Shown here one piece after another: positions 1-64,000 of a stretch of 64,000 nucleotides of DNA (positions are counted from its first letter, which is position 1; every line of letters starts with the position of its first letter). Source of the DNA: a virus (taxonomy: Duplodnaviria > Caudoviricetes); IMG/VR virus record IMGVR_UViG_3300034073_003276; one strand, 5' to 3'. Below the pieces are notes generated by a model, which had not been told where the DNA came from, searched no databases, and saw only the letters and a list, made by a program, of their open reading frames with translations. The position numbers and the translations under genes are program-made.

Positions 1-627
1 ATCAAATCCTTTGTGCATTGATCCTTTGTTCCCATAGAGATTATCCTTAATATCATAAGGAGGATCGAGATACATAAAAGCACCTTTGTTTCCATCCATC
101 AGATAATCATAGGAGTAATTAGTTATACGCCATTTCTCAATTAGTTTAGAATATTCGGGCAGTTTTTCAATTCCACGAACACTAAAGTTACTATTAGATG
201 CTTGCTCAGAAAATGAAGATGATTCGGTCAAACCCGAAAAACTACACTTATTGACAATATAAAAAGCAACGGCACGATCAAGATTTGAGAGAAGTGGTTC
301 TCTCATAAAAACTTTTGAGTGATAAAACAATACTCTTGCTAAGTCTGGAGTGCTATTCTTAGACTTGTAATCTAGCAACTTATCTTTCATATCATTACCA
401 AACATCTGGAGTTGTTGCCAGAAGTTTACCAATGGTTCGTATAAGTCATTAACCCAAATATTCAAGTTAGGATACTTTTTGGTAATGTGAATTGCTACAC
501 TTCCTCCACCCAAAAAGGGTTCACGGAATTCATCATAGTTGCGAAGGTCTGGAAAGTAAGGGTCCATCTTGACGCAAGCACGGGACTTGCCGCCAGGGTA
601 CCTCAAAGGAGTTTTAAGAGATTTCAT
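1..627 (-). CDS. dam: DNA adenine methyltransferase (Dam/D12 class); 3' end runs off the window; not in the ORF track
   Basis: Manual translation from the ATG at 627: MKSLKTPLRYPGGKSRA...EPFLGGGSVA (motif I) ... MYLDPPY (DPPY catalytic motif at 55-66, same frame). Confidence 0.93.
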   Translation of the reverse strand, partial: MKSLKTPLRYPGGKSRACVKMDPYFPDLRNYDEFREPFLGGGSVAIHITKKYPNLNIWVNDLYEPLVNFWQQLQMFGNDMKDKLLDYKSKNSTPDLARVLFYHSKVFMREPLLSNLDRAVAFYIVNKCSFSGLTESSSFSEQASNSNFSVRGIEKLPEYSKLIEKWRITNYSYDYLMDGNKGAFMYLDPPYDIKDNLYGNKGSMHKGFD

Positions 628-823
628 AATCAGGTTTGTGATACTTCAAATACTCAAAAAATGTGAGTTTCATTTCTTTCTGCGTCATACCACAATGTTT
701 TGCAGCAGCAGGAAGAGTCATTTTAGCACGAAAGAGACCTTCATTTGCCTCTTTCACATTTTCGGGTGTTGTTTTGACTGGATGCACTATCAGTGATGCT
801 TTGTTGATTTTATATGGGTTCAT
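614..823 (-). CDS. hypothetical protein, 69 aa
   Basis: ORF tightly coupled to g44 (4-nt overlap) and overlapping the dam start. Confidence 0.7.
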   Translation of the reverse strand: MNPYKINKASLIVHPVKTTPENVKEANEGLFRAKMTLPAAAKHCGMTQKEMKLTFFEYLKYHKPDYEIS

Positions 824-1764
824 TGAAATTCACACTCACACATAATTTCAGTTAGGCAGGCAAGCATATTGATTTCTTGGTCTGCTACGAATGCTGACTG
901 ATACTGATACTTAGCAAGCACAAGCACAGCAGCAGGAATGCTATTGTTTTCAAGGGCATTATAAAGAGCATCGTAAATACGACGCAACAATACAGTAACA
1001 TCATTATCAAGATTAGATACCACCCACTTACGGACTTCAGAAAAATTCTTTTCTTTAAGGTTTTGGATAAGGTCATTTACAGCAACATCAGAAAAAGCAG
1101 CAAGAATACCAGAGTCGATTCTCCCACCAACAGAATATCGTTGGCACTCATTTAGAACTCTTCGGAAATCAGGGAAATGTTTTGAAACCAATTCCGCAAG
1201 GACTTTCTCATCGCACTCCACATTCTCCTTGACAAGGATTTGTTGAAGTCGTCGAAAGAAATTTCCTGCCAGTTTTGTTTTATCTTTTCCTTTGATTCCA
1301 AACTCAACGACGGCACATCGGGAGTGGAGAGGTTCGATGATTTTGTTTTTGTAGTTACAGGTGAAGATGAATCGGCAATTTCCAGCAAATTCCTCAATAA
1401 ACGCCCGTAGGAGGAGTTGAACGTCGTTTCCTGTGTTATCTGCTTCGTCAATAATGATGACTTTGTGTTTAGCATCTGACGAAAGCGATACGGTCGAAGC
1501 AAAGTTTTTCGCATTGTTTCGGACAGTATCGAGGAATCTACCCTCGTCGGATCCATTGATGACATATACATCTACTCCAAGTTCGTTACAAAGTGCCTTA
1601 GCAACTGTGGTCTTTCCAATACCAGGAGGACCAGCAAGAAGCATATTGGGAATTTCACCCTTATTTAGAAACTCCTGGAAAGTCTGTTTCGTACTTTCAG
1701 GAAGAATACAATCTTCAATTGTCTTTGGGGCATATTTTGCTACCCACAAAAAATCATTATTCAT
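820..1764 (-). CDS. g44: sliding clamp loader large subunit (gp44, RFC-like AAA+)
   Basis: LWVAKYAPKT, Walker A GPPGIGKT, Walker B IIIDEAD, SRC motif, FPDFRR. The ATG at 1764 is preferred over the TTG at 1776. Confidence 0.96.
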   Translation of the reverse strand: MNNDFLWVAKYAPKTIEDCILPESTKQTFQEFLNKGEIPNMLLAGPPGIGKTTVAKALCNELGVDVYVINGSDEGRFLDTVRNNAKNFASTVSLSSDAKHKVIIIDEADNTGNDVQLLLRAFIEEFAGNCRFIFTCNYKNKIIEPLHSRCAVVEFGIKGKDKTKLAGNFFRRLQQILVKENVECDEKVLAELVSKHFPDFRRVLNECQRYSVGGRIDSGILAAFSDVAVNDLIQNLKEKNFSEVRKWVVSNLDNDVTVLLRRIYDALYNALENNSIPAAVLVLAKYQYQSAFVADQEINMLACLTEIMCECEFQ

Positions 1765-1766
1765 AA

Positions 1767-2279
1767 TCAAATCCAAGATGGTTTTCTTTGTGGCATTCGA
1801 AGGTAATTGTCTTTCACCCAGGGTTTTGAGGCAATATACCTTTTATAAGCAGTGAATGTATCAATGCTTTCATCAAATTTCCATTCTTCAGGCATTGCCC
1901 TAGCAAATGGAGACACTTCTGTAATCTTACCCTTAGGAAACAAATAGTATGCATCCACAAGAGTTTTGTAACAGGAGTGAGTTTTATTATACCGCAGGCA
2001 GTATTCATCTGACAAATTCAATCCCCATTTGATTAACCAATAGGCATTATGGATGCTTTCCATTGCCCACTTGGTGCAGGGATGATTGCGGAATGCTCCT
2101 TTCTCGGTCTTGTAGGGAGTGCCATCCTCTTTGGGGAGAGTGCCATATCCGTGCCCCCACTTCTTTGATGCCACGATAGAGAGCATCTGACAGCACTCTA
2201 GAGGCATTTTAACAATGTGTTTGTCAGGGAGACATATGGCACTCTCAGCAGGCCAAGGAGAAGTAACGAAGATATTCAT
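1767..2279 (-). CDS. putative pyrimidine-dimer DNA glycosylase-like (endonuclease V family-related) protein
   Basis: N-terminal MNIF..P...A..LPDKHIVKMPLECCQMLS and NHPCTKW pattern typical of this phage/bacterial family; motif recall only. Confidence 0.55.
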   Translation of the reverse strand: MNIFVTSPWPAESAICLPDKHIVKMPLECCQMLSIVASKKWGHGYGTLPKEDGTPYKTEKGAFRNHPCTKWAMESIHNAYWLIKWGLNLSDEYCLRYNKTHSCYKTLVDAYYLFPKGKITEVSPFARAMPEEWKFDESIDTFTAYKRYIASKPWVKDNYLRMPQRKPSWI

Positions 2280-2692
2280 CAGAAACAGAACTTTTTCAAA
2301 TAATAATTTACTTCTTCAGGTTTGTCTTCTAAGTAGTATGCTTCCATCTCATAAATGGTATGCTGATTGCTACTAGACCTCACAGAATTTTTAACATCAA
2401 TTAATTTATTTGGAGGAAGATTGATGTTTTTTATTCCTAAAGGTCCACCCTTACAAGATTGTGCAACATGAACTGCTTCGTGATACACAGTTTCATTAAT
2501 ATAAAAGGAGGATGGGCTTATCCTATTTTTAATGTTATTGGTGCAGATTACAAAATTTGGACTTCTAGCAAATCCAAATAACTCCTTGTCTCTACATACT
2601 GCACCATTCTCAACGACATTAAAGTTTTTCATCATAACGCGATTGATTATTTCATTACCAATCGGTGTCAAATAAAGAAGAAAGTCCATCAA
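2279..2692 (-). CDS. hypothetical protein with HExxH motif (zincin-like)
   Basis: ETVYHEAVHVAQ plus downstream YEMEAY; coupled to both neighbours. Confidence 0.6.
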   Translation of the reverse strand: MMDFLLYLTPIGNEIINRVMMKNFNVVENGAVCRDKELFGFARSPNFVICTNNIKNRISPSSFYINETVYHEAVHVAQSCKGGPLGIKNINLPPNKLIDVKNSVRSSSNQHTIYEMEAYYLEDKPEEVNYYLKKFCF

Positions 2693-3375
2693 CCAAAAGT
2701 AGAATCAGGTTCGAGAGCAATATAATAGGTGAGATTGTATTTGGTATTGGTAAACTGTGACAGAAGTTTAGAAGACACCACAACATCATAGGCACCAGGA
2801 ATAATCTTGATGTTTTCTACCTTGAAGTTGAAAGTAAACTCTTGGTCAGTCTCACCAACCACAATAGCATATTCGTTAGAAGTATCATTCTTCTTATCAC
2901 GCACCACCAGTTTCACAACACCCGCCTCACCAATAGCAGAAAGGTCAGGGAGTTGATATACTGCTGCTGCTTTCACCAGTTTCTCCAGAGAAGTGCTATC
3001 CAGTTGGAAACAAACATCCTGAGAAGGAAGTTGAATATCTTTATCGGGAGGAGAGATGATTACATTAGGGTCGGCAAAGAAATACTTGACACGACGCTTA
3101 CCTTCTTTGATGCTCAGATAGGAATCTTCTTTGAAATCAAGGTCAGGATCACTGTGAAGACTCAAACCATTCAGAAACTGATTGAGATCATAAATGGCAA
3201 AGTCACGGGGAAACTCTTCAGTAATATCTGCTTCTGCAAGAATATTCTTGGCAACAGAAATCGTGCGGAGTTTATTACCCTGCTTCACAAGAATAGAGTT
3301 GTTGATGCCAGCAAAGTTCTTGAGAATAGTCAGGGTGTTGTCAGAAAGTTTCATAGTTTTGTCTTGGATTTTCAT
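2689..3375 (-). CDS. g45: DNA polymerase sliding clamp (gp45)
   Basis: MKLSDNTLTILKNFAGINNSI...FAIYDLNQFL...YYIALEPDS; lies upstream of g44. Confidence 0.96.
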   Translation of the reverse strand: MKIQDKTMKLSDNTLTILKNFAGINNSILVKQGNKLRTISVAKNILAEADITEEFPRDFAIYDLNQFLNGLSLHSDPDLDFKEDSYLSIKEGKRRVKYFFADPNVIISPPDKDIQLPSQDVCFQLDSTSLEKLVKAAAVYQLPDLSAIGEAGVVKLVVRDKKNDTSNEYAIVVGETDQEFTFNFKVENIKIIPGAYDVVVSSKLLSQFTNTKYNLTYYIALEPDSTFG

Positions 3376-3377
3376 AA

Positions 3378-3791
3378 TCAGCGAGAGAATTCAGTTAGAC
3401 CATTATCTTTGCGAGTATAATGCCCATCAAAGTGGAGCAGAAGCATAGCATAATGAATCACTTTCATCAAGTCACGCTTGTTACGCCCATCTTTGTCACC
3501 ATAACGACTTCCATATTTCAGTATATTTGCTTGACAGAAACCAGCGGCAAGTTTCTTCGCTGCCATCAAATCAATAGTTTGGATGTCATTATAACCATCC
3601 TCATCTCCACAGTAGTGACCGTGATAGGTGCTGGTAACATAATCCTGAACGTCTTTCAGGATTTTATCTTCATTATATTTCCAAAGATGATTAGTAGATT
3701 CGTTCATAGTTACAGGTCGTTTTTCAATTTCAATCATATCGTTTGTGTTGACTGAAAACACATATTCAGTTCCGTAAGGGTACTCATCCAT
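3378..3791 (-). CDS. DUF3310-like protein, about 137 aa
   Basis: HY...IQTIDLM...GFCQANILKYGSRYGDKDG..DLMKVIHY pattern. The ORF-track extension to 4130 overlaps the AAA gene and is unlikely; TATAAT at 3820-3825 supports a start at or below 3791. Confidence 0.65.
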   Translation of the reverse strand: MDEYPYGTEYVFSVNTNDMIEIEKRPVTMNESTNHLWKYNEDKILKDVQDYVTSTYHGHYCGDEDGYNDIQTIDLMAAKKLAAGFCQANILKYGSRYGDKDGRNKRDLMKVIHYAMLLLHFDGHYTRKDNGLTEFSR

Positions 3792-3825
3792 AATAAAGTG
3801 GCATAATTTACCTATCCCAATTATA

Positions 3826-4938
3826 TCAGAAAGGAGCGGGAGATGCAACTTCCTCAGAAGATTGCTCAACAGGCATTTGGAAATCAGCATCCACTTTATC
3901 GTAGAGTTCAAGAAATGCTTGCTTGGTTTCGTCATCAAAACGATTGACACACACTTGGATTGCTTTTGCCTTGTCCTTGAAGATGCTATAAGCACGAATA
4001 ATGTGAACAAGACGGCGGGTGCTGATGATTTCCTCAATACCACCATCGTAGAAGGTCTTGCGGATAATGTCTGCCCAATCAACCAACCGCTTACAGAAGT
4101 CGCGGTCTTCCACACCCAAGTCCAGAGCAACCCCTTCTAGAATCTTCTGCTCAGTGGCAGGAGCAGGATAGGACTGCTCAAAGGTTACAGGGAAACGCTC
4201 AAGGAATGCCTCATTGAGCACATTGGTGCCGATGAAGCGTCCATCGTCAGAACCTTTACCCTTGGTGTTTGCAGTAGCAATCACATTAAAACCAGCAGCA
4301 GGTTTCACCCAGCGACCAATCTTTTTCAGGAAGACACCTTTACCTTCTAGAATAGACTGAAGGCAGAGGATTTTGTTGGAAGCAAGGTCGATTTCATCCA
4401 GGAGAAGGATTGCTCCTCGCTCAAGTGCTTCGATGACGGGACCGTTATGCCATGCAGTGTTCCCATCAACAAGCCTAAAACCACCGATAAGATCATCTTC
4501 ATCAGTTTCAATAGTAATGTTTACACGAATCAATTCACGCTTAAGTTGAGCACACGCTTGCTCCACACTGAACGTTTTACCATTACCCGAAAGACCCGTA
4601 ATAAACGTAGGGTAAAAGAGATTGGACTGAATAATTTTCTTAATATCGTTGAAATTACCAAACTTGACGAAGGTATCATCTTTTTCTGGAATAAGGTTTT
4701 GTTCCACAGCAGGGAGAGCAGCACGTGCCTGATAAGAACGCTCAATCTCTTCGACACGTTCTTGAGTCACTTCCAAGTTCCAACGACCACGAGCAGTCTT
4801 GTAACTGGCAAGTTTGTTGGTGACAGTCTGGTAGTTGGTGCTATTCATCGCACACCAAGCACGAATGTCTGCAGCAGTCACAGAGTCGCCATACAGACTT
4901 TGGAGAGAAGTGCGGATGTAATCAGCAGAGAGGGACAT
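3826..4938 (-). CDS. cobS: MoxR/CobS-like AAA+ ATPase
   Basis: Walker A GLSGNGKT, DLIGG, Walker B LLLDEID, ATANTKG, NEAFLERF, ISTRRL (sensor II). The symbol follows the customary cyanophage annotation; function is unproven. Confidence 0.88.
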   Translation of the reverse strand: MSLSADYIRTSLQSLYGDSVTAADIRAWCAMNSTNYQTVTNKLASYKTARGRWNLEVTQERVEEIERSYQARAALPAVEQNLIPEKDDTFVKFGNFNDIKKIIQSNLFYPTFITGLSGNGKTFSVEQACAQLKRELIRVNITIETDEDDLIGGFRLVDGNTAWHNGPVIEALERGAILLLDEIDLASNKILCLQSILEGKGVFLKKIGRWVKPAAGFNVIATANTKGKGSDDGRFIGTNVLNEAFLERFPVTFEQSYPAPATEQKILEGVALDLGVEDRDFCKRLVDWADIIRKTFYDGGIEEIISTRRLVHIIRAYSIFKDKAKAIQVCVNRFDDETKQAFLELYDKVDADFQMPVEQSSEEVASPAPF

Positions 4939-4973
4939 AATGAAGTTGGAGGTCGTTTCGTTTCAACAAAGTA

Positions 4974-5032
4974 ATTATACAAGAAAAAAGGGGGCAACCA
5001 AGTGCCTCCTGTGACAGTTTTAAGACTGGACA
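4974..5032 (-). promoter_or_regulatory. sigma70-type early promoter element (CTGTCACA box, G/C-rich spacer, T-run, TATAAT)
   Basis: Minus strand TGTCCAGTCTTAAAACTGTCACAGGAGGCACTTGGTTGCCCCCCTTTTTTCTTGTATAAT; the -10 is about 35 nt upstream of the cobS start. Confidence 0.7.
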
Positions 5033-5211
5033 TGCTGATTTCGCAACTCATTCAAATAATCCTCACTCGCAATATGAGGAGTGTATCCAGGATAAAATTG
5101 CTTAACAATAGAACTAATACCCATCGCAGTAATCGCACTATCACACTTTACCCAGACTTCTTTAGTATCGTATTTAACGACGTGTTCAAATGGAAATTTA
5201 GTCTTCTTCAT
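5020..5211 (-). CDS. hypothetical protein, 63 aa (MKKTKFPFEHVV...)
   Basis: ATG at 5211 overlapping the 3' end of the upstream gene. Confidence 0.65.
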   Translation of the reverse strand: MKKTKFPFEHVVKYDTKEVWVKCDSAITAMGISSIVKQFYPGYTPHIASEDYLNELRNQHVQS

Positions 5212-5755
5212 AAGTAAATGTTTTGTTTTTGACTTTTGTATCAAACTCACCAGTTCTTCCTGGTTTCATTTTACCAACTCCAACATTCTTTCCTTTACCA
5301 GGCCAAGATGTTTTTGAAGTTCCTTTAAGTGTAGCAGACCCTTTTGGTTTACGTTGAATCAATACAGAATCTTGGTCGTCTTTGGATGAACCCTTTACAT
5401 TACGCTTGTGCTTTAATCCACCTTCGGTTCCAAGTTTCTCTACTGTCTTCTTAAACTTCCTCTTACCCATTTTACCAGAAGAAACTACGTGAGATTTTTC
5501 ACCCACTTTTTTCTCTTCTGGAGTTCCTGGGTTTTCAGTGTAACGTCCAGATACTTTAGTAGGTCCTGGAAGACCAGCACCTCTAATTCTTCTTTCGGTT
5601 CTTGCAGACCTTTCCTTGTTTTCTTTTTTAGATTTGTCCCCCCTTTGACCTGAAAGAATCGCTATTCCACCCTTTTCAGACTTTCTCATTACACGAGTAA
5701 GAGAAGTCTCTTGGATAGAATAACATTCTATCATAAATTCTTGAAAAGTCTTCAT
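5198..5755 (-). CDS. basic protein with N-terminal capsid-targeting-like sequence MKTFQEFMIE (candidate internal head protein)
   Basis: N-terminus resembles T4 internal-protein CTS MKTYQEFIAE; late-type CTAAATA at 5776-5782 just upstream. Confidence 0.65.
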   Translation of the reverse strand: MKTFQEFMIECYSIQETSLTRVMRKSEKGGIAILSGQRGDKSKKENKERSARTERRIRGAGLPGPTKVSGRYTENPGTPEEKKVGEKSHVVSSGKMGKRKFKKTVEKLGTEGGLKHKRNVKGSSKDDQDSVLIQRKPKGSATLKGTSKTSWPGKGKNVGVGKMKPGRTGEFDTKVKNKTFTYEED

Positions 5756-5782
5756 TTTTACAGACACTTTTTGAATATTTAG

Positions 5783-7939
5783 TTATGCAACCAACTCCAC
5801 AAACTCACCAAGAATCTTTTTATTCATCTTCTTAGTTTTGAGACTTTTCACAAAAGCAGATTTGATTTGTGCCTTTGTGGCATCATCCGCAACCTCAAAT
5901 TCAGATTCCTGAGAAAGAGTTGCTGAAGAAAGACCAAAGTAAGAATGATATCCAGAAGACTTGATAGTAAATGCCTTTTCTTTCTTCCAGGAATTCATTA
6001 CCTTATCATACTCAGTGCCATAATATCCGCAGTATTGACGAATAAAAGCACCAGCATCACGGGATTGGAGCACACGAATACCAATAAAATTAATGTCGGT
6101 AAACCTGTCCCTCAGATTGCGAAGAAGAATATTGGTGAAATCATGATACTCACAATCGCAAGAATAGGTCATTCCAGTCTTACGGTCACGGATAAAAGCA
6201 TTCGGTCCAATATGTGCCGTTCCCAGATAAGGTTCTTCCTCCCACCGACGTTGGACTTCACGATGATACTTGAGAAGGCATCCTTCACCATCGGTCAAAA
6301 TTACACACTGGACTTTCTGGAGTTTGTTTTCTTTCTGGAATTTAGGAAGAATTTGATGTAGAGCAATCAGAGACTCATTCAAAGGCGTGCCAGAAAGACT
6401 CATACCTACAGGAGCAGCATAATAACAGTGAGAGTTGTAACGGAAAGAAGCAGCAAGACGGAAGATATTCCTCATCTGCTCATCCAGAGTCTTACCATTC
6501 ACTTTGCTGGTAAGAAGATTCATCAGAGAAAACCATTCACCAACTTGTACAAGACCATTCTTCTTTTTGTAAGCAAGTTCACGATAACTTGCCTTGCCTT
6601 GCTCATCATACCTCACCAAAGGATAATCAGTCGTGAAAGCATAAACCTCAAAGGGAATATTGACTTTCTTACAAAACCAGACAAGGTTGAAGAGTTGCTT
6701 GACAGTATCCAACATCACATCAGACATTGACCCAGACCAGTCAAGAATAAACACCAGACCGTGATTCTTACCATCGGCAAGGGTGGTTACCTTCTTGAAA
6801 ATATCTTCATTGTATTTGTAGGTATGAAGTTTGGAGCAATCCAATACACCAGTGCGGGAAGTTGTGGCACGAGCATAGGAATCTGCTGCCTTGCGACACT
6901 CAAACTCTTTCACAAGATAGTTGACTTCCTTTTGTGCCGACCGTTTGAATTCTACAAACTCCTTATCAACTTGACCAAAGATATTTTCGTAAGAATATTC
7001 CCTCTCCTCAAGAAAACTATCCCAAGAATTCTTACAATTATCGTGAATTTCTTGGTTAGGGACAATGACTTTATCCAATTCAAGTTTAGGCAATTCAAGA
7101 TAGACATTCTCATATCCATCATTATTGACAAGTTCTTTCAGTGCCTCTTCCAGAGACTCCATTGTCTTGACTTCAGGTTCTTCATCTTTTTCACCACCCC
7201 CATTTGAGGGTTGCTGTTGAGGTTTCTGCTGAGGATTTTCCTCAGAAGAGGGAGCACCTTCAGACCCTTCAGATTCAGGTTGGTCGTTTTCACCTTCCTG
7301 CTGGTCGATAAAATCAGAGGCAGGTTGCTGACTCGCACCACTGTCCTGCGACTCCAGATTATCCAGAGAAATCTTGGTTTCTTCCTGCTGCTTTTGCTTA
7401 CAATACTTATACAGTGCTTCTGCTGCCACCAGCACATCAGCAAAGGTCTCAGTATCAGCAATCAGATTGATGATTTCAGTCTCTTCACCACGCTCAATGG
7501 GAATATCAATATAGTTTCCAATCTTGAACCAGAGGTTAGCACGGTCGGCAAGATTATAGGTTTCGATTTTGTCATCTTTGATTTGAAAGAAGTCATCATC
7601 AGCAAGTTCTTTATATCCATTGAAGAAAGTCTTTGCCAGACCAGCATAACGACGTTTCATCAGTTTCTCAATGCGAGCATCCTCAACCACATTCACAAAC
7701 TGTGGAGGAATCTTGTGCTCCTTCAACCAATCCTCATCGGGCGTTTCCAATGCGTGTCCGCACTCGTGGGCGACAAGAAGGTCATACACAGTGTTGCTTG
7801 CCTTTTCCCACATTGGAAGAGTCAGCACACGAGTGTGGACATTGAAGCAAGCAGTCTCTACTTTCTTATGCTCTACCACCAAATCCTCAGTGGCAAGCAG
7901 TTTAGCAAGTTGAGATTTGATTTCGTGGCGGACGGTCAT
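5783..7939 (-). CDS. metallopeptidase (HExxH) plus VWA-domain protein, 718 aa; likely partner of the MoxR AAA+
   Basis: AHECGH, VEDARIE, acidic linker, VWA MIDAS DWSGSM ... LSGTPL ... ILTDGEG. Confidence 0.85.
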   Translation of the reverse strand: MTVRHEIKSQLAKLLATEDLVVEHKKVETACFNVHTRVLTLPMWEKASNTVYDLLVAHECGHALETPDEDWLKEHKIPPQFVNVVEDARIEKLMKRRYAGLAKTFFNGYKELADDDFFQIKDDKIETYNLADRANLWFKIGNYIDIPIERGEETEIINLIADTETFADVLVAAEALYKYCKQKQQEETKISLDNLESQDSGASQQPASDFIDQQEGENDQPESEGSEGAPSSEENPQQKPQQQPSNGGGEKDEEPEVKTMESLEEALKELVNNDGYENVYLELPKLELDKVIVPNQEIHDNCKNSWDSFLEEREYSYENIFGQVDKEFVEFKRSAQKEVNYLVKEFECRKAADSYARATTSRTGVLDCSKLHTYKYNEDIFKKVTTLADGKNHGLVFILDWSGSMSDVMLDTVKQLFNLVWFCKKVNIPFEVYAFTTDYPLVRYDEQGKASYRELAYKKKNGLVQVGEWFSLMNLLTSKVNGKTLDEQMRNIFRLAASFRYNSHCYYAAPVGMSLSGTPLNESLIALHQILPKFQKENKLQKVQCVILTDGEGCLLKYHREVQRRWEEEPYLGTAHIGPNAFIRDRKTGMTYSCDCEYHDFTNILLRNLRDRFTDINFIGIRVLQSRDAGAFIRQYCGYYGTEYDKVMNSWKKEKAFTIKSSGYHSYFGLSSATLSQESEFEVADDATKAQIKSAFVKSLKTKKMNKKILGEFVELVA

Positions 7940-7960
7940 AGATTTGTTTCAGATGCCCTT

Positions 7961-8016
7961 ATTATACAAAAAAAGGAGGTCTTGCGACCTCCCAGTGGAC
8001 AGTTTGGAAAGTGGAC
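7961..8016 (-). promoter_or_regulatory. terminator-like stem-loop fused to an early promoter
   Basis: Minus strand GTCCACTTTCCAAACTGTCCACTG-GGAGGTC GCAA GACCTCC-TTTTTTT-GTATAAT, then ATG at 7939. Confidence 0.75.
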
Positions 8017-8790
8017 TCAGGCACCTTTTACCTGAGAAGATGCTCCAGATCCACCTTTCTTTTCTTGCTCAATTTTTTCTCTTTCTTGCTGACGGACTTT
8101 TTCAGTCTGTCTTCTTTGAAGTTCTGCACCAGCCATATTAGCACCGAAAGAACCATATGCTTCAACAATATTCTGCTTCCACTCTTCACTCATATTTGCC
8201 ATAATAGCAAGTGCTGCTTGATTGGTGTCAGCATAACCTTCGGCAACTAGGTGCTCTAGAATAACATCAAAAATATCAACTTCTTCCTTGCGAAGTTTTG
8301 CTAATACTGCACCAGCAACTTTCTTACCACGCTCCTCTGACCCATAACGCTCACCTGCTTCTTTAGCAATTTTGGAAAACATCTTTCCAGGTTTTCCAAT
8401 GTCCTCACCTGCTCTTGCTTTCTTAGCAGAGTAAGAAACTTCTTCTTTCATTTTCTTTTCTTCTGGACTAGAACCAAAAGTGCTATGGACCAGTTTATCT
8501 AACTTTGTATGAAACTTTTCTTCTTTCTTTTTAGGAACTCCACCATTCTTTGCTTCTTCAGCAAGTTTTAACTCATTTGGAGCATACTTAACTTTCTTAC
8601 CGTCTTCACGCTTCACAGTATAATACTTCTCATCTTCCTTACCATCAGGTTTGTCAAGTTTAACAACCTCACCTTCCATTCCACTCTTCTTACAAACAAC
8701 TTCATCACCAACTTTAAAGTGTGATTCGGAAAGATTAGCATAAATGGAAGAATATGCTTCCATTAATCCTACAATTTCTTGATTTCTCAT
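8017..8790 (-). CDS. modular hypothetical protein, 257 aa, late-expressed (candidate internal head protein)
   Basis: Perfect TATAAATA at 8811-8818 upstream; modules separated by LME/LSE/LAE/MKE/IVE sites. Confidence 0.7.
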   Translation of the reverse strand: MRNQEIVGLMEAYSSIYANLSESHFKVGDEVVCKKSGMEGEVVKLDKPDGKEDEKYYTVKREDGKKVKYAPNELKLAEEAKNGGVPKKKEEKFHTKLDKLVHSTFGSSPEEKKMKEEVSYSAKKARAGEDIGKPGKMFSKIAKEAGERYGSEERGKKVAGAVLAKLRKEEVDIFDVILEHLVAEGYADTNQAALAIMANMSEEWKQNIVEAYGSFGANMAGAELQRRQTEKVRQQEREKIEQEKKGGSGASSQVKGA

Positions 8791-8810
8791 TTTTTATAAG
8801 ACTTTTTAGG

Positions 8811-8818
8811 TATTTATA
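8811..8818 (-). promoter_or_regulatory. T4-type late promoter TATAAATA
   Basis: Exact consensus about 20 nt upstream of the ATG at 8790. Confidence 0.8.
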
Positions 8819-8951
8819 AAAAAGAAGCGTCCCCGCTTTGGAGACGCTTCTTGAGTGCTTGGCGGCGTGCCTTTGCTTGTCGGAGTGCTTGCGGTTTCAA
8901 TTTCCGCTTCTGCTCCTTCTTAGAGTGGTGCTGCCAGTTTGGAAGTTTCAT
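8814..8951 (-). CDS. small basic protein, 45 aa (MKLPNWQHHSKKEQKRKLKPQALRQAKARRQALKKRLQSGDASFL); not in the ORF track
   Basis: TAATG coupling with the g46 stop at 8951; open frame to the TAA at 8814. Confidence 0.7.
   Translation of the reverse strand: MKLPNWQHHSKKEQKRKLKPQALRQAKARRQALKKRLQSGDASFL
8817..8852 (-). terminator. rho-independent terminator
   Basis: Minus strand AAGAAGCGTC-TCCAAAGCGGG-GACGCTTCTT followed by a T-run. Confidence 0.75.
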
Positions 8952-10678
8952 TAGTCTTGTGCTTGTGAGGACATCATACGGGAAAAACCCTTGACTTTCT
9001 CAAAACGGAGGACACTTTCAAATTTGTCATGTAGCTCTGCCTTATGAGAGATGACGAATATATTAGCATCCTTAATGACATAACGAATAATCTTCAAAAA
9101 CTCATCGGTGCCGAAACCATCAAGTGAGGAATCAAATACCTCATCCATAATCAGCAGATTAGTATTCACAGAGTTTTTGACTCTTGCTACTTCTCTCCAG
9201 GTAAAGAGTAGTGCTAGGTCGATTCTCATTTTCTCACCTTCACTGAAGGAACTATACGAAAAGTCTTCGTGAATGGGAGATTTCACCGTTTCATTAAACT
9301 CTTCATCAAGATGGAAATTAATATAAAAATCCATCATCTGAAGATAACGATTGACCTGCTGATTTATGAAGGGAAGATACTTTTTAATAATCTTCGTTTT
9401 TACACCATCATCCTTGAGTAAGGAATAGGCGAAATCGTAATAAACGATTTCTTCTTTTTTCTTTGAGAGGTCTTCGAATGTTTTTTGGAGATTTTCTTTA
9501 AATTCTTCTAGTTTCTCATGTTCAGTATTTCTGTTTTTAAGTTGCTCGGTAATTGTTTGAATTTCAGTTTCAAGATCTCGGATTTGTCGCTGGTTAAGTG
9601 ATATCCGAGTATTGTTTTGAGAAATCTCATGGTTGAGTTTTGTAATCTCCTTAGATAGAGCAATAAATTGACGCTCTCGTTCTTGTTCTATCTTTATGGT
9701 CTCTTCCAGGTCTTCATAACCCTTCTTGAGTTCCTTTGCTTTATTTTGAGCGTCTGTAATTCTATTTAACCGAAATTCTTCCTCAATAGTCTGAGTACAA
9801 GTGGGGCATACCGTATTCTCAGTGAAAAACTTATGCTCTTTCGTAATGACAGATACTTTCTGGGAAATTTTACCTCTTAGATTGTTTAGTTTTACTAACT
9901 TTTCACCAGCACCAACAACTTCTTCCTGCTCCTTTGTATATTGAATAATGCCTTCCTCGGTCTTAGCATTTTCAATCATATAAATGCCAACTTCTTTGTC
10001 TAGATTGGCAATCTTTTCTTTATTGGCATTTATATTGGCATTTCCACGATTCTCAAGTTCTTCGATGAAGTTTTGCTGCATCTTCATCTTCTCTTTCAAA
10101 TTCTCTTTACGCAACTCAAGAGATTTCACTTGATCTTTCTGTGTGCGAATTCTATCCTTGATGAGATTATTCATCGCAGAGAAAATACGAATATCAAGCA
10201 AATCTTCAATTACCTCACGACGATGTGCCGTTGGGAGTTGCATAAAGGGCACAAAGGTGCTACTACCCAAAATTACAATCTGAGTAAAAGACTTATAATT
10301 TACTTTGAGAATATTTTCTTCCAGAATTTTTTGATTTGCGCGGTCATCTGCTTCCTTATGGAGTGATTGACCATTTACTTCAATGTCAAAAACATTTGGT
10401 TTAATTCCACGGCGGACAAGATAATCTCTACTATTCGTCGAGAATTCAATTTCAACTAAACAATCTTTTTCATTTGCAGTATTGACTAGTTGTGGTTTAT
10501 TGATTTTACGAAATGGTTTGTTGAAAAGAACAAAAGTAAGTGCATCTAGGATAGTAGATTTACCTGCACCATTCGTCCCAATAATCAGATTTGTATTGTG
10601 CTTCTCAAAATCAACCTCAGTCCACTGATTACCAGTAGAGAGGAAGTTTTTCCATTTAATCTTGTGAAATACTAGCAT
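8951..10678 (-). CDS. g46: recombination exonuclease subunit gp46 (SbcC/Rad50-like)
   Basis: WKNFLSTGN, Walker A GTNGAGKS, CPTC zinc hook, FSEGEKMRIDLAL signature, LIMDEVFD, ISH. Confidence 0.97.
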   Translation of the reverse strand: MLVFHKIKWKNFLSTGNQWTEVDFEKHNTNLIIGTNGAGKSTILDALTFVLFNKPFRKINKPQLVNTANEKDCLVEIEFSTNSRDYLVRRGIKPNVFDIEVNGQSLHKEADDRANQKILEENILKVNYKSFTQIVILGSSTFVPFMQLPTAHRREVIEDLLDIRIFSAMNNLIKDRIRTQKDQVKSLELRKENLKEKMKMQQNFIEELENRGNANINANKEKIANLDKEVGIYMIENAKTEEGIIQYTKEQEEVVGAGEKLVKLNNLRGKISQKVSVITKEHKFFTENTVCPTCTQTIEEEFRLNRITDAQNKAKELKKGYEDLEETIKIEQERERQFIALSKEITKLNHEISQNNTRISLNQRQIRDLETEIQTITEQLKNRNTEHEKLEEFKENLQKTFEDLSKKKEEIVYYDFAYSLLKDDGVKTKIIKKYLPFINQQVNRYLQMMDFYINFHLDEEFNETVKSPIHEDFSYSSFSEGEKMRIDLALLFTWREVARVKNSVNTNLLIMDEVFDSSLDGFGTDEFLKIIRYVIKDANIFVISHKAELHDKFESVLRFEKVKGFSRMMSSQAQD

Positions 10679-10931
10679 TTTTAGGAGGAATTACAATATC
10701 GTCAGGAGTGATCACAGCATACTTGTAATTATAGAGCTTACAAGTCTTTATGGCAAGGTCGTCGTCAACTTCAACAACATCCATTTCTTGGTCTTCTTGG
10801 TCTTCAAGCATCAAAGCATATCGAGTAGCATCATCTTCTTCTTCAAAGAGAAATAAAACTTTATGTCCGTATTGGTCTTGGACGGCATAAGCACCATCGT
10901 CTTTTCTATCTTTGAGAGTGAGAAGAAACAT
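10656..10931 (-). CDS. acidic hypothetical protein between g47 and g46
   Basis: 91-aa ORF abutting both neighbours. Confidence 0.75.
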   Translation of the reverse strand: MFLLTLKDRKDDGAYAVQDQYGHKVLFLFEEEDDATRYALMLEDQEDQEMDVVEVDDDLAIKTCKLYNYKYAVITPDDIVIPPKNASISQD

Positions 10932-11972
10932 TTACTCTACCTCGCAAGCTTGTCGATAAAGATCTTGAAAAATACCTTTGATAATGTTTTTATCAAATTC
11001 AAACTCTGCTTCGTCAATATAACGATTTAGAATTGACATTGTATTTTCTTCTTCATCAATCTCAAAATCTTCGTTTTCCTGAATATCAAAGTTTTCTACA
11101 ATCTTGAGATCTTGGATTCCTGCCGTGTAAAGTTTGTCGATAAACTTCTCAAAATCTTTTTGTTTAGATTTTTTACGAACAATTACTTTGACAATCTTGT
11201 TTTCATATTCGGTAGTGTCGAATAGTTGGTAAGGAGTATCCTCATAATAAATGTTATAGAATAATTTATAAGGATTGTTGATTGGAGTGTGCTCTAATGT
11301 TTCCGTATCAAAAATATGGAAACCACGAGTATCATTCACATCAGTCCAATACATCTCATAAGGATTGCCTAGGTAGAAGACTTTTCCGTTATTCGATCGA
11401 GTGTGATAGTGTCCCGAGTAGACCCTATCGAACTTCTCAAATAGTTTGCTCTCCAAACCGTGCTCCATGATGAGTTGTCGATTAACTCTAAATCCTTGGA
11501 GCTCAAGATGCCCCATCGCACATTTGCTAGTCGTCTTTTCAATAATTTTAAGAGTTTTTGCTTCATTTTCTTGATTAATCCACGGTAAAAATAAAATCTT
11601 CAATCCACCAATATTAACTTCAGTCGGGTCACTATAAGTCTTTATATTAGAATACGTCTGAAGGAGAAGTCCTGGAGAATTTACACTATTGGTATTCTTA
11701 AAATATACATCATGGTTTCCTGTCACCAAATGTATAGTTATTCCCATCTCAGCAGCAGGGTCAAACACAACCCTTTTAGACCACTCTAATGCTTTAAAAT
11801 CTATAGATTTTCTATTATCAAAACAATCTCCCATATGAATAATTGTTTTGATATTCTTTTCCTTTAAAGTTGGAAAGAATACATTTTTATAAAATAATTC
11901 AAAATAATCGTGAAGATGTTGAGAAGTCTTTTTTGCACCGTAATGTGTATCACAAATTAAACCCACCTTCAC
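10932..11972 (-). CDS. g47: recombination endonuclease subunit gp47 (SbcD/Mre11-like)
   Basis: Metallophosphoesterase motifs DTH, GDCFD, GNHD, GH, SGHYH, GNPY; GTG start overlapping the HNH stop. Confidence 0.96.
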   Translation of the reverse strand: MKVGLICDTHYGAKKTSQHLHDYFELFYKNVFFPTLKEKNIKTIIHMGDCFDNRKSIDFKALEWSKRVVFDPAAEMGITIHLVTGNHDVYFKNTNSVNSPGLLLQTYSNIKTYSDPTEVNIGGLKILFLPWINQENEAKTLKIIEKTTSKCAMGHLELQGFRVNRQLIMEHGLESKLFEKFDRVYSGHYHTRSNNGKVFYLGNPYEMYWTDVNDTRGFHIFDTETLEHTPINNPYKLFYNIYYEDTPYQLFDTTEYENKIVKVIVRKKSKQKDFEKFIDKLYTAGIQDLKIVENFDIQENEDFEIDEEENTMSILNRYIDEAEFEFDKNIIKGIFQDLYRQACEVE

Positions 11973-12604
11973 TTTTGTTGTCTCCTACTATTTTCTTTTG
12001 CGGTTTTCATAAGATGCTCTTCGCGTGTAATAATTTGAAGATTGTTGGGATGATGCAACCCACCCTCAAATAAGGGAATAATGTGATCTACATCATACTG
12101 CATACCAGTAGTAAAAGTCAAGTGTTGTGCTTGCTGATATATGTCCTGAATTTGACGAAGTTCTTCTTCAGTAATTTCTATCGGTATTCCTTGTTTTAAT
12201 CTAGCAAATCTTCTTCTTTGTTTTTCATAATTTACTGCTTTTCCTCTTTCACTTTTAGAATATTTTCTTTTAATTGAATTTACTAACTCTCTATTATCCT
12301 CATAATATTTTTGTTTCTTTTCTTTTGTTCTATAAGAAGACATCAACTCTTTATTGTTAAGTTTTTCCAATCCCTTTGATATAGCACAAGGGACACAGTT
12401 ATAACTACTCACATATTTTTCATAACTACCACAATGTTTACAAGCAGTAGAACCGATATAAGTTTTTTTACCTTCCTCAATTGCTTTCTCCCGAGCAGCA
12501 CTTTTTTGAGTATACCCTTTTAATTTTGCCCTTTCTTTATTTTTCAATAGATTTTCCGCCATTATTTTTTTTCGTTCTTCTGGCGTGTATTTTGGTTTAG
12601 TCAT
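11969..12604 (-). mobile_element. free-standing HNH homing endonuclease gene between g55 and g47
   Basis: C-terminal VDHIIPLFEGGLHHPNNLQIITREEHLMKT, CxxC...CxxC zinc finger, AT-rich; probable ATG at 12604 with GGAG at 12617-12620. Confidence 0.88.
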
Positions 12605-12609
12605 ATCTA

Positions 12610-12658
12610 TTTCTAACTCCAAAGTATAAAATTATTTATAACATTTAGGAGTTAGAAA
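12610..12658 (-). promoter_or_regulatory. RBS-sequestering hairpin with a late promoter in its loop
   Basis: 11-bp inverted repeat tttctaactcc (12610-12620) / ggagttagaaa (12648-12658); TATAAATA at 12633-12640 lies between the arms. Confidence 0.82.
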
Positions 12659-12661
12659 AGG

Positions 12662-13177
12662 TCACTTATTTCTATATTGAATAGCATCTTTAATACTGTT
12701 GTATTCACTACTATGCCCAGAAAGCAAGCTGTCGTCAACCATCATAACCTCATCAAACCCTGTGCGTTCGATAATCTTGGTCTTGATATCGAGTTGCTTC
12801 TTTTCCTTTTGAATTCTTCTCAAGAATGCGTAGTGAATAATTTGAGTAAAATATGCGAAAGGATTCTTTGACTTTTCAGGGTCAAAGTTATGAATATATT
12901 GAACGCAGTTTTCAATGCCATCAGAAATCATATCCTCACGAAACATATAATTCACAAAGTTTGGTTTATATGAAAGGTGAGTAGCAATCTTCAGAAAACA
13001 TTCTCCAAGATAATTCGGAATGGGTGGTTTACCTTCCCAATGCTTGCCTCTATCTTCTTTAGTGGGGTTTCTATCGAACTTCTCATTGAATGACTTTTCG
13101 ACCTTGGATCGATACACAATCATTGCTTCTAGAAGTTCTTTGTTGTTTACATAGTGTTCTGTCTTTTTCTTAGGCAT
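12662..13177 (-). CDS. g55: late transcription sigma factor gp55
   Basis: HYVNNKELLEA...YLGECFLKIATHLSYKPNFVNY..REDMISDGIENC..Y..NFDPEKSKNPFAYFTQII.YAFLRRI.KEKKQ. Confidence 0.97.
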   Translation of the reverse strand: MPKKKTEHYVNNKELLEAMIVYRSKVEKSFNEKFDRNPTKEDRGKHWEGKPPIPNYLGECFLKIATHLSYKPNFVNYMFREDMISDGIENCVQYIHNFDPEKSKNPFAYFTQIIHYAFLRRIQKEKKQLDIKTKIIERTGFDEVMMVDDSLLSGHSSEYNSIKDAIQYRNK

Positions 13178-13209
13178 AGCATTGGACTTATATAATATAG
13201 GTTATGCTT

Positions 13210-13260
13210 ATTATACCATAACCTATGGGGCTTGACAAGTTATAATATTGTGTGTAGACT
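13210..13260. promoter_or_regulatory. overlapping divergent sigma70 promoters
   Basis: Minus: TTGTCA(13238-13233)-17nt-TATAAT(13215-13210) facing g55. Plus: TTGACA(13232-13237)-17nt-TAGACT(13255-13260). Confidence 0.65.
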
Positions 13261-13287
13261 ACCTTTGTCCCGGTTGAAGATAAGGAT

Positions 13288-13695
13288 CTAGACTTCTTTA
13301 ATACCTTTAAAGATTCTTTCAAGGCTCTTGCGAGCATCTTCAACTGAGGATAGATATCCCATCTTAGGAGAGGGTTTTACTTGACCTGAAGGACTATAAA
13401 CATCAATAGTATCATCATCTTGAATATAGTTGTTGTAAATATCAATTATTTTATTATCTTTAGTCTCAGTCATTGTAATAATCTTATCAAGTTTTACAAT
13501 AAAGAAATCATCATCAGACAATTCCATCCAAGGTTTAACTTTTAAATATGTTCCTTGTTGATTATTAAAAGACTTCATTGTCACTGGATTTTGAAGCACT
13601 AAGACAGGATCTCCATCATTATCATCAATTAAGACTAACGATAGAATCTCTTCACCTGATACTAATTTTATAATTGCGTAAAACTCTTCTCCCAT
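13288..13695 (-). CDS. hypothetical protein downstream of uvsW (possible Sm-like fold)
   Basis: 135-aa ORF coupled to uvsW; FYAIIKLVSGEEI...LQNPV...KVKPWM. Confidence 0.75.
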   Translation of the reverse strand: MGEEFYAIIKLVSGEEILSLVLIDDNDGDPVLVLQNPVTMKSFNNQQGTYLKVKPWMELSDDDFFIVKLDKIITMTETKDNKIIDIYNNYIQDDDTIDVYSPSGQVKPSPKMGYLSSVEDARKSLERIFKGIKEV

Positions 13696-15158
13696 TAGTT
13701 TTTAAAAGGTATGTTTACAATATCATAATTGAAGTTTTCTTCATTGTAGACTTTGATTCTTTCGATTAAGTGATTGAGTGTATAATTCTTTCTTGACTTA
13801 TAACTGATATCATCGGCAATGTCATATAGAGTTGCCTTTGTCTTATTATTTCCTTTTCTTAAGACTCGTCCGATTGATTGGAGGTTTCTGATTCTTGATT
13901 TACTAGGGGAAGCAAAGATAACATTATGTAAATTTCTGATGTTAACACCAGTAGAAAAAGTACCGTAAGAAGCAACGATGATTGCATTATTTTCTTTTTC
14001 AGTGATTTCTCTTACTTTTTCACGATTTTCGGTATCAACACCACCATGGACAAAGAAGACATGACGATCTTCATTGATACTCTTATTTATTAAATCATAT
14101 AAGGGTTGACCGTGACCTTCAACACGGGCAAAGAGAATCAAAGTGTTTCCTTTCAAATCAAGAGCAAGATTCTTAATAAACTTATTTCTTTTCTCATGAT
14201 TGATAATATACTGAACTTCATCTTCAAAAGTCTCAAAACGATTCGGTGGGTGTTTCAATAGAAGAATGTTGATGTCTAATGTAGCAACATGACCTTTCTT
14301 CATTAACTCATCAGTTTTAATAATCTTATAAGAAGGACCGAATAATCCTTCTAAAACCCACTTATGAGTCTGACTTCCATCCAGTGTTCCTGTAAATCCG
14401 AAACGATATTTACAATCAGAAAGTTTTGTCATTATAGATACTAATGACTTTGATTTAAACTGGTGTGCTTCATCTCCTACGACCACATTAAATCTTGAAA
14501 AATATTGACGGGGGAGTTTGTAGATGGACTGCCAGGTAGTGATAATCACCTGAGAATCCGTTTCTCTTTCTTTCCCAGCGTAAATTTTGTGGCAGTATGA
14601 ACCCACATCAAACCCATAATCTTCAAAATCTTTATACATCTGCTCTACAAGGGATGTCGTTGGGACAACTACGAGAATATTTTGTCCTTTCTCAACGTAA
14701 TATCTCACAATTGAGTATATCATCAATGACTTTCCAGAAGCAGTTGGAGATATCAACAACTTTCTATTATGTCTTAATGCGTCGTATACTCCCTCAACTT
14801 GGTAGTCGCGGGGAGCGTACTTGCAGATAGAATTCATATAATCTTTTACACCTTCCTTTGAGATGTGCTCATTTACCTCAAAAGGAAGACCATAATACTT
14901 ATTGTTTCGAAACTCATAAGTGTATTCATGTTGCTCACAGAATCTTATGAGTTTATCTAATAGACCGACGTATATTTCTCTTGTATTAACGTTAAACAAA
15001 TAAATGTAACCATCCCACCACTTATTCTTGTAGGCAGGTGCGAATTTAGCATTTGGAACTTCAAATTGAAATGCGTCTCTTAATTCATAATAGACGTGTG
15101 GTTCTGCCTCAACTTGAAGAAATACCTCATTCTTTTTTGAAATAATCAAATGTGACAT
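13695..15158 (-). CDS. uvsW: RNA-DNA/DNA helicase UvsW (SF2)
   Basis: PRDYQ, SPTASGKS, DEAH, FTGTLDG, FSTGVNI, QSIGRVLR. Confidence 0.97.
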   Translation of the reverse strand: MSHLIISKKNEVFLQVEAEPHVYYELRDAFQFEVPNAKFAPAYKNKWWDGYIYLFNVNTREIYVGLLDKLIRFCEQHEYTYEFRNNKYYGLPFEVNEHISKEGVKDYMNSICKYAPRDYQVEGVYDALRHNRKLLISPTASGKSLMIYSIVRYYVEKGQNILVVVPTTSLVEQMYKDFEDYGFDVGSYCHKIYAGKERETDSQVIITTWQSIYKLPRQYFSRFNVVVGDEAHQFKSKSLVSIMTKLSDCKYRFGFTGTLDGSQTHKWVLEGLFGPSYKIIKTDELMKKGHVATLDINILLLKHPPNRFETFEDEVQYIINHEKRNKFIKNLALDLKGNTLILFARVEGHGQPLYDLINKSINEDRHVFFVHGGVDTENREKVREITEKENNAIIVASYGTFSTGVNIRNLHNVIFASPSKSRIRNLQSIGRVLRKGNNKTKATLYDIADDISYKSRKNYTLNHLIERIKVYNEENFNYDIVNIPFKN

Positions 15159-15191
15159 TCATAACGTATCAGTTATGATTATTTATTTCTG

Positions 15192-15623
15192 TTAGTTAAA
15201 CCCTGCTTGGAAACGGTTCCATTCAATTGCGTTCTTGATTTGGAATGTTCTATTGGAGACTGTTTTAATAATCTCCTCAAGAAACTTCAGCATGATATCA
15301 TAGTATCTGATTTTGAGATCTATTTTATTCAGTCTCTCATCGGCGTCCATATGCCTCTGTAACGCCTCTTTGTCTCTAACTTTATAAGGAAATGGTTCTT
15401 CAACATAAACCTCTGCTGGCGCCTTTCCTGTGTAGTAGTTGTATCTTTCTAATTTGACCCTACTATAAGTTTCTCTCGCCTTCTCTCTCAGAAGAGTGAT
15501 TGTATTGTATATGGTATAATATTTGGAATGAAGTTGTGGAATTTTTAAAGATTCATCGTGTAAATTATCAGGGTCTATGACAGAATCTCTCTGCCACATC
15601 TCCTGGATTTCATCAAGATTCAT
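15192..15623 (-). CDS. uvsY: recombination mediator UvsY
   Basis: PQLHSKY...YYTGKA...R.FQIKNAIEW; position between g3 and uvsW. Confidence 0.9.
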   Translation of the reverse strand: MNLDEIQEMWQRDSVIDPDNLHDESLKIPQLHSKYYTIYNTITLLREKARETYSRVKLERYNYYTGKAPAEVYVEEPFPYKVRDKEALQRHMDADERLNKIDLKIRYYDIMLKFLEEIIKTVSNRTFQIKNAIEWNRFQAGFN

Positions 15624-16162
15624 AGACCTGTGGTAATGTTATAAACAGTATACTTGAAAGATACCTCTGCTGTAAAGTATTGGATATCAGTTTGCGTCGA
15701 ATCAAATTCAAGAGAACTTAATGAAATAGGAAATAAGTCTTTGAATTTAACAATAGCATTTGTATTATAGTTACTATCTAAAATATAAAGACTACCATCA
15801 CTAAATGCTCTTTTTGGATCCAATGGTTGAGTTAAATCATCATCATTAGTCAATAAATCTCTATAGTCTTGAGTGGTTTCTGGAAATCCCAATCCAGTTA
15901 ACCAGTTATGAATTGCCATATAATTGACAATATCTTCATCAACTAAAAATCTTAAGTTTAAATCACCATACTGAAGTTTTCCTCCGGGAATATCAAGGTC
16001 CTTGAGATATGTTGGTTGTTGCAATACTGATAGTGTAATCTCAGGAATTCTTGCAGAATTGCAGAAAAAGTTTACCTTTGGTTCTTTTGCTAAGGTAAAC
16101 TTAAAACCAACTGGTGAAAGAAAATTTCTATTTTGTATCTGATTTGCAAAAGCAGATGCCAT
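15620..16162 (-). CDS. g3: tail completion / tube terminator protein gp3
   Basis: NRNFLSPVGFKF...PG.KL.YGDL.LRFLVDED..NY..IHNW...FKDLFP.SLS; follows g23. Confidence 0.9.
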   Translation of the reverse strand: MASAFANQIQNRNFLSPVGFKFTLAKEPKVNFFCNSARIPEITLSVLQQPTYLKDLDIPGGKLQYGDLNLRFLVDEDIVNYMAIHNWLTGLGFPETTQDYRDLLTNDDDLTQPLDPKRAFSDGSLYILDSNYNTNAIVKFKDLFPISLSSLEFDSTQTDIQYFTAEVSFKYTVYNITTGL

Positions 16163-16184
16163 AATGTTTTATTTGTATTTAGAT

Positions 16185-16212
16185 AAAAAAAGAGGGTCCC
16201 GAAGGACCCTCC
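16185..16212 (-). terminator. rho-independent terminator after g23 (cUUCGg tetraloop)
   Basis: Minus strand GAGGGTCC TTCG GGACCCTC TTTTTTT. Confidence 0.92.
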
Positions 16213-16232
16213 CGAAAGAGTTGTGAATTAAA

Positions 16233-17624
16233 TCACATGAGGTTAGCAACCTTAACTCTTCTGTAGTAGTTGTTTGCGTTGGTGGTCAGAGCACCTGCGC
16301 CTGCGTCGATACCCTGTGCGAATGGGTTTGCAACCATTCCGTAACGGGTCTTAAAGCCGATCTTAGGCTGGAAGGTGTTCTCTCCAACTGCACGAACCAT
16401 CTGCAGAGGAACGTATGGGCAGTAGAAGATACCTGCGTCATAAGGTGAAGAACCCTTATAACCAACAACGTAAAACTGGTTAGCAGATACGTTTGCTGAA
16501 TATGGGTCGATATAGACGCGATACTTGCCTTGAAGGACTCCAGCAAAGGTGTTGCCAGTGTCATCGACATTCAGGTTAGCGTTAAGTGCAGGGGTGTAAT
16601 CAAGGACACCAGCCATTGCAAGTGCTGAAGCAACGTCAGCAGAGCAAAGGATAGTGTTACCCTTTCCTCTACGAGTTTGCTGAGCAATCGCGTTAGCGTC
16701 GCGCTCGATTTGGAAAATAAGACCCTTGAACTTCTCAACCGACCAACGACCGTTGGAGTCAACGTCGAGGTCAAAAGTACCAGCAGAAGCGGTGTTGACT
16801 TGAGCACCAGGCTTAGCAACCTTATAGATTGTTCTGATGACTTCGCGGTTGATTTCAGCAAGAATTTCGCTAGACAGAATATTAGCGAGTTCTGCTTCTG
16901 CATTCAGACCGTGAATTGCCTTCAGGTCCTGAGCAAGCTCAAGGCTGTATTCTGCTTTCAGAGCGCGGCTCTTAGCAGTAACGGTGACCTTCTCGATTGA
17001 GAATGCCATCTCGTTGAATTGTGCTCCACCAGACTCGCCAAGTGACTCAGCGTTGTCGGTTCTCATGCCCTGACCAACGTTATATGCTTGCTGGTTGGCG
17101 TTGGTAGCATCGAGGATTGAGGGGTTGCTTCCTGCCTGAGCAGTAGTACCCATACCAACGGTGCCGTTAGTCCAACCTTCGGTCTGAGTAAAGGTTGATC
17201 CCTGACCAGAGTATGCAGAATCTACTTCATTGTAGAATGTCTCGTCTCCAGCCTGGTTGGTGTAACGAGAGCGCATTGCGAAGATAAGTCCAGTAGGACC
17301 ATTCATTGGTTGAACGCCACAAAGATCGTAAGCGATCAGGTTAGGCATCGAGCGTCTGATTAATGAAATCAGTACTGGGTCGAAACCTTGAAGTGCTCCA
17401 GTGCTGCTACCACTGAGACCTGTGCCGGTACCAGTTGAAGTGCTAGTGAAGTTGGTTGGTGCTTCGGATAGAAAATCACGCTCTTCGCGGATTTCTCTTT
17501 CTTGGTTTTCTAGCAGGATTGCAGTTACCGCTCTACGATGTGAATCTTTGATTCCATCCATTCCTTGATAGTCAAGGATAGGAGCCCACTTCTCCTGCAG
17601 ATACTCGGTGTTGTACATCTGCAT
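16233..17624 (-). CDS. g23: major capsid protein gp23
   Basis: EKWAPILD, FLSE|A maturation site, DPVLISLIRRSMPNLIAYD, KSRALKAEYS.ELAQDLKAIHGL, FQPKIGFKTRYG. Confidence 0.99.
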   Translation of the reverse strand: MQMYNTEYLQEKWAPILDYQGMDGIKDSHRRAVTAILLENQEREIREERDFLSEAPTNFTSTSTGTGTGLSGSSTGALQGFDPVLISLIRRSMPNLIAYDLCGVQPMNGPTGLIFAMRSRYTNQAGDETFYNEVDSAYSGQGSTFTQTEGWTNGTVGMGTTAQAGSNPSILDATNANQQAYNVGQGMRTDNAESLGESGGAQFNEMAFSIEKVTVTAKSRALKAEYSLELAQDLKAIHGLNAEAELANILSSEILAEINREVIRTIYKVAKPGAQVNTASAGTFDLDVDSNGRWSVEKFKGLIFQIERDANAIAQQTRRGKGNTILCSADVASALAMAGVLDYTPALNANLNVDDTGNTFAGVLQGKYRVYIDPYSANVSANQFYVVGYKGSSPYDAGIFYCPYVPLQMVRAVGENTFQPKIGFKTRYGMVANPFAQGIDAGAGALTTNANNYYRRVKVANLM

Positions 17625-17673
17625 TTGATTTTTTACCTCTTTAAAAAGTTTTGTTTGATTTATTATTTAAAAA

Positions 17674-18828
17674 TCACTTTTTAGCGACTCTACTGAGAGT
17701 TTGAAGATATGCTTCCATAATTGGTGAAACTGAAGTATTTGCAGTTTCAATAGAAGTTTCTTCTGATAAATTCTCAGTTACATCTCTCTGAGTACCAGCA
17801 TTAGATGGGAAATATGATTCCCTCAGAGTTACTAGTTTCTCACGATAGCTCTCTTCACTATCAAACCCAACATTTTCGGCAAGAGAAGCGAGTTTGTCCT
17901 TCTGAGAAAGTGCAAGACCCTCAGCGACATCTGCAAAAATTACATCAGCAACTGACTCTGCTAATCTTCTATTCAGAGCAACATTTCTTTCGATTTGCTC
18001 GTTGAGTTTTTCTTCCATTTCATCAAGTTTATCTACCATGCTCTCGATGACATCATATCTATCTTCAGGGATTGTTACATAATGATCTTCAAAAAGACTC
18101 TTCATTCCTTGTAGGAATGATTCGGTCATTTCAGTCTTAAGACCGTGCTCAACTGCGAGTGCATTCTCTTGAATCCACTCATCAGCAACATACTCAAGGT
18201 ATGCATCGACTCTATCAGAAAGGCTCTCTTTGATAGCCTCAATTTCTTCTACGAGTGTCTGCTCATATGCCTCTTGAAGTTGCTCTTTGATTTCAGCAAC
18301 TTTAGTCTTGATAGCAGCTTCGAAAATGGTGCGTGCCTTCTCTTGGAATTCTTCGGAGAGTTCTTCGCCTTCGAGAAGAGCATTGACATCTTCTTCGATG
18401 TTAAACTCTTCTTCGACTTCCTCTTCCTCGTCTTCCTCTTCACCATGCTTCTTCATTTTGGACTTAGACTTAGGAGTCTCCTCCTCGCCTTCCTCCTCTT
18501 CTTCAGCAGCTTCAGAAACTACTTCATCATCAATTTCTTCGAGGATTTCTTCCTCTTCATCAGTTTCTTCCTTAACACCTTGCATAGGCATAGCAGCTGC
18601 AGCTTTCGCATTCACTACATCTTTAACCTGAGCAAGAGTTGCTCCTGGAGTTTTTAGAGTTGCCGAATCATCATCGGTCTTGTAATTTTCTGGAGTAGGA
18701 CCTCCGAGATCTTCCCAACCACCAGTTTGACCAGGAGTTTCCCCAGTCAGTTTGTGCATTGGTTCGGCAGGTGCAGCCCCTTTGGTTACTACGTTTTCCA
18801 TTTCTTGTAAATTGCTACCAACGGACAT
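17674..18828 (-). CDS. g22: prohead core scaffold protein gp22
   Basis: Highly acidic coiled coil; LSEEFQEKARTIFEAAI..K; between g21 and g23. Confidence 0.93.
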   Translation of the reverse strand: MSVGSNLQEMENVVTKGAAPAEPMHKLTGETPGQTGGWEDLGGPTPENYKTDDDSATLKTPGATLAQVKDVVNAKAAAAMPMQGVKEETDEEEEILEEIDDEVVSEAAEEEEEGEEETPKSKSKMKKHGEEEDEEEEVEEEFNIEEDVNALLEGEELSEEFQEKARTIFEAAIKTKVAEIKEQLQEAYEQTLVEEIEAIKESLSDRVDAYLEYVADEWIQENALAVEHGLKTEMTESFLQGMKSLFEDHYVTIPEDRYDVIESMVDKLDEMEEKLNEQIERNVALNRRLAESVADVIFADVAEGLALSQKDKLASLAENVGFDSEESYREKLVTLRESYFPSNAGTQRDVTENLSEETSIETANTSVSPIMEAYLQTLSRVAKK

Positions 18829-18859
18829 TTGATTAGATATTTGTGTATTAATCTATATT

Positions 18860-18867
18860 TATTTATA
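18860..18867 (-). promoter_or_regulatory. T4-type late promoter TATAAATA for g22-g23
   Basis: Exact consensus between the g21 stop and the g22 start. Confidence 0.8.
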
Positions 18868-18869
18868 AT

Positions 18870-19520
18870 TTATAGATTTGAGAGAAATTCTTGGAAAAGA
18901 CCAAGTTTATGCTCTTCAAGTCTTTTTTGGTCTACTAAGGTATTAATTCTTCTCTGTGTTTGCTCTGCAAACTTTTCACGAAGAATTCCACCTTCCCAAA
19001 CCCACTCCTTACCTTCCATAATTCCTTGCACAAAAGCATCAGGAGCAGAAGGGTCGGCAACGATATCGGCTGCAGTTGCGAGCATGAAATCTTCACCAAC
19101 AATCTTATGACCCTCATTGGTCATCTTAAGTGAACCTACACCACGAGAAGAAACACCAAGACAAACTCCTTCACCAATGAGTGATTTTGCAATCTTACCC
19201 ATTGGAGTTTCAAGAAGTTGTGCTTTTCCTCTAAAATTGTTTCCTTCTTTAGTGAGAGAAACAATTTTGTGAGAAACGCGGTCAAGATTTACAGTTGGAC
19301 CATCTGGATGACCAAGTTCTCCAAGAGCACGACCCTTATCAATAAAAGATTCGGTGTATCTTTGAACTTCACGAGAAAGAGTATCCATAGGATACATTCT
19401 ACCATTGCGGTTGCAAATGTTTCCTTGAAGGAAAACTCCTTCAATATACATTTTTTTATTTGCACCCTTTCCTTCAGTAATAAATTCTACTTTTTGGATT
19501 TCTTCTGTGATGAGTTTCAT
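18870..19520 (-). CDS. g21: prohead protease gp21
   Basis: MKLITE, NRNGRMY, ALGELGHP.GP.VNLDRVSH, GVSSRG.GSL, ADIVADPSAPDAFV. Confidence 0.98.
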   Translation of the reverse strand: MKLITEEIQKVEFITEGKGANKKMYIEGVFLQGNICNRNGRMYPMDTLSREVQRYTESFIDKGRALGELGHPDGPTVNLDRVSHKIVSLTKEGNNFRGKAQLLETPMGKIAKSLIGEGVCLGVSSRGVGSLKMTNEGHKIVGEDFMLATAADIVADPSAPDAFVQGIMEGKEWVWEGGILREKFAEQTQRRINTLVDQKRLEEHKLGLFQEFLSNL

Positions 19521-19522
19521 TT

Positions 19523-20050
19523 TTATTCGGAAACTAATTGTACTATTTCTGTGATACTAATGTTTGTAGATCCCCCATCAGCAAGGGCAGATACCTTTAC
19601 ACTTCTAGATAAAGTTGCTCCTGTAGCAGTGATTACACCAACAATTGCTGAAGTGTTTGCTGCAATTGTTACTGAAGAATCACTAGTTGCGGTTACTAAT
19701 TGATGTACTGTATTGATTCCTGCTGGTTGAGCATTTTCAATAGATACATAATCGCCAACTAAGAAAGGATTCCCAGCATTGACATCAAAGGTAATAACAG
19801 TTGAAGTGCCAGTAGTAATTCCGACAATTTGTTGCTTGGCAAGTCTTTCTTTCAAAACCTCATTTTGATATGGGGGAATATAAAATGAATTAGTTGTTGC
19901 AACAGGATCTCCACCAGTTTCAACAAAAGCTGCTGTTAATCCCACAGCTACTCTAATATATCCACTCTTCAGTGCGATTGGATTACTAGTAGCTGCTACA
20001 GAGACAGTTGGTGAAATTCTGTCTACATTTTGTACTATTTTTACTGCCAT
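19523..20050 (-). CDS. hypothetical virion-module protein, 175 aa
   Basis: Beta-rich ORF in the head operon with GITT/GVIT motifs. Confidence 0.75.
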   Translation of the reverse strand: MAVKIVQNVDRISPTVSVAATSNPIALKSGYIRVAVGLTAAFVETGGDPVATTNSFYIPPYQNEVLKERLAKQQIVGITTGTSTVITFDVNAGNPFLVGDYVSIENAQPAGINTVHQLVTATSDSSVTIAANTSAIVGVITATGATLSRSVKVSALADGGSTNISITEIVQLVSE

Positions 20051-20217
20051 TATTCGTTGTCTCCAGTAGAATCATTATCACCAAACATAGTTGCAGCAAC
20101 TACTGGTCGAGCTAAATCTACTCTATCAGCGGCTTTTGTATATAGTAATTCTTTAATTTTGTCGGAGATATCCGAAGGAGCTCCGTCAGTTGCAATCAAA
20201 TCGATAAGTTCTTCCAT
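20050..20217 (-). CDS. small acidic protein, 55 aa (MEELIDLIATDGAPSDISDKIKELLY...), at the g67/g68 position; not in the ORF track
   Basis: Open frame filling the gap between g20 and the next gene, with TAATG coupling. Confidence 0.7.
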   Translation of the reverse strand: MEELIDLIATDGAPSDISDKIKELLYTKAADRVDLARPVVAATMFGDNDSTGDNE

Positions 20218-20245
20218 AAAAATTGATTTATTATTATAAGACTAT

Positions 20246-21946
20246 TTATATTTTGCCACCTTTGGGTTCTGGTATTTCTACTTGTGTCTCATCTACGGTA
20301 GGTTCTATAGGAACTTCACCTCCAGCACCTTGCTCTATTGCTTGACCTGCACCTTCTTCACCACCTGGAGGCAATGGATTTCCCATTTCATCCACAGGTG
20401 CATTTGGATCTGGAATAATTCCTTTTTCAATTTCATCATCAATCTGAATATCAATATCAATAATCTCAGAATCTGTTTGGCGAAGAATCTTCTTACGAAC
20501 GTATTCTGTAGAATAATACTTTCCAATATATGGCTCAACAGTAGTCAAGAGAGTTAGACGATTTGTGAGAAGCTCCGCTTCTTTGAGCTCTGAGAAATGA
20601 TTATCATAAAGAAAATCATATTGAATATGATCTTCCATTTTTTCCCAATCATCTACAGAAACAATGTTTTTCAATAAAAGTTGAGTACGAAGCATGTCAT
20701 TAAACATCAACGCAAATCTTTTTCTCAGTCTTCCAACAAACTTGGAAAATTTTAATTCGTCTCTAAGAATTTCTGAAGACCTTCCTAGATTAAATCCATC
20801 TCCACCTCCAGCAATTCTTGACTCTGGAACACTTAGTGCTCTATAAAGTTTTTTCTGGAAGTATTCAATGTCGGACAATTCTCCAAGATTTTGACCGCCT
20901 GGAAGAGTTGTGATTTCAGTTCCTCTACCACCTTCTCTTCTTGGAAGCCAGAAGTCTTCCAACATTGACATATATTTTCTATCATCACGAACTTCGCCAG
21001 TGTTTGCATCATAAACTAACTTATTTCTATAGCGAGACATAACCTCTTTAAGGTATTGCTCTGCTTTTACTTTAGGAAGATTTCCAACATCAATATAGAA
21101 AATTCTTCTCTCAGGTGCTCTAGATAATCTGTAAATTACAAGAGAATCCTCAATCATGCGAAGTTGATTGAGTGCTTTGATTGCTTTATGAAGATATGAA
21201 AGAACTGTTCCCTTGTTTCTATCAACTAAACCTGAAGTGCAATATGTAATAGAGTCTTTTGCAATCTTAATAGACCCTTTGGATCCTCCGGTAATATTGC
21301 CCATTGGATAGTTGGGTGTTGGAGAATAGATAAAGTATTCCTCCATTTCGGAATACATTGTATCTAAGTTGTTTGCAAGATTTCCATTGTAAGAAATTCT
21401 ATTTGCAATTTCTACTCCATTTTTTCCTTGAGTTTTCTTTTCTTGACGCACATGCTTCATCTTCATGGGGTCAATATATCTTAATTCTTGTATACCAGCC
21501 TCTGGTTTCTTTGTATCAATTACTTTAAGATAATATAACCTACCATCAACATACCAATTTCTAAAAATTTCGTGGGACTTTCTATCAAAGTCCATCATCT
21601 CTTTAAGAGACTTGAATTCTTTTCTAATAATTTGCTTAAGTTTATCACTGGCATTTAGATTAGATAGTTCAATCTCTACTGGAGAATCATAAAGATCACT
21701 TACAATCGCTTCGTTCACTACATCTTCAATCGCAGAATCACACTCAGGATGAAGTGCCATTTCACGATATCTACGCAGTAAATCAAATTCAGTTCTGTAA
21801 ACACCTTCGATATCTACATACTGACCATAAAAACCCGATTGAATATAATAATCAACCCCGTCCTCATCTGTCTGAGGTACGGGGGAAACTATAGATTTGG
21901 ATTTTTGCTCCTTTTCATCAATCGAAAAACCAAAGAGTTTCGCCAT
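20246..21946 (-). CDS. g20: portal vertex protein gp20
   Basis: MAKLFGFSI, YREMALHPE, WYVDGRLYY, LHKAIKALNQLRMIED.LVIYRLSRAPERRIFYIDVGNLPK, EDFWLPRREGGRGTEI. Confidence 0.99.
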   Translation of the reverse strand: MAKLFGFSIDEKEQKSKSIVSPVPQTDEDGVDYYIQSGFYGQYVDIEGVYRTEFDLLRRYREMALHPECDSAIEDVVNEAIVSDLYDSPVEIELSNLNASDKLKQIIRKEFKSLKEMMDFDRKSHEIFRNWYVDGRLYYLKVIDTKKPEAGIQELRYIDPMKMKHVRQEKKTQGKNGVEIANRISYNGNLANNLDTMYSEMEEYFIYSPTPNYPMGNITGGSKGSIKIAKDSITYCTSGLVDRNKGTVLSYLHKAIKALNQLRMIEDSLVIYRLSRAPERRIFYIDVGNLPKVKAEQYLKEVMSRYRNKLVYDANTGEVRDDRKYMSMLEDFWLPRREGGRGTEITTLPGGQNLGELSDIEYFQKKLYRALSVPESRIAGGGDGFNLGRSSEILRDELKFSKFVGRLRKRFALMFNDMLRTQLLLKNIVSVDDWEKMEDHIQYDFLYDNHFSELKEAELLTNRLTLLTTVEPYIGKYYSTEYVRKKILRQTDSEIIDIDIQIDDEIEKGIIPDPNAPVDEMGNPLPPGGEEGAGQAIEQGAGGEVPIEPTVDETQVEIPEPKGGKI

Positions 21947-21976
21947 TTTATAAACTTAATTTGCTTTATACTCTAT

Positions 21977-22567
21977 TTAGTTGATATCTTCACCACCAGC
22001 TGCTGGTGAAGATCCCTTGATTGCTTCCCACCAGTGGACTTGCATTTCAACAGTAAACTCTTGAATTGCTTCAGTTTCATATGCCAAGTTAATGGCACTG
22101 ATGCTGGTTGGGAAAATATCATAGAAATGATATGCTCTCAAGATGGATCCGTCACGATTGAGTTGATAAACGAATGCATCTGCTTGATAGAGAGCTGGGT
22201 CAGTAGTTCCAGTCGAATCAGAAAGACGATTCATATAGTTGCTCCACTTTTCAAATGCAGAGCGAATTGCGAAGTCGGTGTCGTTAATGACTGTAATTGT
22301 CCAGCTTTCGAAAGTGCGGTCTCCAGCAAGTCTTAGAGTTCTTCCTCTGAATGCTACTTCTACTGGAGTAACATTTGATGCAGGAAGATTTGCTGCCTTA
22401 ACAAGAAATCTACTCTTGTCAAGAGTATTTGAATCCACTCCGATTGCTGCTGGAAAAGCAAGCTCAACTTCAAAGAGGTTACTTCTGGTGCCACCACCCG
22501 ACAGTTTGCTCTTGAAGTCTGTAATCTTTCTGAGTGGAATATTATTAAGTTGGGTTCTGGTTGCCAT
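21977..22567 (-). CDS. g19: tail tube protein gp19
   Basis: GG.RSNLFEV, LPAS, FRGR.L..AGDRTFE.WT.TVIND.DF, FP.SIS.I.L. Confidence 0.96.
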   Translation of the reverse strand: MATRTQLNNIPLRKITDFKSKLSGGGTRSNLFEVELAFPAAIGVDSNTLDKSRFLVKAANLPASNVTPVEVAFRGRTLRLAGDRTFESWTITVINDTDFAIRSAFEKWSNYMNRLSDSTGTTDPALYQADAFVYQLNRDGSILRAYHFYDIFPTSISAINLAYETEAIQEFTVEMQVHWWEAIKGSSPAAGGEDIN

Positions 22568-22586
22568 AGTTGTTTAAACCTCTAAA

Positions 22587-25013
22587 TTAAAAGTTTCCGA
22601 TTACTTCTTCAAAATCAACACCAGTCTTGGTGGCAATAAAGTTAAGACCAATGAAGTTAATTGATCTTGCGGGTTTAATGTAAATGTCTGCAACAAATTC
22701 ATTATTATCTATCACAGCAGCAGTGTTATTTGTTTCATCGCAGATAACGACATAATCAAAGATTCCTCTCTTCGCTTGGACATCGCGTAAGAATGGCTCA
22801 ATGGTGTTTACAAAGTTTGTTCTCGTAATCTCATCATTGAATTCAAAGAGAGCATCTTTTGCTGCTTGAGAAATAGCATCCTCAAGATAGATAAACAGAC
22901 GACGGACATTGATTCTGTCGAATGCGGAGGACTTACCAAATCCAGTCTTATCACCAAATAGGATAATACCTGCTCCTGGTGAGAAGATTACTGGATTGAT
23001 TCTATTTGAATAGAGAACGTCTCTTTGAGTTTTTGATGGATTGTATGCAAGTTTAACCGCATTCAGAATCGCACCTCTAGAGGTTCCTGCAGGTGAATAC
23101 CAGGCAAAGTTGTTGATGTCATTGCGGGCACAAAGTCCAGCAATATCTCCATTCAGTGGCACATATCTGAAGGTATTTGCAAATCTATCATACATGTACT
23201 TATAACCACTATCAAATATTGCATAAGTTGATGAGGTTACAGGTGCATAGAATTCAATTACCTTATTAGTGATATCAGCAGCAGACCTTACAGTTACTGC
23301 AGTCTGAGATGGGGTGTCAGAAAGTGCTGCTCCTCTGTATGGTGAAATGAATGCAATTGCATCTTTTCTCAATTCTGCAACAGAAATCAGTTTATTTGCA
23401 AGTGCTTGTGCATCGTTAATATTATACGCTGCAGATCCCATCAGAAGGAAATCTACCTTGAAGTTTTCAGTATTCTCAAATAAATCGTAACCATCAGAAA
23501 GTTCTGCAAGAGTTGCAGTTAAAGCGCCTGTGGATGCAATACCTATCTTTCCACCATAATCTGCACCTTCGGTGAGAGTATTTGTGGATGCACCAGCAGC
23601 AGCAAATGTAATTCCGTTTGCTTCCTGATTCCAAGCAACATCAGACTCAAGATCGAATCCTGTGCTATATCCAGTGGTTACAATACCAGTTGGTGAATTG
23701 AGACCGAAGATATACTCGGAGTTGTTTGCAAGATACTTTCTCCAGAAAGATGGATTACCTACTGAGAATTCTGCATCAGATGCCTTAGATAGTGCTAAGT
23801 GCTTCTCAAGAATTGTGCCAGCATTTCCAGTTACTGTTCCGAGAGCATCAATAACAACAACATGGACTTCATCGAATCTTGAGTTTCTTGCTGCAGCATA
23901 TGCAGAAGTGCCAGGTCTTGGAGCAATGTTATTCCAAGAAATGGATGATGTACTTGTTAAACCTAATGTTTGCTGATCAAACCAGTCAAGTCTTGAAGTG
24001 TATGCAGCACTTCCATATGATGTGTCTTGACCATTTGTATGAAGTCCAACAGATCCTGAAGATGAAAACGCCCAAACACCATTTGGTTGATAATCATACT
24101 CAGTCTCAGTTCCTGCGTCAGAAACATGACTTAGTACTTTTACATCAATTGAAGAGTTACCAATTCCAGTAATAATTCCTTTTAAATATCCATCTAATAC
24201 TGTTGTAGTTCCTATTCCTGCAGATACTCTACCTGCAACAGATTGAGTTACTCCATATCCAACTTGAAGTGCTGCAGATGTTGTAGTCGTAGTATAACTT
24301 CCAAAAGAAATCTCTACATTATCCAATGCAACTGTATTTAAAGATGCTGGATTGATAGTAACTGTATCAGTTCCAATACCAGTAACAGTTACACCAGAAC
24401 CAATGATTCCTGATAGTTCTTTTAAAGTTTGTCCAGCAATAACTCCAGTTGTTGTGACTCCAGTAATTATTGTGGTAGTGATACCAACATCACCATCCGA
24501 TGCAGTGGCAACACCAACAAATGTTGTGTTTGTAACAGCACTAGTGCTAATCCCTGTTAATGTTTGGTCTGCTTTAGAGTCAATAATACCAACCTTAAGA
24601 CCATTTGACCATGATCCTGGGTTTCTTGCAGCAACTACAACATCGGTAAGGGTATTTTCATCATATCCTAAAGCATTATAATGATCTAAACTATCAATTT
24701 TAACACTAGCAGCAGTTCCTACAAATCCATTTCTTAAAAGAGTGTCATTTGCTCTTACAACTCTTAGTGCTCCACCATATGCCAAATATGAAGAGGCAGT
24801 CAACCAATGCTCATAATGCTTATCTGTTGAGTATGGTTCTCCAAAATTGATAAGTAAATCATTCTCATTTTCTACTAAGGTTGGCGAATCTACAGGTCCC
24901 TTAGCAAAAGGTGCTACTATTGCACCAATCTTATCAGATGAAGGAGTAGCTCTTCCTATTGTTAAGTCAATTTCTCTTACTACAATTCCAGGAGATGCTA
25001 AATTAAGCGGCAT
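22587..25013 (-). CDS. g18: tail sheath protein gp18 (808 aa, Thr/Gly-rich insertion)
   Basis: SPGIVVREIDLT, FDSGYKYMYDRF, WYSPAG..RG, RINP, GDKT, AFDRINVRRLF, YIKPARSINFI.LNF.A. Confidence 0.98.
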   Translation of the reverse strand: MPLNLASPGIVVREIDLTIGRATPSSDKIGAIVAPFAKGPVDSPTLVENENDLLINFGEPYSTDKHYEHWLTASSYLAYGGALRVVRANDTLLRNGFVGTAASVKIDSLDHYNALGYDENTLTDVVVAARNPGSWSNGLKVGIIDSKADQTLTGISTSAVTNTTFVGVATASDGDVGITTTIITGVTTTGVIAGQTLKELSGIIGSGVTVTGIGTDTVTINPASLNTVALDNVEISFGSYTTTTTSAALQVGYGVTQSVAGRVSAGIGTTTVLDGYLKGIITGIGNSSIDVKVLSHVSDAGTETEYDYQPNGVWAFSSSGSVGLHTNGQDTSYGSAAYTSRLDWFDQQTLGLTSTSSISWNNIAPRPGTSAYAAARNSRFDEVHVVVIDALGTVTGNAGTILEKHLALSKASDAEFSVGNPSFWRKYLANNSEYIFGLNSPTGIVTTGYSTGFDLESDVAWNQEANGITFAAAGASTNTLTEGADYGGKIGIASTGALTATLAELSDGYDLFENTENFKVDFLLMGSAAYNINDAQALANKLISVAELRKDAIAFISPYRGAALSDTPSQTAVTVRSAADITNKVIEFYAPVTSSTYAIFDSGYKYMYDRFANTFRYVPLNGDIAGLCARNDINNFAWYSPAGTSRGAILNAVKLAYNPSKTQRDVLYSNRINPVIFSPGAGIILFGDKTGFGKSSAFDRINVRRLFIYLEDAISQAAKDALFEFNDEITRTNFVNTIEPFLRDVQAKRGIFDYVVICDETNNTAAVIDNNEFVADIYIKPARSINFIGLNFIATKTGVDFEEVIGNF

Positions 25014-25049
25014 CTTTATTCTCCTACAAGTCCAGAATTAATCTAAAAG

Positions 25050-25057
25050 TATTTATA
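25050..25057 (-). promoter_or_regulatory. T4-type late promoter TATAAATA for g18
   Basis: Exact consensus upstream of g18. Confidence 0.8.
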
Positions 25058-25074
25058 ATTTCCTACTTCTTTGT

Positions 25075-26781
25075 CTATCTATAATCCCACATATAGGATC
25101 TATCTCCATATTCATCCAAATTCCAAACTTCCAGTGATTCTAGTGAATTATTTTTGTCATGTGAAGATGCTGACATCCATCTATCTCCCGTTTCTTTTTC
25201 CACAAATACTTCCATATCTTCTAGCCCATCAGAAATAAATCCAAAGGGTGCCATATCCTGCTCTATTTGATTTTTCTGCTCTTCATAGATTCTTTTACGG
25301 ACATCATTATCTGTCATCTCTTTGAAATAGTCCTGTGCCACCAACCAAGAGAAGATTACAAGGCACATTGCCAAATCATCATTACAACCCTCTTCTGCCT
25401 CAAAAGAATTATGTCTCTGAGCGAATGTGGTTAACTCTGAGATAATTTCATAATCTACAGTAAGTAGTTTATCATCTTCTAATAAAGTTTTTAAGTTGGA
25501 ACATCCTAACTTCTTCACTGCAGCAGTCATTCTCACACCCAATTGTGATTTTTTACCACTAAATCCAGATCCAACAATCTGACCTGCACGACCTCTCATT
25601 GCACACATAAGCACATTGTCATATTCCAAATCAAAGTGTAAAATGTTTGCTACTTGGTCTCCAATATCATTAACTTCAATCAGCAACCAAGCATCATTAT
25701 ATCCTTTTGCTACTTCGTGAATAATACTTGGAAATAGCATCGGTTTAATTTCATTATTCCTATACTTTGCTACTACTTTATATGGAAACTGTGTAATATC
25801 AAAAACAATAAACGCAGAGTAATCATTTCCAAGACCCCTAGCAACATCGACGGTTATTAAGTAATTATTTTCTGGTTTTGGATGCTCATAAACATCTAAA
25901 CCAGCGTTTCTTTTAATTGGATCATCATATGCAAGATTTCTAAGTTTTGCTGGATTAATAAGAGTGTTGACAGAACCTAAGAATTCGCATTCAAACTCAA
26001 CTTTAAACTGTTGCTCTGAAGTGTTAGCAATTGTCTGTTCTTTCCAAGCATCATCTCTACCTGGAACTTCAGACCAATGAACATCGGTCGGCACATATTC
26101 ATTTTTATTTCTTTCAGCATCGTGCCACATACGGTAGAAATGATTCATACCGCGTGGAGTTGAAACTATAATAACTTTCGTGCTTTGTCCGGAAGAAATG
26201 GTTGGATATACTGATGCAAAGAAGTCATCGGCAATGTGATTTGGAATAAACGCAAATTCGTCCAAGAAAATCACATTGTATGATCCACCTCGAACTGCAG
26301 ATGATGATGTAGAGTTGGATGAAATTTTAGACCCATTCTCTAATTCTAAACTACCTTTATTCCAAGACACAATACCCTGCTGCATCCACTTTGGTAGATT
26401 TTCATAAGCAAGTTGCAATCTTCCAAGAAGGTCTCTGGCAGTTGATGCTTTGTTTGCAAGAATTGCAATGTTTACATTGTCATTGAATACTGCATAATGT
26501 AAAAGATATGAAACAACAGTTGTAGATTTACCCGTCTGACGGGGCATCTTACAAATATTGAAACGATTGTCGTGGAAGTTTTGAATTAACCTTTCTTGGA
26601 AAGGATACATTTTAAAAGGTACAAGACCATGATCAAGAGAAACAATCTTGATGTAGTTTCTGGCAAAATAAACAGGATCTTCCTTACACCTTAAAAACTC
26701 AATAATTTGCTCTTCAGTAAATTGAATTTGGGTATTCGCCTTTTTCAGGTTTGGATTTCCCAAATAGACATTATCAGACAT
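25075..26781 (-). CDS. g17: terminase large subunit gp17
   Basis: YLGNPNLK, DPVYFARNY, PRQTGKST, IFLDEFAF, IVSTPRG, DVARG...D, DDLAMC. Confidence 0.98.
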   Translation of the reverse strand: MSDNVYLGNPNLKKANTQIQFTEEQIIEFLRCKEDPVYFARNYIKIVSLDHGLVPFKMYPFQERLIQNFHDNRFNICKMPRQTGKSTTVVSYLLHYAVFNDNVNIAILANKASTARDLLGRLQLAYENLPKWMQQGIVSWNKGSLELENGSKISSNSTSSSAVRGGSYNVIFLDEFAFIPNHIADDFFASVYPTISSGQSTKVIIVSTPRGMNHFYRMWHDAERNKNEYVPTDVHWSEVPGRDDAWKEQTIANTSEQQFKVEFECEFLGSVNTLINPAKLRNLAYDDPIKRNAGLDVYEHPKPENNYLITVDVARGLGNDYSAFIVFDITQFPYKVVAKYRNNEIKPMLFPSIIHEVAKGYNDAWLLIEVNDIGDQVANILHFDLEYDNVLMCAMRGRAGQIVGSGFSGKKSQLGVRMTAAVKKLGCSNLKTLLEDDKLLTVDYEIISELTTFAQRHNSFEAEEGCNDDLAMCLVIFSWLVAQDYFKEMTDNDVRKRIYEEQKNQIEQDMAPFGFISDGLEDMEVFVEKETGDRWMSASSHDKNNSLESLEVWNLDEYGDRSYMWDYR

Positions 26782-26792
26782 AGTATATCTCC

Positions 26793-28097
26793 TTATGTTA
26801 AATCATAAAAACCCAAAGAACCAACAATATCTCCAGTTCCACTAATTGTTCTTGCAGCAACTGTATAAATATCACTCACACCTGCTTGTGTTGTTCCTAA
26901 TTGAAGTGCCCAGTTATATTCTTGTTTTTGTGTTAAAGCACCAGAAGATTGGTTTGCTCCAAATGTATAAGTAGTATCTACTATTTTTCCACCAGTCATT
27001 GCAGTTGCAGAAACATCATACTCAACATTATCTGTGATGGAATCTGGAATATCTGTAAATCCTGCACCAGTTAAAGTTGCGTTTCTAATAAGTGCAACTT
27101 CATAACCAACATTATTGGAAAGTGGGAGAGAAACAAATTGACTTGGAATTACAACCGCAAATTCTCTTCCTGCTTTGAGACGAATGGAAACTAAAGGTTT
27201 AAAAGTTGTAGTAGCACTTATTGTAGATACTCTTCTTGCAATAGTTTCGGGTTTCTTTCTCTCATACCCACCATTTGACATTACAGTAGCACAAATTTGC
27301 TTCATCGTAGAGGATGAAGTTGTGATTCCAGTATTCAATATTTCATAACGAATTGGAAGAGTTGCGGTTCTCATATACACACTATCAATCAAATTTGCGT
27401 GATTGAATTGATGTGCTGTAATAAACTTCCCATCAATCGCAAATCCAACTCTGACGGAACCAACACCCAACCATTCATACTCAGAGAAAATAATTTGTGC
27501 CTTAGTTAAATCTAATTGAATTCCACTTGGATTACTTGTGCTAAATCCAGTTCCATCCAAAGTATCAGTATTCCACTCTGATTGTGGAATTGTAATTGTC
27601 GTTCCTACACCAGATGAAGTAGTTCTTTTGATAATATTAATTTGAGAACCAACTTGTTCTAAAAATATTCCATTTTGTGAAGAACCATATCCAACTCTTT
27701 GAGTTAGACTATCTTTAGGTGGTTCAAGGACAAATGTTTGTAATACCTGTAAAGACTTTCCTGGTTGATATGAAAATGCTCTTTTACTTTGACGAACTAA
27801 TCTACATCCTGCAGTTGTTCCAATACCAAGAGTTGCAGAACTTTGTGCTGTGATGAATCCAACAGTAGAACCAGTTCCTACAACTACATCATCAAAATCA
27901 CCATCTTGATAATAGATATGAGAAGAATCAAAAAGAGTGAGTGGATTAGAAACCTTTAATCTACCAAAAAGGTCTCCACTGAATCCCTGTCCCAAGTCAT
28001 CATAGATGTTTCCATACCTATCGGCACGCATATAAACTTCAAAAAGTGTTCTTTCTTGATTTAGAAAGTCTTGTTCATTCTTATTCCACTGTGCCAT
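26793..28097 (-). CDS. hypothetical, probably virion structural protein, 434 aa
   Basis: Beta-rich, many GIGTT/GVGTT motifs; inserted between g16 and g17. Confidence 0.75.
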   Translation of the reverse strand: MAQWNKNEQDFLNQERTLFEVYMRADRYGNIYDDLGQGFSGDLFGRLKVSNPLTLFDSSHIYYQDGDFDDVVVGTGSTVGFITAQSSATLGIGTTAGCRLVRQSKRAFSYQPGKSLQVLQTFVLEPPKDSLTQRVGYGSSQNGIFLEQVGSQINIIKRTTSSGVGTTITIPQSEWNTDTLDGTGFSTSNPSGIQLDLTKAQIIFSEYEWLGVGSVRVGFAIDGKFITAHQFNHANLIDSVYMRTATLPIRYEILNTGITTSSSTMKQICATVMSNGGYERKKPETIARRVSTISATTTFKPLVSIRLKAGREFAVVIPSQFVSLPLSNNVGYEVALIRNATLTGAGFTDIPDSITDNVEYDVSATAMTGGKIVDTTYTFGANQSSGALTQKQEYNWALQLGTTQAGVSDIYTVAARTISGTGDIVGSLGFYDLT

Positions 28098-28100
28098 TAA

Positions 28101-28409
28101 TCAATCACTCCACGATAGTCTTTCTGGTCTGTATCTTTGTGCGTTTTTAACTGTTACTGAATTTGATGCCATTGGGTATACATTATGCACAATTGCTCCA
28201 GGATATTCTCCCTGAAGTTGCTCTGCAAGAGCATTCTTATCCATAATATTACCTTCGACTTCAAGGCGATATAATTTACCTTCCCAAACAACATCTGCAA
28301 AAAATGATTCAGTTGCTTGCTCTGGTTGAGAAGAACCTACATTTAAGGTTCCATTGAAGTCACCGTTGATAGTGATACTTTCTGAAATAAATTGCTTAAA
28401 ACTTTTCAT
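28101..28409 (-). CDS. protein with CTS-like N-terminus MKSFKQFISE (candidate internal head protein)
   Basis: Resembles T4 IP CTS; the ORF track starts 12 nt earlier at 28421. Confidence 0.65.
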   Translation of the reverse strand: MKSFKQFISESITINGDFNGTLNVGSSQPEQATESFFADVVWEGKLYRLEVEGNIMDKNALAEQLQGEYPGAIVHNVYPMASNSVTVKNAQRYRPERLSWSD

Positions 28410-28414
28410 TTTCT

Positions 28415-29779
28415 TTACCACTTAACTTTGTTTGCCCAATATGCAGCAGACATTTTACCTTTTGCAATGTTCTTTGCATGTCTGGTTTTAAATCTATGAC
28501 GACGACTTGCATATGCTTTAGATTCCCCTTTCTTTTTAGGAGAACCTTTTACACCAAGTTGTCCGAAACGAATAATTTTTTCTTTTCCACCTTCGCAAGC
28601 TTTTACAATATGAGACTTTCCAGTCTCACCAGATCCGTGTGCTTGTGCTTTAGGTTTATTGCACTTCATTTTAGATTTGTCAACCGCTTCAATCATAAAC
28701 TCTGAGAATGTTTTTTGTTCTGCCCTCATCTCTCCACTATCAACATAATCGGCAGCAGAATCTAAGTAATCTGATGCTTTGGTAATCTTTGATTGAACCC
28801 ACGCCTCAACATTACCTTCACCCTTCATTTTCTTACGAAGTCTCTTCGCTGCAGAAACAATGGTAGAAAGTTGAGACCTCACCATTGAGTGCTCGTGATC
28901 GTAAGACTCTGGGAAATTGCCGGGATGAACTGTTGCAATATTATACTTCTTCTGATTTGGTGCTAGTGGTTCTGGAATAGAAAACATATCCCAATATTTG
29001 GGACCATATCTACATTCATCCCTAGTTTCAGACTTTTCACACTTAGGGCAATATCTTTTCATTTCCATTTCCTCCTTTACTTTTACACAATTATTGTATG
29101 TTTTACCAAACATCTTTTTATTTCCTTTCTTCTCATAACCAGGCCAACACTTCTTTGCTTCATCAACCATAGTTTCTTCGGACTTTGTGCCCCAATTATC
29201 AGCGCCAACTTTACGACACTTTACAAGTGCTCCAGAGGCATATGCACTTGGCCAGACATCATATCTAGATTTTACTTTATGGTAGCAAGCATCTTTTTTA
29301 CCACTACCTTTACCCTTGATGTCTCTTTGTGCTTCGTTAATTTGCATTTCTTCTTTGAGTCCTGGTTCTGGTTTAATGTAATTTGGATCTTTTTTACCTT
29401 TAGAAAAAGTTTTTACCAAAGTTGGTTTTGCTCCGCCACTTTTTGCCTGCTGACCTGGGTCTTTTTCACGCTTACGACGAACTGCCGCTTTGATAATTGC
29501 CTCTCCTTTTTTACCCTTTCTCTTAAGTGAAGCAAGTCTTGCACTACTAAAACATTTTGGCGTTTTAGTTTCTCCAGGTTCGTTGGCACAAGGTGATCCA
29601 TCTGCTTGCACCCATCCAGGTTTACCTTCTTTAGATTTAGAACCTTTAAACCAATGGTGTAAAGATCCACCCCTTTCCTCATTCATTTTTTTCTTGCGCC
29701 CCTGACAATGAGCTCTTTGAGAAAATCCTTTTGGATTGTCGCAATCAATAGATTTTTTATATTTGTCCGACCAACCCAT
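28415..29779 (-). CDS. modular Lys/Cys-rich protein, 454 aa (candidate processed internal polyprotein)
   Basis: About seven short basic modules separated by phi-x-E linkers; internal QKTFSEFMIE; late-type CTAAATA at 29804-29810. Confidence 0.75.
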   Translation of the reverse strand: MGWSDKYKKSIDCDNPKGFSQRAHCQGRKKKMNEERGGSLHHWFKGSKSKEGKPGWVQADGSPCANEPGETKTPKCFSSARLASLKRKGKKGEAIIKAAVRRKREKDPGQQAKSGGAKPTLVKTFSKGKKDPNYIKPEPGLKEEMQINEAQRDIKGKGSGKKDACYHKVKSRYDVWPSAYASGALVKCRKVGADNWGTKSEETMVDEAKKCWPGYEKKGNKKMFGKTYNNCVKVKEEMEMKRYCPKCEKSETRDECRYGPKYWDMFSIPEPLAPNQKKYNIATVHPGNFPESYDHEHSMVRSQLSTIVSAAKRLRKKMKGEGNVEAWVQSKITKASDYLDSAADYVDSGEMRAEQKTFSEFMIEAVDKSKMKCNKPKAQAHGSGETGKSHIVKACEGGKEKIIRFGQLGVKGSPKKKGESKAYASRRHRFKTRHAKNIAKGKMSAAYWANKVKW

Positions 29780-29792
29780 TAGAATAGTAAAA

Positions 29793-30215
29793 TTACTCTT
29801 TATTATTTAGAAAACCTTGCTTGAGTAATTTAGATAATTCTGTAGTAGACCCCACAAAAACCGCATTGTTAGTTACATTGTTAGTTGTTTTAACCGTCTC
29901 ATCTTCAACATCCTTCAATTTCTTCTGTAGATCAATGAGTTTATCTGTCACATCACCAACACTTTTAATCAGTTGTCCTGCAACTTCATATGCTCTGGGA
30001 CTTCCACCTTCTCCAGCAAGCTCCATTATTCCATTGATTGCCTCTTGACCCTTCTCAATCAATGAATATAAGTTTGCTCTTGTGTATTCATAGTCCTTCT
30101 GAATATCCTCATTTTTTAAAGGTTGAATATTTAAATATTCTTTTGATTTTTCCACCTCAACAATATCACTTTCAATATTGAGAGCAGAATCTAAACCGTC
30201 ATAATTATTTGTCAT
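29793..30215 (-). CDS. g16: terminase small subunit gp16
   Basis: DYEYTRANLYSLIEKGQEAI......PRAYEVAGQLIK.V.D..DKL.DLQ...NNAVFVGSTTEL; follows g15. Confidence 0.93.
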   Translation of the reverse strand: MTNNYDGLDSALNIESDIVEVEKSKEYLNIQPLKNEDIQKDYEYTRANLYSLIEKGQEAINGIMELAGEGGSPRAYEVAGQLIKSVGDVTDKLIDLQKKLKDVEDETVKTTNNVTNNAVFVGSTTELSKLLKQGFLNNKE

Positions 30216-30221
30216 AATTTA

Positions 30222-31019
30222 TCAAATATCTTTTTGTTGAGTTGGACTGTATGATCTGGAGTCGTCAAAAGATTCCCAAACCTCACTAAATCCAAAGTCA
30301 TCATCTGGAGCAGCATCAATAGGATCGGGAGTCACTGTATATCTCATTTCTCTCTTTGCGGTCGTAGTGTCTGTTGAATTGTAATAATCAACTTGAACCT
30401 TACGAATAAGACCGTCTGTAGAATCTGCAATTGGACCAAACAGATAAGTTTTTGCCGTAAAGTTTAAAGTATAAATTAAAACTCTCCTTGTAGAATAATC
30501 TCCTTCATAGTCATCTGTAAAGGAAACATTGTCCAACACAATAGGAATATCTCTTTTTTCCCCTATAGAATCTATTAAGTCAACTGTTAGATTGAATGAT
30601 GGTTGAAAATATGGAAGTATTTGTTCTACTATCTGTAAAGAATCATCCTGCAACTTTGTCATTATACTCAATTGGAATCCAATATTATATGGAACAGGCA
30701 TGAAAACTTTTTTCAAATTTCCACCTTCAGATGCTTTAAAAGTTTGAGTAATATTTGCTTTTCTAGTAGAATCATATTGAATCGATGTCATCTCAAATGA
30801 CATTCTAGGCAAAGTAATCGCTATTGGTTTATTTAATTCTGGTTGTTGTTCGAGGCGAGCAAGAAACTTTTGAATTGGACCATATGCCAAAGGCACCTTT
30901 ATTTCACTTATACTATCGTTTGAAGAATTTTTATGCCTGATATAAATTTCATTAAAAACTGTGCCAAAAGCAATGACAGTTTTTCTAATAATTTCGTGAT
31001 AGTAGTAAGTTCCTAACAT
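30222..31019 (-). CDS. g15: tail sheath stabilizer / completion protein gp15
   Basis: YYYHEIIRK.V.AFGT.FN, KVPLAYGP.QKF, LPRMSFE, PVPYN, QIVEQILPYFQP. Confidence 0.96.
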   Translation of the reverse strand: MLGTYYYHEIIRKTVIAFGTVFNEIYIRHKNSSNDSISEIKVPLAYGPIQKFLARLEQQPELNKPIAITLPRMSFEMTSIQYDSTRKANITQTFKASEGGNLKKVFMPVPYNIGFQLSIMTKLQDDSLQIVEQILPYFQPSFNLTVDLIDSIGEKRDIPIVLDNVSFTDDYEGDYSTRRVLIYTLNFTAKTYLFGPIADSTDGLIRKVQVDYYNSTDTTTAKREMRYTVTPDPIDAAPDDDFGFSEVWESFDDSRSYSPTQQKDI

Positions 31020-32413
31020 TAAAATACTCCAAATGGATTTGATTCTGAAAAATCTATAATATTGTCTGCTTCTGTTTCAATTTGTACATTTTCACTATAT
31101 TTATCATATTCATTCCAATTATTGTAATTACTAACTGCATATGTGGCACTAGATGCAGATCCAACAATAATTTCTCCAGGATAAAATCCTTTACTAGAAA
31201 CATCATCTACATAAGATATCTTAAGAATGTTAGTGTCTTTATCCCATGATTTAACTCTTGCTTGTGTACCTGAAATAGATCCAGTAACAATTTCATTAAA
31301 TTTATAAGTACCTATACCAGTTAAAATTGAAGGTTGTGAAATTAATACTGTCGGTGCTTCCGTGTATCCAACACCAGGATTAATAATTCGAATAGAATTA
31401 ATAGAATTACCAGTTCCAACAATTGCTTTTGCAACTGCACTAGTTCCTACCCCAACATTTCCAACAATAGATACAGTTGGAATAGTTTTATAACCTTGTC
31501 CACTGTCTGTAACAGTAAAGGATGTAATTCCACTGTAAGTGGTTTCAATACTGCAAGTTGCAGACGCTCCTACACCCCCACCTCCAGATATAGTTATTGT
31601 AGGTGCAACAGTGTAACCTGCTCCAGAATTGACAAGTTCTATTGCTAATACAGATTTTGCATCAGATTTTGTAGTTGTAATTGCAACTGCCTGAGCACTG
31701 ATACCTCCAGATGGTGCAGTTGAAATTGAAACTATTGGCGCGGATGTATATCCATAACCATCATTATTTAAATAAATTCTATCAATATATCCAGAATTTA
31801 TACTGACTGTCGCGGTAGCTGTAGAACCTATAGAAATAAGATTTAATGTTGTAATATATCCTTCTTCTTGAACTTGCTCATCAATTTCATCAATTGTGGT
31901 ATCAATAACTTCATCTTCATATTCAAATAATTCACACTTGAGTTCATAAACATAAAGTTTCCCTAATTGATAAAATGGTTGCTCATGTTCAACAAACTTT
32001 ACTTCAAATAGTCTTTGCCCTAAAGGAAAATATACAATATCACCTTCTCTTGGACGGGTAGACAACTCCAGCTCACCATTTAGTTCAGATTCAAGCATAA
32101 ATGGTGATATAAAATCTTCAAATCTTTCTTTTGAAATAATTAAACTTAATTCATCTTTTAAATTCATTCCAAATTTTGAAAGAATATCACCTTGACCAGA
32201 GTATCCATCATAATTATTTAAATATGCCTCAATTGAAAAGTTGTCATCAAATAGAGAAGATTGTATTTCTTTAATAATCGTTTGTTTTCTTACAAATTTT
32301 CTAGGAATATAGATAACTTCAACGCCATATATTTTTAATTGCTCATTAATTAATTGTTGAATGAGACTTTGTTCGTTAGGTGATCCTTGTAAGAAAAATG
32401 GATTAAGTGCCAT
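31019..32413 (-). CDS. g14: neck protein gp14 with inserted GxGY..AP repeat domains
   Basis: MALNPFF, EQ.LIQ.LINEQLKIYG, PREGD.VYFP, FEVKFVEHEQPFYQLGK, DFSESNPFG. Confidence 0.95.
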   Translation of the reverse strand: MALNPFFLQGSPNEQSLIQQLINEQLKIYGVEVIYIPRKFVRKQTIIKEIQSSLFDDNFSIEAYLNNYDGYSGQGDILSKFGMNLKDELSLIISKERFEDFISPFMLESELNGELELSTRPREGDIVYFPLGQRLFEVKFVEHEQPFYQLGKLYVYELKCELFEYEDEVIDTTIDEIDEQVQEEGYITTLNLISIGSTATATVSINSGYIDRIYLNNDGYGYTSAPIVSISTAPSGGISAQAVAITTTKSDAKSVLAIELVNSGAGYTVAPTITISGGGGVGASATCSIETTYSGITSFTVTDSGQGYKTIPTVSIVGNVGVGTSAVAKAIVGTGNSINSIRIINPGVGYTEAPTVLISQPSILTGIGTYKFNEIVTGSISGTQARVKSWDKDTNILKISYVDDVSSKGFYPGEIIVGSASSATYAVSNYNNWNEYDKYSENVQIETEADNIIDFSESNPFGVF

Positions 32414-32417
32414 ATGA

Positions 32418-33260
32418 TCATCCTATAAAATCGTAAGGTGGAAGTTCATAATCCATAGACATTCTTTGTTTTATTTCTGCAATCTCCTTCTCAGCATCTT
32501 CATAAAGTTCTCTTCCATTTAATTCTATTCCACCGGGAAGTCTAACACCTCTAAATTTAATTAAATTCTGTCCCCATTGACGCTTCATCAATGCCGTTAA
32601 ATATTTCTTTAAAAAACTATCATTATAAACTTTTGTAAAATCATTTGGATCTAAAATTCTGTAGCAATCAATTACAATAAATGTATCCTTTGACTGTGCT
32701 CCCCAATCAATATCTAAGTATAATCTATTTTGTCTTTTATTAAATCTTATTTGTTTATCTGTTGTCAAAAGAAAATCAATATCTTCAAGGTAAGTTTTTA
32801 CCATAGCATATTGCAAAAGTTCAACAGAATTAAAATAGTATAAATCATTCAAAAATAATTGATATTTAATACTAAACATTCCGCCAGATATAGAACTTGT
32901 ATCAAATTTAAATATTTTTTCAATTCCAATAACACTATCAGGAACTTGTACGAAATTTGAATTTTCATAAAAGTTAAATGATGTTGTACCTATTCCAGAA
33001 ATTGTTGATGTGCCTGTTGTAGTTACAATTCCAACACCATTAGTTCCTTTTGCAGATCCTCTGCTTATATCTTCTTCAGTAATCTTATATTTTAAATACA
33101 TTCGTTCGACACCATCAAAGTGTCTTTCTTGAAAATACTGTAGAGCATCATCTACCAAATCATCTATTTGTTCATCTGCTAAATTAATTTCTAATATAGG
33201 AGCACCTAATCTTCTTAAACAATAATCTATTAATTCTTGTCTTGTTGTCGGTTTTGCCAT
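32418..33260 (-). CDS. g13: neck protein gp13
   Basis: P.TRQELIDYCLRRLGAP..EIN, QYFQERHFDG, KRQWGQNL.KF.GV.LPGG..LNG. Confidence 0.96.
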   Translation of the reverse strand: MAKPTTRQELIDYCLRRLGAPILEINLADEQIDDLVDDALQYFQERHFDGVERMYLKYKITEEDISRGSAKGTNGVGIVTTTGTSTISGIGTTSFNFYENSNFVQVPDSVIGIEKIFKFDTSSISGGMFSIKYQLFLNDLYYFNSVELLQYAMVKTYLEDIDFLLTTDKQIRFNKRQNRLYLDIDWGAQSKDTFIVIDCYRILDPNDFTKVYNDSFLKKYLTALMKRQWGQNLIKFRGVRLPGGIELNGRELYEDAEKEIAEIKQRMSMDYELPPYDFIG

Positions 33261-33709
33261 TAGTAAGATCCTCCATCTATAACACTGGACCAGATTGGAA
33301 CTCCAGAATCGTCTGTTGTAAGAACATAGTTACTTTCTGTTATCGCATAACTTGTTGTTCCTGTAGATGCTAATCGGTCATTTGGATCAAAATATGCAAT
33401 ACCATATGGTTCACCTGGAGGATAATAGAAAGACTGCCCTACGGTAAGAATACCTGAAATATTTCCATTTCTTGCAGTAAATTCGTCAAAATTTAAGTCA
33501 TCGCCAATATATAAATCACCATCAATGTAAACATCATTATTAAAAGTTGCAACTCCAACAAATGTTGATACGCCACTTACATTTAATTGAGTTACTGAAG
33601 CAATTCCGCCAATTACATTTTCTGCTATTGCCGCAACAGTAGATCCAGAAATACTAGAGACAACTTTTACTGCATTTTGTTGTCCTACTCTAACTCTTAT
33701 ATCGGGCAT
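33260..33709 (-). CDS. hypothetical virion-associated protein, 149 aa
   Basis: Coupled ORF; GVSTFVGVATF and C-terminal IDGGSY, typical of fiber-like proteins. Confidence 0.7.
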   Translation of the reverse strand: MPDIRVRVGQQNAVKVVSSISGSTVAAIAENVIGGIASVTQLNVSGVSTFVGVATFNNDVYIDGDLYIGDDLNFDEFTARNGNISGILTVGQSFYYPPGEPYGIAYFDPNDRLASTGTTSYAITESNYVLTTDDSGVPIWSSVIDGGSY

Positions 33710-34050
33710 TATCTAGTTACTCCTTCTCGCACTAATGCCATACCCTCGATAACTTTACTTTTTTGTCCTCCAGTATCTGTAATAACTACATCATATACAT
33801 ATCTTCCAGGTTTTAATAAAGACGTTTGCTCATTTGTGAGAGAAATATTTATTTTCCCTTCAAGAGGAATTTCTATGGCAGCATCAAAATTGATTGCCGT
33901 AGAACTTCCTGCCCATTTTCGCAATTGAGAAGAAACCGCATATAAGGACAAATCATAAAACGAATTGGTGGTAGGATCTTCCAATGTGAATGTTTGACTA
34001 AAATCTGACCCAGAATTAATGACTAAATTGTTTACATATACTGATGCCAT
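33709..34050 (-). CDS. hypothetical baseplate/fiber-adapter-like protein, 113 aa
   Basis: NLVINSGSDFSQTF...GKINISLT..QT..LKPGRYVYDVVI...IEG...V. Confidence 0.7.
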   Translation of the reverse strand: MASVYVNNLVINSGSDFSQTFTLEDPTTNSFYDLSLYAVSSQLRKWAGSSTAINFDAAIEIPLEGKINISLTNEQTSLLKPGRYVYDVVITDTGGQKSKVIEGMALVREGVTR

Positions 34051-34073
34051 GTAATTAGTCTACCTCTACAATT

Positions 34074-34081
34074 TATTTATA
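34074..34081 (-). promoter_or_regulatory. T4-type late promoter TATAAATA
   Basis: Exact consensus upstream of the 113-aa gene and neck operon. Confidence 0.78.
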
Positions 34082-34249
34082 CTATAGATTCATAGTAGAA
34101 ATTACTTCTTGTTGTTGCAAATATAGTTTACAATATAGTTTTGCAAAATTTTTTAGTTGCTCTTCATCCAATTCATCAATTATTCGAGCATGTTTTTCAT
34201 ACTCAAATAGTTTATTTATTGAATTTAGAGTGATTTCACTTGGATCCAT
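34082..34249 (-). CDS. 55-aa protein, candidate NblA-like (phycobilisome degradation adaptor); not in the ORF track
   Basis: Manual translation MDPSEITLNSINKLFEYEKHARIIDELDEEQLKNFAKLYCKLYLQQQEVISTMNL; upstream GGAG; fills the intergenic gap. The CDS is well supported, the function is tentative. Confidence 0.55.
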   Translation of the reverse strand: MDPSEITLNSINKLFEYEKHARIIDELDEEQLKNFAKLYCKLYLQQQEVISTMNL

Positions 34250-34439
34250 TTAAAAACTCCTTTAGTAAAGATTTAATCTCCTCAATATCCTTTTTCATTT
34301 CATCCAACTCTCTTTTTTGAGACTTTCTATTGTTAAGACTATTAACATACTGATTATAAGATGTATTGTCGCAATTGACAATTGCCCCAGATTCTTCATC
34401 CCTATACAAGTTTGGGTGACCTTTTACTGGTATCATCAT
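34236..34439 (-). CDS. small hypothetical protein, 67 aa
   Basis: IPVKGHPNLYRD..SGAIVN...; C-terminal coiled coil; coupled to the upstream gene. Confidence 0.75.
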   Translation of the reverse strand: MMIPVKGHPNLYRDEESGAIVNCDNTSYNQYVNSLNNRKSQKRELDEMKKDIEEIKSLLKEFLNGSK

Positions 34440-37400
34440 CTGATTGCAATGCTCCTTAAATCTTTAAATCTTGGAGGATATGCTTGATTAGTTGAAGACA
34501 TAACTATTTTAATTATATATCCAGTAAATTCGCCAAGATTATTAGCAGAAAACTCATATTCTAAGAATTCATTCTCCCTACTACTTCTTACAAGAGTATC
34601 TGGCAGTCCACTATTATTTGCTGGATTTACTACATCCAGATATCCATCATTATTGTTATCTACGGTTAGATTATCATATCCTGGGAATAATTCGAATGCT
34701 TGAGCAATTTCACTAGAATCAGGTCTAATTAGACTATAAAGAACTCTAAAGTCAGCAGAAGAATGTCTATAAGCAGATAGTATAACTTTTAGGGAAGTTG
34801 CAGACTGTGATAGTCTAACTGTATTGGAAACATAAACAGAAGAATGTGGGTCTTCGATGAATGAATTAACTCTATTGTCTGTAGAGTAATTTGATATAGG
34901 TGAATTAATTCTATTACTATGGAAATCTGTAAAAGAGTTATCTAAGAATATTTGTGGTGAAAGGTACTTATTAGTTGTTTGTAAAGTAATTGCTGTAGTG
35001 AAAGATTTATTTCTGGGAAGTGCAGTTAAGTATGTATCCTCATTGACTTTCGAGCAAACAATTCTTGTCGAAGACAATTGATTTAAAGAATTAAGTTGTA
35101 TATCCTCATAACCTAAGTCATTGAATGATACCTCACTTCCAGAAATACTTGTTCCACTTACACTTCTAATCTTTGCAGATACAGAAGTTGCATCAGTTGG
35201 AGATATAATTCTGTAAAATGGAATAATGGAGTCATACTGAATATTTTCTGTAGCAAACACATTATTTCCACCAGAATTTAATTCAGTTTCAAATGAGAGT
35301 TGAGGATATCCTGTAGGAGTGTTATCTGCGCTCCTATCTTCACCATTAGAAGTCCTATCAATTTCAATATAGTAACTATCAATATCTAAACCAACATCAC
35401 TAATGTCATGAGTTGTATTAATTCTTCTTAAAGAGACTCCATTAAATTCATACTTATAGACTTGTGCATTAGTGTCGTGAGGAACTGCAATTGTTGATGA
35501 TTGTGCTCTTGTTATTGTTTCTAATGTACCAGTTCCAACATCTTCATACTTAATAATCTCATTTTCAATAATTACATATCCAGGATTACCTCCACCAACT
35601 CCTTTACCCTCAAAGGTCCCAAAGTTTTCAGTACTTGCAACAGAAATAGATGTAGAAGATGCTGTTATAGGCTGGGATAATGTAGTTGGGACAACATTTG
35701 GTAAAACACCAGATATTGAAACTTTATTATTCTCCGCATACATTCCATGATTAAAGTGATTTACCTTAAGGAAGTTTCCAGCATATAAAGATCCTGTAGG
35801 AGTTGAACTTCTAATATAGGTGGAACCCATAGTCACTGAATTATTAGAATCATCATAATAGACTAAGTTTGCAGTTCCATCTATAGTGAAAGAGTTACCC
35901 TGGACATTACTCAGATATAAAGTATCAATTCCGTCATTATTTCCAGTGATTGTTATCGTTGCATTTCTTCCACTATTACTTGAAACTGAGGAAGTTACAA
36001 TACCAACAACGTCTCCAATTGCATATCCTGTGCCAGGATTTACTACAGTAGCAACACCAATCACACCACCTGAAGCAGTAATATCTAAAGTAAGACCAGA
36101 TCCGTTGCCAATAATATTGAATGTAGATACATCAGAATCGGTAACATAATTAGATCCACCAGTGGTTACCCCAACAGAAGACACTGAGCATCCTGTGCCA
36201 ACAATATATCCATAATTATAAGTCTTCACACTTTCACTTACTTTTCTTCCAGTGGTTAAAATTCCAATAGCGTTTGCATCGGTAGTTGTTGTAATACCGA
36301 CACTTAGCAATCTAGGAAGTGCTGTTAATGGATTACTTTGAAGATTTTTAATATAACCATTACTCTCATCTAACGTTGGATTATAGAAGTATGCTGTAGA
36401 AGGAGTATTTGTTACAAAGTTTGCACGATATAGTGTAAACTTCATATCTTGATATTGATTTGCTGTCCATATAGATCCATTTTGGGATTTAAATAGACTG
36501 CCTAGAGCAAATTGTTGACTGTAGACAACAGCATTAGCATCAGGTAGATTTGCAGACTGAATAGTCTTTTTGCCCATTTCTGCAATGAAAACCTCATACT
36601 CTACGCTTTCTGGAGCAAGGAGGACAATTGCATATTCTAGTCCAGGAGCAAGATAAATTGGATAATCAAATGTAACTTTAGTTACTGCAGATGCATCATC
36701 TGAAATATTAATTTGATTTGGTCGTAATGTAACTGGATTTCCAATAACTGTTCTTGTTGGAGTACCAAGTTCTACAGTTCTTACTTGAACTGTTAGAGGA
36801 TTATTATTAGTGTCCTTTTTATAGAAGAATAAATCTACACTTGTTAAATAAGCACCATTCTCCTCGTCATTTGCAGTTTCACTTCCACCAACACTAAACG
36901 ACTGTGCTAAAGGATCATAAAATTCAGTCGTAACATTTGCTATAGTTGTAGTTGTTGTCCTAGTTGTAGTTACTGTAGTAGTATTTGTAATGGTGGTTTC
37001 ATATAACTCTAAAGTTCCTTCAGAAACATAGTTTGATGTAGCACTAGAAATGGAAGTGCTTCCAGGTGCTGCAGTTTCGTTTGTAGGACTTGATGTGACT
37101 TTATAAGTTTTATTTCCCGTATTAATTCTAACGTCAGGTGCAGGTGAAGTATTTGGATTTCTGATAAAGAAAGATCCTATTAAATCGCCAAAGTTATCAG
37201 ATACTAGTCTGAGATCTTTTACATATGCTATGGCACCACTTGTTTGTCCAACAAGTTTTGCACCTTTAACTAAATATCCAGAATATAAACCCTGTGCTTC
37301 TTCTGATAATGAATAAGTATCTACATTCAATACTTTTGAAGAAGCACTATATGCGGTTGGTAGAGACTCTGTTTTAATATAAGGATTTATATTAAAAGAT

Positions 37401-40400
37401 GTAGTTGGAGAATCATATGTTCCAAACTTATGATCAGGTCTTGCAACCCTAAAGGAAATAACCTTATTATTGTTTGAGTCATAACCAAAGACAGTTTCTC
37501 CAACTGTGAATGCAGATGATGCTCCAGGATTTTGTAAGGAAGAACTATCCGATATTTCAATAAGTTTCGGAATAAAATCTACAGATCCATTTCCATCTAG
37601 GAATTGATAATATCTTGTAGATGGTTTTAGGTTGGAAATAGAAAACTCAGTATTTCTAGATCTCATATATTCTTCAGGTCTAGATTCTACTAATCTAGTG
37701 ACACTTGAAGATGATGTAGTCACATTTGAAGATGCAGTAACACTTTGAGACGCTTCAATAGTTCTTTCAATTTGACCTCTTCTATCCCAATTTGCTACTC
37801 TTATATTTCTAGATCCAACTTCAACTCTAGATCTTTCGACTAAAACATAATCAGTAACAGAAACTGTTTTATTTGGTAATTGTACAGTTCTAACCCAGTT
37901 ATCTCTTTCTGGAGATAATTTTATTGTTCCACTATAAGATACTACATGGAATGGGTTTACATTTTCAACCTGAGTTGCTAATGGTTGTGATATCCACTTT
38001 TCAGAACTATATTTGAGTGAAACTGTTGGACCAGTTTTTTGAGTGTTTGAATCTAAGAGACTATAATTTGTTGATAGATCTACAGATTCATTTGTTATAT
38101 TTTGTGCAGGTGCAAGATAATTTTTTAAACTATTTCTAGATATAATTGGTCCCATCTCTTGCGAATCAGAATCAATTTCAATTGATGAGAATAAATTGTT
38201 TATTCTTGAAGAATCTTTAAAGTCATCTACAAAAAATCCAGTCTTAAATCTATTAAATCCTTCAGAATCTTGTATTTGGAGTGTTTGTGTACTTAATTCT
38301 AACAGAGATAGTGAAGTAACCCTTTCAAGATTTTTTACTCTATTCTCAATTAATCCAATATCTCTCATAGTATATCTTCTATTATCAACGAGAGATAATA
38401 TGGCATTCTTAACATTATAAAGATATGGTGGTAAAGTAACAGTTCCCAATTCCATCAAATCATCAGTCTTTAACGGAGACTTTGGATTTATAGATGATAA
38501 TCCTTCCAGGTAAATAAACTCACCATTTTTATTCAAATAAATTTTATCAACTCTTCCAAGATAATAGTCATAACCAACAATAGTGCTTTCATTTGGTGTC
38601 AAGTTTAACTTGATAGAAGAACTAAAGTCTCTATTAGAAAAATCAAAGGGTGAAGAAGTATTTGAGCTAAAAACAGATACTCTTGGTCTAAAATCTAAAG
38701 TATCTGTTGCTCTAATATCATTGTTTCCAATTGAAGGAACATCTGTTGCAAACTGCTCTTTATTATAACTTGCTACAGTAAATACATCACCGTTGTCGGT
38801 TGAGGGTATTGTATAATGGTCAAATACAACTAATAATCTCTTTGAAGGTTCAGTTTCTCCTTCGTTACGAACAAGTCTTGAATAGTCATAATATTGTTCT
38901 TTTTGACCCTTATCTAAAGTAAATCTATTAGTAATATCATTATAATTTCCTGGCGTTAGAAAATCAATTTCACCAACAATATTTGATTCCTGGAAAGTTA
39001 CAGATTCATTATTATTAAAGCGATTTGAGTTTAGGTAGATAATCCCAACACTATTAGTAGATCTGGATACTACTCTAGCGATACATCCACTTTCTGATCC
39101 TAAAATATTTTCGCCTACAATTACATTATCTCCAATATTTAAAACCGTGCTGAATGATAAAGTGTCTACAGATGGATTTGATGTATCTAAAGACTCATAA
39201 ACTGCTAAGACTTTTGATACATCTGGGTAGTTAATAGAAATCTCTTCATCCTGCACTCTAAGTCCATAGTATTGATTGTATTCCAATCCATCATTGATTG
39301 AAGTACTAACTCCCGTACCAGACTCTGGATACTTAGAATATACTACATTTATAGACTTACTACGATTAAACTGCTTTTGCTTACTTTGCACTCCATTCTT
39401 AATGAAAGTAGCATTGATTGATGAAGTTATTTTTCCATTAGTAAGGTTTGATATTACTACTTGATTACTAGATAAAGAAAATTGATCTGATGTTAAAGAT
39501 TGAGTAGTGCCATCATCATAATGAACAGAATAACGCTCCTCGTCAAAAGGTGCAAATAACGCAGTCGATAATCCAGAAGGTAATGAAAAATCCGAAACTG
39601 TTAAGGTTATTTGATTAGAAGAAACTGTTTTTGCGCTTGTAGATTGTGCGCTAAAAGTTAAGATAGAATCGTTTAAATCTACCTGCGATACATTTGTGTT
39701 TGGCAGTTCTGCATATAAGTATCCTTTATCAGAATTTCTAATCTTAGGTATTCCTAAACTAAATGATAAATTTGTCGCAACTCCTACTCCACCATCACAA
39801 ACACCCGTAACTGTAGCAATTCCTGCAACAACCATAGATGTTCCAGTAGAATTTACACTGGAGACAACATTAAAAGTTTCAGTTGTTTTATCTGGTGCCT
39901 GGAATCTTACTATAGAACCAGGTTTGATAGTGTTAAAAAACTTTCCTGGAGAAGTTACTACACCACCTGCAGTGATATTGATAGTATCTGAAGCATTAAA
40001 ACCGATAGGAAGTTGTCTATCTAATACAGAGTCTCCAATAAATGATGTGGTAAATCCAGAAACAGATATTGGTTGGTAAATTTGCTTAATATCTGTAGTA
40101 TCATATACAGTTATTTCAAAAATTGATCTTGGATATAACTCCAATCCATTAATAACTAATTGCTCACCTCTTACAAAAGTACCAGATGTTTGCCTTAACT
40201 TAATTGTTGTAGTTCCATCACCAGCAATAGCAGCATATCCAGATGCTCCACTACTTTTACCTTTTACATAAGATGATACTGGCAATTGTGTTGAAGAAAG
40301 ACCTTGATTCAATACTAAGGTAGTATATGTTTGTACATCATAAAGATACAAATCCCAATTAGTAGATGCTCCGGAATACGCAGCATCAGTTAATCTAAAA

Positions 40401-41719
40401 TTATAAACTTTAGCGTCTCCAATTCGTGTACTTGAATCTGGATCTCCCGAATCACTTCTTCTAACAGAGTGAATTTCTACGGATTCATTTTGCTTTGGAG
40501 ATCCTGTGATATTATTAATCCTCAGTAAATTTCCCATTTCAAAGGGAATATTTACACTCTCTACATTCTGGGTTTCTCTTGGTTTGTTTACATCAAGGAT
40601 AGTAGTAGTAACTTTTTCTATATCATATCCTTTAACATATGCTTTTCCTGGAGATAACTTTACACACATTAAGTCATCTGATGGATTATTTCCAGATTCT
40701 GTTTTCTGGCTATCAAAAAATAATCCATTATTACCAAGTCTATCATTAAGAGAATTGTGTAAAGAAATTTTAAAAGGTTCTACTGAATAATTTCCAGACT
40801 CATCAAAAGTTCTTTGCGCCAGATAATCTCTTATTACTGAGTATTGTGTCTTAGTATTAACCTTTTTAATCTCACCATTTTCAATTCTAAGAATTTCAAT
40901 AAAATCAGTGTCTGTATCAACACTATCTAAAGTCTTTTTAGTTAAAGATAGATTTATTTTAAATCTATCTGCTCCTGGTGCTGCAAAATTTGTAAATCCT
41001 TTTGCATTATCATATAAAGAAGAATCTTCTTTAGATGTTACAATTTCTTCTGATACTTTTAATCCTACTCTATATGAAGGAGTATTAGAATAATAATCAA
41101 GAATAATAGTTTGCTTGGTTACATTTGCAAAAGTGCCTCTTACAAAATAAATTCCATCATCAATCGAAGCTGCAGATCCTGTAGAAGTAGCATCAGTAGA
41201 TATTAAAGATGCAAAAGGAGTTCCAGATGTAATTGTAGTGTTACCATAAACTACACTTTCATTAGAAACTAATGATTCTCCATCTTGAAATGGAGTAAAA
41301 TTAAAATCGTTATCAGAATCTATGTATTTTACATATAAAGTAACATAGTCTAATCCATTAGATGAATTTGGAATTTCAACTTTTTGTACTGATGCAGTAA
41401 CACCAGAAATTTGACCTTCTATTAACTTTCCAACATACTGATTAATATACGCTGATATGTTAACGCCAAAAGATGTTGAATTTAGCTTAACTGAATAAAA
41501 GTTAGAATCATAAGTAGTATTTCCTGGAATTACTACAGACCCTTCTTTAAATATGTGACTTCCAAAAGATTCAATTTGATTTTGTAATATTGATTGAATA
41601 TTATTTAATTCTCTTGCCTGTACTGGTCTTCCTGGAGTGAAAAGAACTTTGTAAAAATCCTTTTGAGCATCAAAGTCATCAAAATAAGGACTTACATTTA
41701 GGTTTGTCTTTTGTGCCAT
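34436..41719 (-). CDS. large virion structural protein (DUF4815/VrlC-like baseplate component), 2427 aa
   Basis: TNLNVSPYFDDF...KVLF.PGRPVQARELN.IQSILQNQ, RTFDESGNY, YDYYLGRVD, NRRYTMRDIG..E.R, DPLAQSF. Confidence 0.88.
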   Translation of the reverse strand: MAQKTNLNVSPYFDDFDAQKDFYKVLFTPGRPVQARELNNIQSILQNQIESFGSHIFKEGSVVIPGNTTYDSNFYSVKLNSTSFGVNISAYINQYVGKLIEGQISGVTASVQKVEIPNSSNGLDYVTLYVKYIDSDNDFNFTPFQDGESLVSNESVVYGNTTITSGTPFASLISTDATSTGSAASIDDGIYFVRGTFANVTKQTIILDYYSNTPSYRVGLKVSEEIVTSKEDSSLYDNAKGFTNFAAPGADRFKINLSLTKKTLDSVDTDTDFIEILRIENGEIKKVNTKTQYSVIRDYLAQRTFDESGNYSVEPFKISLHNSLNDRLGNNGLFFDSQKTESGNNPSDDLMCVKLSPGKAYVKGYDIEKVTTTILDVNKPRETQNVESVNIPFEMGNLLRINNITGSPKQNESVEIHSVRRSDSGDPDSSTRIGDAKVYNFRLTDAAYSGASTNWDLYLYDVQTYTTLVLNQGLSSTQLPVSSYVKGKSSGASGYAAIAGDGTTTIKLRQTSGTFVRGEQLVINGLELYPRSIFEITVYDTTDIKQIYQPISVSGFTTSFIGDSVLDRQLPIGFNASDTINITAGGVVTSPGKFFNTIKPGSIVRFQAPDKTTETFNVVSSVNSTGTSMVVAGIATVTGVCDGGVGVATNLSFSLGIPKIRNSDKGYLYAELPNTNVSQVDLNDSILTFSAQSTSAKTVSSNQITLTVSDFSLPSGLSTALFAPFDEERYSVHYDDGTTQSLTSDQFSLSSNQVVISNLTNGKITSSINATFIKNGVQSKQKQFNRSKSINVVYSKYPESGTGVSTSINDGLEYNQYYGLRVQDEEISINYPDVSKVLAVYESLDTSNPSVDTLSFSTVLNIGDNVIVGENILGSESGCIARVVSRSTNSVGIIYLNSNRFNNNESVTFQESNIVGEIDFLTPGNYNDITNRFTLDKGQKEQYYDYSRLVRNEGETEPSKRLLVVFDHYTIPSTDNGDVFTVASYNKEQFATDVPSIGNNDIRATDTLDFRPRVSVFSSNTSSPFDFSNRDFSSSIKLNLTPNESTIVGYDYYLGRVDKIYLNKNGEFIYLEGLSSINPKSPLKTDDLMELGTVTLPPYLYNVKNAILSLVDNRRYTMRDIGLIENRVKNLERVTSLSLLELSTQTLQIQDSEGFNRFKTGFFVDDFKDSSRINNLFSSIEIDSDSQEMGPIISRNSLKNYLAPAQNITNESVDLSTNYSLLDSNTQKTGPTVSLKYSSEKWISQPLATQVENVNPFHVVSYSGTIKLSPERDNWVRTVQLPNKTVSVTDYVLVERSRVEVGSRNIRVANWDRRGQIERTIEASQSVTASSNVTTSSSSVTRLVESRPEEYMRSRNTEFSISNLKPSTRYYQFLDGNGSVDFIPKLIEISDSSSLQNPGASSAFTVGETVFGYDSNNNKVISFRVARPDHKFGTYDSPTTSFNINPYIKTESLPTAYSASSKVLNVDTYSLSEEAQGLYSGYLVKGAKLVGQTSGAIAYVKDLRLVSDNFGDLIGSFFIRNPNTSPAPDVRINTGNKTYKVTSSPTNETAAPGSTSISSATSNYVSEGTLELYETTITNTTTVTTTRTTTTTIANVTTEFYDPLAQSFSVGGSETANDEENGAYLTSVDLFFYKKDTNNNPLTVQVRTVELGTPTRTVIGNPVTLRPNQINISDDASAVTKVTFDYPIYLAPGLEYAIVLLAPESVEYEVFIAEMGKKTIQSANLPDANAVVYSQQFALGSLFKSQNGSIWTANQYQDMKFTLYRANFVTNTPSTAYFYNPTLDESNGYIKNLQSNPLTALPRLLSVGITTTTDANAIGILTTGRKVSESVKTYNYGYIVGTGCSVSSVGVTTGGSNYVTDSDVSTFNIIGNGSGLTLDITASGGVIGVATVVNPGTGYAIGDVVGIVTSSVSSNSGRNATITITGNNDGIDTLYLSNVQGNSFTIDGTANLVYYDDSNNSVTMGSTYIRSSTPTGSLYAGNFLKVNHFNHGMYAENNKVSISGVLPNVVPTTLSQPITASSTSISVASTENFGTFEGKGVGGGNPGYVIIENEIIKYEDVGTGTLETITRAQSSTIAVPHDTNAQVYKYEFNGVSLRRINTTHDISDVGLDIDSYYIEIDRTSNGEDRSADNTPTGYPQLSFETELNSGGNNVFATENIQYDSIIPFYRIISPTDATSVSAKIRSVSGTSISGSEVSFNDLGYEDIQLNSLNQLSSTRIVCSKVNEDTYLTALPRNKSFTTAITLQTTNKYLSPQIFLDNSFTDFHSNRINSPISNYSTDNRVNSFIEDPHSSVYVSNTVRLSQSATSLKVILSAYRHSSADFRVLYSLIRPDSSEIAQAFELFPGYDNLTVDNNNDGYLDVVNPANNSGLPDTLVRSSRENEFLEYEFSANNLGEFTGYIIKIVMSSTNQAYPPRFKDLRSIAIR

Positions 41720-41722
41720 TTC

Positions 41723-43297
41723 TTAAAATTCCAGGATAATTTTAATGTCTTCTTTTTGCCTAATATTGCGTGAAACGAGAGGTCTATTATCAATATAAAT
41801 TATATCTCCCGTCTTTTTATTTATCTCAGGATTTGCAAGACCATCTTCAAATGTAACTCCTAAATTTATAATGGAGTTATTCACTGTTGTAGTTATTCCA
41901 CTAAAGGATGAAATTTGTCCTGTAAATCCACTAGTTTCACCAACTATATTTCCCCCAGTGTTACTAAAATTCACATTAGCATTTCCATCAGTAGAAACAC
42001 CAACATAATCTGTTTGATCATATGACGGTGCAGGTGCATAATATAGTGATCTATCTCTAAAATATTTTAACACTTTAGTGTCAGAATCATATGATGCAAC
42101 ATATCCTACTGCTCCAGTACTCGATTGAGTAATCTTTTCACCAACAATTGGAAGAATATCATTTACTGAAGAGAAATTGATTGAATATAATCCAGAAAAT
42201 TGAGCATCTGTAAAGGTATCTGTTGATATAAATTTAGTAGGATTTTTTAATATGCCAATCTGACAAAACTTAGTATTGGTTGGAAAATCCCTAGAAGAAT
42301 CATCAAATCTACTGTAAATCATCACTCGGTCTGCACCAAGTTCTTTATATAAATCGTATCCATGACCTCTAGATGGTGGAATTATTGGAATTAGTTTTGC
42401 AGGATTTGCAATATTTCCACCTGGTTGTATAGGTCCCAAATCAACTATTCCATAAGTATATCCTTTACCACCAAAAGTAACAGTGGTATTAATTATTTCT
42501 CCACTTGAATTAGTTTCAATACTAACTTTACCACCAGTCCCATCTCCCAAAATGTCAACTTCTACTGCCTCTGGTAAAACTTGATAATTACTTCCAGGAT
42601 TATCGATATAAACCGTTTTTATTTGATTATCATTTACTTCAGAATCGCCATTTTCTCTTACAGAAACAATCTGAGAGTCTGTAGAATTGCTCCAGTTATT
42701 GGGTAATGTAATATACTCTGTAGAGTCAAACTTTATAATGTCGCTAGGAGAAACTGTGAATAGATACTTCCAGTAATATCCATCACCACCTGAACCTGCT
42801 ATAGTTGGTTCTAAATCAGTGTGCGTTGGTTCGTATAATGACTGATTTCCAGTTGTATTAATACCACTGGAACCGTTTTGGGTACAGATATAAACTTTAT
42901 AGTCGCTATTGATTACATAATATTCTGAATCATACAATCTTGCCCTTTTTGCTATTGGACTAAGATTAGTGATACTATAATCATGCCTATACATATCATA
43001 TTTTTTTCCTCTCACCCAATCAACTCTTTTTACAACTCTTCTTATATTTGATGATGTTACTTTTTTTCCAAAAAGAAGAGTATCTTCATATTGGGTGAGG
43101 TAATCTAAATTATCTATAGGATTTGGAACAACACCATTTGTTACTCCAGTTCCACCATCCCAGTTTGCATTTCTACCAAATCCAGATATATTAGGGTTTG
43201 ACAGTCCAACCCAAACATAATATGAATCATTATCTACTGATTCTATAAAATTAGTAGCATTAAGAATTCTAAATTGATCTGTTACAAGTGCAGACAT
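41723..43297 (-). CDS. g8: baseplate wedge subunit gp8
   Basis: RVDWVRGKKYDMY, YVINSDYKVYIC, DGYYWKYLFTV, GDIIYIDNRP.VSRN..QKEDIKIILEF. Confidence 0.93.
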   Translation of the reverse strand: MSALVTDQFRILNATNFIESVDNDSYYVWVGLSNPNISGFGRNANWDGGTGVTNGVVPNPIDNLDYLTQYEDTLLFGKKVTSSNIRRVVKRVDWVRGKKYDMYRHDYSITNLSPIAKRARLYDSEYYVINSDYKVYICTQNGSSGINTTGNQSLYEPTHTDLEPTIAGSGGDGYYWKYLFTVSPSDIIKFDSTEYITLPNNWSNSTDSQIVSVRENGDSEVNDNQIKTVYIDNPGSNYQVLPEAVEVDILGDGTGGKVSIETNSSGEIINTTVTFGGKGYTYGIVDLGPIQPGGNIANPAKLIPIIPPSRGHGYDLYKELGADRVMIYSRFDDSSRDFPTNTKFCQIGILKNPTKFISTDTFTDAQFSGLYSINFSSVNDILPIVGEKITQSSTGAVGYVASYDSDTKVLKYFRDRSLYYAPAPSYDQTDYVGVSTDGNANVNFSNTGGNIVGETSGFTGQISSFSGITTTVNNSIINLGVTFEDGLANPEINKKTGDIIYIDNRPLVSRNIRQKEDIKIILEF

Positions 43298-43317
43298 TTA
43301 TATTGATGTTTTTTTTA

Positions 43318-43325
43318 TATTTATA
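43318..43325 (-). promoter_or_regulatory. T4-type late promoter TATAAATA for g8
   Basis: Exact consensus between the g7 stop and the g8 start. Confidence 0.78.
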
Positions 43326-43330
43326 TGAGG

Positions 43331-46300
43331 TTATGTCAACTTATCTTTAACCAATGATCCAGTGCTTCTCAATCCAAACCCTCTTCTCTGAATAATTGGG
43401 TAAGTGGATAATCCTGCACTATAACTTTCGCTACTTATACCAACACTTGATACATATCCAGTAACTGCAATTGAAATTGGTGCTGAAGATCTAGTAAATC
43501 CAGATAATCTACCCCATGTCATTCCACCTACTGGATATTTGATAGTTCCTGTAGTGGCAATTCCAACAGTTGATGTATCTGACGCAACATTACAAGTCAT
43601 AATTCCTGTTACTGCATCAAAAGCATGAATCTTATACACATTATTTAAGTTTGATGTGCTGATAGCAACAATATCAGCATCAGAAGTGTCAACTGAGGTC
43701 ACTCCACTTCCTACAGTAGTATTTGAGATATAAACAGGATATCCAACTTGCAAATTTGAAAAATCCAATGAATTTGAAGGATTTGAAATATTTCTTATTG
43801 TGAATTCTACTGCTAAAGGATGACCAATTCCAGTAGTAGTTGCAATTCCTACAACCGAAGCATTAAATCCGTCTACAGCAGATATTCCAGAGATAATTTC
43901 AAATTGTGTGGAGAAATCTGTAGTTGCTATTCCAACATTTGTGTTAGTAAAGGCAATGGCACTAAAATTAATTGGAGACTCATTTTCATAATTAAATAGT
44001 GAGAAATCATCGACAAATATTTCAGTATCAGTGGAAGTTAAATCTCCTATAATATTTGCAGTTGGATAAACTTGAGGTTCTATGGAATCTCTTGATTTAG
44101 AAACAATCTCACCATTAATTGTCAAATCAACTTTTTGCTTAGTCCAATAAAGAGGTTTCTCATTCTCTGTATCAATACCTTGTGCATTGTATAAATTCGT
44201 TTCCACCTTATCAGATCCTGCAATATCATATACAGTTCTCTTATTTTGAGTAATTGTATTTGGAATATTATTATTACTGAATAATTGTATAGTGTCACCG
44301 ACTTTAATCGTTTCTGTAACCTCTTCAAGTGTGCTATCTTCTCCTCTAGTTCCTCTATAGAAGAATATTGATATATCATCAACTTCTTTTGGTGGAACTG
44401 TAAATGTAAATGATGTTCCTCCACTAAACTGATAAGAACTTCCAGGTTCTTGTAATATTCCATTTACAAATATTACTAGGACTGAATCTAAATCTATCAA
44501 CTGAGAATCACTTATTCCTTCATCAATTTCAAAACTTAACAGTTCTGAATTATAAAATAGTGGGAATCTAGTTCTTGTACCATTTTGATAATTTTTAATT
44601 GAATCAATATAATCTAATTCTCCAAATTGCCAAGCAGCGAATGAATCGCTAAAGGTGTCAAGGACTGTTAATTCAAACTCACTGATCGGAGACACTAATC
44701 TTGCATCAGTTACTAATCCTACAGGTTTGAATACATCACCTCTTCTAAATCCATAACCATTTCTTGTAATTGTGAAATTAGTTACTTCAAAGTATGTTGA
44801 CCCTATTCCTGTGGTAGAACTTGCACCAACTTCAACATTTAATAATAATCCAACACCTGTTTCTGTAGTTGCTCCTATATCAAGACGAGAAACTCCAATG
44901 ACTGGTAGATTTTCATAAGAAGGTGAGGAGACATTGACTGTAGGACTAGAATATCCGCTTCCTCCATCAACAACTGTGAATGATAAAGTTCCTCCAACAC
45001 CAACGGAAGCTGTGACATTTGCTGCAGACCCTGTATGTCCAGACTCTGTAATCGCTACAGAAACGCTTCCTCTATACCCAGATCCAAGTATATCTAAAGT
45101 ACCTAATCCAACTGAGACAATAGACCCTCCACCGTCCACTACTGCAGTTACAGAAGCACCTACGAGAGGAGCATATCCAAGACCTGAGGTAGATCCCAAG
45201 GAAACAATAATACCTCCACGAGGTAATTGATTCATATTAATATCATAATCTGAAGTATAGATTCCACTATCCGATCTAATTCCAGTAAATGTTATACTGG
45301 ATATTCCAGATACAGAATCTTCCTCAATTACATAATTATTTCCAGAATTATTTAAAGTAGATGGAGATTGGAAAATACTGTTAATAAAGACAATTCCATT
45401 TCCTCCACTAGTTCCTAAACCAACTGTATTAATTCCCTGTGTAGTTAGTGTAAAAGTCTGCCCAATTCCAGTAAATTGTTCCGATATATCATCATATAAT
45501 TGATTGGAAGTGTAATCTTGCCTTAAGAAAACTTTACCACTGAATGTTGCCCGTTCTCTTGGAAGAGCATTTTCATCTGGACCAATTAAATCGAGTTGAT
45601 TTCCTCTTGGTGGTTGAGTAAAGTAAATTTTATTACCAGAAATATTGTATGATCCTCTATGAACCCTAGCAATTGAAGTATCTGTATGTACTCCAGCAGT
45701 AGATCCTACAAACCCTCTAGTAACTTCAACTAGTGGAACACTCCCAGTAAATGATATTGGACCGCTGCTTGTAGTACCTAATCCAACATTTTCAACTCTA
45801 ACAAACTCATTATCAATTTTTAACAAATCTGTGGGTCTAATGGAACTAATTCCACTCAAGGCAAAAATTGTAGATGCGGTGCCAATTTGCCCACCATTAT
45901 CAGATAATGTATGAGTTACATAAGAATATGAAATTGGATATTGTACTAGATTATTAATTGTGATTAAAGATTTTTCATTCTTTTTAAACATTTCTATTTC
46001 ATGAGCATTGCCAAGACCTAAAGAGGTAAAAGTTACCCCAATTCCTTGCTCAGCGTACTCCTTTTTAGTTGCCAATCTCAATGTATTAGGAGTTTCTTTA
46101 ATTGCATAGACAACTTCTGGAAGTATAGTGGTAACTACTCCAACATAATTTTCTGTTGCACCTATGCCTAAAGCGGAAGTGCCAATGCCAATGAAAGTAG
46201 ATTTTGGTCTATAAATTAACTCTTCTCCAGTATTAAAGAAGTGATTTGGTATTGTGCATATACCAGTTACTGCATCAATTGAATTTGAAGGATCGAAAGT

Positions 46301-49300
46301 CTTCATAAATATTGGATTTTCTTCATAATTTGCTTCAAAGTCAAGTTTATCAGATGATGGTGAATTAATACCAAAGTATTTGGAAATTCTTACAGATTGT
46401 CTCACTGTAGAATAATCTAAATCTGGAGGAATATTTACAACATCCAAATCTGTATAAAAACATTCATTGAACGAAATTATTTCAATATCTCCAGTAACAG
46501 AGGGATCTGGATAAAAACTAAGAATAATATTTGTTGAATCAATACTTGCTCCAAAAGTACCTATTCCACCCGTACTTCCAATAGACAAGAATGGATACTG
46601 TAGGGTAGAAACATTTGATCCATCATAAACAGTCATTACTTGATGTAAAGCACTAGTTTCTCCCAACCCAACACGAACTACAGATTTTATTGAGGTAAAC
46701 AGTGATTTGTCTAATGTAATTACACTTGTAGACCCTGAAGAAACATTATTATAATTTGATTCAAAAACAACTGTTCTCTCATTTCCATCTATTTGTCCTG
46801 GAAGTTTAAACCTATAGAAATCTCCACCCAATGCCGTGGTTCCAAACCCAACATTTTTAGATCTTACAGATATACTTTCAGACTCTGTATTTGTATAATT
46901 TAAAGATAAAATTCCACCACTTAATGAAGCGCCAAATGAACCTATAAATCCATAACTATCACCTCCCTCACCATCAAAATAATATTCAGTAATATAAGTG
47001 TCAGAACCATCATGTGACAGATAAATTTCGACATAGTTCATCTTAGAACTATCATTATTCATTACATGAATATTTGAATAAACAGAGGAGTATTTTGTTG
47101 AATCTAATTCAATAATTGTTGTTGTTATTCCACTAGTAACTACTTTATTTTGAGATATTAAATCTATACAATTTAAACTCTGCGTAGATCCAATGCCAGA
47201 AATAAATGTATCTTGTAATATCTTAATGTCAAAATCAGAGTTAAATGGATCTTCTGGTTCAAATCTCAAATAAAATACGCCTTCTTCATCAACATATCCA
47301 CTAATATTTGCCAATAACAAATCAGGGTCAAATACGGTAGATCCGTATCCAGTGGTTCCTGTAGTAAGGTCCCCCTTGTATAAATTAAAAATATTTTCAG
47401 AATCATTAATTGCAACTATTTCACTAAACTGTGCTTCATTATTTGATGTATTCTTTACTTGAACTAAAAATTTGTTATATCCATTGGAAGAATTAATTGC
47501 AAGTATATTGGATACGTCTTCTCTCTCATCATCACTACTGGAAAATTGAGAACTAATATCATCAATTTTCAAAACTCTATTAGTTCTAAGTAAAATATAT
47601 TTCGAAAGACGTGTATTTTCAAATTTTACAAATCTCGATCTATCTCCCGAAGTATCTACATCAAAGGCAAAATCAAAATTATTAATAGTGTCAACTCGAT
47701 TGTCTTCAACAATCATATTAATAATCGACAATGTAGATTCTGTATTTCCTACACCAGATTGTGCGCTTTGAGATAATTGAGTATCTGCAAAATTCTTTGT
47801 ACCACTAGTGTGTAGTAAATTATTAACTGGCGTTACTATCTCTTCCCAAGTTTTACTACTCTTTACCGTGTATGAAAGATTTTGATAGTAATCATTATCT
47901 GAAGTTACTTGTGAGTCATTGTTAAGTTTGCCAGTTTCCTCCCTCCATCCAAAATTTTGAAGATTAAAGTAGTCTATATTGTAAATTCCTTCAGTTGTGG
48001 AAACTACATCAACTGTCGCCTCACTCAAAGACTGTAATCCTCTTATTCTTTCATTTTGCGAAAGATTATATTTCCCAGATACTCTTACAATGTTTTCATC
48101 ACAAGAAGTAACAATTAAATCTCTAGACTGGAATCCTATTCCATTATCCGATTCTAAAGTCTCTCCAACGATAAATGGTAAAAACTTTTGAGTAACTTCA
48201 AACTCTGGATAATTTTTATAATTTGTAATAGATGCATAAGATTCTTGAATAGTTTTTGCTACTCCAGGATTAGTTGTTAATCCAGAAACACTAAACTCAA
48301 GTTTGGATGGATTTAATTCAAAATAATTTTCTATTGTAAAGAATCTATATCCATAGTCTTCAGAGTTGAATCCATCTCCTGAAGAATCTGCTTTTTCAAT
48401 TCCTTCAACAAATATTCTATCTCCAACTGCAAAAGGTGCAGTTGTAAATCCTAATACTGGTGTAGTTAAAATACAAGTAACTATTCCAGATGAAGAAGAT
48501 TCTACCTTGTCTATCGATACAGAATTAGAATTATTAATTGACCTAATTGTAACTGGTCTGATAGGTAAACCTTTAGGTTCTACTTCAATGTCTACTTCAC
48601 CAATAGAAGATCCTGTTAAAGTTGCCTTTAAGAATCCAGAGTTAATGAGTTCTCCAGTATCAGTGTTAACTAGAATTAAATCTGGAGCAGATGTGTAATT
48701 TTGTCCACCATTAAGGATAGTGATCGTATCAATAGTATTTGATGAAGAAATATAAGCTAATTGGGGGATGGTTGCTGTTGGTCTTAAAGTTTTATCTGAA
48801 GCGTATTCAAATCCCTCATTTATAATTCTACTTTGGGTTATCTTTCCAATACTGTCTGAGGATGGAATAACAAATGCCCCCTCACCAGTTGCGGAATCAG
48901 ATCCAGTAAAGCGAGGAAGTGACTTATATCCATATCCTCCAGAAATTAGATTAACTTGGTCAATTCCTCCAGAGATTGAAGTAGAATTTGAAGAATACTC
49001 AAGTATATCACATTCATCTTTTTGATAGTTTAAATTTTCTGGAGTATTTGATAAAGAAACGGTAAAAGTAGTGTCTCCGACACTAACTACAGTATAATTT
49101 CCATTATAAACACTATCAGTAAAAGACAATTCGGAATAGTTGACAACATCAGTATCTGCAGTACTGATATATCCAGACTTTTCTAAATTATAATAGAGTT
49201 TTTCTGGAACAGAATCAGTATAATTTAAAGTCAGTGACGCATTTGTAGATACTCCTACAGTTCCAACACCAGAGACTGATAACGAGGTAGTAGTTGCAAC

Positions 49301-52300
49301 TGAGACAAATTCTTTTGTGAAGTCTTTATCATAGTAAATTTTTAATTCATATCCATAAAGTGAAGAATCGGATAAATCAAATACTAAGTTATTATTTTTT
49401 ACAATTTGAATTTGTGGATTTACTAAACTAATCTCCTGTGTGCCAATTCCGGCAGTTACTAGGTTTACAAAAGATGGAGAAACACTAGAAACTTCTAAAT
49501 GAGTTTCAGATAATTTTATTGTATTATCGTCTACTTTATAAACATAATAAGTTCCAGTTTCTATACCAGATGGAATAGATTCTGATTGATATAGAATTTT
49601 ATCACCAGTTTTAAGTCCATGAGAATTTATTGTAATTTGATTAGACTCTGTACTAATTCCTAAAGAACTAAATCCGATAGGATTTACAATAATATTGTCA
49701 ATTAATGCACTACGTTTAACTCTTACGGCAGTTGATGTTCCTATACCTACCGATAAATCTGGATTTACATTTAAAGTTACAGTATCGCCAATTTTTAATT
49801 CATGAGATGTTGAAACAGAAACTACTGTGTTTATTTTATTAACATCTGCAGTGACTTGAGTAAAGTTTGATTCTATTGAATATTCATAGTTATCGTGTTG
49901 CGGATACCAAAGAGTATTTCTAAAAAATAGTCCATTTGTATTAGTTGTAAATCCAACACTAGTTACTATACCAATATAATCCTTAGATTTGTTAATTGTA
50001 TATAAAGTTTCACTGTCTCCACTTAAAATATTAAATGAAGCACTTGTAGAAGTATTTGATACTGATATTGGAAAGGCACCACTTGGTTTTCTAAAGATTA
50101 CTTGCTGTCCAGTTTTAAATGGGTGATTTGGTATAAAGATACTCTGAGTTGGTATAAATGTATTATATGATGTTATACCAATGTTGTAATTTACATTAAT
50201 TCCAGTACCAGAAGTAGTTCCAACTCCCACAGATTTTGTAGGATTGTAATAAACCTTATCATCAATCTTAGACTCAAAATAATCAGTAGATTTATTAACT
50301 GTGAACGAGTTTGGAAGAAAATATACTGGAGTTGTTTGGGTGTGTATTCCACCACTTGAATCTCTACGTACCTTTACGATACCAAAATTGTCATAAATGT
50401 TTAGAATGGAGAAGGTTTCCGCACCAATTTTGAAACTACTTCCAATAGAAACGGTTTCAGGTATTGAAGATAGATAAATGTCTGTAACTATTCCTGTTGA
50501 AGCATATGCTGGAATTTCTTTATCCAGTATTGTTGAATAAGTTGTAAGTCCTATTTTGTAAGATCCATTTAAATTAGAAACCTGTGTAGATAATCCGGAT
50601 ATATTAATATTATCTCCACTCAAAAACTCATGATATGGCAATACTTGGACTTTTACAGTATTGCCATTTTCCCATGTTATTACCGAATCTGTATAAGATA
50701 CAATGTTAGTATCAATTTGATTAATTTGTTTGCCTTTTACCTTAGATACTTTTGCATAAATTCCACCACCCTCTGTTCCACTTTCATCAAATAATATTTC
50801 GTCACCAACTTTATAATTAGACCCAGAATCAACTACTTGTAGTGAAGAAACACTACCAGAAGAAACTGACTCAATTAAAGTCTTTTGTTCTATGATTTCA
50901 TTAGATTCTACAATAAAGTCATTATCAGCATACTCATCATTTACCTTATACGGAAGAGTATTTCTAATTAGAGAAGAATTATTAAAATCAAACGATTGAT
51001 TTAATGAAATATTTTCTTCGATATATGGAGATCTGTATTCATTTCCAATAAAATATGGAAACTTGCCGACAGATTGATTATCATCATTATTTTCAACTGT
51101 GGCAAAATATGCATAAACACCTTCTGGAAAATCTTTAGTTTTTCCAAATCTACCATTATATCGGTCCAAGTCTCCACTATTGGTAAATACATAATCTTCA
51201 ATAAAGTATCCAACAGGGAAAATAGAAGTAGATGGGCGATTTTCAATAGTTGCTAGAGAATATCCAGGTTCTAATTTTTTAACATTTTCAGTATTATTTG
51301 GATCCGAATATCCATAAGACCCATAGATCGGATTTCCATCATATGCCCATCCAATAATGTCAGAATGTGTAGTATTATTACCAGAATCTTTTAGATTACT
51401 CTTTAAAGATTCAGAATATCCAACAACTGCATATTCTAGATTATTTTCTGTCTCAACTAATATTTCTGTTGCAGGGTCTCTATAATTTTCATTTTGAATC
51501 CCATACTTATATGAATTATTGAGTGTTAGGGATCTTATATTAGATTCAAAGATAGCATTCTTACCTGCAGGAACAGCACGAATCACTGTGTCTGTAATAC
51601 TATAACCTGCACCTGAGTTAACAACGATTACATCTATAATTTTATTATTAGATACTATAGGTCTAAGATTTGCACCAATACCACTACCAGATACAACTAA
51701 ATCTGGAGTGGAATAATAATCTTGTCCTCCATATAGGATAGTTACATCAACAATTCTACCATTTTCAATTAATGGTTTAAATTGTGACTCTTTTCCATTT
51801 TTAATTACAATTTGAGGTCTTTGGTGCTTGTTTAAAACTAATGAACCATAATCCGATCCTTGTTCATAAACATAAACTTGGTCTATTTCACCTCTAATTA
51901 TCGGAGTTGCAACAATAGATCCTTTGACTTGAGTACTTCCTAAACCAACAGAAGTATAATCAACTGATAAAACAATATCAGGATAACTAAAAATCTGATA
52001 TCCAGATCCGGTAGTTGAAAATTTTACATAGTGTTTTCTTTCATAATTAGAAGTATCTGTACCATCAACTCCAGCGTTGCAAAGTCTAAATTTATCAGAA
52101 TCTATTTTTAATACTTGATACCTATTTGCTGTAGATAAACCAGTTATACCTGTAGTTTGATAATCATAAGTTACAATTTCACCATCAGAAAAACCGTGAT
52201 TCTTAAATTCTAAAGTGTGATTATATGTAGAAATACCAACTGGTTTAACTCTAAGTTTTCTATTAGTATAATCACTTCCACTGTTAATAACTTTGATTCC

Positions 52301-55096
52301 TGTTAATCTATTTGTAAGATTAGTTTTAAATTTTTGAATTCCAGAATTTCCAATAGTAGTAAATCCTACTGTATTAATTCCAGAGATATAATCGGAAAAA
52401 GTTTGATATATTTCTATAGTTTTATCATTGATTACTTTCGAATAATAAGTGGCACCATTCACTAAAGTCTTAGACTGATCTAAATCAGATCCTCCAAAAG
52501 TTCCAATTCCTATAGCATTAGAATTATTACTGTTGTAGATAATTGGTTGACCATTTATTAAGTTGTGATTTTTTGTAAATGCAATTCTTTCATTTACAGA
52601 ATCTAATCCACCTCCGATAGAAATTGGTCTAGCATCAAATTCAAGTTCTCTAACAAATTTTTCTATAACTGGTTCAAAACTTGCCCCAGCACCGTTTCCA
52701 CCAGTTAATGCTATGGAAACTACGACATCAATATCAAAGTCCTGTGGATCTACGAATATTTTTTCAACAGATCCTTTTACTACTGGTTGTACAAGGGCAC
52801 TACCACTTGATAAAGTAAGTGAAGGTGGATTTATTACATCATATCCACTTCCACCACTTAAGACGTTAACAGTCTCTAATGGTCCATAATAAATTTTATC
52901 ATTTGTTTTATAACCATATATTTCAACTCCATTCTTTAAAAGACCAATAGGTCCAGGAATAGTTTCATATTTTTTATTTCCACCAATTGTCTGGTTTATA
53001 ATAAACTTTTTAAGAAGTTTTTGTGGTGAAATTAATCTAGATTTTTGGGAATACAACACAAATTTATGTGTTCCAGTTACAATACCATTAGACAATAAAC
53101 CAAAAGAAACATAATCATCCGTTCCAATGGTAGAATTACTCAAATAAAGTCTAATTCTTCGGTTATTAACATTAAGATCATCATTCTTTAAGACCTCAAC
53201 ATAATAATCACCTTCATTCAAACCTTCTATTGCACCAGATTCATCTGGATAATAATATACTCTATCTCCAGTTATAAAGGAAACTACCTGATCAATTCCA
53301 AAATCAATAACACTATAATCGTCATTTTCACTTCTTTCCAACAAACCAACTACAGTATATTCAAAAACATCTGTTTCGGTGGAATATGATGGAAGTGAAT
53401 TAGAAGCTACATAAAGACTATTGGAACCTTCAGAATAAACATTTTGTACATCTGATGTTATCTTATCGTTTCCAAATTCAATAGGTACTAATGAAGATGA
53501 TACTTTTTTAACCTTCCTTCTAACATCATACTTGTCTAGAGGATTTAATGTCGAAGTATTTTTATCAGTAGTAATAGTGTTATCCGAAATTGATAAAACA
53601 CTGACATCATCAAAAGATGTGACTACAACTTCAGTATTTCTTCTTAAAATTTCAACCTTATCTCCAACAGATAAACTTGTATTATCAATTGAAGATTTTG
53701 TTGTTATTGTACTTCCGGAAAATGAATCTATTTGATATCTAGAACTGGTATTATAAATCCAACTATTGGCAAAGATTTGTTTTGTGCTACTACCTTTTTC
53801 TATAATTTGTCCAACATTTTGTGGATATATCTTTTCCCCTTCTAAAAAACTATATGAATCTGAATCAATAATAACATTAGATAATACGCCAGTAATTATA
53901 AATTCTACTTTCTTAGTTATGTCACCATCTTCATATCCATAATAAGTTTCACTAGATGTCAAAGACGATGTTTTGTTGATGGTGATAGATTGATCAGAAT
54001 CTATATAACACCCTAAAAATTGATTAATAGTTTTTTCAGTATAAAAAATCTTGTTTTCATTATAAAAAACAAAACCAGACTCTGCAAATCCAACAGTAGA
54101 ATCTACTGTGATTACATTTCTATTAACAGAATCTAAAGTTACATTTTCAATTACCTTAGTATTTGGAGTTATTAAGAAAGTTCCAGTAACATTAGGATAA
54201 GTATCATCATAACCTACAAAAAAATTAAGTTTATAGTAAGTCTTTCCTTTTCTAGTAATTGCATCTACCTCAGAAACAGAAGCACTGGTATTTTCATCAG
54301 TAGATTTGTAAATCGTCTGACCCTTTAATCTAGTAGGATCACCAGATATTATATCAACTACTGCTACATCTCTTCTTATAAAACTGGCGTCTGATGGTTT
54401 AATTAAGAATCTTTCTAAATCTACTACACTTGGTGTTTCTCCAAATAGAACATTAAATAGAATTCTAAAAGATTCATTTGTTCCTTTAGATTCGTAAAGA
54501 GACCTTGCTTCTTTTATAAAATTACCAACATTTAAGTTTTCAGTAAAATCTACAGATTCTAAACCTGGTGTCAAACTAAACTTAATCTTTTTGTAAAATT
54601 CTTGTAGAAACAGAGAACTTAAATTTTGAATTGTAGCACCAGAAATATGTGCTGCTGCCGAAGATTCGCTAAAAACTAATTCTTCATACTGAAGATCTTT
54701 ATGATAATTAGTAATACCACTAAATCCACGAATACAACCAGTAAAAGATGTCTCAGTTGACCCAGTGTAAGTGATAATTTCATCATCAATTTTTAATAAT
54801 CCATACTGTGAAGGAAAACCTTTAGTACTATCTACTTCTATCGTATTACTAGTTGCAGTAATATTGTTTTCAAGGACAACGCTTCCTATTATAACCTCAG
54901 GAATGAGACTATCGAGGTTTATATATTGGTCTAAATTCTCAACAATATCTGTAGGTCCACCCTGATATTCTTGAGAGATATAATATTGTTTTAAGAATTC
55001 TGATGCTTTTGGACTTTCATCTAAAATAAATTCTGGTAATTGACTATCAATTATTTGTTGTACTTTTACCCTTGATTCGAAACCATTCTGTACCAT
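43331..55096 (-). CDS. g7: giant baseplate wedge initiator (gp7-like), 3921 aa
   Basis: N-terminal SQLPEFI...FLKQYY.SQEY, YESKGT.ESF..LF..LF; HSDIIGWAYDGNPIYG; HTSG.K.F; repeated GxxY..P modules; synteny g6-g7-g8. Confidence 0.85.
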   Translation of the reverse strand: MVQNGFESRVKVQQIIDSQLPEFILDESPKASEFLKQYYISQEYQGGPTDIVENLDQYINLDSLIPEVIIGSVVLENNITATSNTIEVDSTKGFPSQYGLLKIDDEIITYTGSTETSFTGCIRGFSGITNYHKDLQYEELVFSESSAAAHISGATIQNLSSLFLQEFYKKIKFSLTPGLESVDFTENLNVGNFIKEARSLYESKGTNESFRILFNVLFGETPSVVDLERFLIKPSDASFIRRDVAVVDIISGDPTRLKGQTIYKSTDENTSASVSEVDAITRKGKTYYKLNFFVGYDDTYPNVTGTFLITPNTKVIENVTLDSVNRNVITVDSTVGFAESGFVFYNENKIFYTEKTINQFLGCYIDSDQSITINKTSSLTSSETYYGYEDGDITKKVEFIITGVLSNVIIDSDSYSFLEGEKIYPQNVGQIIEKGSSTKQIFANSWIYNTSSRYQIDSFSGSTITTKSSIDNTSLSVGDKVEILRRNTEVVVTSFDDVSVLSISDNTITTDKNTSTLNPLDKYDVRRKVKKVSSSLVPIEFGNDKITSDVQNVYSEGSNSLYVASNSLPSYSTETDVFEYTVVGLLERSENDDYSVIDFGIDQVVSFITGDRVYYYPDESGAIEGLNEGDYYVEVLKNDDLNVNNRRIRLYLSNSTIGTDDYVSFGLLSNGIVTGTHKFVLYSQKSRLISPQKLLKKFIINQTIGGNKKYETIPGPIGLLKNGVEIYGYKTNDKIYYGPLETVNVLSGGSGYDVINPPSLTLSSGSALVQPVVKGSVEKIFVDPQDFDIDVVVSIALTGGNGAGASFEPVIEKFVRELEFDARPISIGGGLDSVNERIAFTKNHNLINGQPIIYNSNNSNAIGIGTFGGSDLDQSKTLVNGATYYSKVINDKTIEIYQTFSDYISGINTVGFTTIGNSGIQKFKTNLTNRLTGIKVINSGSDYTNRKLRVKPVGISTYNHTLEFKNHGFSDGEIVTYDYQTTGITGLSTANRYQVLKIDSDKFRLCNAGVDGTDTSNYERKHYVKFSTTGSGYQIFSYPDIVLSVDYTSVGLGSTQVKGSIVATPIIRGEIDQVYVYEQGSDYGSLVLNKHQRPQIVIKNGKESQFKPLIENGRIVDVTILYGGQDYYSTPDLVVSGSGIGANLRPIVSNNKIIDVIVVNSGAGYSITDTVIRAVPAGKNAIFESNIRSLTLNNSYKYGIQNENYRDPATEILVETENNLEYAVVGYSESLKSNLKDSGNNTTHSDIIGWAYDGNPIYGSYGYSDPNNTENVKKLEPGYSLATIENRPSTSIFPVGYFIEDYVFTNSGDLDRYNGRFGKTKDFPEGVYAYFATVENNDDNQSVGKFPYFIGNEYRSPYIEENISLNQSFDFNNSSLIRNTLPYKVNDEYADNDFIVESNEIIEQKTLIESVSSGSVSSLQVVDSGSNYKVGDEILFDESGTEGGGIYAKVSKVKGKQINQIDTNIVSYTDSVITWENGNTVKVQVLPYHEFLSGDNINISGLSTQVSNLNGSYKIGLTTYSTILDKEIPAYASTGIVTDIYLSSIPETVSIGSSFKIGAETFSILNIYDNFGIVKVRRDSSGGIHTQTTPVYFLPNSFTVNKSTDYFESKIDDKVYYNPTKSVGVGTTSGTGINVNYNIGITSYNTFIPTQSIFIPNHPFKTGQQVIFRKPSGAFPISVSNTSTSASFNILSGDSETLYTINKSKDYIGIVTSVGFTTNTNGLFFRNTLWYPQHDNYEYSIESNFTQVTADVNKINTVVSVSTSHELKIGDTVTLNVNPDLSVGIGTSTAVRVKRSALIDNIIVNPIGFSSLGISTESNQITINSHGLKTGDKILYQSESIPSGIETGTYYVYKVDDNTIKLSETHLEVSSVSPSFVNLVTAGIGTQEISLVNPQIQIVKNNNLVFDLSDSSLYGYELKIYYDKDFTKEFVSVATTTSLSVSGVGTVGVSTNASLTLNYTDSVPEKLYYNLEKSGYISTADTDVVNYSELSFTDSVYNGNYTVVSVGDTTFTVSLSNTPENLNYQKDECDILEYSSNSTSISGGIDQVNLISGGYGYKSLPRFTGSDSATGEGAFVIPSSDSIGKITQSRIINEGFEYASDKTLRPTATIPQLAYISSSNTIDTITILNGGQNYTSAPDLILVNTDTGELINSGFLKATLTGSSIGEVDIEVEPKGLPIRPVTIRSINNSNSVSIDKVESSSSGIVTCILTTPVLGFTTAPFAVGDRIFVEGIEKADSSGDGFNSEDYGYRFFTIENYFELNPSKLEFSVSGLTTNPGVAKTIQESYASITNYKNYPEFEVTQKFLPFIVGETLESDNGIGFQSRDLIVTSCDENIVRVSGKYNLSQNERIRGLQSLSEATVDVVSTTEGIYNIDYFNLQNFGWREETGKLNNDSQVTSDNDYYQNLSYTVKSSKTWEEIVTPVNNLLHTSGTKNFADTQLSQSAQSGVGNTESTLSIINMIVEDNRVDTINNFDFAFDVDTSGDRSRFVKFENTRLSKYILLRTNRVLKIDDISSQFSSSDDEREDVSNILAINSSNGYNKFLVQVKNTSNNEAQFSEIVAINDSENIFNLYKGDLTTGTTGYGSTVFDPDLLLANISGYVDEEGVFYLRFEPEDPFNSDFDIKILQDTFISGIGSTQSLNCIDLISQNKVVTSGITTTIIELDSTKYSSVYSNIHVMNNDSSKMNYVEIYLSHDGSDTYITEYYFDGEGGDSYGFIGSFGASLSGGILSLNYTNTESESISVRSKNVGFGTTALGGDFYRFKLPGQIDGNERTVVFESNYNNVSSGSTSVITLDKSLFTSIKSVVRVGLGETSALHQVMTVYDGSNVSTLQYPFLSIGSTGGIGTFGASIDSTNIILSFYPDPSVTGDIEIISFNECFYTDLDVVNIPPDLDYSTVRQSVRISKYFGINSPSSDKLDFEANYEENPIFMKTFDPSNSIDAVTGICTIPNHFFNTGEELIYRPKSTFIGIGTSALGIGATENYVGVVTTILPEVVYAIKETPNTLRLATKKEYAEQGIGVTFTSLGLGNAHEIEMFKKNEKSLITINNLVQYPISYSYVTHTLSDNGGQIGTASTIFALSGISSIRPTDLLKIDNEFVRVENVGLGTTSSGPISFTGSVPLVEVTRGFVGSTAGVHTDTSIARVHRGSYNISGNKIYFTQPPRGNQLDLIGPDENALPRERATFSGKVFLRQDYTSNQLYDDISEQFTGIGQTFTLTTQGINTVGLGTSGGNGIVFINSIFQSPSTLNNSGNNYVIEEDSVSGISSITFTGIRSDSGIYTSDYDINMNQLPRGGIIVSLGSTSGLGYAPLVGASVTAVVDGGGSIVSVGLGTLDILGSGYRGSVSVAITESGHTGSAANVTASVGVGGTLSFTVVDGGSGYSSPTVNVSSPSYENLPVIGVSRLDIGATTETGVGLLLNVEVGASSTTGIGSTYFEVTNFTITRNGYGFRRGDVFKPVGLVTDARLVSPISEFELTVLDTFSDSFAAWQFGELDYIDSIKNYQNGTRTRFPLFYNSELLSFEIDEGISDSQLIDLDSVLVIFVNGILQEPGSSYQFSGGTSFTFTVPPKEVDDISIFFYRGTRGEDSTLEEVTETIKVGDTIQLFSNNNIPNTITQNKRTVYDIAGSDKVETNLYNAQGIDTENEKPLYWTKQKVDLTINGEIVSKSRDSIEPQVYPTANIIGDLTSTDTEIFVDDFSLFNYENESPINFSAIAFTNTNVGIATTDFSTQFEIISGISAVDGFNASVVGIATTTGIGHPLAVEFTIRNISNPSNSLDFSNLQVGYPVYISNTTVGSGVTSVDTSDADIVAISTSNLNNVYKIHAFDAVTGIMTCNVASDTSTVGIATTGTIKYPVGGMTWGRLSGFTRSSAPISIAVTGYVSSVGISSESYSAGLSTYPIIQRRGFGLRSTGSLVKDKLT

Positions 55097-55097
55097 A

Positions 55098-57053
55098 TTA
55101 TGACCTCGTTAAACTCCCGTTTGAATAACTTGAGCGATAAGAATTTTTTGTGAAGACAACACCAGAAATGTCCTCACCAGATGCAATAGTATCCTTTACC
55201 ATATTTATTTGACTTTTTGAAATGTCAAAAGAAACATACAAGTCTTTCAGACCAACAACATCATTTGACTCAGGATATGCTTGTATTTCAATAATATCAT
55301 TATCTCTTTCAGTTGATGTTATTGTAATGGTGTTAATAGTTATTTCACCTGTTTCATAATTAACAACTCCTGCAGATTGTACAATTACGAATGGTTGTAG
55401 AGAAACGTTTGATTGCGTTTCTATGCTAGTTCCCGTGGATGGTTTTACAATGGCAATTACACCTGTTTTTCCATCAGAATTAGGAACATCACTAAAATAT
55501 ACAGTATCTGATTCATTTAAAATCTTAAATCCAGTTGATTTAATATTATATCCATACTGATTTACATGGAATTGATTTCCGAAACATATTTCATATTGTG
55601 CCTGCTGATTCACAAGAGCCTTTAAGTCTCTTCTTACTCTAACTCTTGTTATATTTGAAGTAACAGCATTGTCGGTATTGTCTATAACTTGTAAAACTTT
55701 ACTATATTTAAATCTTCCACCAAACTTATTTAAATCTACAGACTCCGAATACTTTGTAAGAGAATTGTTTACTCTAGTTTTTAAGTCTGAAGAACTTGCA
55801 ACTTGACTTTCATTATAATAGATAAAAGACTCAATTTCAACATAAAGAATTTTCAGATCAATTATTTTTGTATTAATTCCAGAGACACTATATTGCTTTA
55901 GTTTTGCAAGTATATTTTCTTTGTCAAAATCTGAAACAAATGTGCCATTTTTTGGTTTTATACTGATTAAAACCGTTCCAAACTGTGGTGGAGTTAATTC
56001 TTCTCCGCCAATCACAGAAATTGACTCTGCATTTCCATATATTTTGGACTTAATAATAGTTTCATAATCACTTGCAGTTACTGCTCTATATTGAGATGCA
56101 TACAAACGAGGAGCGAAATAACGAATAGAATCTATTGTTTCAATATCAGATCCATTTTGAGATTTCTGATTAGTAGTAACTGTAATTGTATTCTGTGGTA
56201 TTACATTACCATCATCAGAATTCCTTAATGATCCCGCAAAAGAGAATGTTTCTACACCATTTCCATCCTTTCCACTAGTTATAATGTAGTTACTAGTAAT
56301 TATTGCGCCATTTTCTGGTTTTTGACCAAAAATTCCATCACCAAAAAGAAGTTGATATTTTTCGTCCTGTACTTCCTGAATTAAAAAGATTTGAGAATTT
56401 GAATTTACTTCAAAAATATTATCCACTAATGAGTATTTTATTCCTAATCCACTATCACTAGAACCCTTTACATAGACTCTAACTGTAGAAGTATCAATAA
56501 AAGAGTTGTCAAGTATAAACTTTTGGTCTAAAGATGCATTAACAGTAAACTTTTTGGTTAGAAAAGTTCCTTCTTTGATTATAATATTACTAAATGTTGC
56601 TACACCATTCACAACTGGAACTGTGATATTTTCTGGAGCAGAAAATACATAAGAAGTTCCCCTTACTGAACCAGTGCAGACAAGTCCTGCTTGTAGAGTT
56701 ACTGTTGGCGTATAAACAGGCGTATCGTCGCTTAAAAAACTACTTGGGGGTACATTTACCGTAAAAGATACTGTAGCACTTGCAGCGTTTCTAGAATATG
56801 GCACATAACCAATATTCCTAGCAAGAGAAACTACATTTTCTCTAACAGTTGCCGAATCCAAAAAGGATTCGTTTATCACCATATTCGAATTAAATGCCGT
56901 AATATATGTGTTATACGCTAGAGTATCAATTAGAACAGAGAAGTTAGAACCTTCAAAATCAAAATCCGTGAATGTTGAGTTAGCACGAAGATAATCTTTG
57001 ATTGAAGTTTTTATCTGGTCAAAATCTAGGTTGGTAAATTTAGTGAAAGGCAT
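55098..57053 (-). CDS. g6: baseplate wedge subunit gp6
   Basis: LDFDQIK.S..DYLR, FTDFDFEGSNFSVLID.LAYNTY, FLDSA.VRENVVS.A, QYRAVTA.DY. Confidence 0.96.
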   Translation of the reverse strand: MPFTKFTNLDFDQIKTSIKDYLRANSTFTDFDFEGSNFSVLIDTLAYNTYITAFNSNMVINESFLDSATVRENVVSLARNIGYVPYSRNAASATVSFTVNVPPSSFLSDDTPVYTPTVTLQAGLVCTGSVRGTSYVFSAPENITVPVVNGVATFSNIIIKEGTFLTKKFTVNASLDQKFILDNSFIDTSTVRVYVKGSSDSGLGIKYSLVDNIFEVNSNSQIFLIQEVQDEKYQLLFGDGIFGQKPENGAIITSNYIITSGKDGNGVETFSFAGSLRNSDDGNVIPQNTITVTTNQKSQNGSDIETIDSIRYFAPRLYASQYRAVTASDYETIIKSKIYGNAESISVIGGEELTPPQFGTVLISIKPKNGTFVSDFDKENILAKLKQYSVSGINTKIIDLKILYVEIESFIYYNESQVASSSDLKTRVNNSLTKYSESVDLNKFGGRFKYSKVLQVIDNTDNAVTSNITRVRVRRDLKALVNQQAQYEICFGNQFHVNQYGYNIKSTGFKILNESDTVYFSDVPNSDGKTGVIAIVKPSTGTSIETQSNVSLQPFVIVQSAGVVNYETGEITINTITITSTERDNDIIEIQAYPESNDVVGLKDLYVSFDISKSQINMVKDTIASGEDISGVVFTKNSYRSSYSNGSLTRS

Positions 57054-57054
57054 T

Positions 57055-57456
57055 TTATCTTGTTGCCTCTAATATGAATGAGAACTGTTGCGTTGGTAAT
57101 TCTTGTCCAATGATATCAAAAATAACAGTAACTTCAAATTCATTAGAGTCTGGTCTAGGTTCAACTTCTACATCAACACCAGACACTCTTGGCTCATAAT
57201 TTGAAATTGTGTTGATAATTTGGTCTCTTACAACTGATGCAGTTGCAAAATCTACAAATTCAAATAGACTTGAGCGAACATCAGATCCCAAACTAGGATT
57301 AAAAAATCTTTCGTTTGGGATAGTTTCTACAAGATTACGAATAGAACGAATAATTGCACTCTGATTTTTCAGAATTGGCAGATCTTTGGTCACAGGATGT
57401 GGATCAAAAGACAGACTAATATCCTTGAATGATCTAGATATTCGTGTTACTGCCAT
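57055..57456 (-). CDS. g25: baseplate wedge subunit gp25
   Basis: FKDISLSF..HPVTKD...AI.RSIRNLV.T..NERFFNP.LGS...YEPRV. Confidence 0.95.
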   Translation of the reverse strand: MAVTRISRSFKDISLSFDPHPVTKDLPILKNQSAIIRSIRNLVETIPNERFFNPSLGSDVRSSLFEFVDFATASVVRDQIINTISNYEPRVSGVDVEVEPRPDSNEFEVTVIFDIIGQELPTQQFSFILEATR

Positions 57457-57486
57457 TGGATAAGAAATTTCTTGGATTATTTATGT

Positions 57487-57729
57487 TTATTTCCACAAAG
57501 ATCCATATCCTGGCTCAGTTCCATACTCCCAATCATCATAATCTTCGTCATTGCGAATTTTTTCGTGCAATTCTTGTTGTTTTTTCAAGTTATGCTTAGG
57601 TGCCAGGTCATGCATAACCTCTTGAATCACTCTTTTTGGGGGCACATTATCATAATCGGTGATGAGATGAGTAGTTCCCCACATCTCTCTCATATAATTT
57701 GAGTCCCTATCGACGGGTAAATTAGACAT
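57487..57729 (-). CDS. hypothetical protein, 80 aa
   Basis: AGGAG RBS upstream; ORF precedes g25. Confidence 0.75.
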   Translation of the reverse strand: MSNLPVDRDSNYMREMWGTTHLITDYDNVPPKRVIQEVMHDLAPKHNLKKQQELHEKIRNDEDYDDWEYGTEPGYGSLWK

Positions 57730-57796
57730 TTTAGCTCCTGTTTTAATGAATAAAACAGAACTTTTATAAAGGAGGTTGCTATCTCCTTATTTCTAT

Positions 57797-58123
57797 TTAA
57801 CGATCGATTTCCCGAAGAGAGTAATTGTCAGAATTTAAGTATTTTAATATCTCTAAAGCGATTAATTTTGGATTTCCGTCTCCACAGGTGTAAACATCGA
57901 TTGCTAAACACCCATTTTCAGGCCAAGTATGGCAAGAAACATGACTTTCTGCAAGAGCAATCACAATTGTACACCCTTGAGGTATAAAACAATGTGAAAA
58001 AACATTCAAAATGGTCATTTTAGCACGTTTAATGCCATTGATCATTACATTTTGAAGCGATTCTACATCATTAATCGCTTCAAAATCAACATCATACACC
58101 TCTAAGAGTAGGTGTTTGCCCAT
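57797..58123 (-). CDS. speD: pyruvoyl-dependent S-adenosylmethionine decarboxylase proenzyme (SpeD/SpeH-like)
   Basis: MGKHLL, F.PQG.T, AE|SH autocleavage motif, HTWPE, DVYTCG; ATG at 58123 preferred. Confidence 0.92.
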   Translation of the reverse strand: MGKHLLLEVYDVDFEAINDVESLQNVMINGIKRAKMTILNVFSHCFIPQGCTIVIALAESHVSCHTWPENGCLAIDVYTCGDGNPKLIALEILKYLNSDNYSLREIDR

Positions 58124-58162
58124 TGAAAAGATTTCCAATTCAGTTGTACACAAAAAATGTAT

Positions 58163-58762
58163 TTATTTTACCCAAAAACCTTTTCTTTTATAGTCAACAT
58201 CATCAATATAAGTGCAATCTTGATAAATTTTATTACTATCTTCTTCCCAGACTGGAATTGCCACTGTATTTCCATATCTAAAATCAGGATTTCTACGAAA
58301 TTGTACTTCTATAATGCGCCCATCTATGAATTCGCAATTTATCCATTCATATTTTTTCTTTAAATTCTTTAAAATATCAGGAAATTCTATTTTTCTATTA
58401 ATTTTTTCCCATCGGTCCCACTTATAAATGGGATTCTCTTCATTTCTAACTCCTAATACTGTCATATCATGCTGTTGATTATGATAATCGACACTTAAAT
58501 GCTCACCCTTGAATATCTCACACCAAAATTCAGAGGGGTGTATGTTATCTGTAAACTTTTCTATCCATACTATACGAGCAAAACGACTCATCCCAAACAA
58601 ATTAAAAGATGGGCGAACAATATAAAAGTCGGGTTTAGGAACTGTAGTCCCTGCAGGACCACAAATATAACCTAAACGCCGACTTAGAAATAATTTATTA
58701 TATACCCACAAATCTTCAGGATGTATATGATTCCATTCATCATTACACTCTAGAAGATACAT
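58163..58762 (-). CDS. hypothetical protein, possibly a minimal ATP-grasp fold
   Basis: YIVRP..NL.G, EIFKGEHLSVDY, NCEFIDGRIIEVQFR resemble ATP-grasp motifs (KP, E.I.G.E.SVD, IE.N.R). Confidence 0.5.
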   Translation of the reverse strand: MYLLECNDEWNHIHPEDLWVYNKLFLSRRLGYICGPAGTTVPKPDFYIVRPSFNLFGMSRFARIVWIEKFTDNIHPSEFWCEIFKGEHLSVDYHNQQHDMTVLGVRNEENPIYKWDRWEKINRKIEFPDILKNLKKKYEWINCEFIDGRIIEVQFRRNPDFRYGNTVAIPVWEEDSNKIYQDCTYIDDVDYKRKGFWVK

Positions 58763-58891
58763 CTACTTAAACCCGTATTTTCTACCTGGTTTGAGTTTTC
58801 TCCTTTTCCGTGCTGCTGCCTTTTGGGCATTAGTGCGACAAGTGCCAGTTCTACGGTGCTTGCCTCCTGGTCCATGAGAACTCTTTTTCAT
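58763..58891 (-). CDS. very basic micro-protein, 42 aa (MKKSSHGPGGKHRRTGTCRTNAQKAAARKRRKLKPGRKYGFK); not in the ORF track
   Basis: ATGA overlap with the upstream stop; its stop abuts the next start. Confidence 0.6.
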   Translation of the reverse strand: MKKSSHGPGGKHRRTGTCRTNAQKAAARKRRKLKPGRKYGFK

Positions 58892-59034
58892 CCTTTACCT
58901 TGACCTCTATACTTCTTACGTGCTCCATTACGAGAAGACGAGGCATACTTAGTACCACCTCCATTGCCTTGACGAGACTTCTTAGGAGGTCCCGGAATAT
59001 AAGAACTATTCTTCAGTGATCCGCCTTTTGCCAT
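58888..59034 (-). CDS. very basic micro-protein, 48 aa (MAKGGSLKNSSYIPGPPKKSRQGNGGGTKYASSSRNGARKKYRGQGKG); not in the ORF track
   Basis: GGAG upstream; open frame; coupled to the next ORF. Confidence 0.7.
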   Translation of the reverse strand: MAKGGSLKNSSYIPGPPKKSRQGNGGGTKYASSSRNGARKKYRGQGKG

Positions 59035-59207
59035 AGTTTACTCTCCGTTAAAATTTCAGTTTCAATATCTTCAGGTCGTGGAGAACCTGTCTGATAGAAT
59101 TCTATTGACAAGTCCTCCATTACATTGAAATATTCTTCCTCTGTAAGTCCTGTATATATTCTACGACCCTTACATAGGATATTGTAAGTTTCGTTATCGT
59201 TAGTCAT
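59013..59207 (-). CDS. hypothetical protein, 64 aa (MTNDNETYNILCKGRRIY...)
   Basis: The ATG at 59207 follows the GT stop; the ORF-track 5' extension overlaps the GT gene. Confidence 0.7.
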   Translation of the reverse strand: MTNDNETYNILCKGRRIYTGLTEEEYFNVMEDLSIEFYQTGSPRPEDIETEILTESKLWQKADH

Positions 59208-59208
59208 A

Positions 59209-59967
59209 TCAAATAATCCTTGTTTTTTCGTGTCCAACGCGCACGCGAGGGTCGCACCAAATTTCAAATCCTGCTTCCTTTGCATCCAAACAGAATGATA
59301 CATCTTCTCCACACATATCTTGAACTTGACCAGATTCAAAGACTTGCATCTTAGGGGCAAACCAAGGATACTTGATTTCAGGATGCTCAAATACTCCATT
59401 CTTAATCAGAAGCCAACCGAATCCTGCATAGTCAACTGTAAATGGTTTCCGACGCTTAGAGATGCTTTCAACGGTTTCATGATTCATCACTCCACCATTA
59501 CCTCTGAAATCATCTTCATCCAACCAGTGTGCAACTGAGGTCGTATGACCATCTTCAGTCGCATACCAACCAGAAGCAATGTCTTTGTCCATTAAGACTA
59601 GTTGATAAAACTTTTCAGTATTAAAAACAATGTCAGAGTCAATCCATAGTTGCCAATCATATTTCAATTTGCCATCCCAGGGAATTTGGTCAGGTCCTCG
59701 CAGTACATTCGCACCTAAACATTTGCATCTTGCAAAGTTTACCATTGATGAATAGTCTTGCGAGATTTGAATGCTTGCTCCCGCCTGAACTAAGTCAAAA
59801 CAGAGTTGCACGAAATTCTTCAAGTATGTGTAAGAGACTCCTCTTCCAGGAAGACAAAAGACGACGGACTTACCACGCACCATCTCTTTTGCTAGATTAT
59901 AATCCCATTCTTGTGTAGTTTGTGAGGCAACGGGTGCCTTTGCTTTTACAGTGAATCCTTTTGCCAT
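59209..59967 (-). CDS. GT-A fold (GT2-like) glycosyltransferase
   Basis: VVFCLPG, LWIDSDIVF (DxD), GFGWLLI, MCGEDVSFC, RVGHEK. Confidence 0.78.
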   Translation of the reverse strand: MAKGFTVKAKAPVASQTTQEWDYNLAKEMVRGKSVVFCLPGRGVSYTYLKNFVQLCFDLVQAGASIQISQDYSSMVNFARCKCLGANVLRGPDQIPWDGKLKYDWQLWIDSDIVFNTEKFYQLVLMDKDIASGWYATEDGHTTSVAHWLDEDDFRGNGGVMNHETVESISKRRKPFTVDYAGFGWLLIKNGVFEHPEIKYPWFAPKMQVFESGQVQDMCGEDVSFCLDAKEAGFEIWCDPRVRVGHEKTRII

Positions 59968-59989
59968 GAGATAAGTTGTTTACTTCAGT

Positions 59990-60018
59990 ATCATACAGTA
60001 TTATGTATAGAGTGTCAA
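59990..60018 (-). promoter_or_regulatory. near-consensus sigma70 promoter for the GT operon
   Basis: TTGACA-17 nt (ending TG)-TATGAT. Confidence 0.8.
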
Positions 60019-60191
60019 TCGACTTCCCTTTCGGTTAAGACTACTTCGTCCCCCTCAATCTTAAAGGATATTTCAGTGTCTTCATACCATGAGAGTTCAT
60101 TCATGACTTGCTCTGGGATTGTAATGTAATACTCCCCACTAATTGGATCGACCTCTATGGACTCGAAAATATCTCCGGAATTTTTTTTCAT
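60015..60191 (-). CDS. AbrB/MazE/SpoVT-like small protein, 58 aa
   Basis: GEYYITIPEQVMNELSWYEDTEISFKIEGDEVVL matches the swapped-hairpin pattern; ATG at 60191. Confidence 0.62.
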   Translation of the reverse strand: MKKNSGDIFESIEVDPISGEYYITIPEQVMNELSWYEDTEISFKIEGDEVVLTEREVD

Positions 60192-60401
60192 TTCCTCTAA
60201 ACCTTTTTTCGTTTTTATATAGGGAAAAAAATTTTTATAATCAGTGTGATATATAGATGCCTTTCGTAACACTTTGTAGGTTAGGGGGACCCATCGATTT
60301 ATGAACGGGGGGTAACCTTATAACACGCCGCCCCGCGACGCGGGCAACGGGCGGGGGCGACTGCCAAACACGCACGAATGACTGCCGCCCACGAATATGA
60401 G

Positions 60402-60716
60402 TCAGAAGCGGCAGGCGAGCGGCGAATGACCCACCCGCTCCTGCAGACGGTCACGGGCAGCGGCGATACGGTCGGCGCGATGCTGCTGCTTAGCACGGGC
60501 GATGGCACCGTCAAGGTCGGAGACCATCTGCCGCCCCAGACCCGTCACGCGGGTGATGGTCAGACCCTTACCAGCACCAACGGCATGAGAAGCAGCGGCA
60601 GAGTCTCCGCCACGAACGGCACCGACTGCAGCGCCGCGACCGTGCTGAGAATTGCGGGAGAGGGTTTCACCCTTACGGGGACCCTGGCGGCGGAGACGGG
60701 TGATGGTGACGGTCAT
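60402..60716 (-). CDS. hypothetical early protein, 104 aa
   Basis: Preceded by cassette leader TGCTACAGTAACCAAGCAACCGAAACCAACCG-ATG. Confidence 0.6.
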   Translation of the reverse strand: MTVTITRLRRQGPRKGETLSRNSQHGRGAAVGAVRGGDSAAASHAVGAGKGLTITRVTGLGRQMVSDLDGAIARAKQQHRADRIAAARDRLQERVGHSPLACRF

Positions 60717-60767
60717 CGGTTGGTTTCGGTTGCTTGGTTACTGTAGCACGAATGGGGGGGAGACCCC

Positions 60768-60977
60768 TCACCCCTGCTGACTGACCCACCCGCTGATGGG
60801 GCAGCGGTGAGTGCCACGGTGTGCCTCAGAATAGGCGGCGGCGATGGTGGCAGTGGGCACACCCCAGTGCACGAACTGAGAGGGGCGACCGTCCGCATTC
60901 TTGGCATTGTCAGAGGCGGAGACCCACACGGTCTGACGGTCAGAGAGGCGGGTTGCTTGAGAGAGGGGGAAACGCAT
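60768..60977 (-). CDS. hypothetical early protein, 69 aa
   Basis: Preceded by the TGTAGAAT cassette at 60984-61011. Confidence 0.6.
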   Translation of the reverse strand: MRFPLSQATRLSDRQTVWVSASDNAKNADGRPSQFVHWGVPTATIAAAYSEAHRGTHRCPISGWVSQQG

Positions 60978-61045
60978 CGGTCGTCTGTCGGTTGCTTGAG
61001 AATTCTACAGGATGGAGGGGAGGGGGTCAACCCTCCCCGTAGGGG

Positions 61046-61210
61046 TCACCAGAGCAGGTCGGCAATTGCTTCACGGCGCTGCTGGCGGGATACCAGTTCC
61101 TTGAGGATTGCCCGCTGCTCCTTGGCGGTGGGGTTTCCTTCCCACAGCCACTCCTCCAGTTGGAAGGAGGTCAGGTCGTCGAAGGCGGTGGCGATGGTTC
61201 CGTCCAGCAT
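61046..61210 (-). CDS. hypothetical early protein, 54 aa (MLDGTIATAF...)
   Basis: The ATG at 61210 lies just downstream of the TGTAGAAT element near 61236-61243. Confidence 0.6.
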   Translation of the reverse strand: MLDGTIATAFDDLTSFQLEEWLWEGNPTAKEQRAILKELVSRQQRREAIADLLW

Positions 61211-61260
61211 GAGGTCGGTTGCGGTTTGCTTTGGAATTCTACAGGGTCGGGGTGCCAGGG

Positions 61261-61443
61261 TCAATACCCCAGCCAGACCAGAAACTCCCCAGCATCGACC
61301 CCACCGAAGGCAGAGGTCGTTCCGTAGTCGGTGCGGAAGTCATCCCACAGACCATGCTGCTTGGCAGCGTGTGCCGCTTCGATCCAGTAGATGGTGCCGT
61401 TCTCAGGGTTGGTGATTTCAGCGATGAGGTCGGGGAAGGTCAT
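61261..61443 (-). CDS. hypothetical early protein, 60 aa
   Basis: Directly follows the cassette at 61450-61510. Confidence 0.62.
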   Translation of the reverse strand: MTFPDLIAEITNPENGTIYWIEAAHAAKQHGLWDDFRTDYGTTSAFGGVDAGEFLVWLGY

Positions 61444-61513
61444 CAGGTCTCTGTCGGTTGCTTGAGAATTCTACAGGCAGCAGGGGGCATCGCTGCCCCC
61501 CTTGTGTGCCACC

Positions 61514-61711
61514 TCAGAGTTTGGCAAGGAGGGCGTTGGCGATCTTATCAGCGGCACCCTGCAGGTTGTCGCGGACAATCAGGCGGAGCATCTCAGCGCC
61601 TTCAGGGGTGGCGTGCATCTGCCGAATCATGCTAGGGGTGAAGCAGTCCCAGGTGATCACGCCAGCAGTCTGCAGGAGTTGGGCTTCAGTGTTGGTGATG
61701 GTGTGGGTCAT
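61514..61711 (-). CDS. hypothetical early protein, 65 aa (MTHTITNTEAQ...)
   Basis: ATG at 61711 after the leader GCAACCGACAGAGGACCG. Confidence 0.6.
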   Translation of the reverse strand: MTHTITNTEAQLLQTAGVITWDCFTPSMIRQMHATPEGAEMLRLIVRDNLQGAADKIANALLAKL

Positions 61712-61784
61712 CGGTCCTCTGTCGGTTGCGGTCCCCCTAATATTAGACCCCAGGGGAGGGTCTGCTCCCCCAGGGTGTGCAGTT

Positions 61785-61952
61785 TCAGAATTGAACTTCC
61801 TGCAGGGTCGGGGCGCTGATGGCAGCATAATGGGCAGCGGCGTCAGCGATGTTCTCCTGCTCAATGTCAGAGGTCAGGGTCTCCAGAATCTGGAGGATGC
61901 TGTTGCCGTCGTTGCCAGTGCGGAGCAGGGAGAGTGCCAGGTCGCGGGTCAT
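61785..61952 (-). CDS. hypothetical early protein, 55 aa (MTRDLALSLLRTG...)
   Basis: ATG at 61952; fits the cassette spacing. Confidence 0.58.
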   Translation of the reverse strand: MTRDLALSLLRTGNDGNSILQILETLTSDIEQENIADAAAHYAAISAPTLQEVQF

Positions 61953-62011
61953 CAGAGTTGAAAGGTAAAGGGTTGGCGGAGTCTTTAGGGGCGCTGCCAT
62001 TCCCATGGGGG

Positions 62012-62173
62012 TCAGCGTTCCAGTTGTGCCAGGGAGGAGGGGGCAATGTGAGAGGGCGACCCGCAGGAGCGATAGAAGTCTACCATACGGTCTGCTTCCT
62101 CTTTACTGGTGAACCACTGGGAGCGCCACTCGCAGTGGTTGTAGGGGGTCTGGTAACGGACTTCGAAGCGCAT
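62012..62173 (-). CDS. hypothetical early protein, 53 aa (MRFEVRYQTPYN...)
   Basis: ATG at 62173 after the TGCTACAAT cassette (62182-62209). Confidence 0.65.
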   Translation of the reverse strand: MRFEVRYQTPYNHCEWRSQWFTSKEEADRMVDFYRSCGSPSHIAPSSLAQLER

Positions 62174-62181
62174 GGGGTGTC

Positions 62182-62458
62182 TTGCGTTGTGAGAGTATTG
62201 TAGCAGGTCAGCGGCGGGCAGCGGCCAGCAACAGGTCCAGCAGGACAACTGCCACAACCGCCTTCCAAAATCCCAGGGCGGTGATTCCAAACCACCCCAG
62301 CACCAGCACCAGGAGCCACGCCTTAAGGGCAACGACGCCAGCGACGCCAACGATCAGGATACCTGCCAGAGCCACCAGCTGCGGGGTGCTGAGGTCATCA
62401 ATCCAGGGGAAACGCTTGCTCATGGGTGGGTTGCGTTGTGAGAGTATTGTAGCAGGTC
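62182..62458. repeat. 28-nt perfect direct repeat TTGCGTTGTGAGAGTATTGTAGCAGGTC (copies 62182-62209 and 62431-62458)
   Basis: Identical copies read directly; each contains the extended -10 TGCTACAAT on the minus strand. Confidence 0.9.
62208..62423 (-). CDS. small membrane protein, 71 aa, two predicted TM segments
   Basis: MSKRFPWIDDLSTPQLVALAGILIVGVAGVVALKAWLLVLVLGWFGITALGFWKAVVAVVLLDLLLAAARR. Confidence 0.62.
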   Translation of the reverse strand: MSKRFPWIDDLSTPQLVALAGILIVGVAGVVALKAWLLVLVLGWFGITALGFWKAVVAVVLLDLLLAAARR

Positions 62459-62463
62459 GGGGG

Positions 62464-62658
62464 TCAGTTGGCGAACCATGCCTCATGGGCAAGGTCGGAT
62501 GCCAGTTCCTCCAGGTTGTCTTCGGTCAGTTTGGAACCGTAGAATTCCAGGATCTCAGGGTCCAAGCGATCCAGGTCGCATCCGTAGAGGTCAACTGCCT
62601 GACGCTCTGCCAGTGCCAGCAGGTCATCGTAGAGGCAGAGCAGGCGGTCTTCGGTCAT
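62464..62658 (-). CDS. acidic hypothetical early protein, 64 aa
   Basis: Follows the cassette TGTAGGAT...CCCG-ATG. Confidence 0.62.
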   Translation of the reverse strand: MTEDRLLCLYDDLLALAERQAVDLYGCDLDRLDPEILEFYGSKLTEDNLEELASDLAHEAWFAN

Positions 62659-62725
62659 CGGGTCGTTTGCTGTTGAGAGTATCCTACAGGGTCAGAGGGG
62701 GGTCGCTGCCCCCCTTGTGGACGGT

Positions 62726-62986
62726 TCAGAAATCGAACACGTCACCGTTGATTTCGGGGCGGTTGACCTTAGGGTCTGCCCACTTCACACCGTCAGGGGT
62801 TTCGGTGCTGCCACAAGCATAGAACAGGTCCAACAGTTCTTCATAGCAGCAGACTTCGTGCTCTTGAATGTAGTCTTGAATGCTTTCGTCATTCTCAATC
62901 CAGAGCACAACATTCCAGGTTTCGTAGTTAGTCCAACCGTTATAGGTGCGGTCGGTCAGGTTGGTCTGGTAGGTTGCGGTTGCCAT
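62726..62986 (-). CDS. hypothetical early protein, 86 aa, with YNGWTNYETWNV motif
   Basis: ATG at 62986 after the TATACT cassette; the motif is recalled from other phage small proteins. Confidence 0.65.
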   Translation of the reverse strand: MATATYQTNLTDRTYNGWTNYETWNVVLWIENDESIQDYIQEHEVCCYEELLDLFYACGSTETPDGVKWADPKVNRPEINGDVFDF

Positions 62987-63032
62987 TGGGTTGTCTGTGG
63001 TTGACTGAATCAGTATAGAGGCAGGGAGGGGG

Positions 63033-63191
63033 TCACCAGCGCCCTTGTGTGTCACTTGCCCAACCGTCACGCCAGGCAGCGCGGGCATCATAATCCTCGG
63101 CGCTCATCAGGTCATCATGCTCCCGCTCATCGTCGCCGTAGCGATCGTGGATGCCGTAGGAGTCGCCGTAGGCAAAGGAGGTCGTGATCAT
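63033..63191 (-). CDS. acidic hypothetical early protein, 52 aa (MITTSFAYGDSYGIHDRYGDDERE...); not in the ORF track
   Basis: ATG at 63191 after the TAGAAT cassette; open to the TGA at 63033. Confidence 0.5.
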   Translation of the reverse strand: MITTSFAYGDSYGIHDRYGDDEREHDDLMSAEDYDARAAWRDGWASDTQGRW

Positions 63192-63267
63192 CGGGTTGTT
63201 TGAACTGAGGTCATTCTAAGGGCAGGAGGGGCAGAAGGGGGGTGCCGAGTGGACACCCCGCCGATTG

Positions 63268-63909
63268 TCACATTGCCTCAGGAAGAAAATGATAATACTT
63301 TTGTGCCTTATGTTTTACACCGTAAAGAATATCAAGGCAGAGCAATTCATTCAGACAAACATTCAAGTTAGCATAACTGTCATTCTTTCCACTACCAGCA
63401 CGCCAACCACTGTTAGGATTAAAGAAACGATCGCAATTGACCAGTGCCGCAGCATATTCAGTCAGTTGATTATCATCACCCATCACATATTTGATGGACC
63501 ATACCAGCGGAGACTTCTTACCGATAGAGTTACCATCCTCATCTTTAAGGGCGCTGATTTTATTGCCAGTTGCAAAACTTGCTTTCATGCTATCAGTGCC
63601 TGCAATGAGTTTGAATTCAACTTTGTACTCAACTCCATCGACAATGAAGATATAATCATATCCATCTTCACCGACTTGCTTACCATTAACTCCCATTTCT
63701 TTCATCACTTCTTTGATGCAATAATTCACCAGATTCTGAAGAAGTTTTGTAAGAGTTTGGTTGATTTGCTTATCATCAACAAAAAGATCTTTCAGGGGAA
63801 TGTAGATACCCCAAATGCCAAGTTTCAGGCGCTCATTAACTTTAACAATTGCCTGAGCAGAGATAGTCTGCAGCAGGGGGGAGAGAGTGTGATGAAATTC
63901 GCGGGTCAT
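63268..63909 (-). CDS. putative PD-(D/E)xK (restriction endonuclease-like) nuclease, 213 aa
   Basis: GEDGYDYIFIVDGVEYKVEFKL fits D-x(10-14)-E-x-K; lower GC than the flanking cassettes; has its own promoter cassette. Confidence 0.55.
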   Translation of the reverse strand: MTREFHHTLSPLLQTISAQAIVKVNERLKLGIWGIYIPLKDLFVDDKQINQTLTKLLQNLVNYCIKEVMKEMGVNGKQVGEDGYDYIFIVDGVEYKVEFKLIAGTDSMKASFATGNKISALKDEDGNSIGKKSPLVWSIKYVMGDDNQLTEYAAALVNCDRFFNPNSGWRAGSGKNDSYANLNVCLNELLCLDILYGVKHKAQKYYHFLPEAM

Positions 63910-64000
63910 CTTAATTCTTTGGTGAGGGGGGTGCTTTGCCCCCCGTTGAAACTACTATAAGGCAACTCAGGACCCCTGCTAGGGGGTGTGTGTAGGTTGT

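What the first reader, a model, noticed from the sequence alone, without database searches (positions are those of the whole stretch)
60400..64000. GC-rich array of single-gene cassettes, each with box + stem-loop + extended -10 + SD-less leader
Seen: GC rises abruptly near 60300 (estimated about 60% versus roughly 30-35% in the baseplate genes). About 12 small minus-strand genes of 52-213 aa follow, nearly each preceded by the same architecture: an upstream GTCCAC/GTGGCACAC/GTGACAC/CTGCACAC box; a G/C-run hairpin (GGGGGCA-GCGA-TGCCCCC at about 61483-61500, GGGGGG-CAGCGA-CCCCCC at about 62697-62714, GGGGTGTC-CACTC-GGCACCCC at about 63239-63259); a -10 (TGTAGAAT, TGCTACAAT, TGTAGGAT, TATACT, TAGAAT); and a C/A-rich leader (CAAGCAACCGACAGA...CCG-ATG) with no Shine-Dalgarno. 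Established: T4-type phages have promoter-early-stem-loop (PeSL) cassettes that mediate modular shuffling. Inference: this is a cyanophage-type equivalent, a recombinogenic library of host-takeover micro-genes.
Basis: partly seen in the sequence, partly recalled or inferred. Interest (0 to 1): 0.75.

Follow-up and report, generated by a model that had tools for sequence, protein, structure and literature searches.

The report
Shuffled early-gene cassette array in cyanophage
A freshwater T4-like cyanophage carries a GC-rich run of tiny genes, each with its own host-type promoter, and related phages have gained, lost and reordered these genes at the promoter linkers, as in the PeSL cassettes of phage T4's relatives.

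Summary
The window comes from a relative of Synechococcus phage S-SRM01. At about 60250, GC jumps from 30-38% to 60-64%. Twelve small minus-strand genes (52-213 aa) follow. Ten have a -10 box (TAnnnT; TG-extended in seven of the window's ten) 21-28 nt before the ATG and a C/A-rich leader. Only 1 of the 12 genes has a Shine-Dalgarno core. Seven are also preceded by a G-run/C-run hairpin and five by a TGGCACA/TGTCCAC-type box.

A profile of the promoter-leader hits nothing else convincingly in the 64 kb. In 784 kb of related viral contigs it hits 134 times, always on the array strand.

The PeSL-like reading is largely supported. About 75 related contigs keep the downstream backbone but vary the cassette content and order. 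85% of homology breakpoints lie within -75..+14 of a cassette ATG. Three clean indels, of g10, g12 and g5, have their junctions inside repeated linker sequence. The same cassettes occur in the isolates S-PM2 and S-SZBM1.

Transcription starts, termination, mini-circles and gene function remain untested.

One result is unexplained. The GC step is conserved in 54 contigs. In 51 distinct loci it forms a ramp from 41% to 58% that ends abruptly at the backbone.

Verdict: a new variant of a known kind.

The parts
63268..63909 (-). g1, 213 aa, 40% GC; restriction-endonuclease-like lead
   Evidence: ORF. phrog_11812, function unknown. Nearest language-model clusters are type II restriction endonucleases at 0.91-0.95; this is a lead only.
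63910..64000 (-). Upstream region of g1: TATAGT at 63954-63959, hairpin at 63926-63944 inside a 44-nt leader; cut by the window end
63192..63267 (-). Linker before g2: hairpin 63239-63259 (contains GTGTCCAC at 63249-63256), -10 TAGAAT 63213-63218, 21-nt leader
63033..63191 (-). g2, 52 aa, no family match
62987..63055 (-). Linker before g3: box GTGACACAC 63047-63055 (inside the end of g2), -10 TATACT 63012-63017
62726..62986 (-). g3, 86 aa, DUF7249 / phrog_871; homologue in S-PM2
   Evidence: Pfam E=1.3e-14, PHROG, tblastn against L009
62659..62725 (-). Linker before g4: box CGTCCACA 62716-62723, hairpin 62697-62714, TG-extended -10 TAGGAT 62681-62686. About 90% identical over 59 nt to a linker in phage S-SZBM1
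62464..62658 (-). g4, 64 aa, no family match
62208..62463 (-). g5 cassette: 71-aa predicted membrane protein with its TGCTACAAT promoter. It is bracketed by 28-nt repeats and is precisely absent in one natural variant
   Evidence: Repeat family D1. A contig in run X5 joins 62181 to 62431, skipping 249 nt, with 28 nt shared and 250 nt on the shorter side. g5 is present in run X6.
62012..62207 (-). g6, 53 aa, with its TGCTACAAT promoter (62197-62202)
61785..61952 (-). g7, 55 aa; no promoter motif, probably read through from g6
61514..61784 (-). g8 cassette: box CTGCACAC 61775-61782, hairpin 61753-61770, TAATAT 61740-61745, then a 65-aa gene. Absent in L003/L005. 78% aa identity to an unannotated frame in S-PM2
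61261..61513 (-). g9 cassette: box GTGGCACAC 61504-61512, hairpin 61483-61500, TGTAGAAT, then a 60-aa gene. The g9 family was the search query; relatives were confirmed on 136 IMG/VR stretches
61046..61260 (-). g10 cassette: TTGACC-17-TAGAAT promoter, 54-aa gene. Precisely absent in L005, which has a chimeric leader at the junction
60768..61045 (-). g11 cassette: hairpin 61017-61038 whose loop carries a TTGACC -35, TGTAGAAT, 69-aa gene
60402..60767 (-). g12 cassette: hairpin 60755-60769, ATTCGTG 60747-60753, TGCTACAGT, 104-aa gene at 67% GC. Absent in L006, which is 99% identical on both sides
60192..60401 (-). Array/backbone junction: two further ATTCGTG copies (60390-60396, 60373-60379), GC hairpin 60326-60359, then AT-rich DNA before the 58-aa SpoVT/AbrB-like gene. 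Aligns with S-SRM01 from about 60286 downstream
60015..60191 (-). First backbone gene, 58 aa, weak SpoVT/AbrB (MazE) match; has a GAGG Shine-Dalgarno. Present in 58 related loci
   Evidence: PF04014 E=0.0024, below the curated cutoff; phrog_661; family table

Best explanation
This is the downstream 3.6 kb of a hyperplastic early-gene region of a T4-like cyanomyovirus. Each small gene is a self-contained expression unit. Its linker holds a host-RNA-polymerase promoter, which is a -10 TAnnnT with a TG extension in roughly two thirds of cassettes and a TTGACC -35 in only about one in six. The promoter is followed by a 14-18 nt C/A-rich, G-poor leader that is probably translated without a Shine-Dalgarno. 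In about a quarter of cassettes a G-run/C-run hairpin lies over the -35 position and could end or stabilise the upstream transcript. A box (TGGCACA / TGTCCAC type) sits at a fixed position just upstream of that hairpin.

Unrelated genes share near-identical linkers. The phage's own recombination machinery can therefore cross over between linkers, which deletes, inserts, replaces or reorders whole genes without breaking their expression. This is the logic of the PeSL cassettes of T4-type coliphages and vibriophages.

Shown here: the anatomy, its restriction to this region and strand, its conservation in relatives, the variable cassette content, and junctions inside linker repeats. Inferred: promoter activity and early timing, SD-independent translation, terminator function, and homologous crossover as the cause rather than merely the location of the breakpoints.
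For: Motif restriction: a profile of the ten promoter-leaders hits only those ten sites at E<0.01 in the 64-kb window, all on the minus strand.

Conservation: in 80 loci chosen by the g9 protein rather than by the motif (784 kb), the profile gives 134 hits, all on the array strand. All 120 full-length hits end at an ATG.

Positional architecture in 167 distinct cassettes:
- -10 at -32..-27 from the ATG
- hairpin 3' end at -45..-36 (43 of 167 cassettes, against 1 of 164 coding controls)
- box at -70..-61 (40 of 167, against 2 of 164)

Backbone versus array: the backbone AbrB-like/p252/p64/p48 is conserved, while the array varies in content and order. g9 has more than 15 different upstream neighbours.

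Breakpoints: 399 of 467 distinct homology endpoints fall within -75..+14 of a cassette ATG.

Clean events:
- L005 lacks the g10 ORF and has a chimeric leader at the junction.
- L006, 99% identical, lacks g12 between ATTCGTG repeats.
- A 1176-nt contig in an independent metagenome lacks g5 exactly between the 28-nt repeats.

Promoter swapping: near-identical g9 proteins sit behind different promoter-leader alleles.

Isolates: the same cassettes occur in S-PM2 and S-SZBM1.

Literature: cyanomyoviruses lack alt, modA, modB, motA and asiA, so early transcription is thought to use unmodified host polymerase (PMC3152331). The PeSL mechanism is described in PMC2839356 and PMC4122927.
Against: - There are no transcript data. 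No RNA run could be laid, so start sites and timing are untested.
- The hairpins lack the U-tract of classical intrinsic terminators, although S-SRM01's equivalents have T-runs. Folding of whole linkers is not better than shuffles.
- Breakpoints would concentrate between genes under any recombination mechanism, because events inside genes are selected against.
- The junction homology is short in some cases (7 nt for g12, 2 nt for g8).
- Most relatives are short-read metagenome assemblies. Repeats of 26-57 nt can cause chimeric joins, so some orders may be artefacts. Several orders do recur in contigs from different samples.
- Many joints have short sides (<31 nt) and are weak.
Confidence: 0.75

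Rival explanations
1. This is an ordinary early region. The linkers look alike only because every gene needs the same promoter and leader, through purifying or convergent selection. Indels arise by illegitimate recombination anywhere, and only those that fall between genes survive. On this view the linkers are not the agents of shuffling.
For: The breakpoint concentration in intergenic DNA is also expected under selection alone. Some junctions share only 2-7 nt. The promoter and leader constraints are real.
Against: Junction overlaps of 28 and about 57 nt lie inside repeats. Exact 26-35-nt promoter-leader copies stand in front of unrelated genes, which is more than promoter function requires. 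Identical g9 proteins sit behind swapped promoter alleles.
Confidence: 0.15
2. This is a site-specific cassette system of the integron kind. The fixed box plus the G/C palindrome would be a recombination site cut or bound by a dedicated enzyme, for example one of the HNH endonucleases embedded in relatives' arrays.
For: The box is held at -70..-61 and the palindrome directly follows it. The g8 indel junction lies at the box. HNH genes sit inside or beside the arrays of S-SRM01, L074 and L007.
Against: No recombinase family is found among the 12 array genes or the two flanking genes. Only about a quarter of cassettes carry the box or hairpin, yet cassettes without them also move (g5, g10). Breakpoints spread over the whole linker rather than clustering at one site. 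Each cassette has its own promoter, unlike integron cassettes.
Confidence: 0.07
3. The GC-rich block is foreign DNA: a recent one-off transfer from the host or a GC-rich phage, or an assembly chimera.
For: There is an abrupt 25-point GC step and a reversed GC skew. Second codon positions are also GC-shifted.
Against: The same step at the same junction is seen in 54 contigs (array 55% against backbone 36%). Four runs of the source study hold 98-100% of the stretch and 12 studies hold parts of it. The block is part of the lineage's standard architecture and also occurs in cultured isolates.
Confidence: 0.03

Closest known systems
PeSL (promoter-early stem-loop) cassettes of T4-type phages RB49/phi1, T4/PST and KVP40/nt-1 (Arbiol 2010, PMC2839356; Comeau 2014, PMC4122927)
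   Same: Short composite linkers (a stem-loop plus a host-type promoter) lie between small, mostly orphan genes in a hyperplastic region. Indels and replacements between relatives have crossovers inside the linker, including between the -10 and the ATG. The units are transcriptionally self-contained.
   Different: - No sequence relation to the T4-type elements.
- The -35 is mostly absent, and the hairpin occupies that position.
- No Shine-Dalgarno; the leader is a C/A-rich stretch instead.
- An extra box sits at a fixed position upstream.
- The hairpins lack U-tracts.
- The region is 20-25 GC points richer than the genome and shows a ramp.
- Promoter and terminator activity and mini-circles were shown experimentally for PeSLs but not here.
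- Neither PeSL paper mentions cyanophages.
The S-PM2 'ORFanage' and neighbouring small-gene region (Puxty 2015, PMC4503421; Clokie 2010, PMC2984593)
   Same: It occupies the same genomic neighbourhood, next to the baseplate genes. It holds homologues of g3 and g8. Box, hairpin, -10 and leader cassettes stand before p064, p068, p073, p074 and two unannotated frames. Puxty et al. noted freshwater-metagenome relatives of S-PM2 orphans.
   Different: Puxty et al. looked for PeSLs in the deleted part of the ORFanage, found few, and judged the mechanism unlikely. The dense cassettes lie just outside that deletion. The present phage lineage shows them at high density and with direct indel evidence.
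Integron gene cassettes
   Same: An array of small, exchangeable, single-gene units in one orientation next to a conserved boundary.
   Different: Here each unit has its own promoter, and no integrase or attC-type site was found. Exchange looks like general homologous or microhomology recombination.

Membership tests
PeSL-type regulatory cassette (functional class) | Host sigma-70-type early promoter in the linker: -10 element | tested here: met
   TAnnnT lies 21-28 nt before the ATG in 10 of 12 window genes. In 167 distinct cassettes the hexamers are TACAAT 71, TAGAAT 34, TATACT 30 and TATAAT 10. This is sequence evidence only; activity was not tested.
PeSL-type regulatory cassette (functional class) | Host sigma-70-type early promoter: -35 element | tested here: not met
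   A -35 close to consensus (mostly TTGACC) at 16-18 nt spacing is present in only 30 of 167 cassettes. A TG extension is present in 106 of 167. The hairpin usually occupies the -35 position.
PeSL-type regulatory cassette (functional class) | Stem-loop immediately upstream of the promoter | tested here: met
   Present before 7 of 12 window genes, with dG -10 to -17 kcal/mol. Perfect stems of 6 bp or more number 6 against 1.4 expected, 5 of them intergenic. Found in 43 of 167 cassettes against 1 of 164 coding controls. It is an optional module, not a universal one.
PeSL-type regulatory cassette (functional class) | The stem-loop terminates transcription | not testable with these tools
   No U-tract follows the stems in this window, and the terminator scan finds none of them. 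The equivalent stems in S-SRM01 have T-runs.
PeSL-type regulatory cassette (functional class) | Clustered in a hyperplastic region among small, mostly orphan genes | tested here: met
   Array content is variable against a conserved backbone in about 75 loci. 10 of 12 genes lack a convincing family match. g9 and g6 are absent from 50,697 GenBank phage records.
PeSL-type regulatory cassette (functional class) | Indels or replacements between close relatives with the crossover inside the linker | tested here: met
   g10 (L005, chimeric leader), g12 (L006, ATTCGTG repeat) and g5 (X5 contig, 28-nt repeat). 85% of homology endpoints lie in -75..+14.
PeSL-type regulatory cassette (functional class) | Excised mini-circles | not testable with these tools
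   Only assembled contigs were available. The 'goes back' joints are equally explained by permuted orders seen in relatives, such as g12 before g9.
PeSL-type regulatory cassette (functional class) | Shine-Dalgarno within the cassette | tested here: not met
   A GGAG/GAGG/AGGA core is present in 1 of 12 window array genes. Across relatives it is 8 of 137 array cassettes against 69 of 220 backbone genes.
Integron-like cassette array | Adjacent site-specific recombinase and attC-type sites; promoterless cassettes | tested here: not met
   No recombinase family is found in the 12 array genes or the 2 flanking genes. Each cassette has its own promoter. The rest of the genome was not searched.

The most novel reading that the evidence does not exclude
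The array is a polarised, compositionally distinct immediate-early compartment shared by freshwater, estuarine and marine cyanomyoviruses. GC climbs steadily along the direction of transcription, from about 41% at 8 kb upstream to about 58%, and collapses to 36% at a conserved junction. This pattern is maintained across the lineage despite constant gene turnover. Two causes are conceivable. One is selection for host-matched, G-poor, unstructured mRNAs that can be translated by a GC-rich host before the phage's own tRNAs are made. The other is GC-biased repair at a recombination hotspot at the early/late boundary. On this reading the portable linkers form a common 'socket' that lets unrelated phage genera trade these genes.
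Probability: 0.3. Interest if true: 0.8.

Novelty: new variant of a known kind. Interest (0 to 1): 0.62.

Why it matters
PeSL-mediated shuffling has been shown only for phages of enterobacteria and vibrios. The one paper I found that looked for it in a cyanophage judged it unlikely.

Here the same logic appears in the family that includes abundant marine and freshwater cyanophages, built from different parts. That offers a concrete mechanism for how cyanophage 'dark matter' genes turn over and move between freshwater and marine lineages.

It also defines a compact promoter-leader that could be tested as an early-expression signal in Synechococcus. It can be used to find early genes in metagenomes and to correct strand errors in GC-rich regions; one likely example is S-PM2p067.

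The conserved GC ramp is a new puzzle. It bears on how AT-rich phages express their first genes in GC-rich hosts.

Tried and rejected
- Rfam (E up to 1) on 59800-64000 gave three sub-threshold chance-level hits and no family.
- Folding each whole linker against shuffles gave z of -0.5 to -1.75, which is not significant. Only the count and placement of the perfect hairpins are significant.
- The generic terminator scan finds none of the linker hairpins, because they lack a T-run.
- RNA evidence: no RNA holder is listed for this stretch. The single read-laying run used DNA contigs only, so starts, ends and expression could not be examined.
- Parts without cover, and joints with sides under 31 nt (g8, g4, g4+g5, g2-g5, the 1048-nt and 711-nt skips), are weak and are not used as primary evidence.
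- The 'goes back' joints are ambiguous between circles, duplications and permuted orders.
- g9 function: the AlphaFold model (pLDDT 80.6, four helices) has no significant match in PDB or AFDB clusters, only weak EF-hand-like rows at E>0.1.
- tblastn of g9 and g6 against 50,697 phage records found no match.
- The 17-base pattern scan of metagenomes returned many chance hits. Only the loci confirmed by tblastn were used.
- The Syn9 transcriptome paper (Doron 2016) is not held. Three other cyanophage expression papers gave no early-promoter description, although supplied the S-PM2d250 upstream sequence noted under Noticed in passing.
- The idea that new cassettes enter at the boundary and lose GC with age was rejected as a simple model. 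The boundary-proximal cassettes (g9, g11) are the most widely conserved, not the newest.

Full report
**What the window is.** Bases 40000-60000 match Synechococcus phage S-SRM01 (Kyanoviridae, freshwater, 241 kb) at 78% identity over the baseplate genes. No whole genome is held for the window. The stretch is present at 98-100% of sampled words in four runs of one 'subsurface metagenome' study, and in part in 11 other studies from estuary, freshwater, marine and sediment samples.

**Checking the observation.** GC in 500-nt windows is 0.30-0.41 up to 60249. It then reads 0.60-0.64 until about 62700, and 0.40-0.43 over the last gene. The rest of the 64 kb lies at 0.30-0.45.

On the minus strand there are twelve ATG genes of 213, 52, 86, 64, 71, 53, 55, 65, 60, 54, 69 and 104 aa, with GC3 of 0.64-0.78 for g2-g12. 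Comparison with homologues shows a clear excess of third-position changes in five of them. For g9 the changes by codon position are 37, 20 and 127; for g6 they are 30, 24 and 127. These are therefore real genes in this frame, and the long plus-strand ORFs are compositional artefacts.

Ten of the twelve genes have a -10 hexamer 21-28 nt before the ATG: TAGAAT four times, TACAAT twice, and TAGGAT, TATACT, TAATAT and TACAGT once each. Seven of these have a TG extension. The leaders are 41% C, 35% A, 15% G and 9% T.

Other elements of the linkers:
- A 26-nt promoter-leader is repeated exactly, where none is expected by chance.
- Seven linkers carry a G-run/loop/C-run hairpin with dG of -10 to -17 kcal/mol.
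- Perfect stems of 6 bp or more number 6 against 1.36 +/- 1.1 in shuffles, and five of the six lie in the 22% of the array that is intergenic.
- Five linkers carry a box of the TGGCACA / TGTCCAC / TGCACAC / TGACACA type. Its density on this strand is about seven times that of the rest of the window.
- A Shine-Dalgarno core is present in 1 of 12 array genes, against 14 of 41 long ORFs elsewhere.

'Nearly each' is true only for the -10 plus leader.

**Is it more than chance or composition?** A profile built from the ten promoter-leaders hits only those ten places at E<0.01 in the whole window, all on the minus strand and all ending at the ATG.

I then collected relatives without using the motif, by searching IMG/VR with the g9 protein. 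This gave 136 confirmed stretches, of which 80 loci (784 kb) were kept. The profile gives 134 hits at E<0.01 in these loci. All lie on the array strand, and all 120 full-length hits end in ATG.

In 167 distinct cassettes the parts sit at fixed places relative to the ATG:
- the -10 at -32..-27
- the hairpin's 3' end at -45..-36 (43 of 167, against 1 of 164 coding controls)
- the box at -70..-61 (40 of 167, against 2 of 164)
- a TTGACC-type -35 in only 30 of 167

The consensus around the -10 is CCCC-TGACC-(y)TG-(c)-TAcAAT-tCTCTCA. The TGA is often the stop codon of the preceding gene. With a start about 7 nt after the hexamer, the leader would be only 14-18 nt long.

**Surroundings.** Downstream, the array ends at a 210-nt junction (60192-60401). 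This holds two more copies of the ATTCGTG that precedes g12's -10, a strong GC hairpin, and then AT-rich DNA. Next comes a 58-aa gene with a GAGG ribosome site and a weak SpoVT/AbrB match. From here the backbone is conserved: the AbrB-like gene is in 58 loci, p252 in 72 and p48 in 62.

Upstream, the window cuts the array. Relatives continue for 6-8 kb in total, sometimes with an AT-rich HNH endonuclease gene on the opposite strand.

**Comparative evidence for shuffling.** Gene-order strings for about 75 loci show an invariant backbone and a highly variable array. Across these loci the arrays draw on dozens of distinct gene families. g9 has more than 15 different upstream neighbours, and orders are permuted, for example g12-g9, g10-g9 and g11-g9. 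Several orders recur in contigs from different samples, which argues against assembly artefacts as the main source.

Endpoints of alignments at 88% identity or more between arrays fall within -75..+14 of a cassette ATG in 399 of 467 distinct cases. They are spread across the whole linker.

Three events are clean:
1. L005 lacks only the g10 ORF. Its junction is a chimeric leader that joins g10's promoter to g11's ATG, and the two alignments overlap by 57 nt.
2. L006 is 99% identical on both sides and lacks the 350-nt g12 cassette between two ATTCGTG copies.
3. In an independent 2024 marine metagenome, a 1176-nt contig joins 62181 to 62431. It omits g5 exactly between the 28-nt promoter repeats, with 250 nt of flank on the shorter side. 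Another study's contig contains g5.

Further evidence comes from the linkers themselves. L003 lacks g8, and its linker is a mosaic: g7-side box, a different hairpin, and g9's promoter. L003 also carries an unrelated gene in place of g4+g5. Near-identical g9 proteins stand behind at least four different promoter-leader alleles.

**The same cassettes in cultured phages.** S-SZBM1 (host CB0101) has a linker about 90% identical over 59 nt to the one before g4, and it has other box, hairpin, -10 and leader units.

S-PM2, the marine model phage, has such units before p064, p068 (annotated anti-restriction), p073 and p074. The last two share an identical 35-nt promoter-leader. S-PM2 also has them before unannotated homologues of g3 and g8.

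S-SRM01 has the same layout at the syntenic place, with T-rich tails after its hairpins and a smaller GC rise.

**Mechanism.** The best reading is a set of self-contained early expression units joined by quasi-repeated linkers that double as recombination joints. Host-polymerase dependence fits the absence of alt, mod, motA and asiA in cyanomyoviruses (PMC3152331). From my own knowledge, it also fits the prevalence of -10-dominated promoters in cyanobacteria.

Translation without a Shine-Dalgarno from short, G-poor leaders is inferred. Whether the hairpins terminate transcription is uncertain, because they lack U-tracts here. They could instead stabilise 3' ends, insulate units, or bind a regulator across the -35 position. 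The role of the box is unknown.

**Comparison with the known.** PeSLs are defined in PMC2839356 and PMC4122927. They share the composite stem-loop/promoter linker, the hyperplastic setting, the orphan genes and the crossovers inside the linker.

Four things differ. The -35 and the Shine-Dalgarno are largely missing. The box is extra. The sequence is unrelated. The biochemical proofs (promoter and terminator assays, mini-circles) are absent.

Neither PeSL paper mentions cyanophages. Puxty et al. (PMC4503421) considered PeSLs for the S-PM2 ORFanage and judged them unlikely because of their low density there. The dense cassettes lie in the adjoining stretch. The S-SRM01 paper does not mention promoters or hyperplastic regions. 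I therefore rate this as a new variant of a known kind.

**The unexplained part.** The GC step is not a chimera or a recent transfer. In 54 contigs the 3.3 kb before the AbrB-like gene averages 55% GC (43-61%), against 36% for the backbone.

In 51 distinct loci aligned on that gene, GC rises smoothly from 0.41 at -8 kb to 0.58 at -1 kb and then drops to 0.36 (examples). Second codon positions and non-coding linkers are GC-shifted too, and the sense strand is C-rich. This argues against pure synonymous codon selection.

Host-matched early translation, biased repair at a recombination hotspot, and exchange with a GC-rich gene pool all remain open.

**Caveats.** There are no transcript data. Most relatives are short-read assemblies, and linker repeats can mislead assemblers. 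Selection alone would also enrich intergenic breakpoints.

The scan's other first-stage notes on this genome raised the 28-nt repeat pair around g5 and the restriction-endonuclease-like g1. I tested the former (confirmed) and partly tested the latter.

Noticed in passing
window 52000-64000, and loci L165, L181, L188, L205, L020: GC ramp along the array in the direction of transcription. In 51 distinct loci GC rises from about 41% at 8 kb upstream to about 58%, then drops abruptly to 36% at the conserved junction. Cause unknown.
   Followed up: partly
window 60192-60401: Junction with three ATTCGTG copies, counting the one in g12's promoter at 60747-60753, and a GC hairpin at 60326-60359. It aligns with S-SRM01 from about 60286 downstream. 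The extra copies look like scars of deleted promoters. An AT-rich TATAAAAA stretch precedes the AbrB-like gene and may be a late-type promoter.
   Followed up: partly
window 58163-58762: The 199-aa ORF is missing from the 99%-identical contig L006 (a 590-nt indel) and is present in only 23 of the related loci. It is therefore a variable gene inside the backbone.
   Followed up: no
window 63268-63909: g1 (213 aa, 40% GC) has type II restriction endonucleases as its nearest language-model clusters (0.91-0.95). It contains a D...E-x-K-like stretch. It has no Pfam match.
   Followed up: partly
L009 4845-5302 (S-PM2 21.6-21.9 kb): S-PM2p067 is annotated on the strand opposite to two tandem homologues of g8 (78% and 45% aa identity) that have their own cassette promoters. 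This is probably a strand mis-call in GC-rich DNA.
   Followed up: partly
L001 31825-32262; L074 (reverse-complemented) about 500-950; L007 6124-6606: AT-rich HNH homing-endonuclease genes are embedded in or beside the GC-rich arrays of relatives. Two of them are on the strand opposite to the array (L001, L074). They could supply double-strand breaks that drive recombination.
   Followed up: no
window 61953-62011; L007 11349-11412: The region before g7 lacks the promoter motif. It shares a conserved non-coding stretch (ATGGGAATGGCAGCGCCC ... AAAGACTCCGCCAA) with a distant relative in which the frame is closed.
   Followed up: no
S-PM2d250 upstream (PMC10976474): The sequence proposed there as a candidate Pho box, CCTATACTGATCTCAGTTC, equals the -10 plus leader of this cassette family. 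The same 17-mer stands before cassettes in L007.
   Followed up: no
window 61261-61443: g9 is a strongly conserved 60-aa protein (15 invariant residues in 33 sequences). It is predicted as a four-helix fold with only weak EF-hand-like similarity. It is abundant in metagenomes but absent from all 50,697 GenBank phage records.
   Followed up: partly
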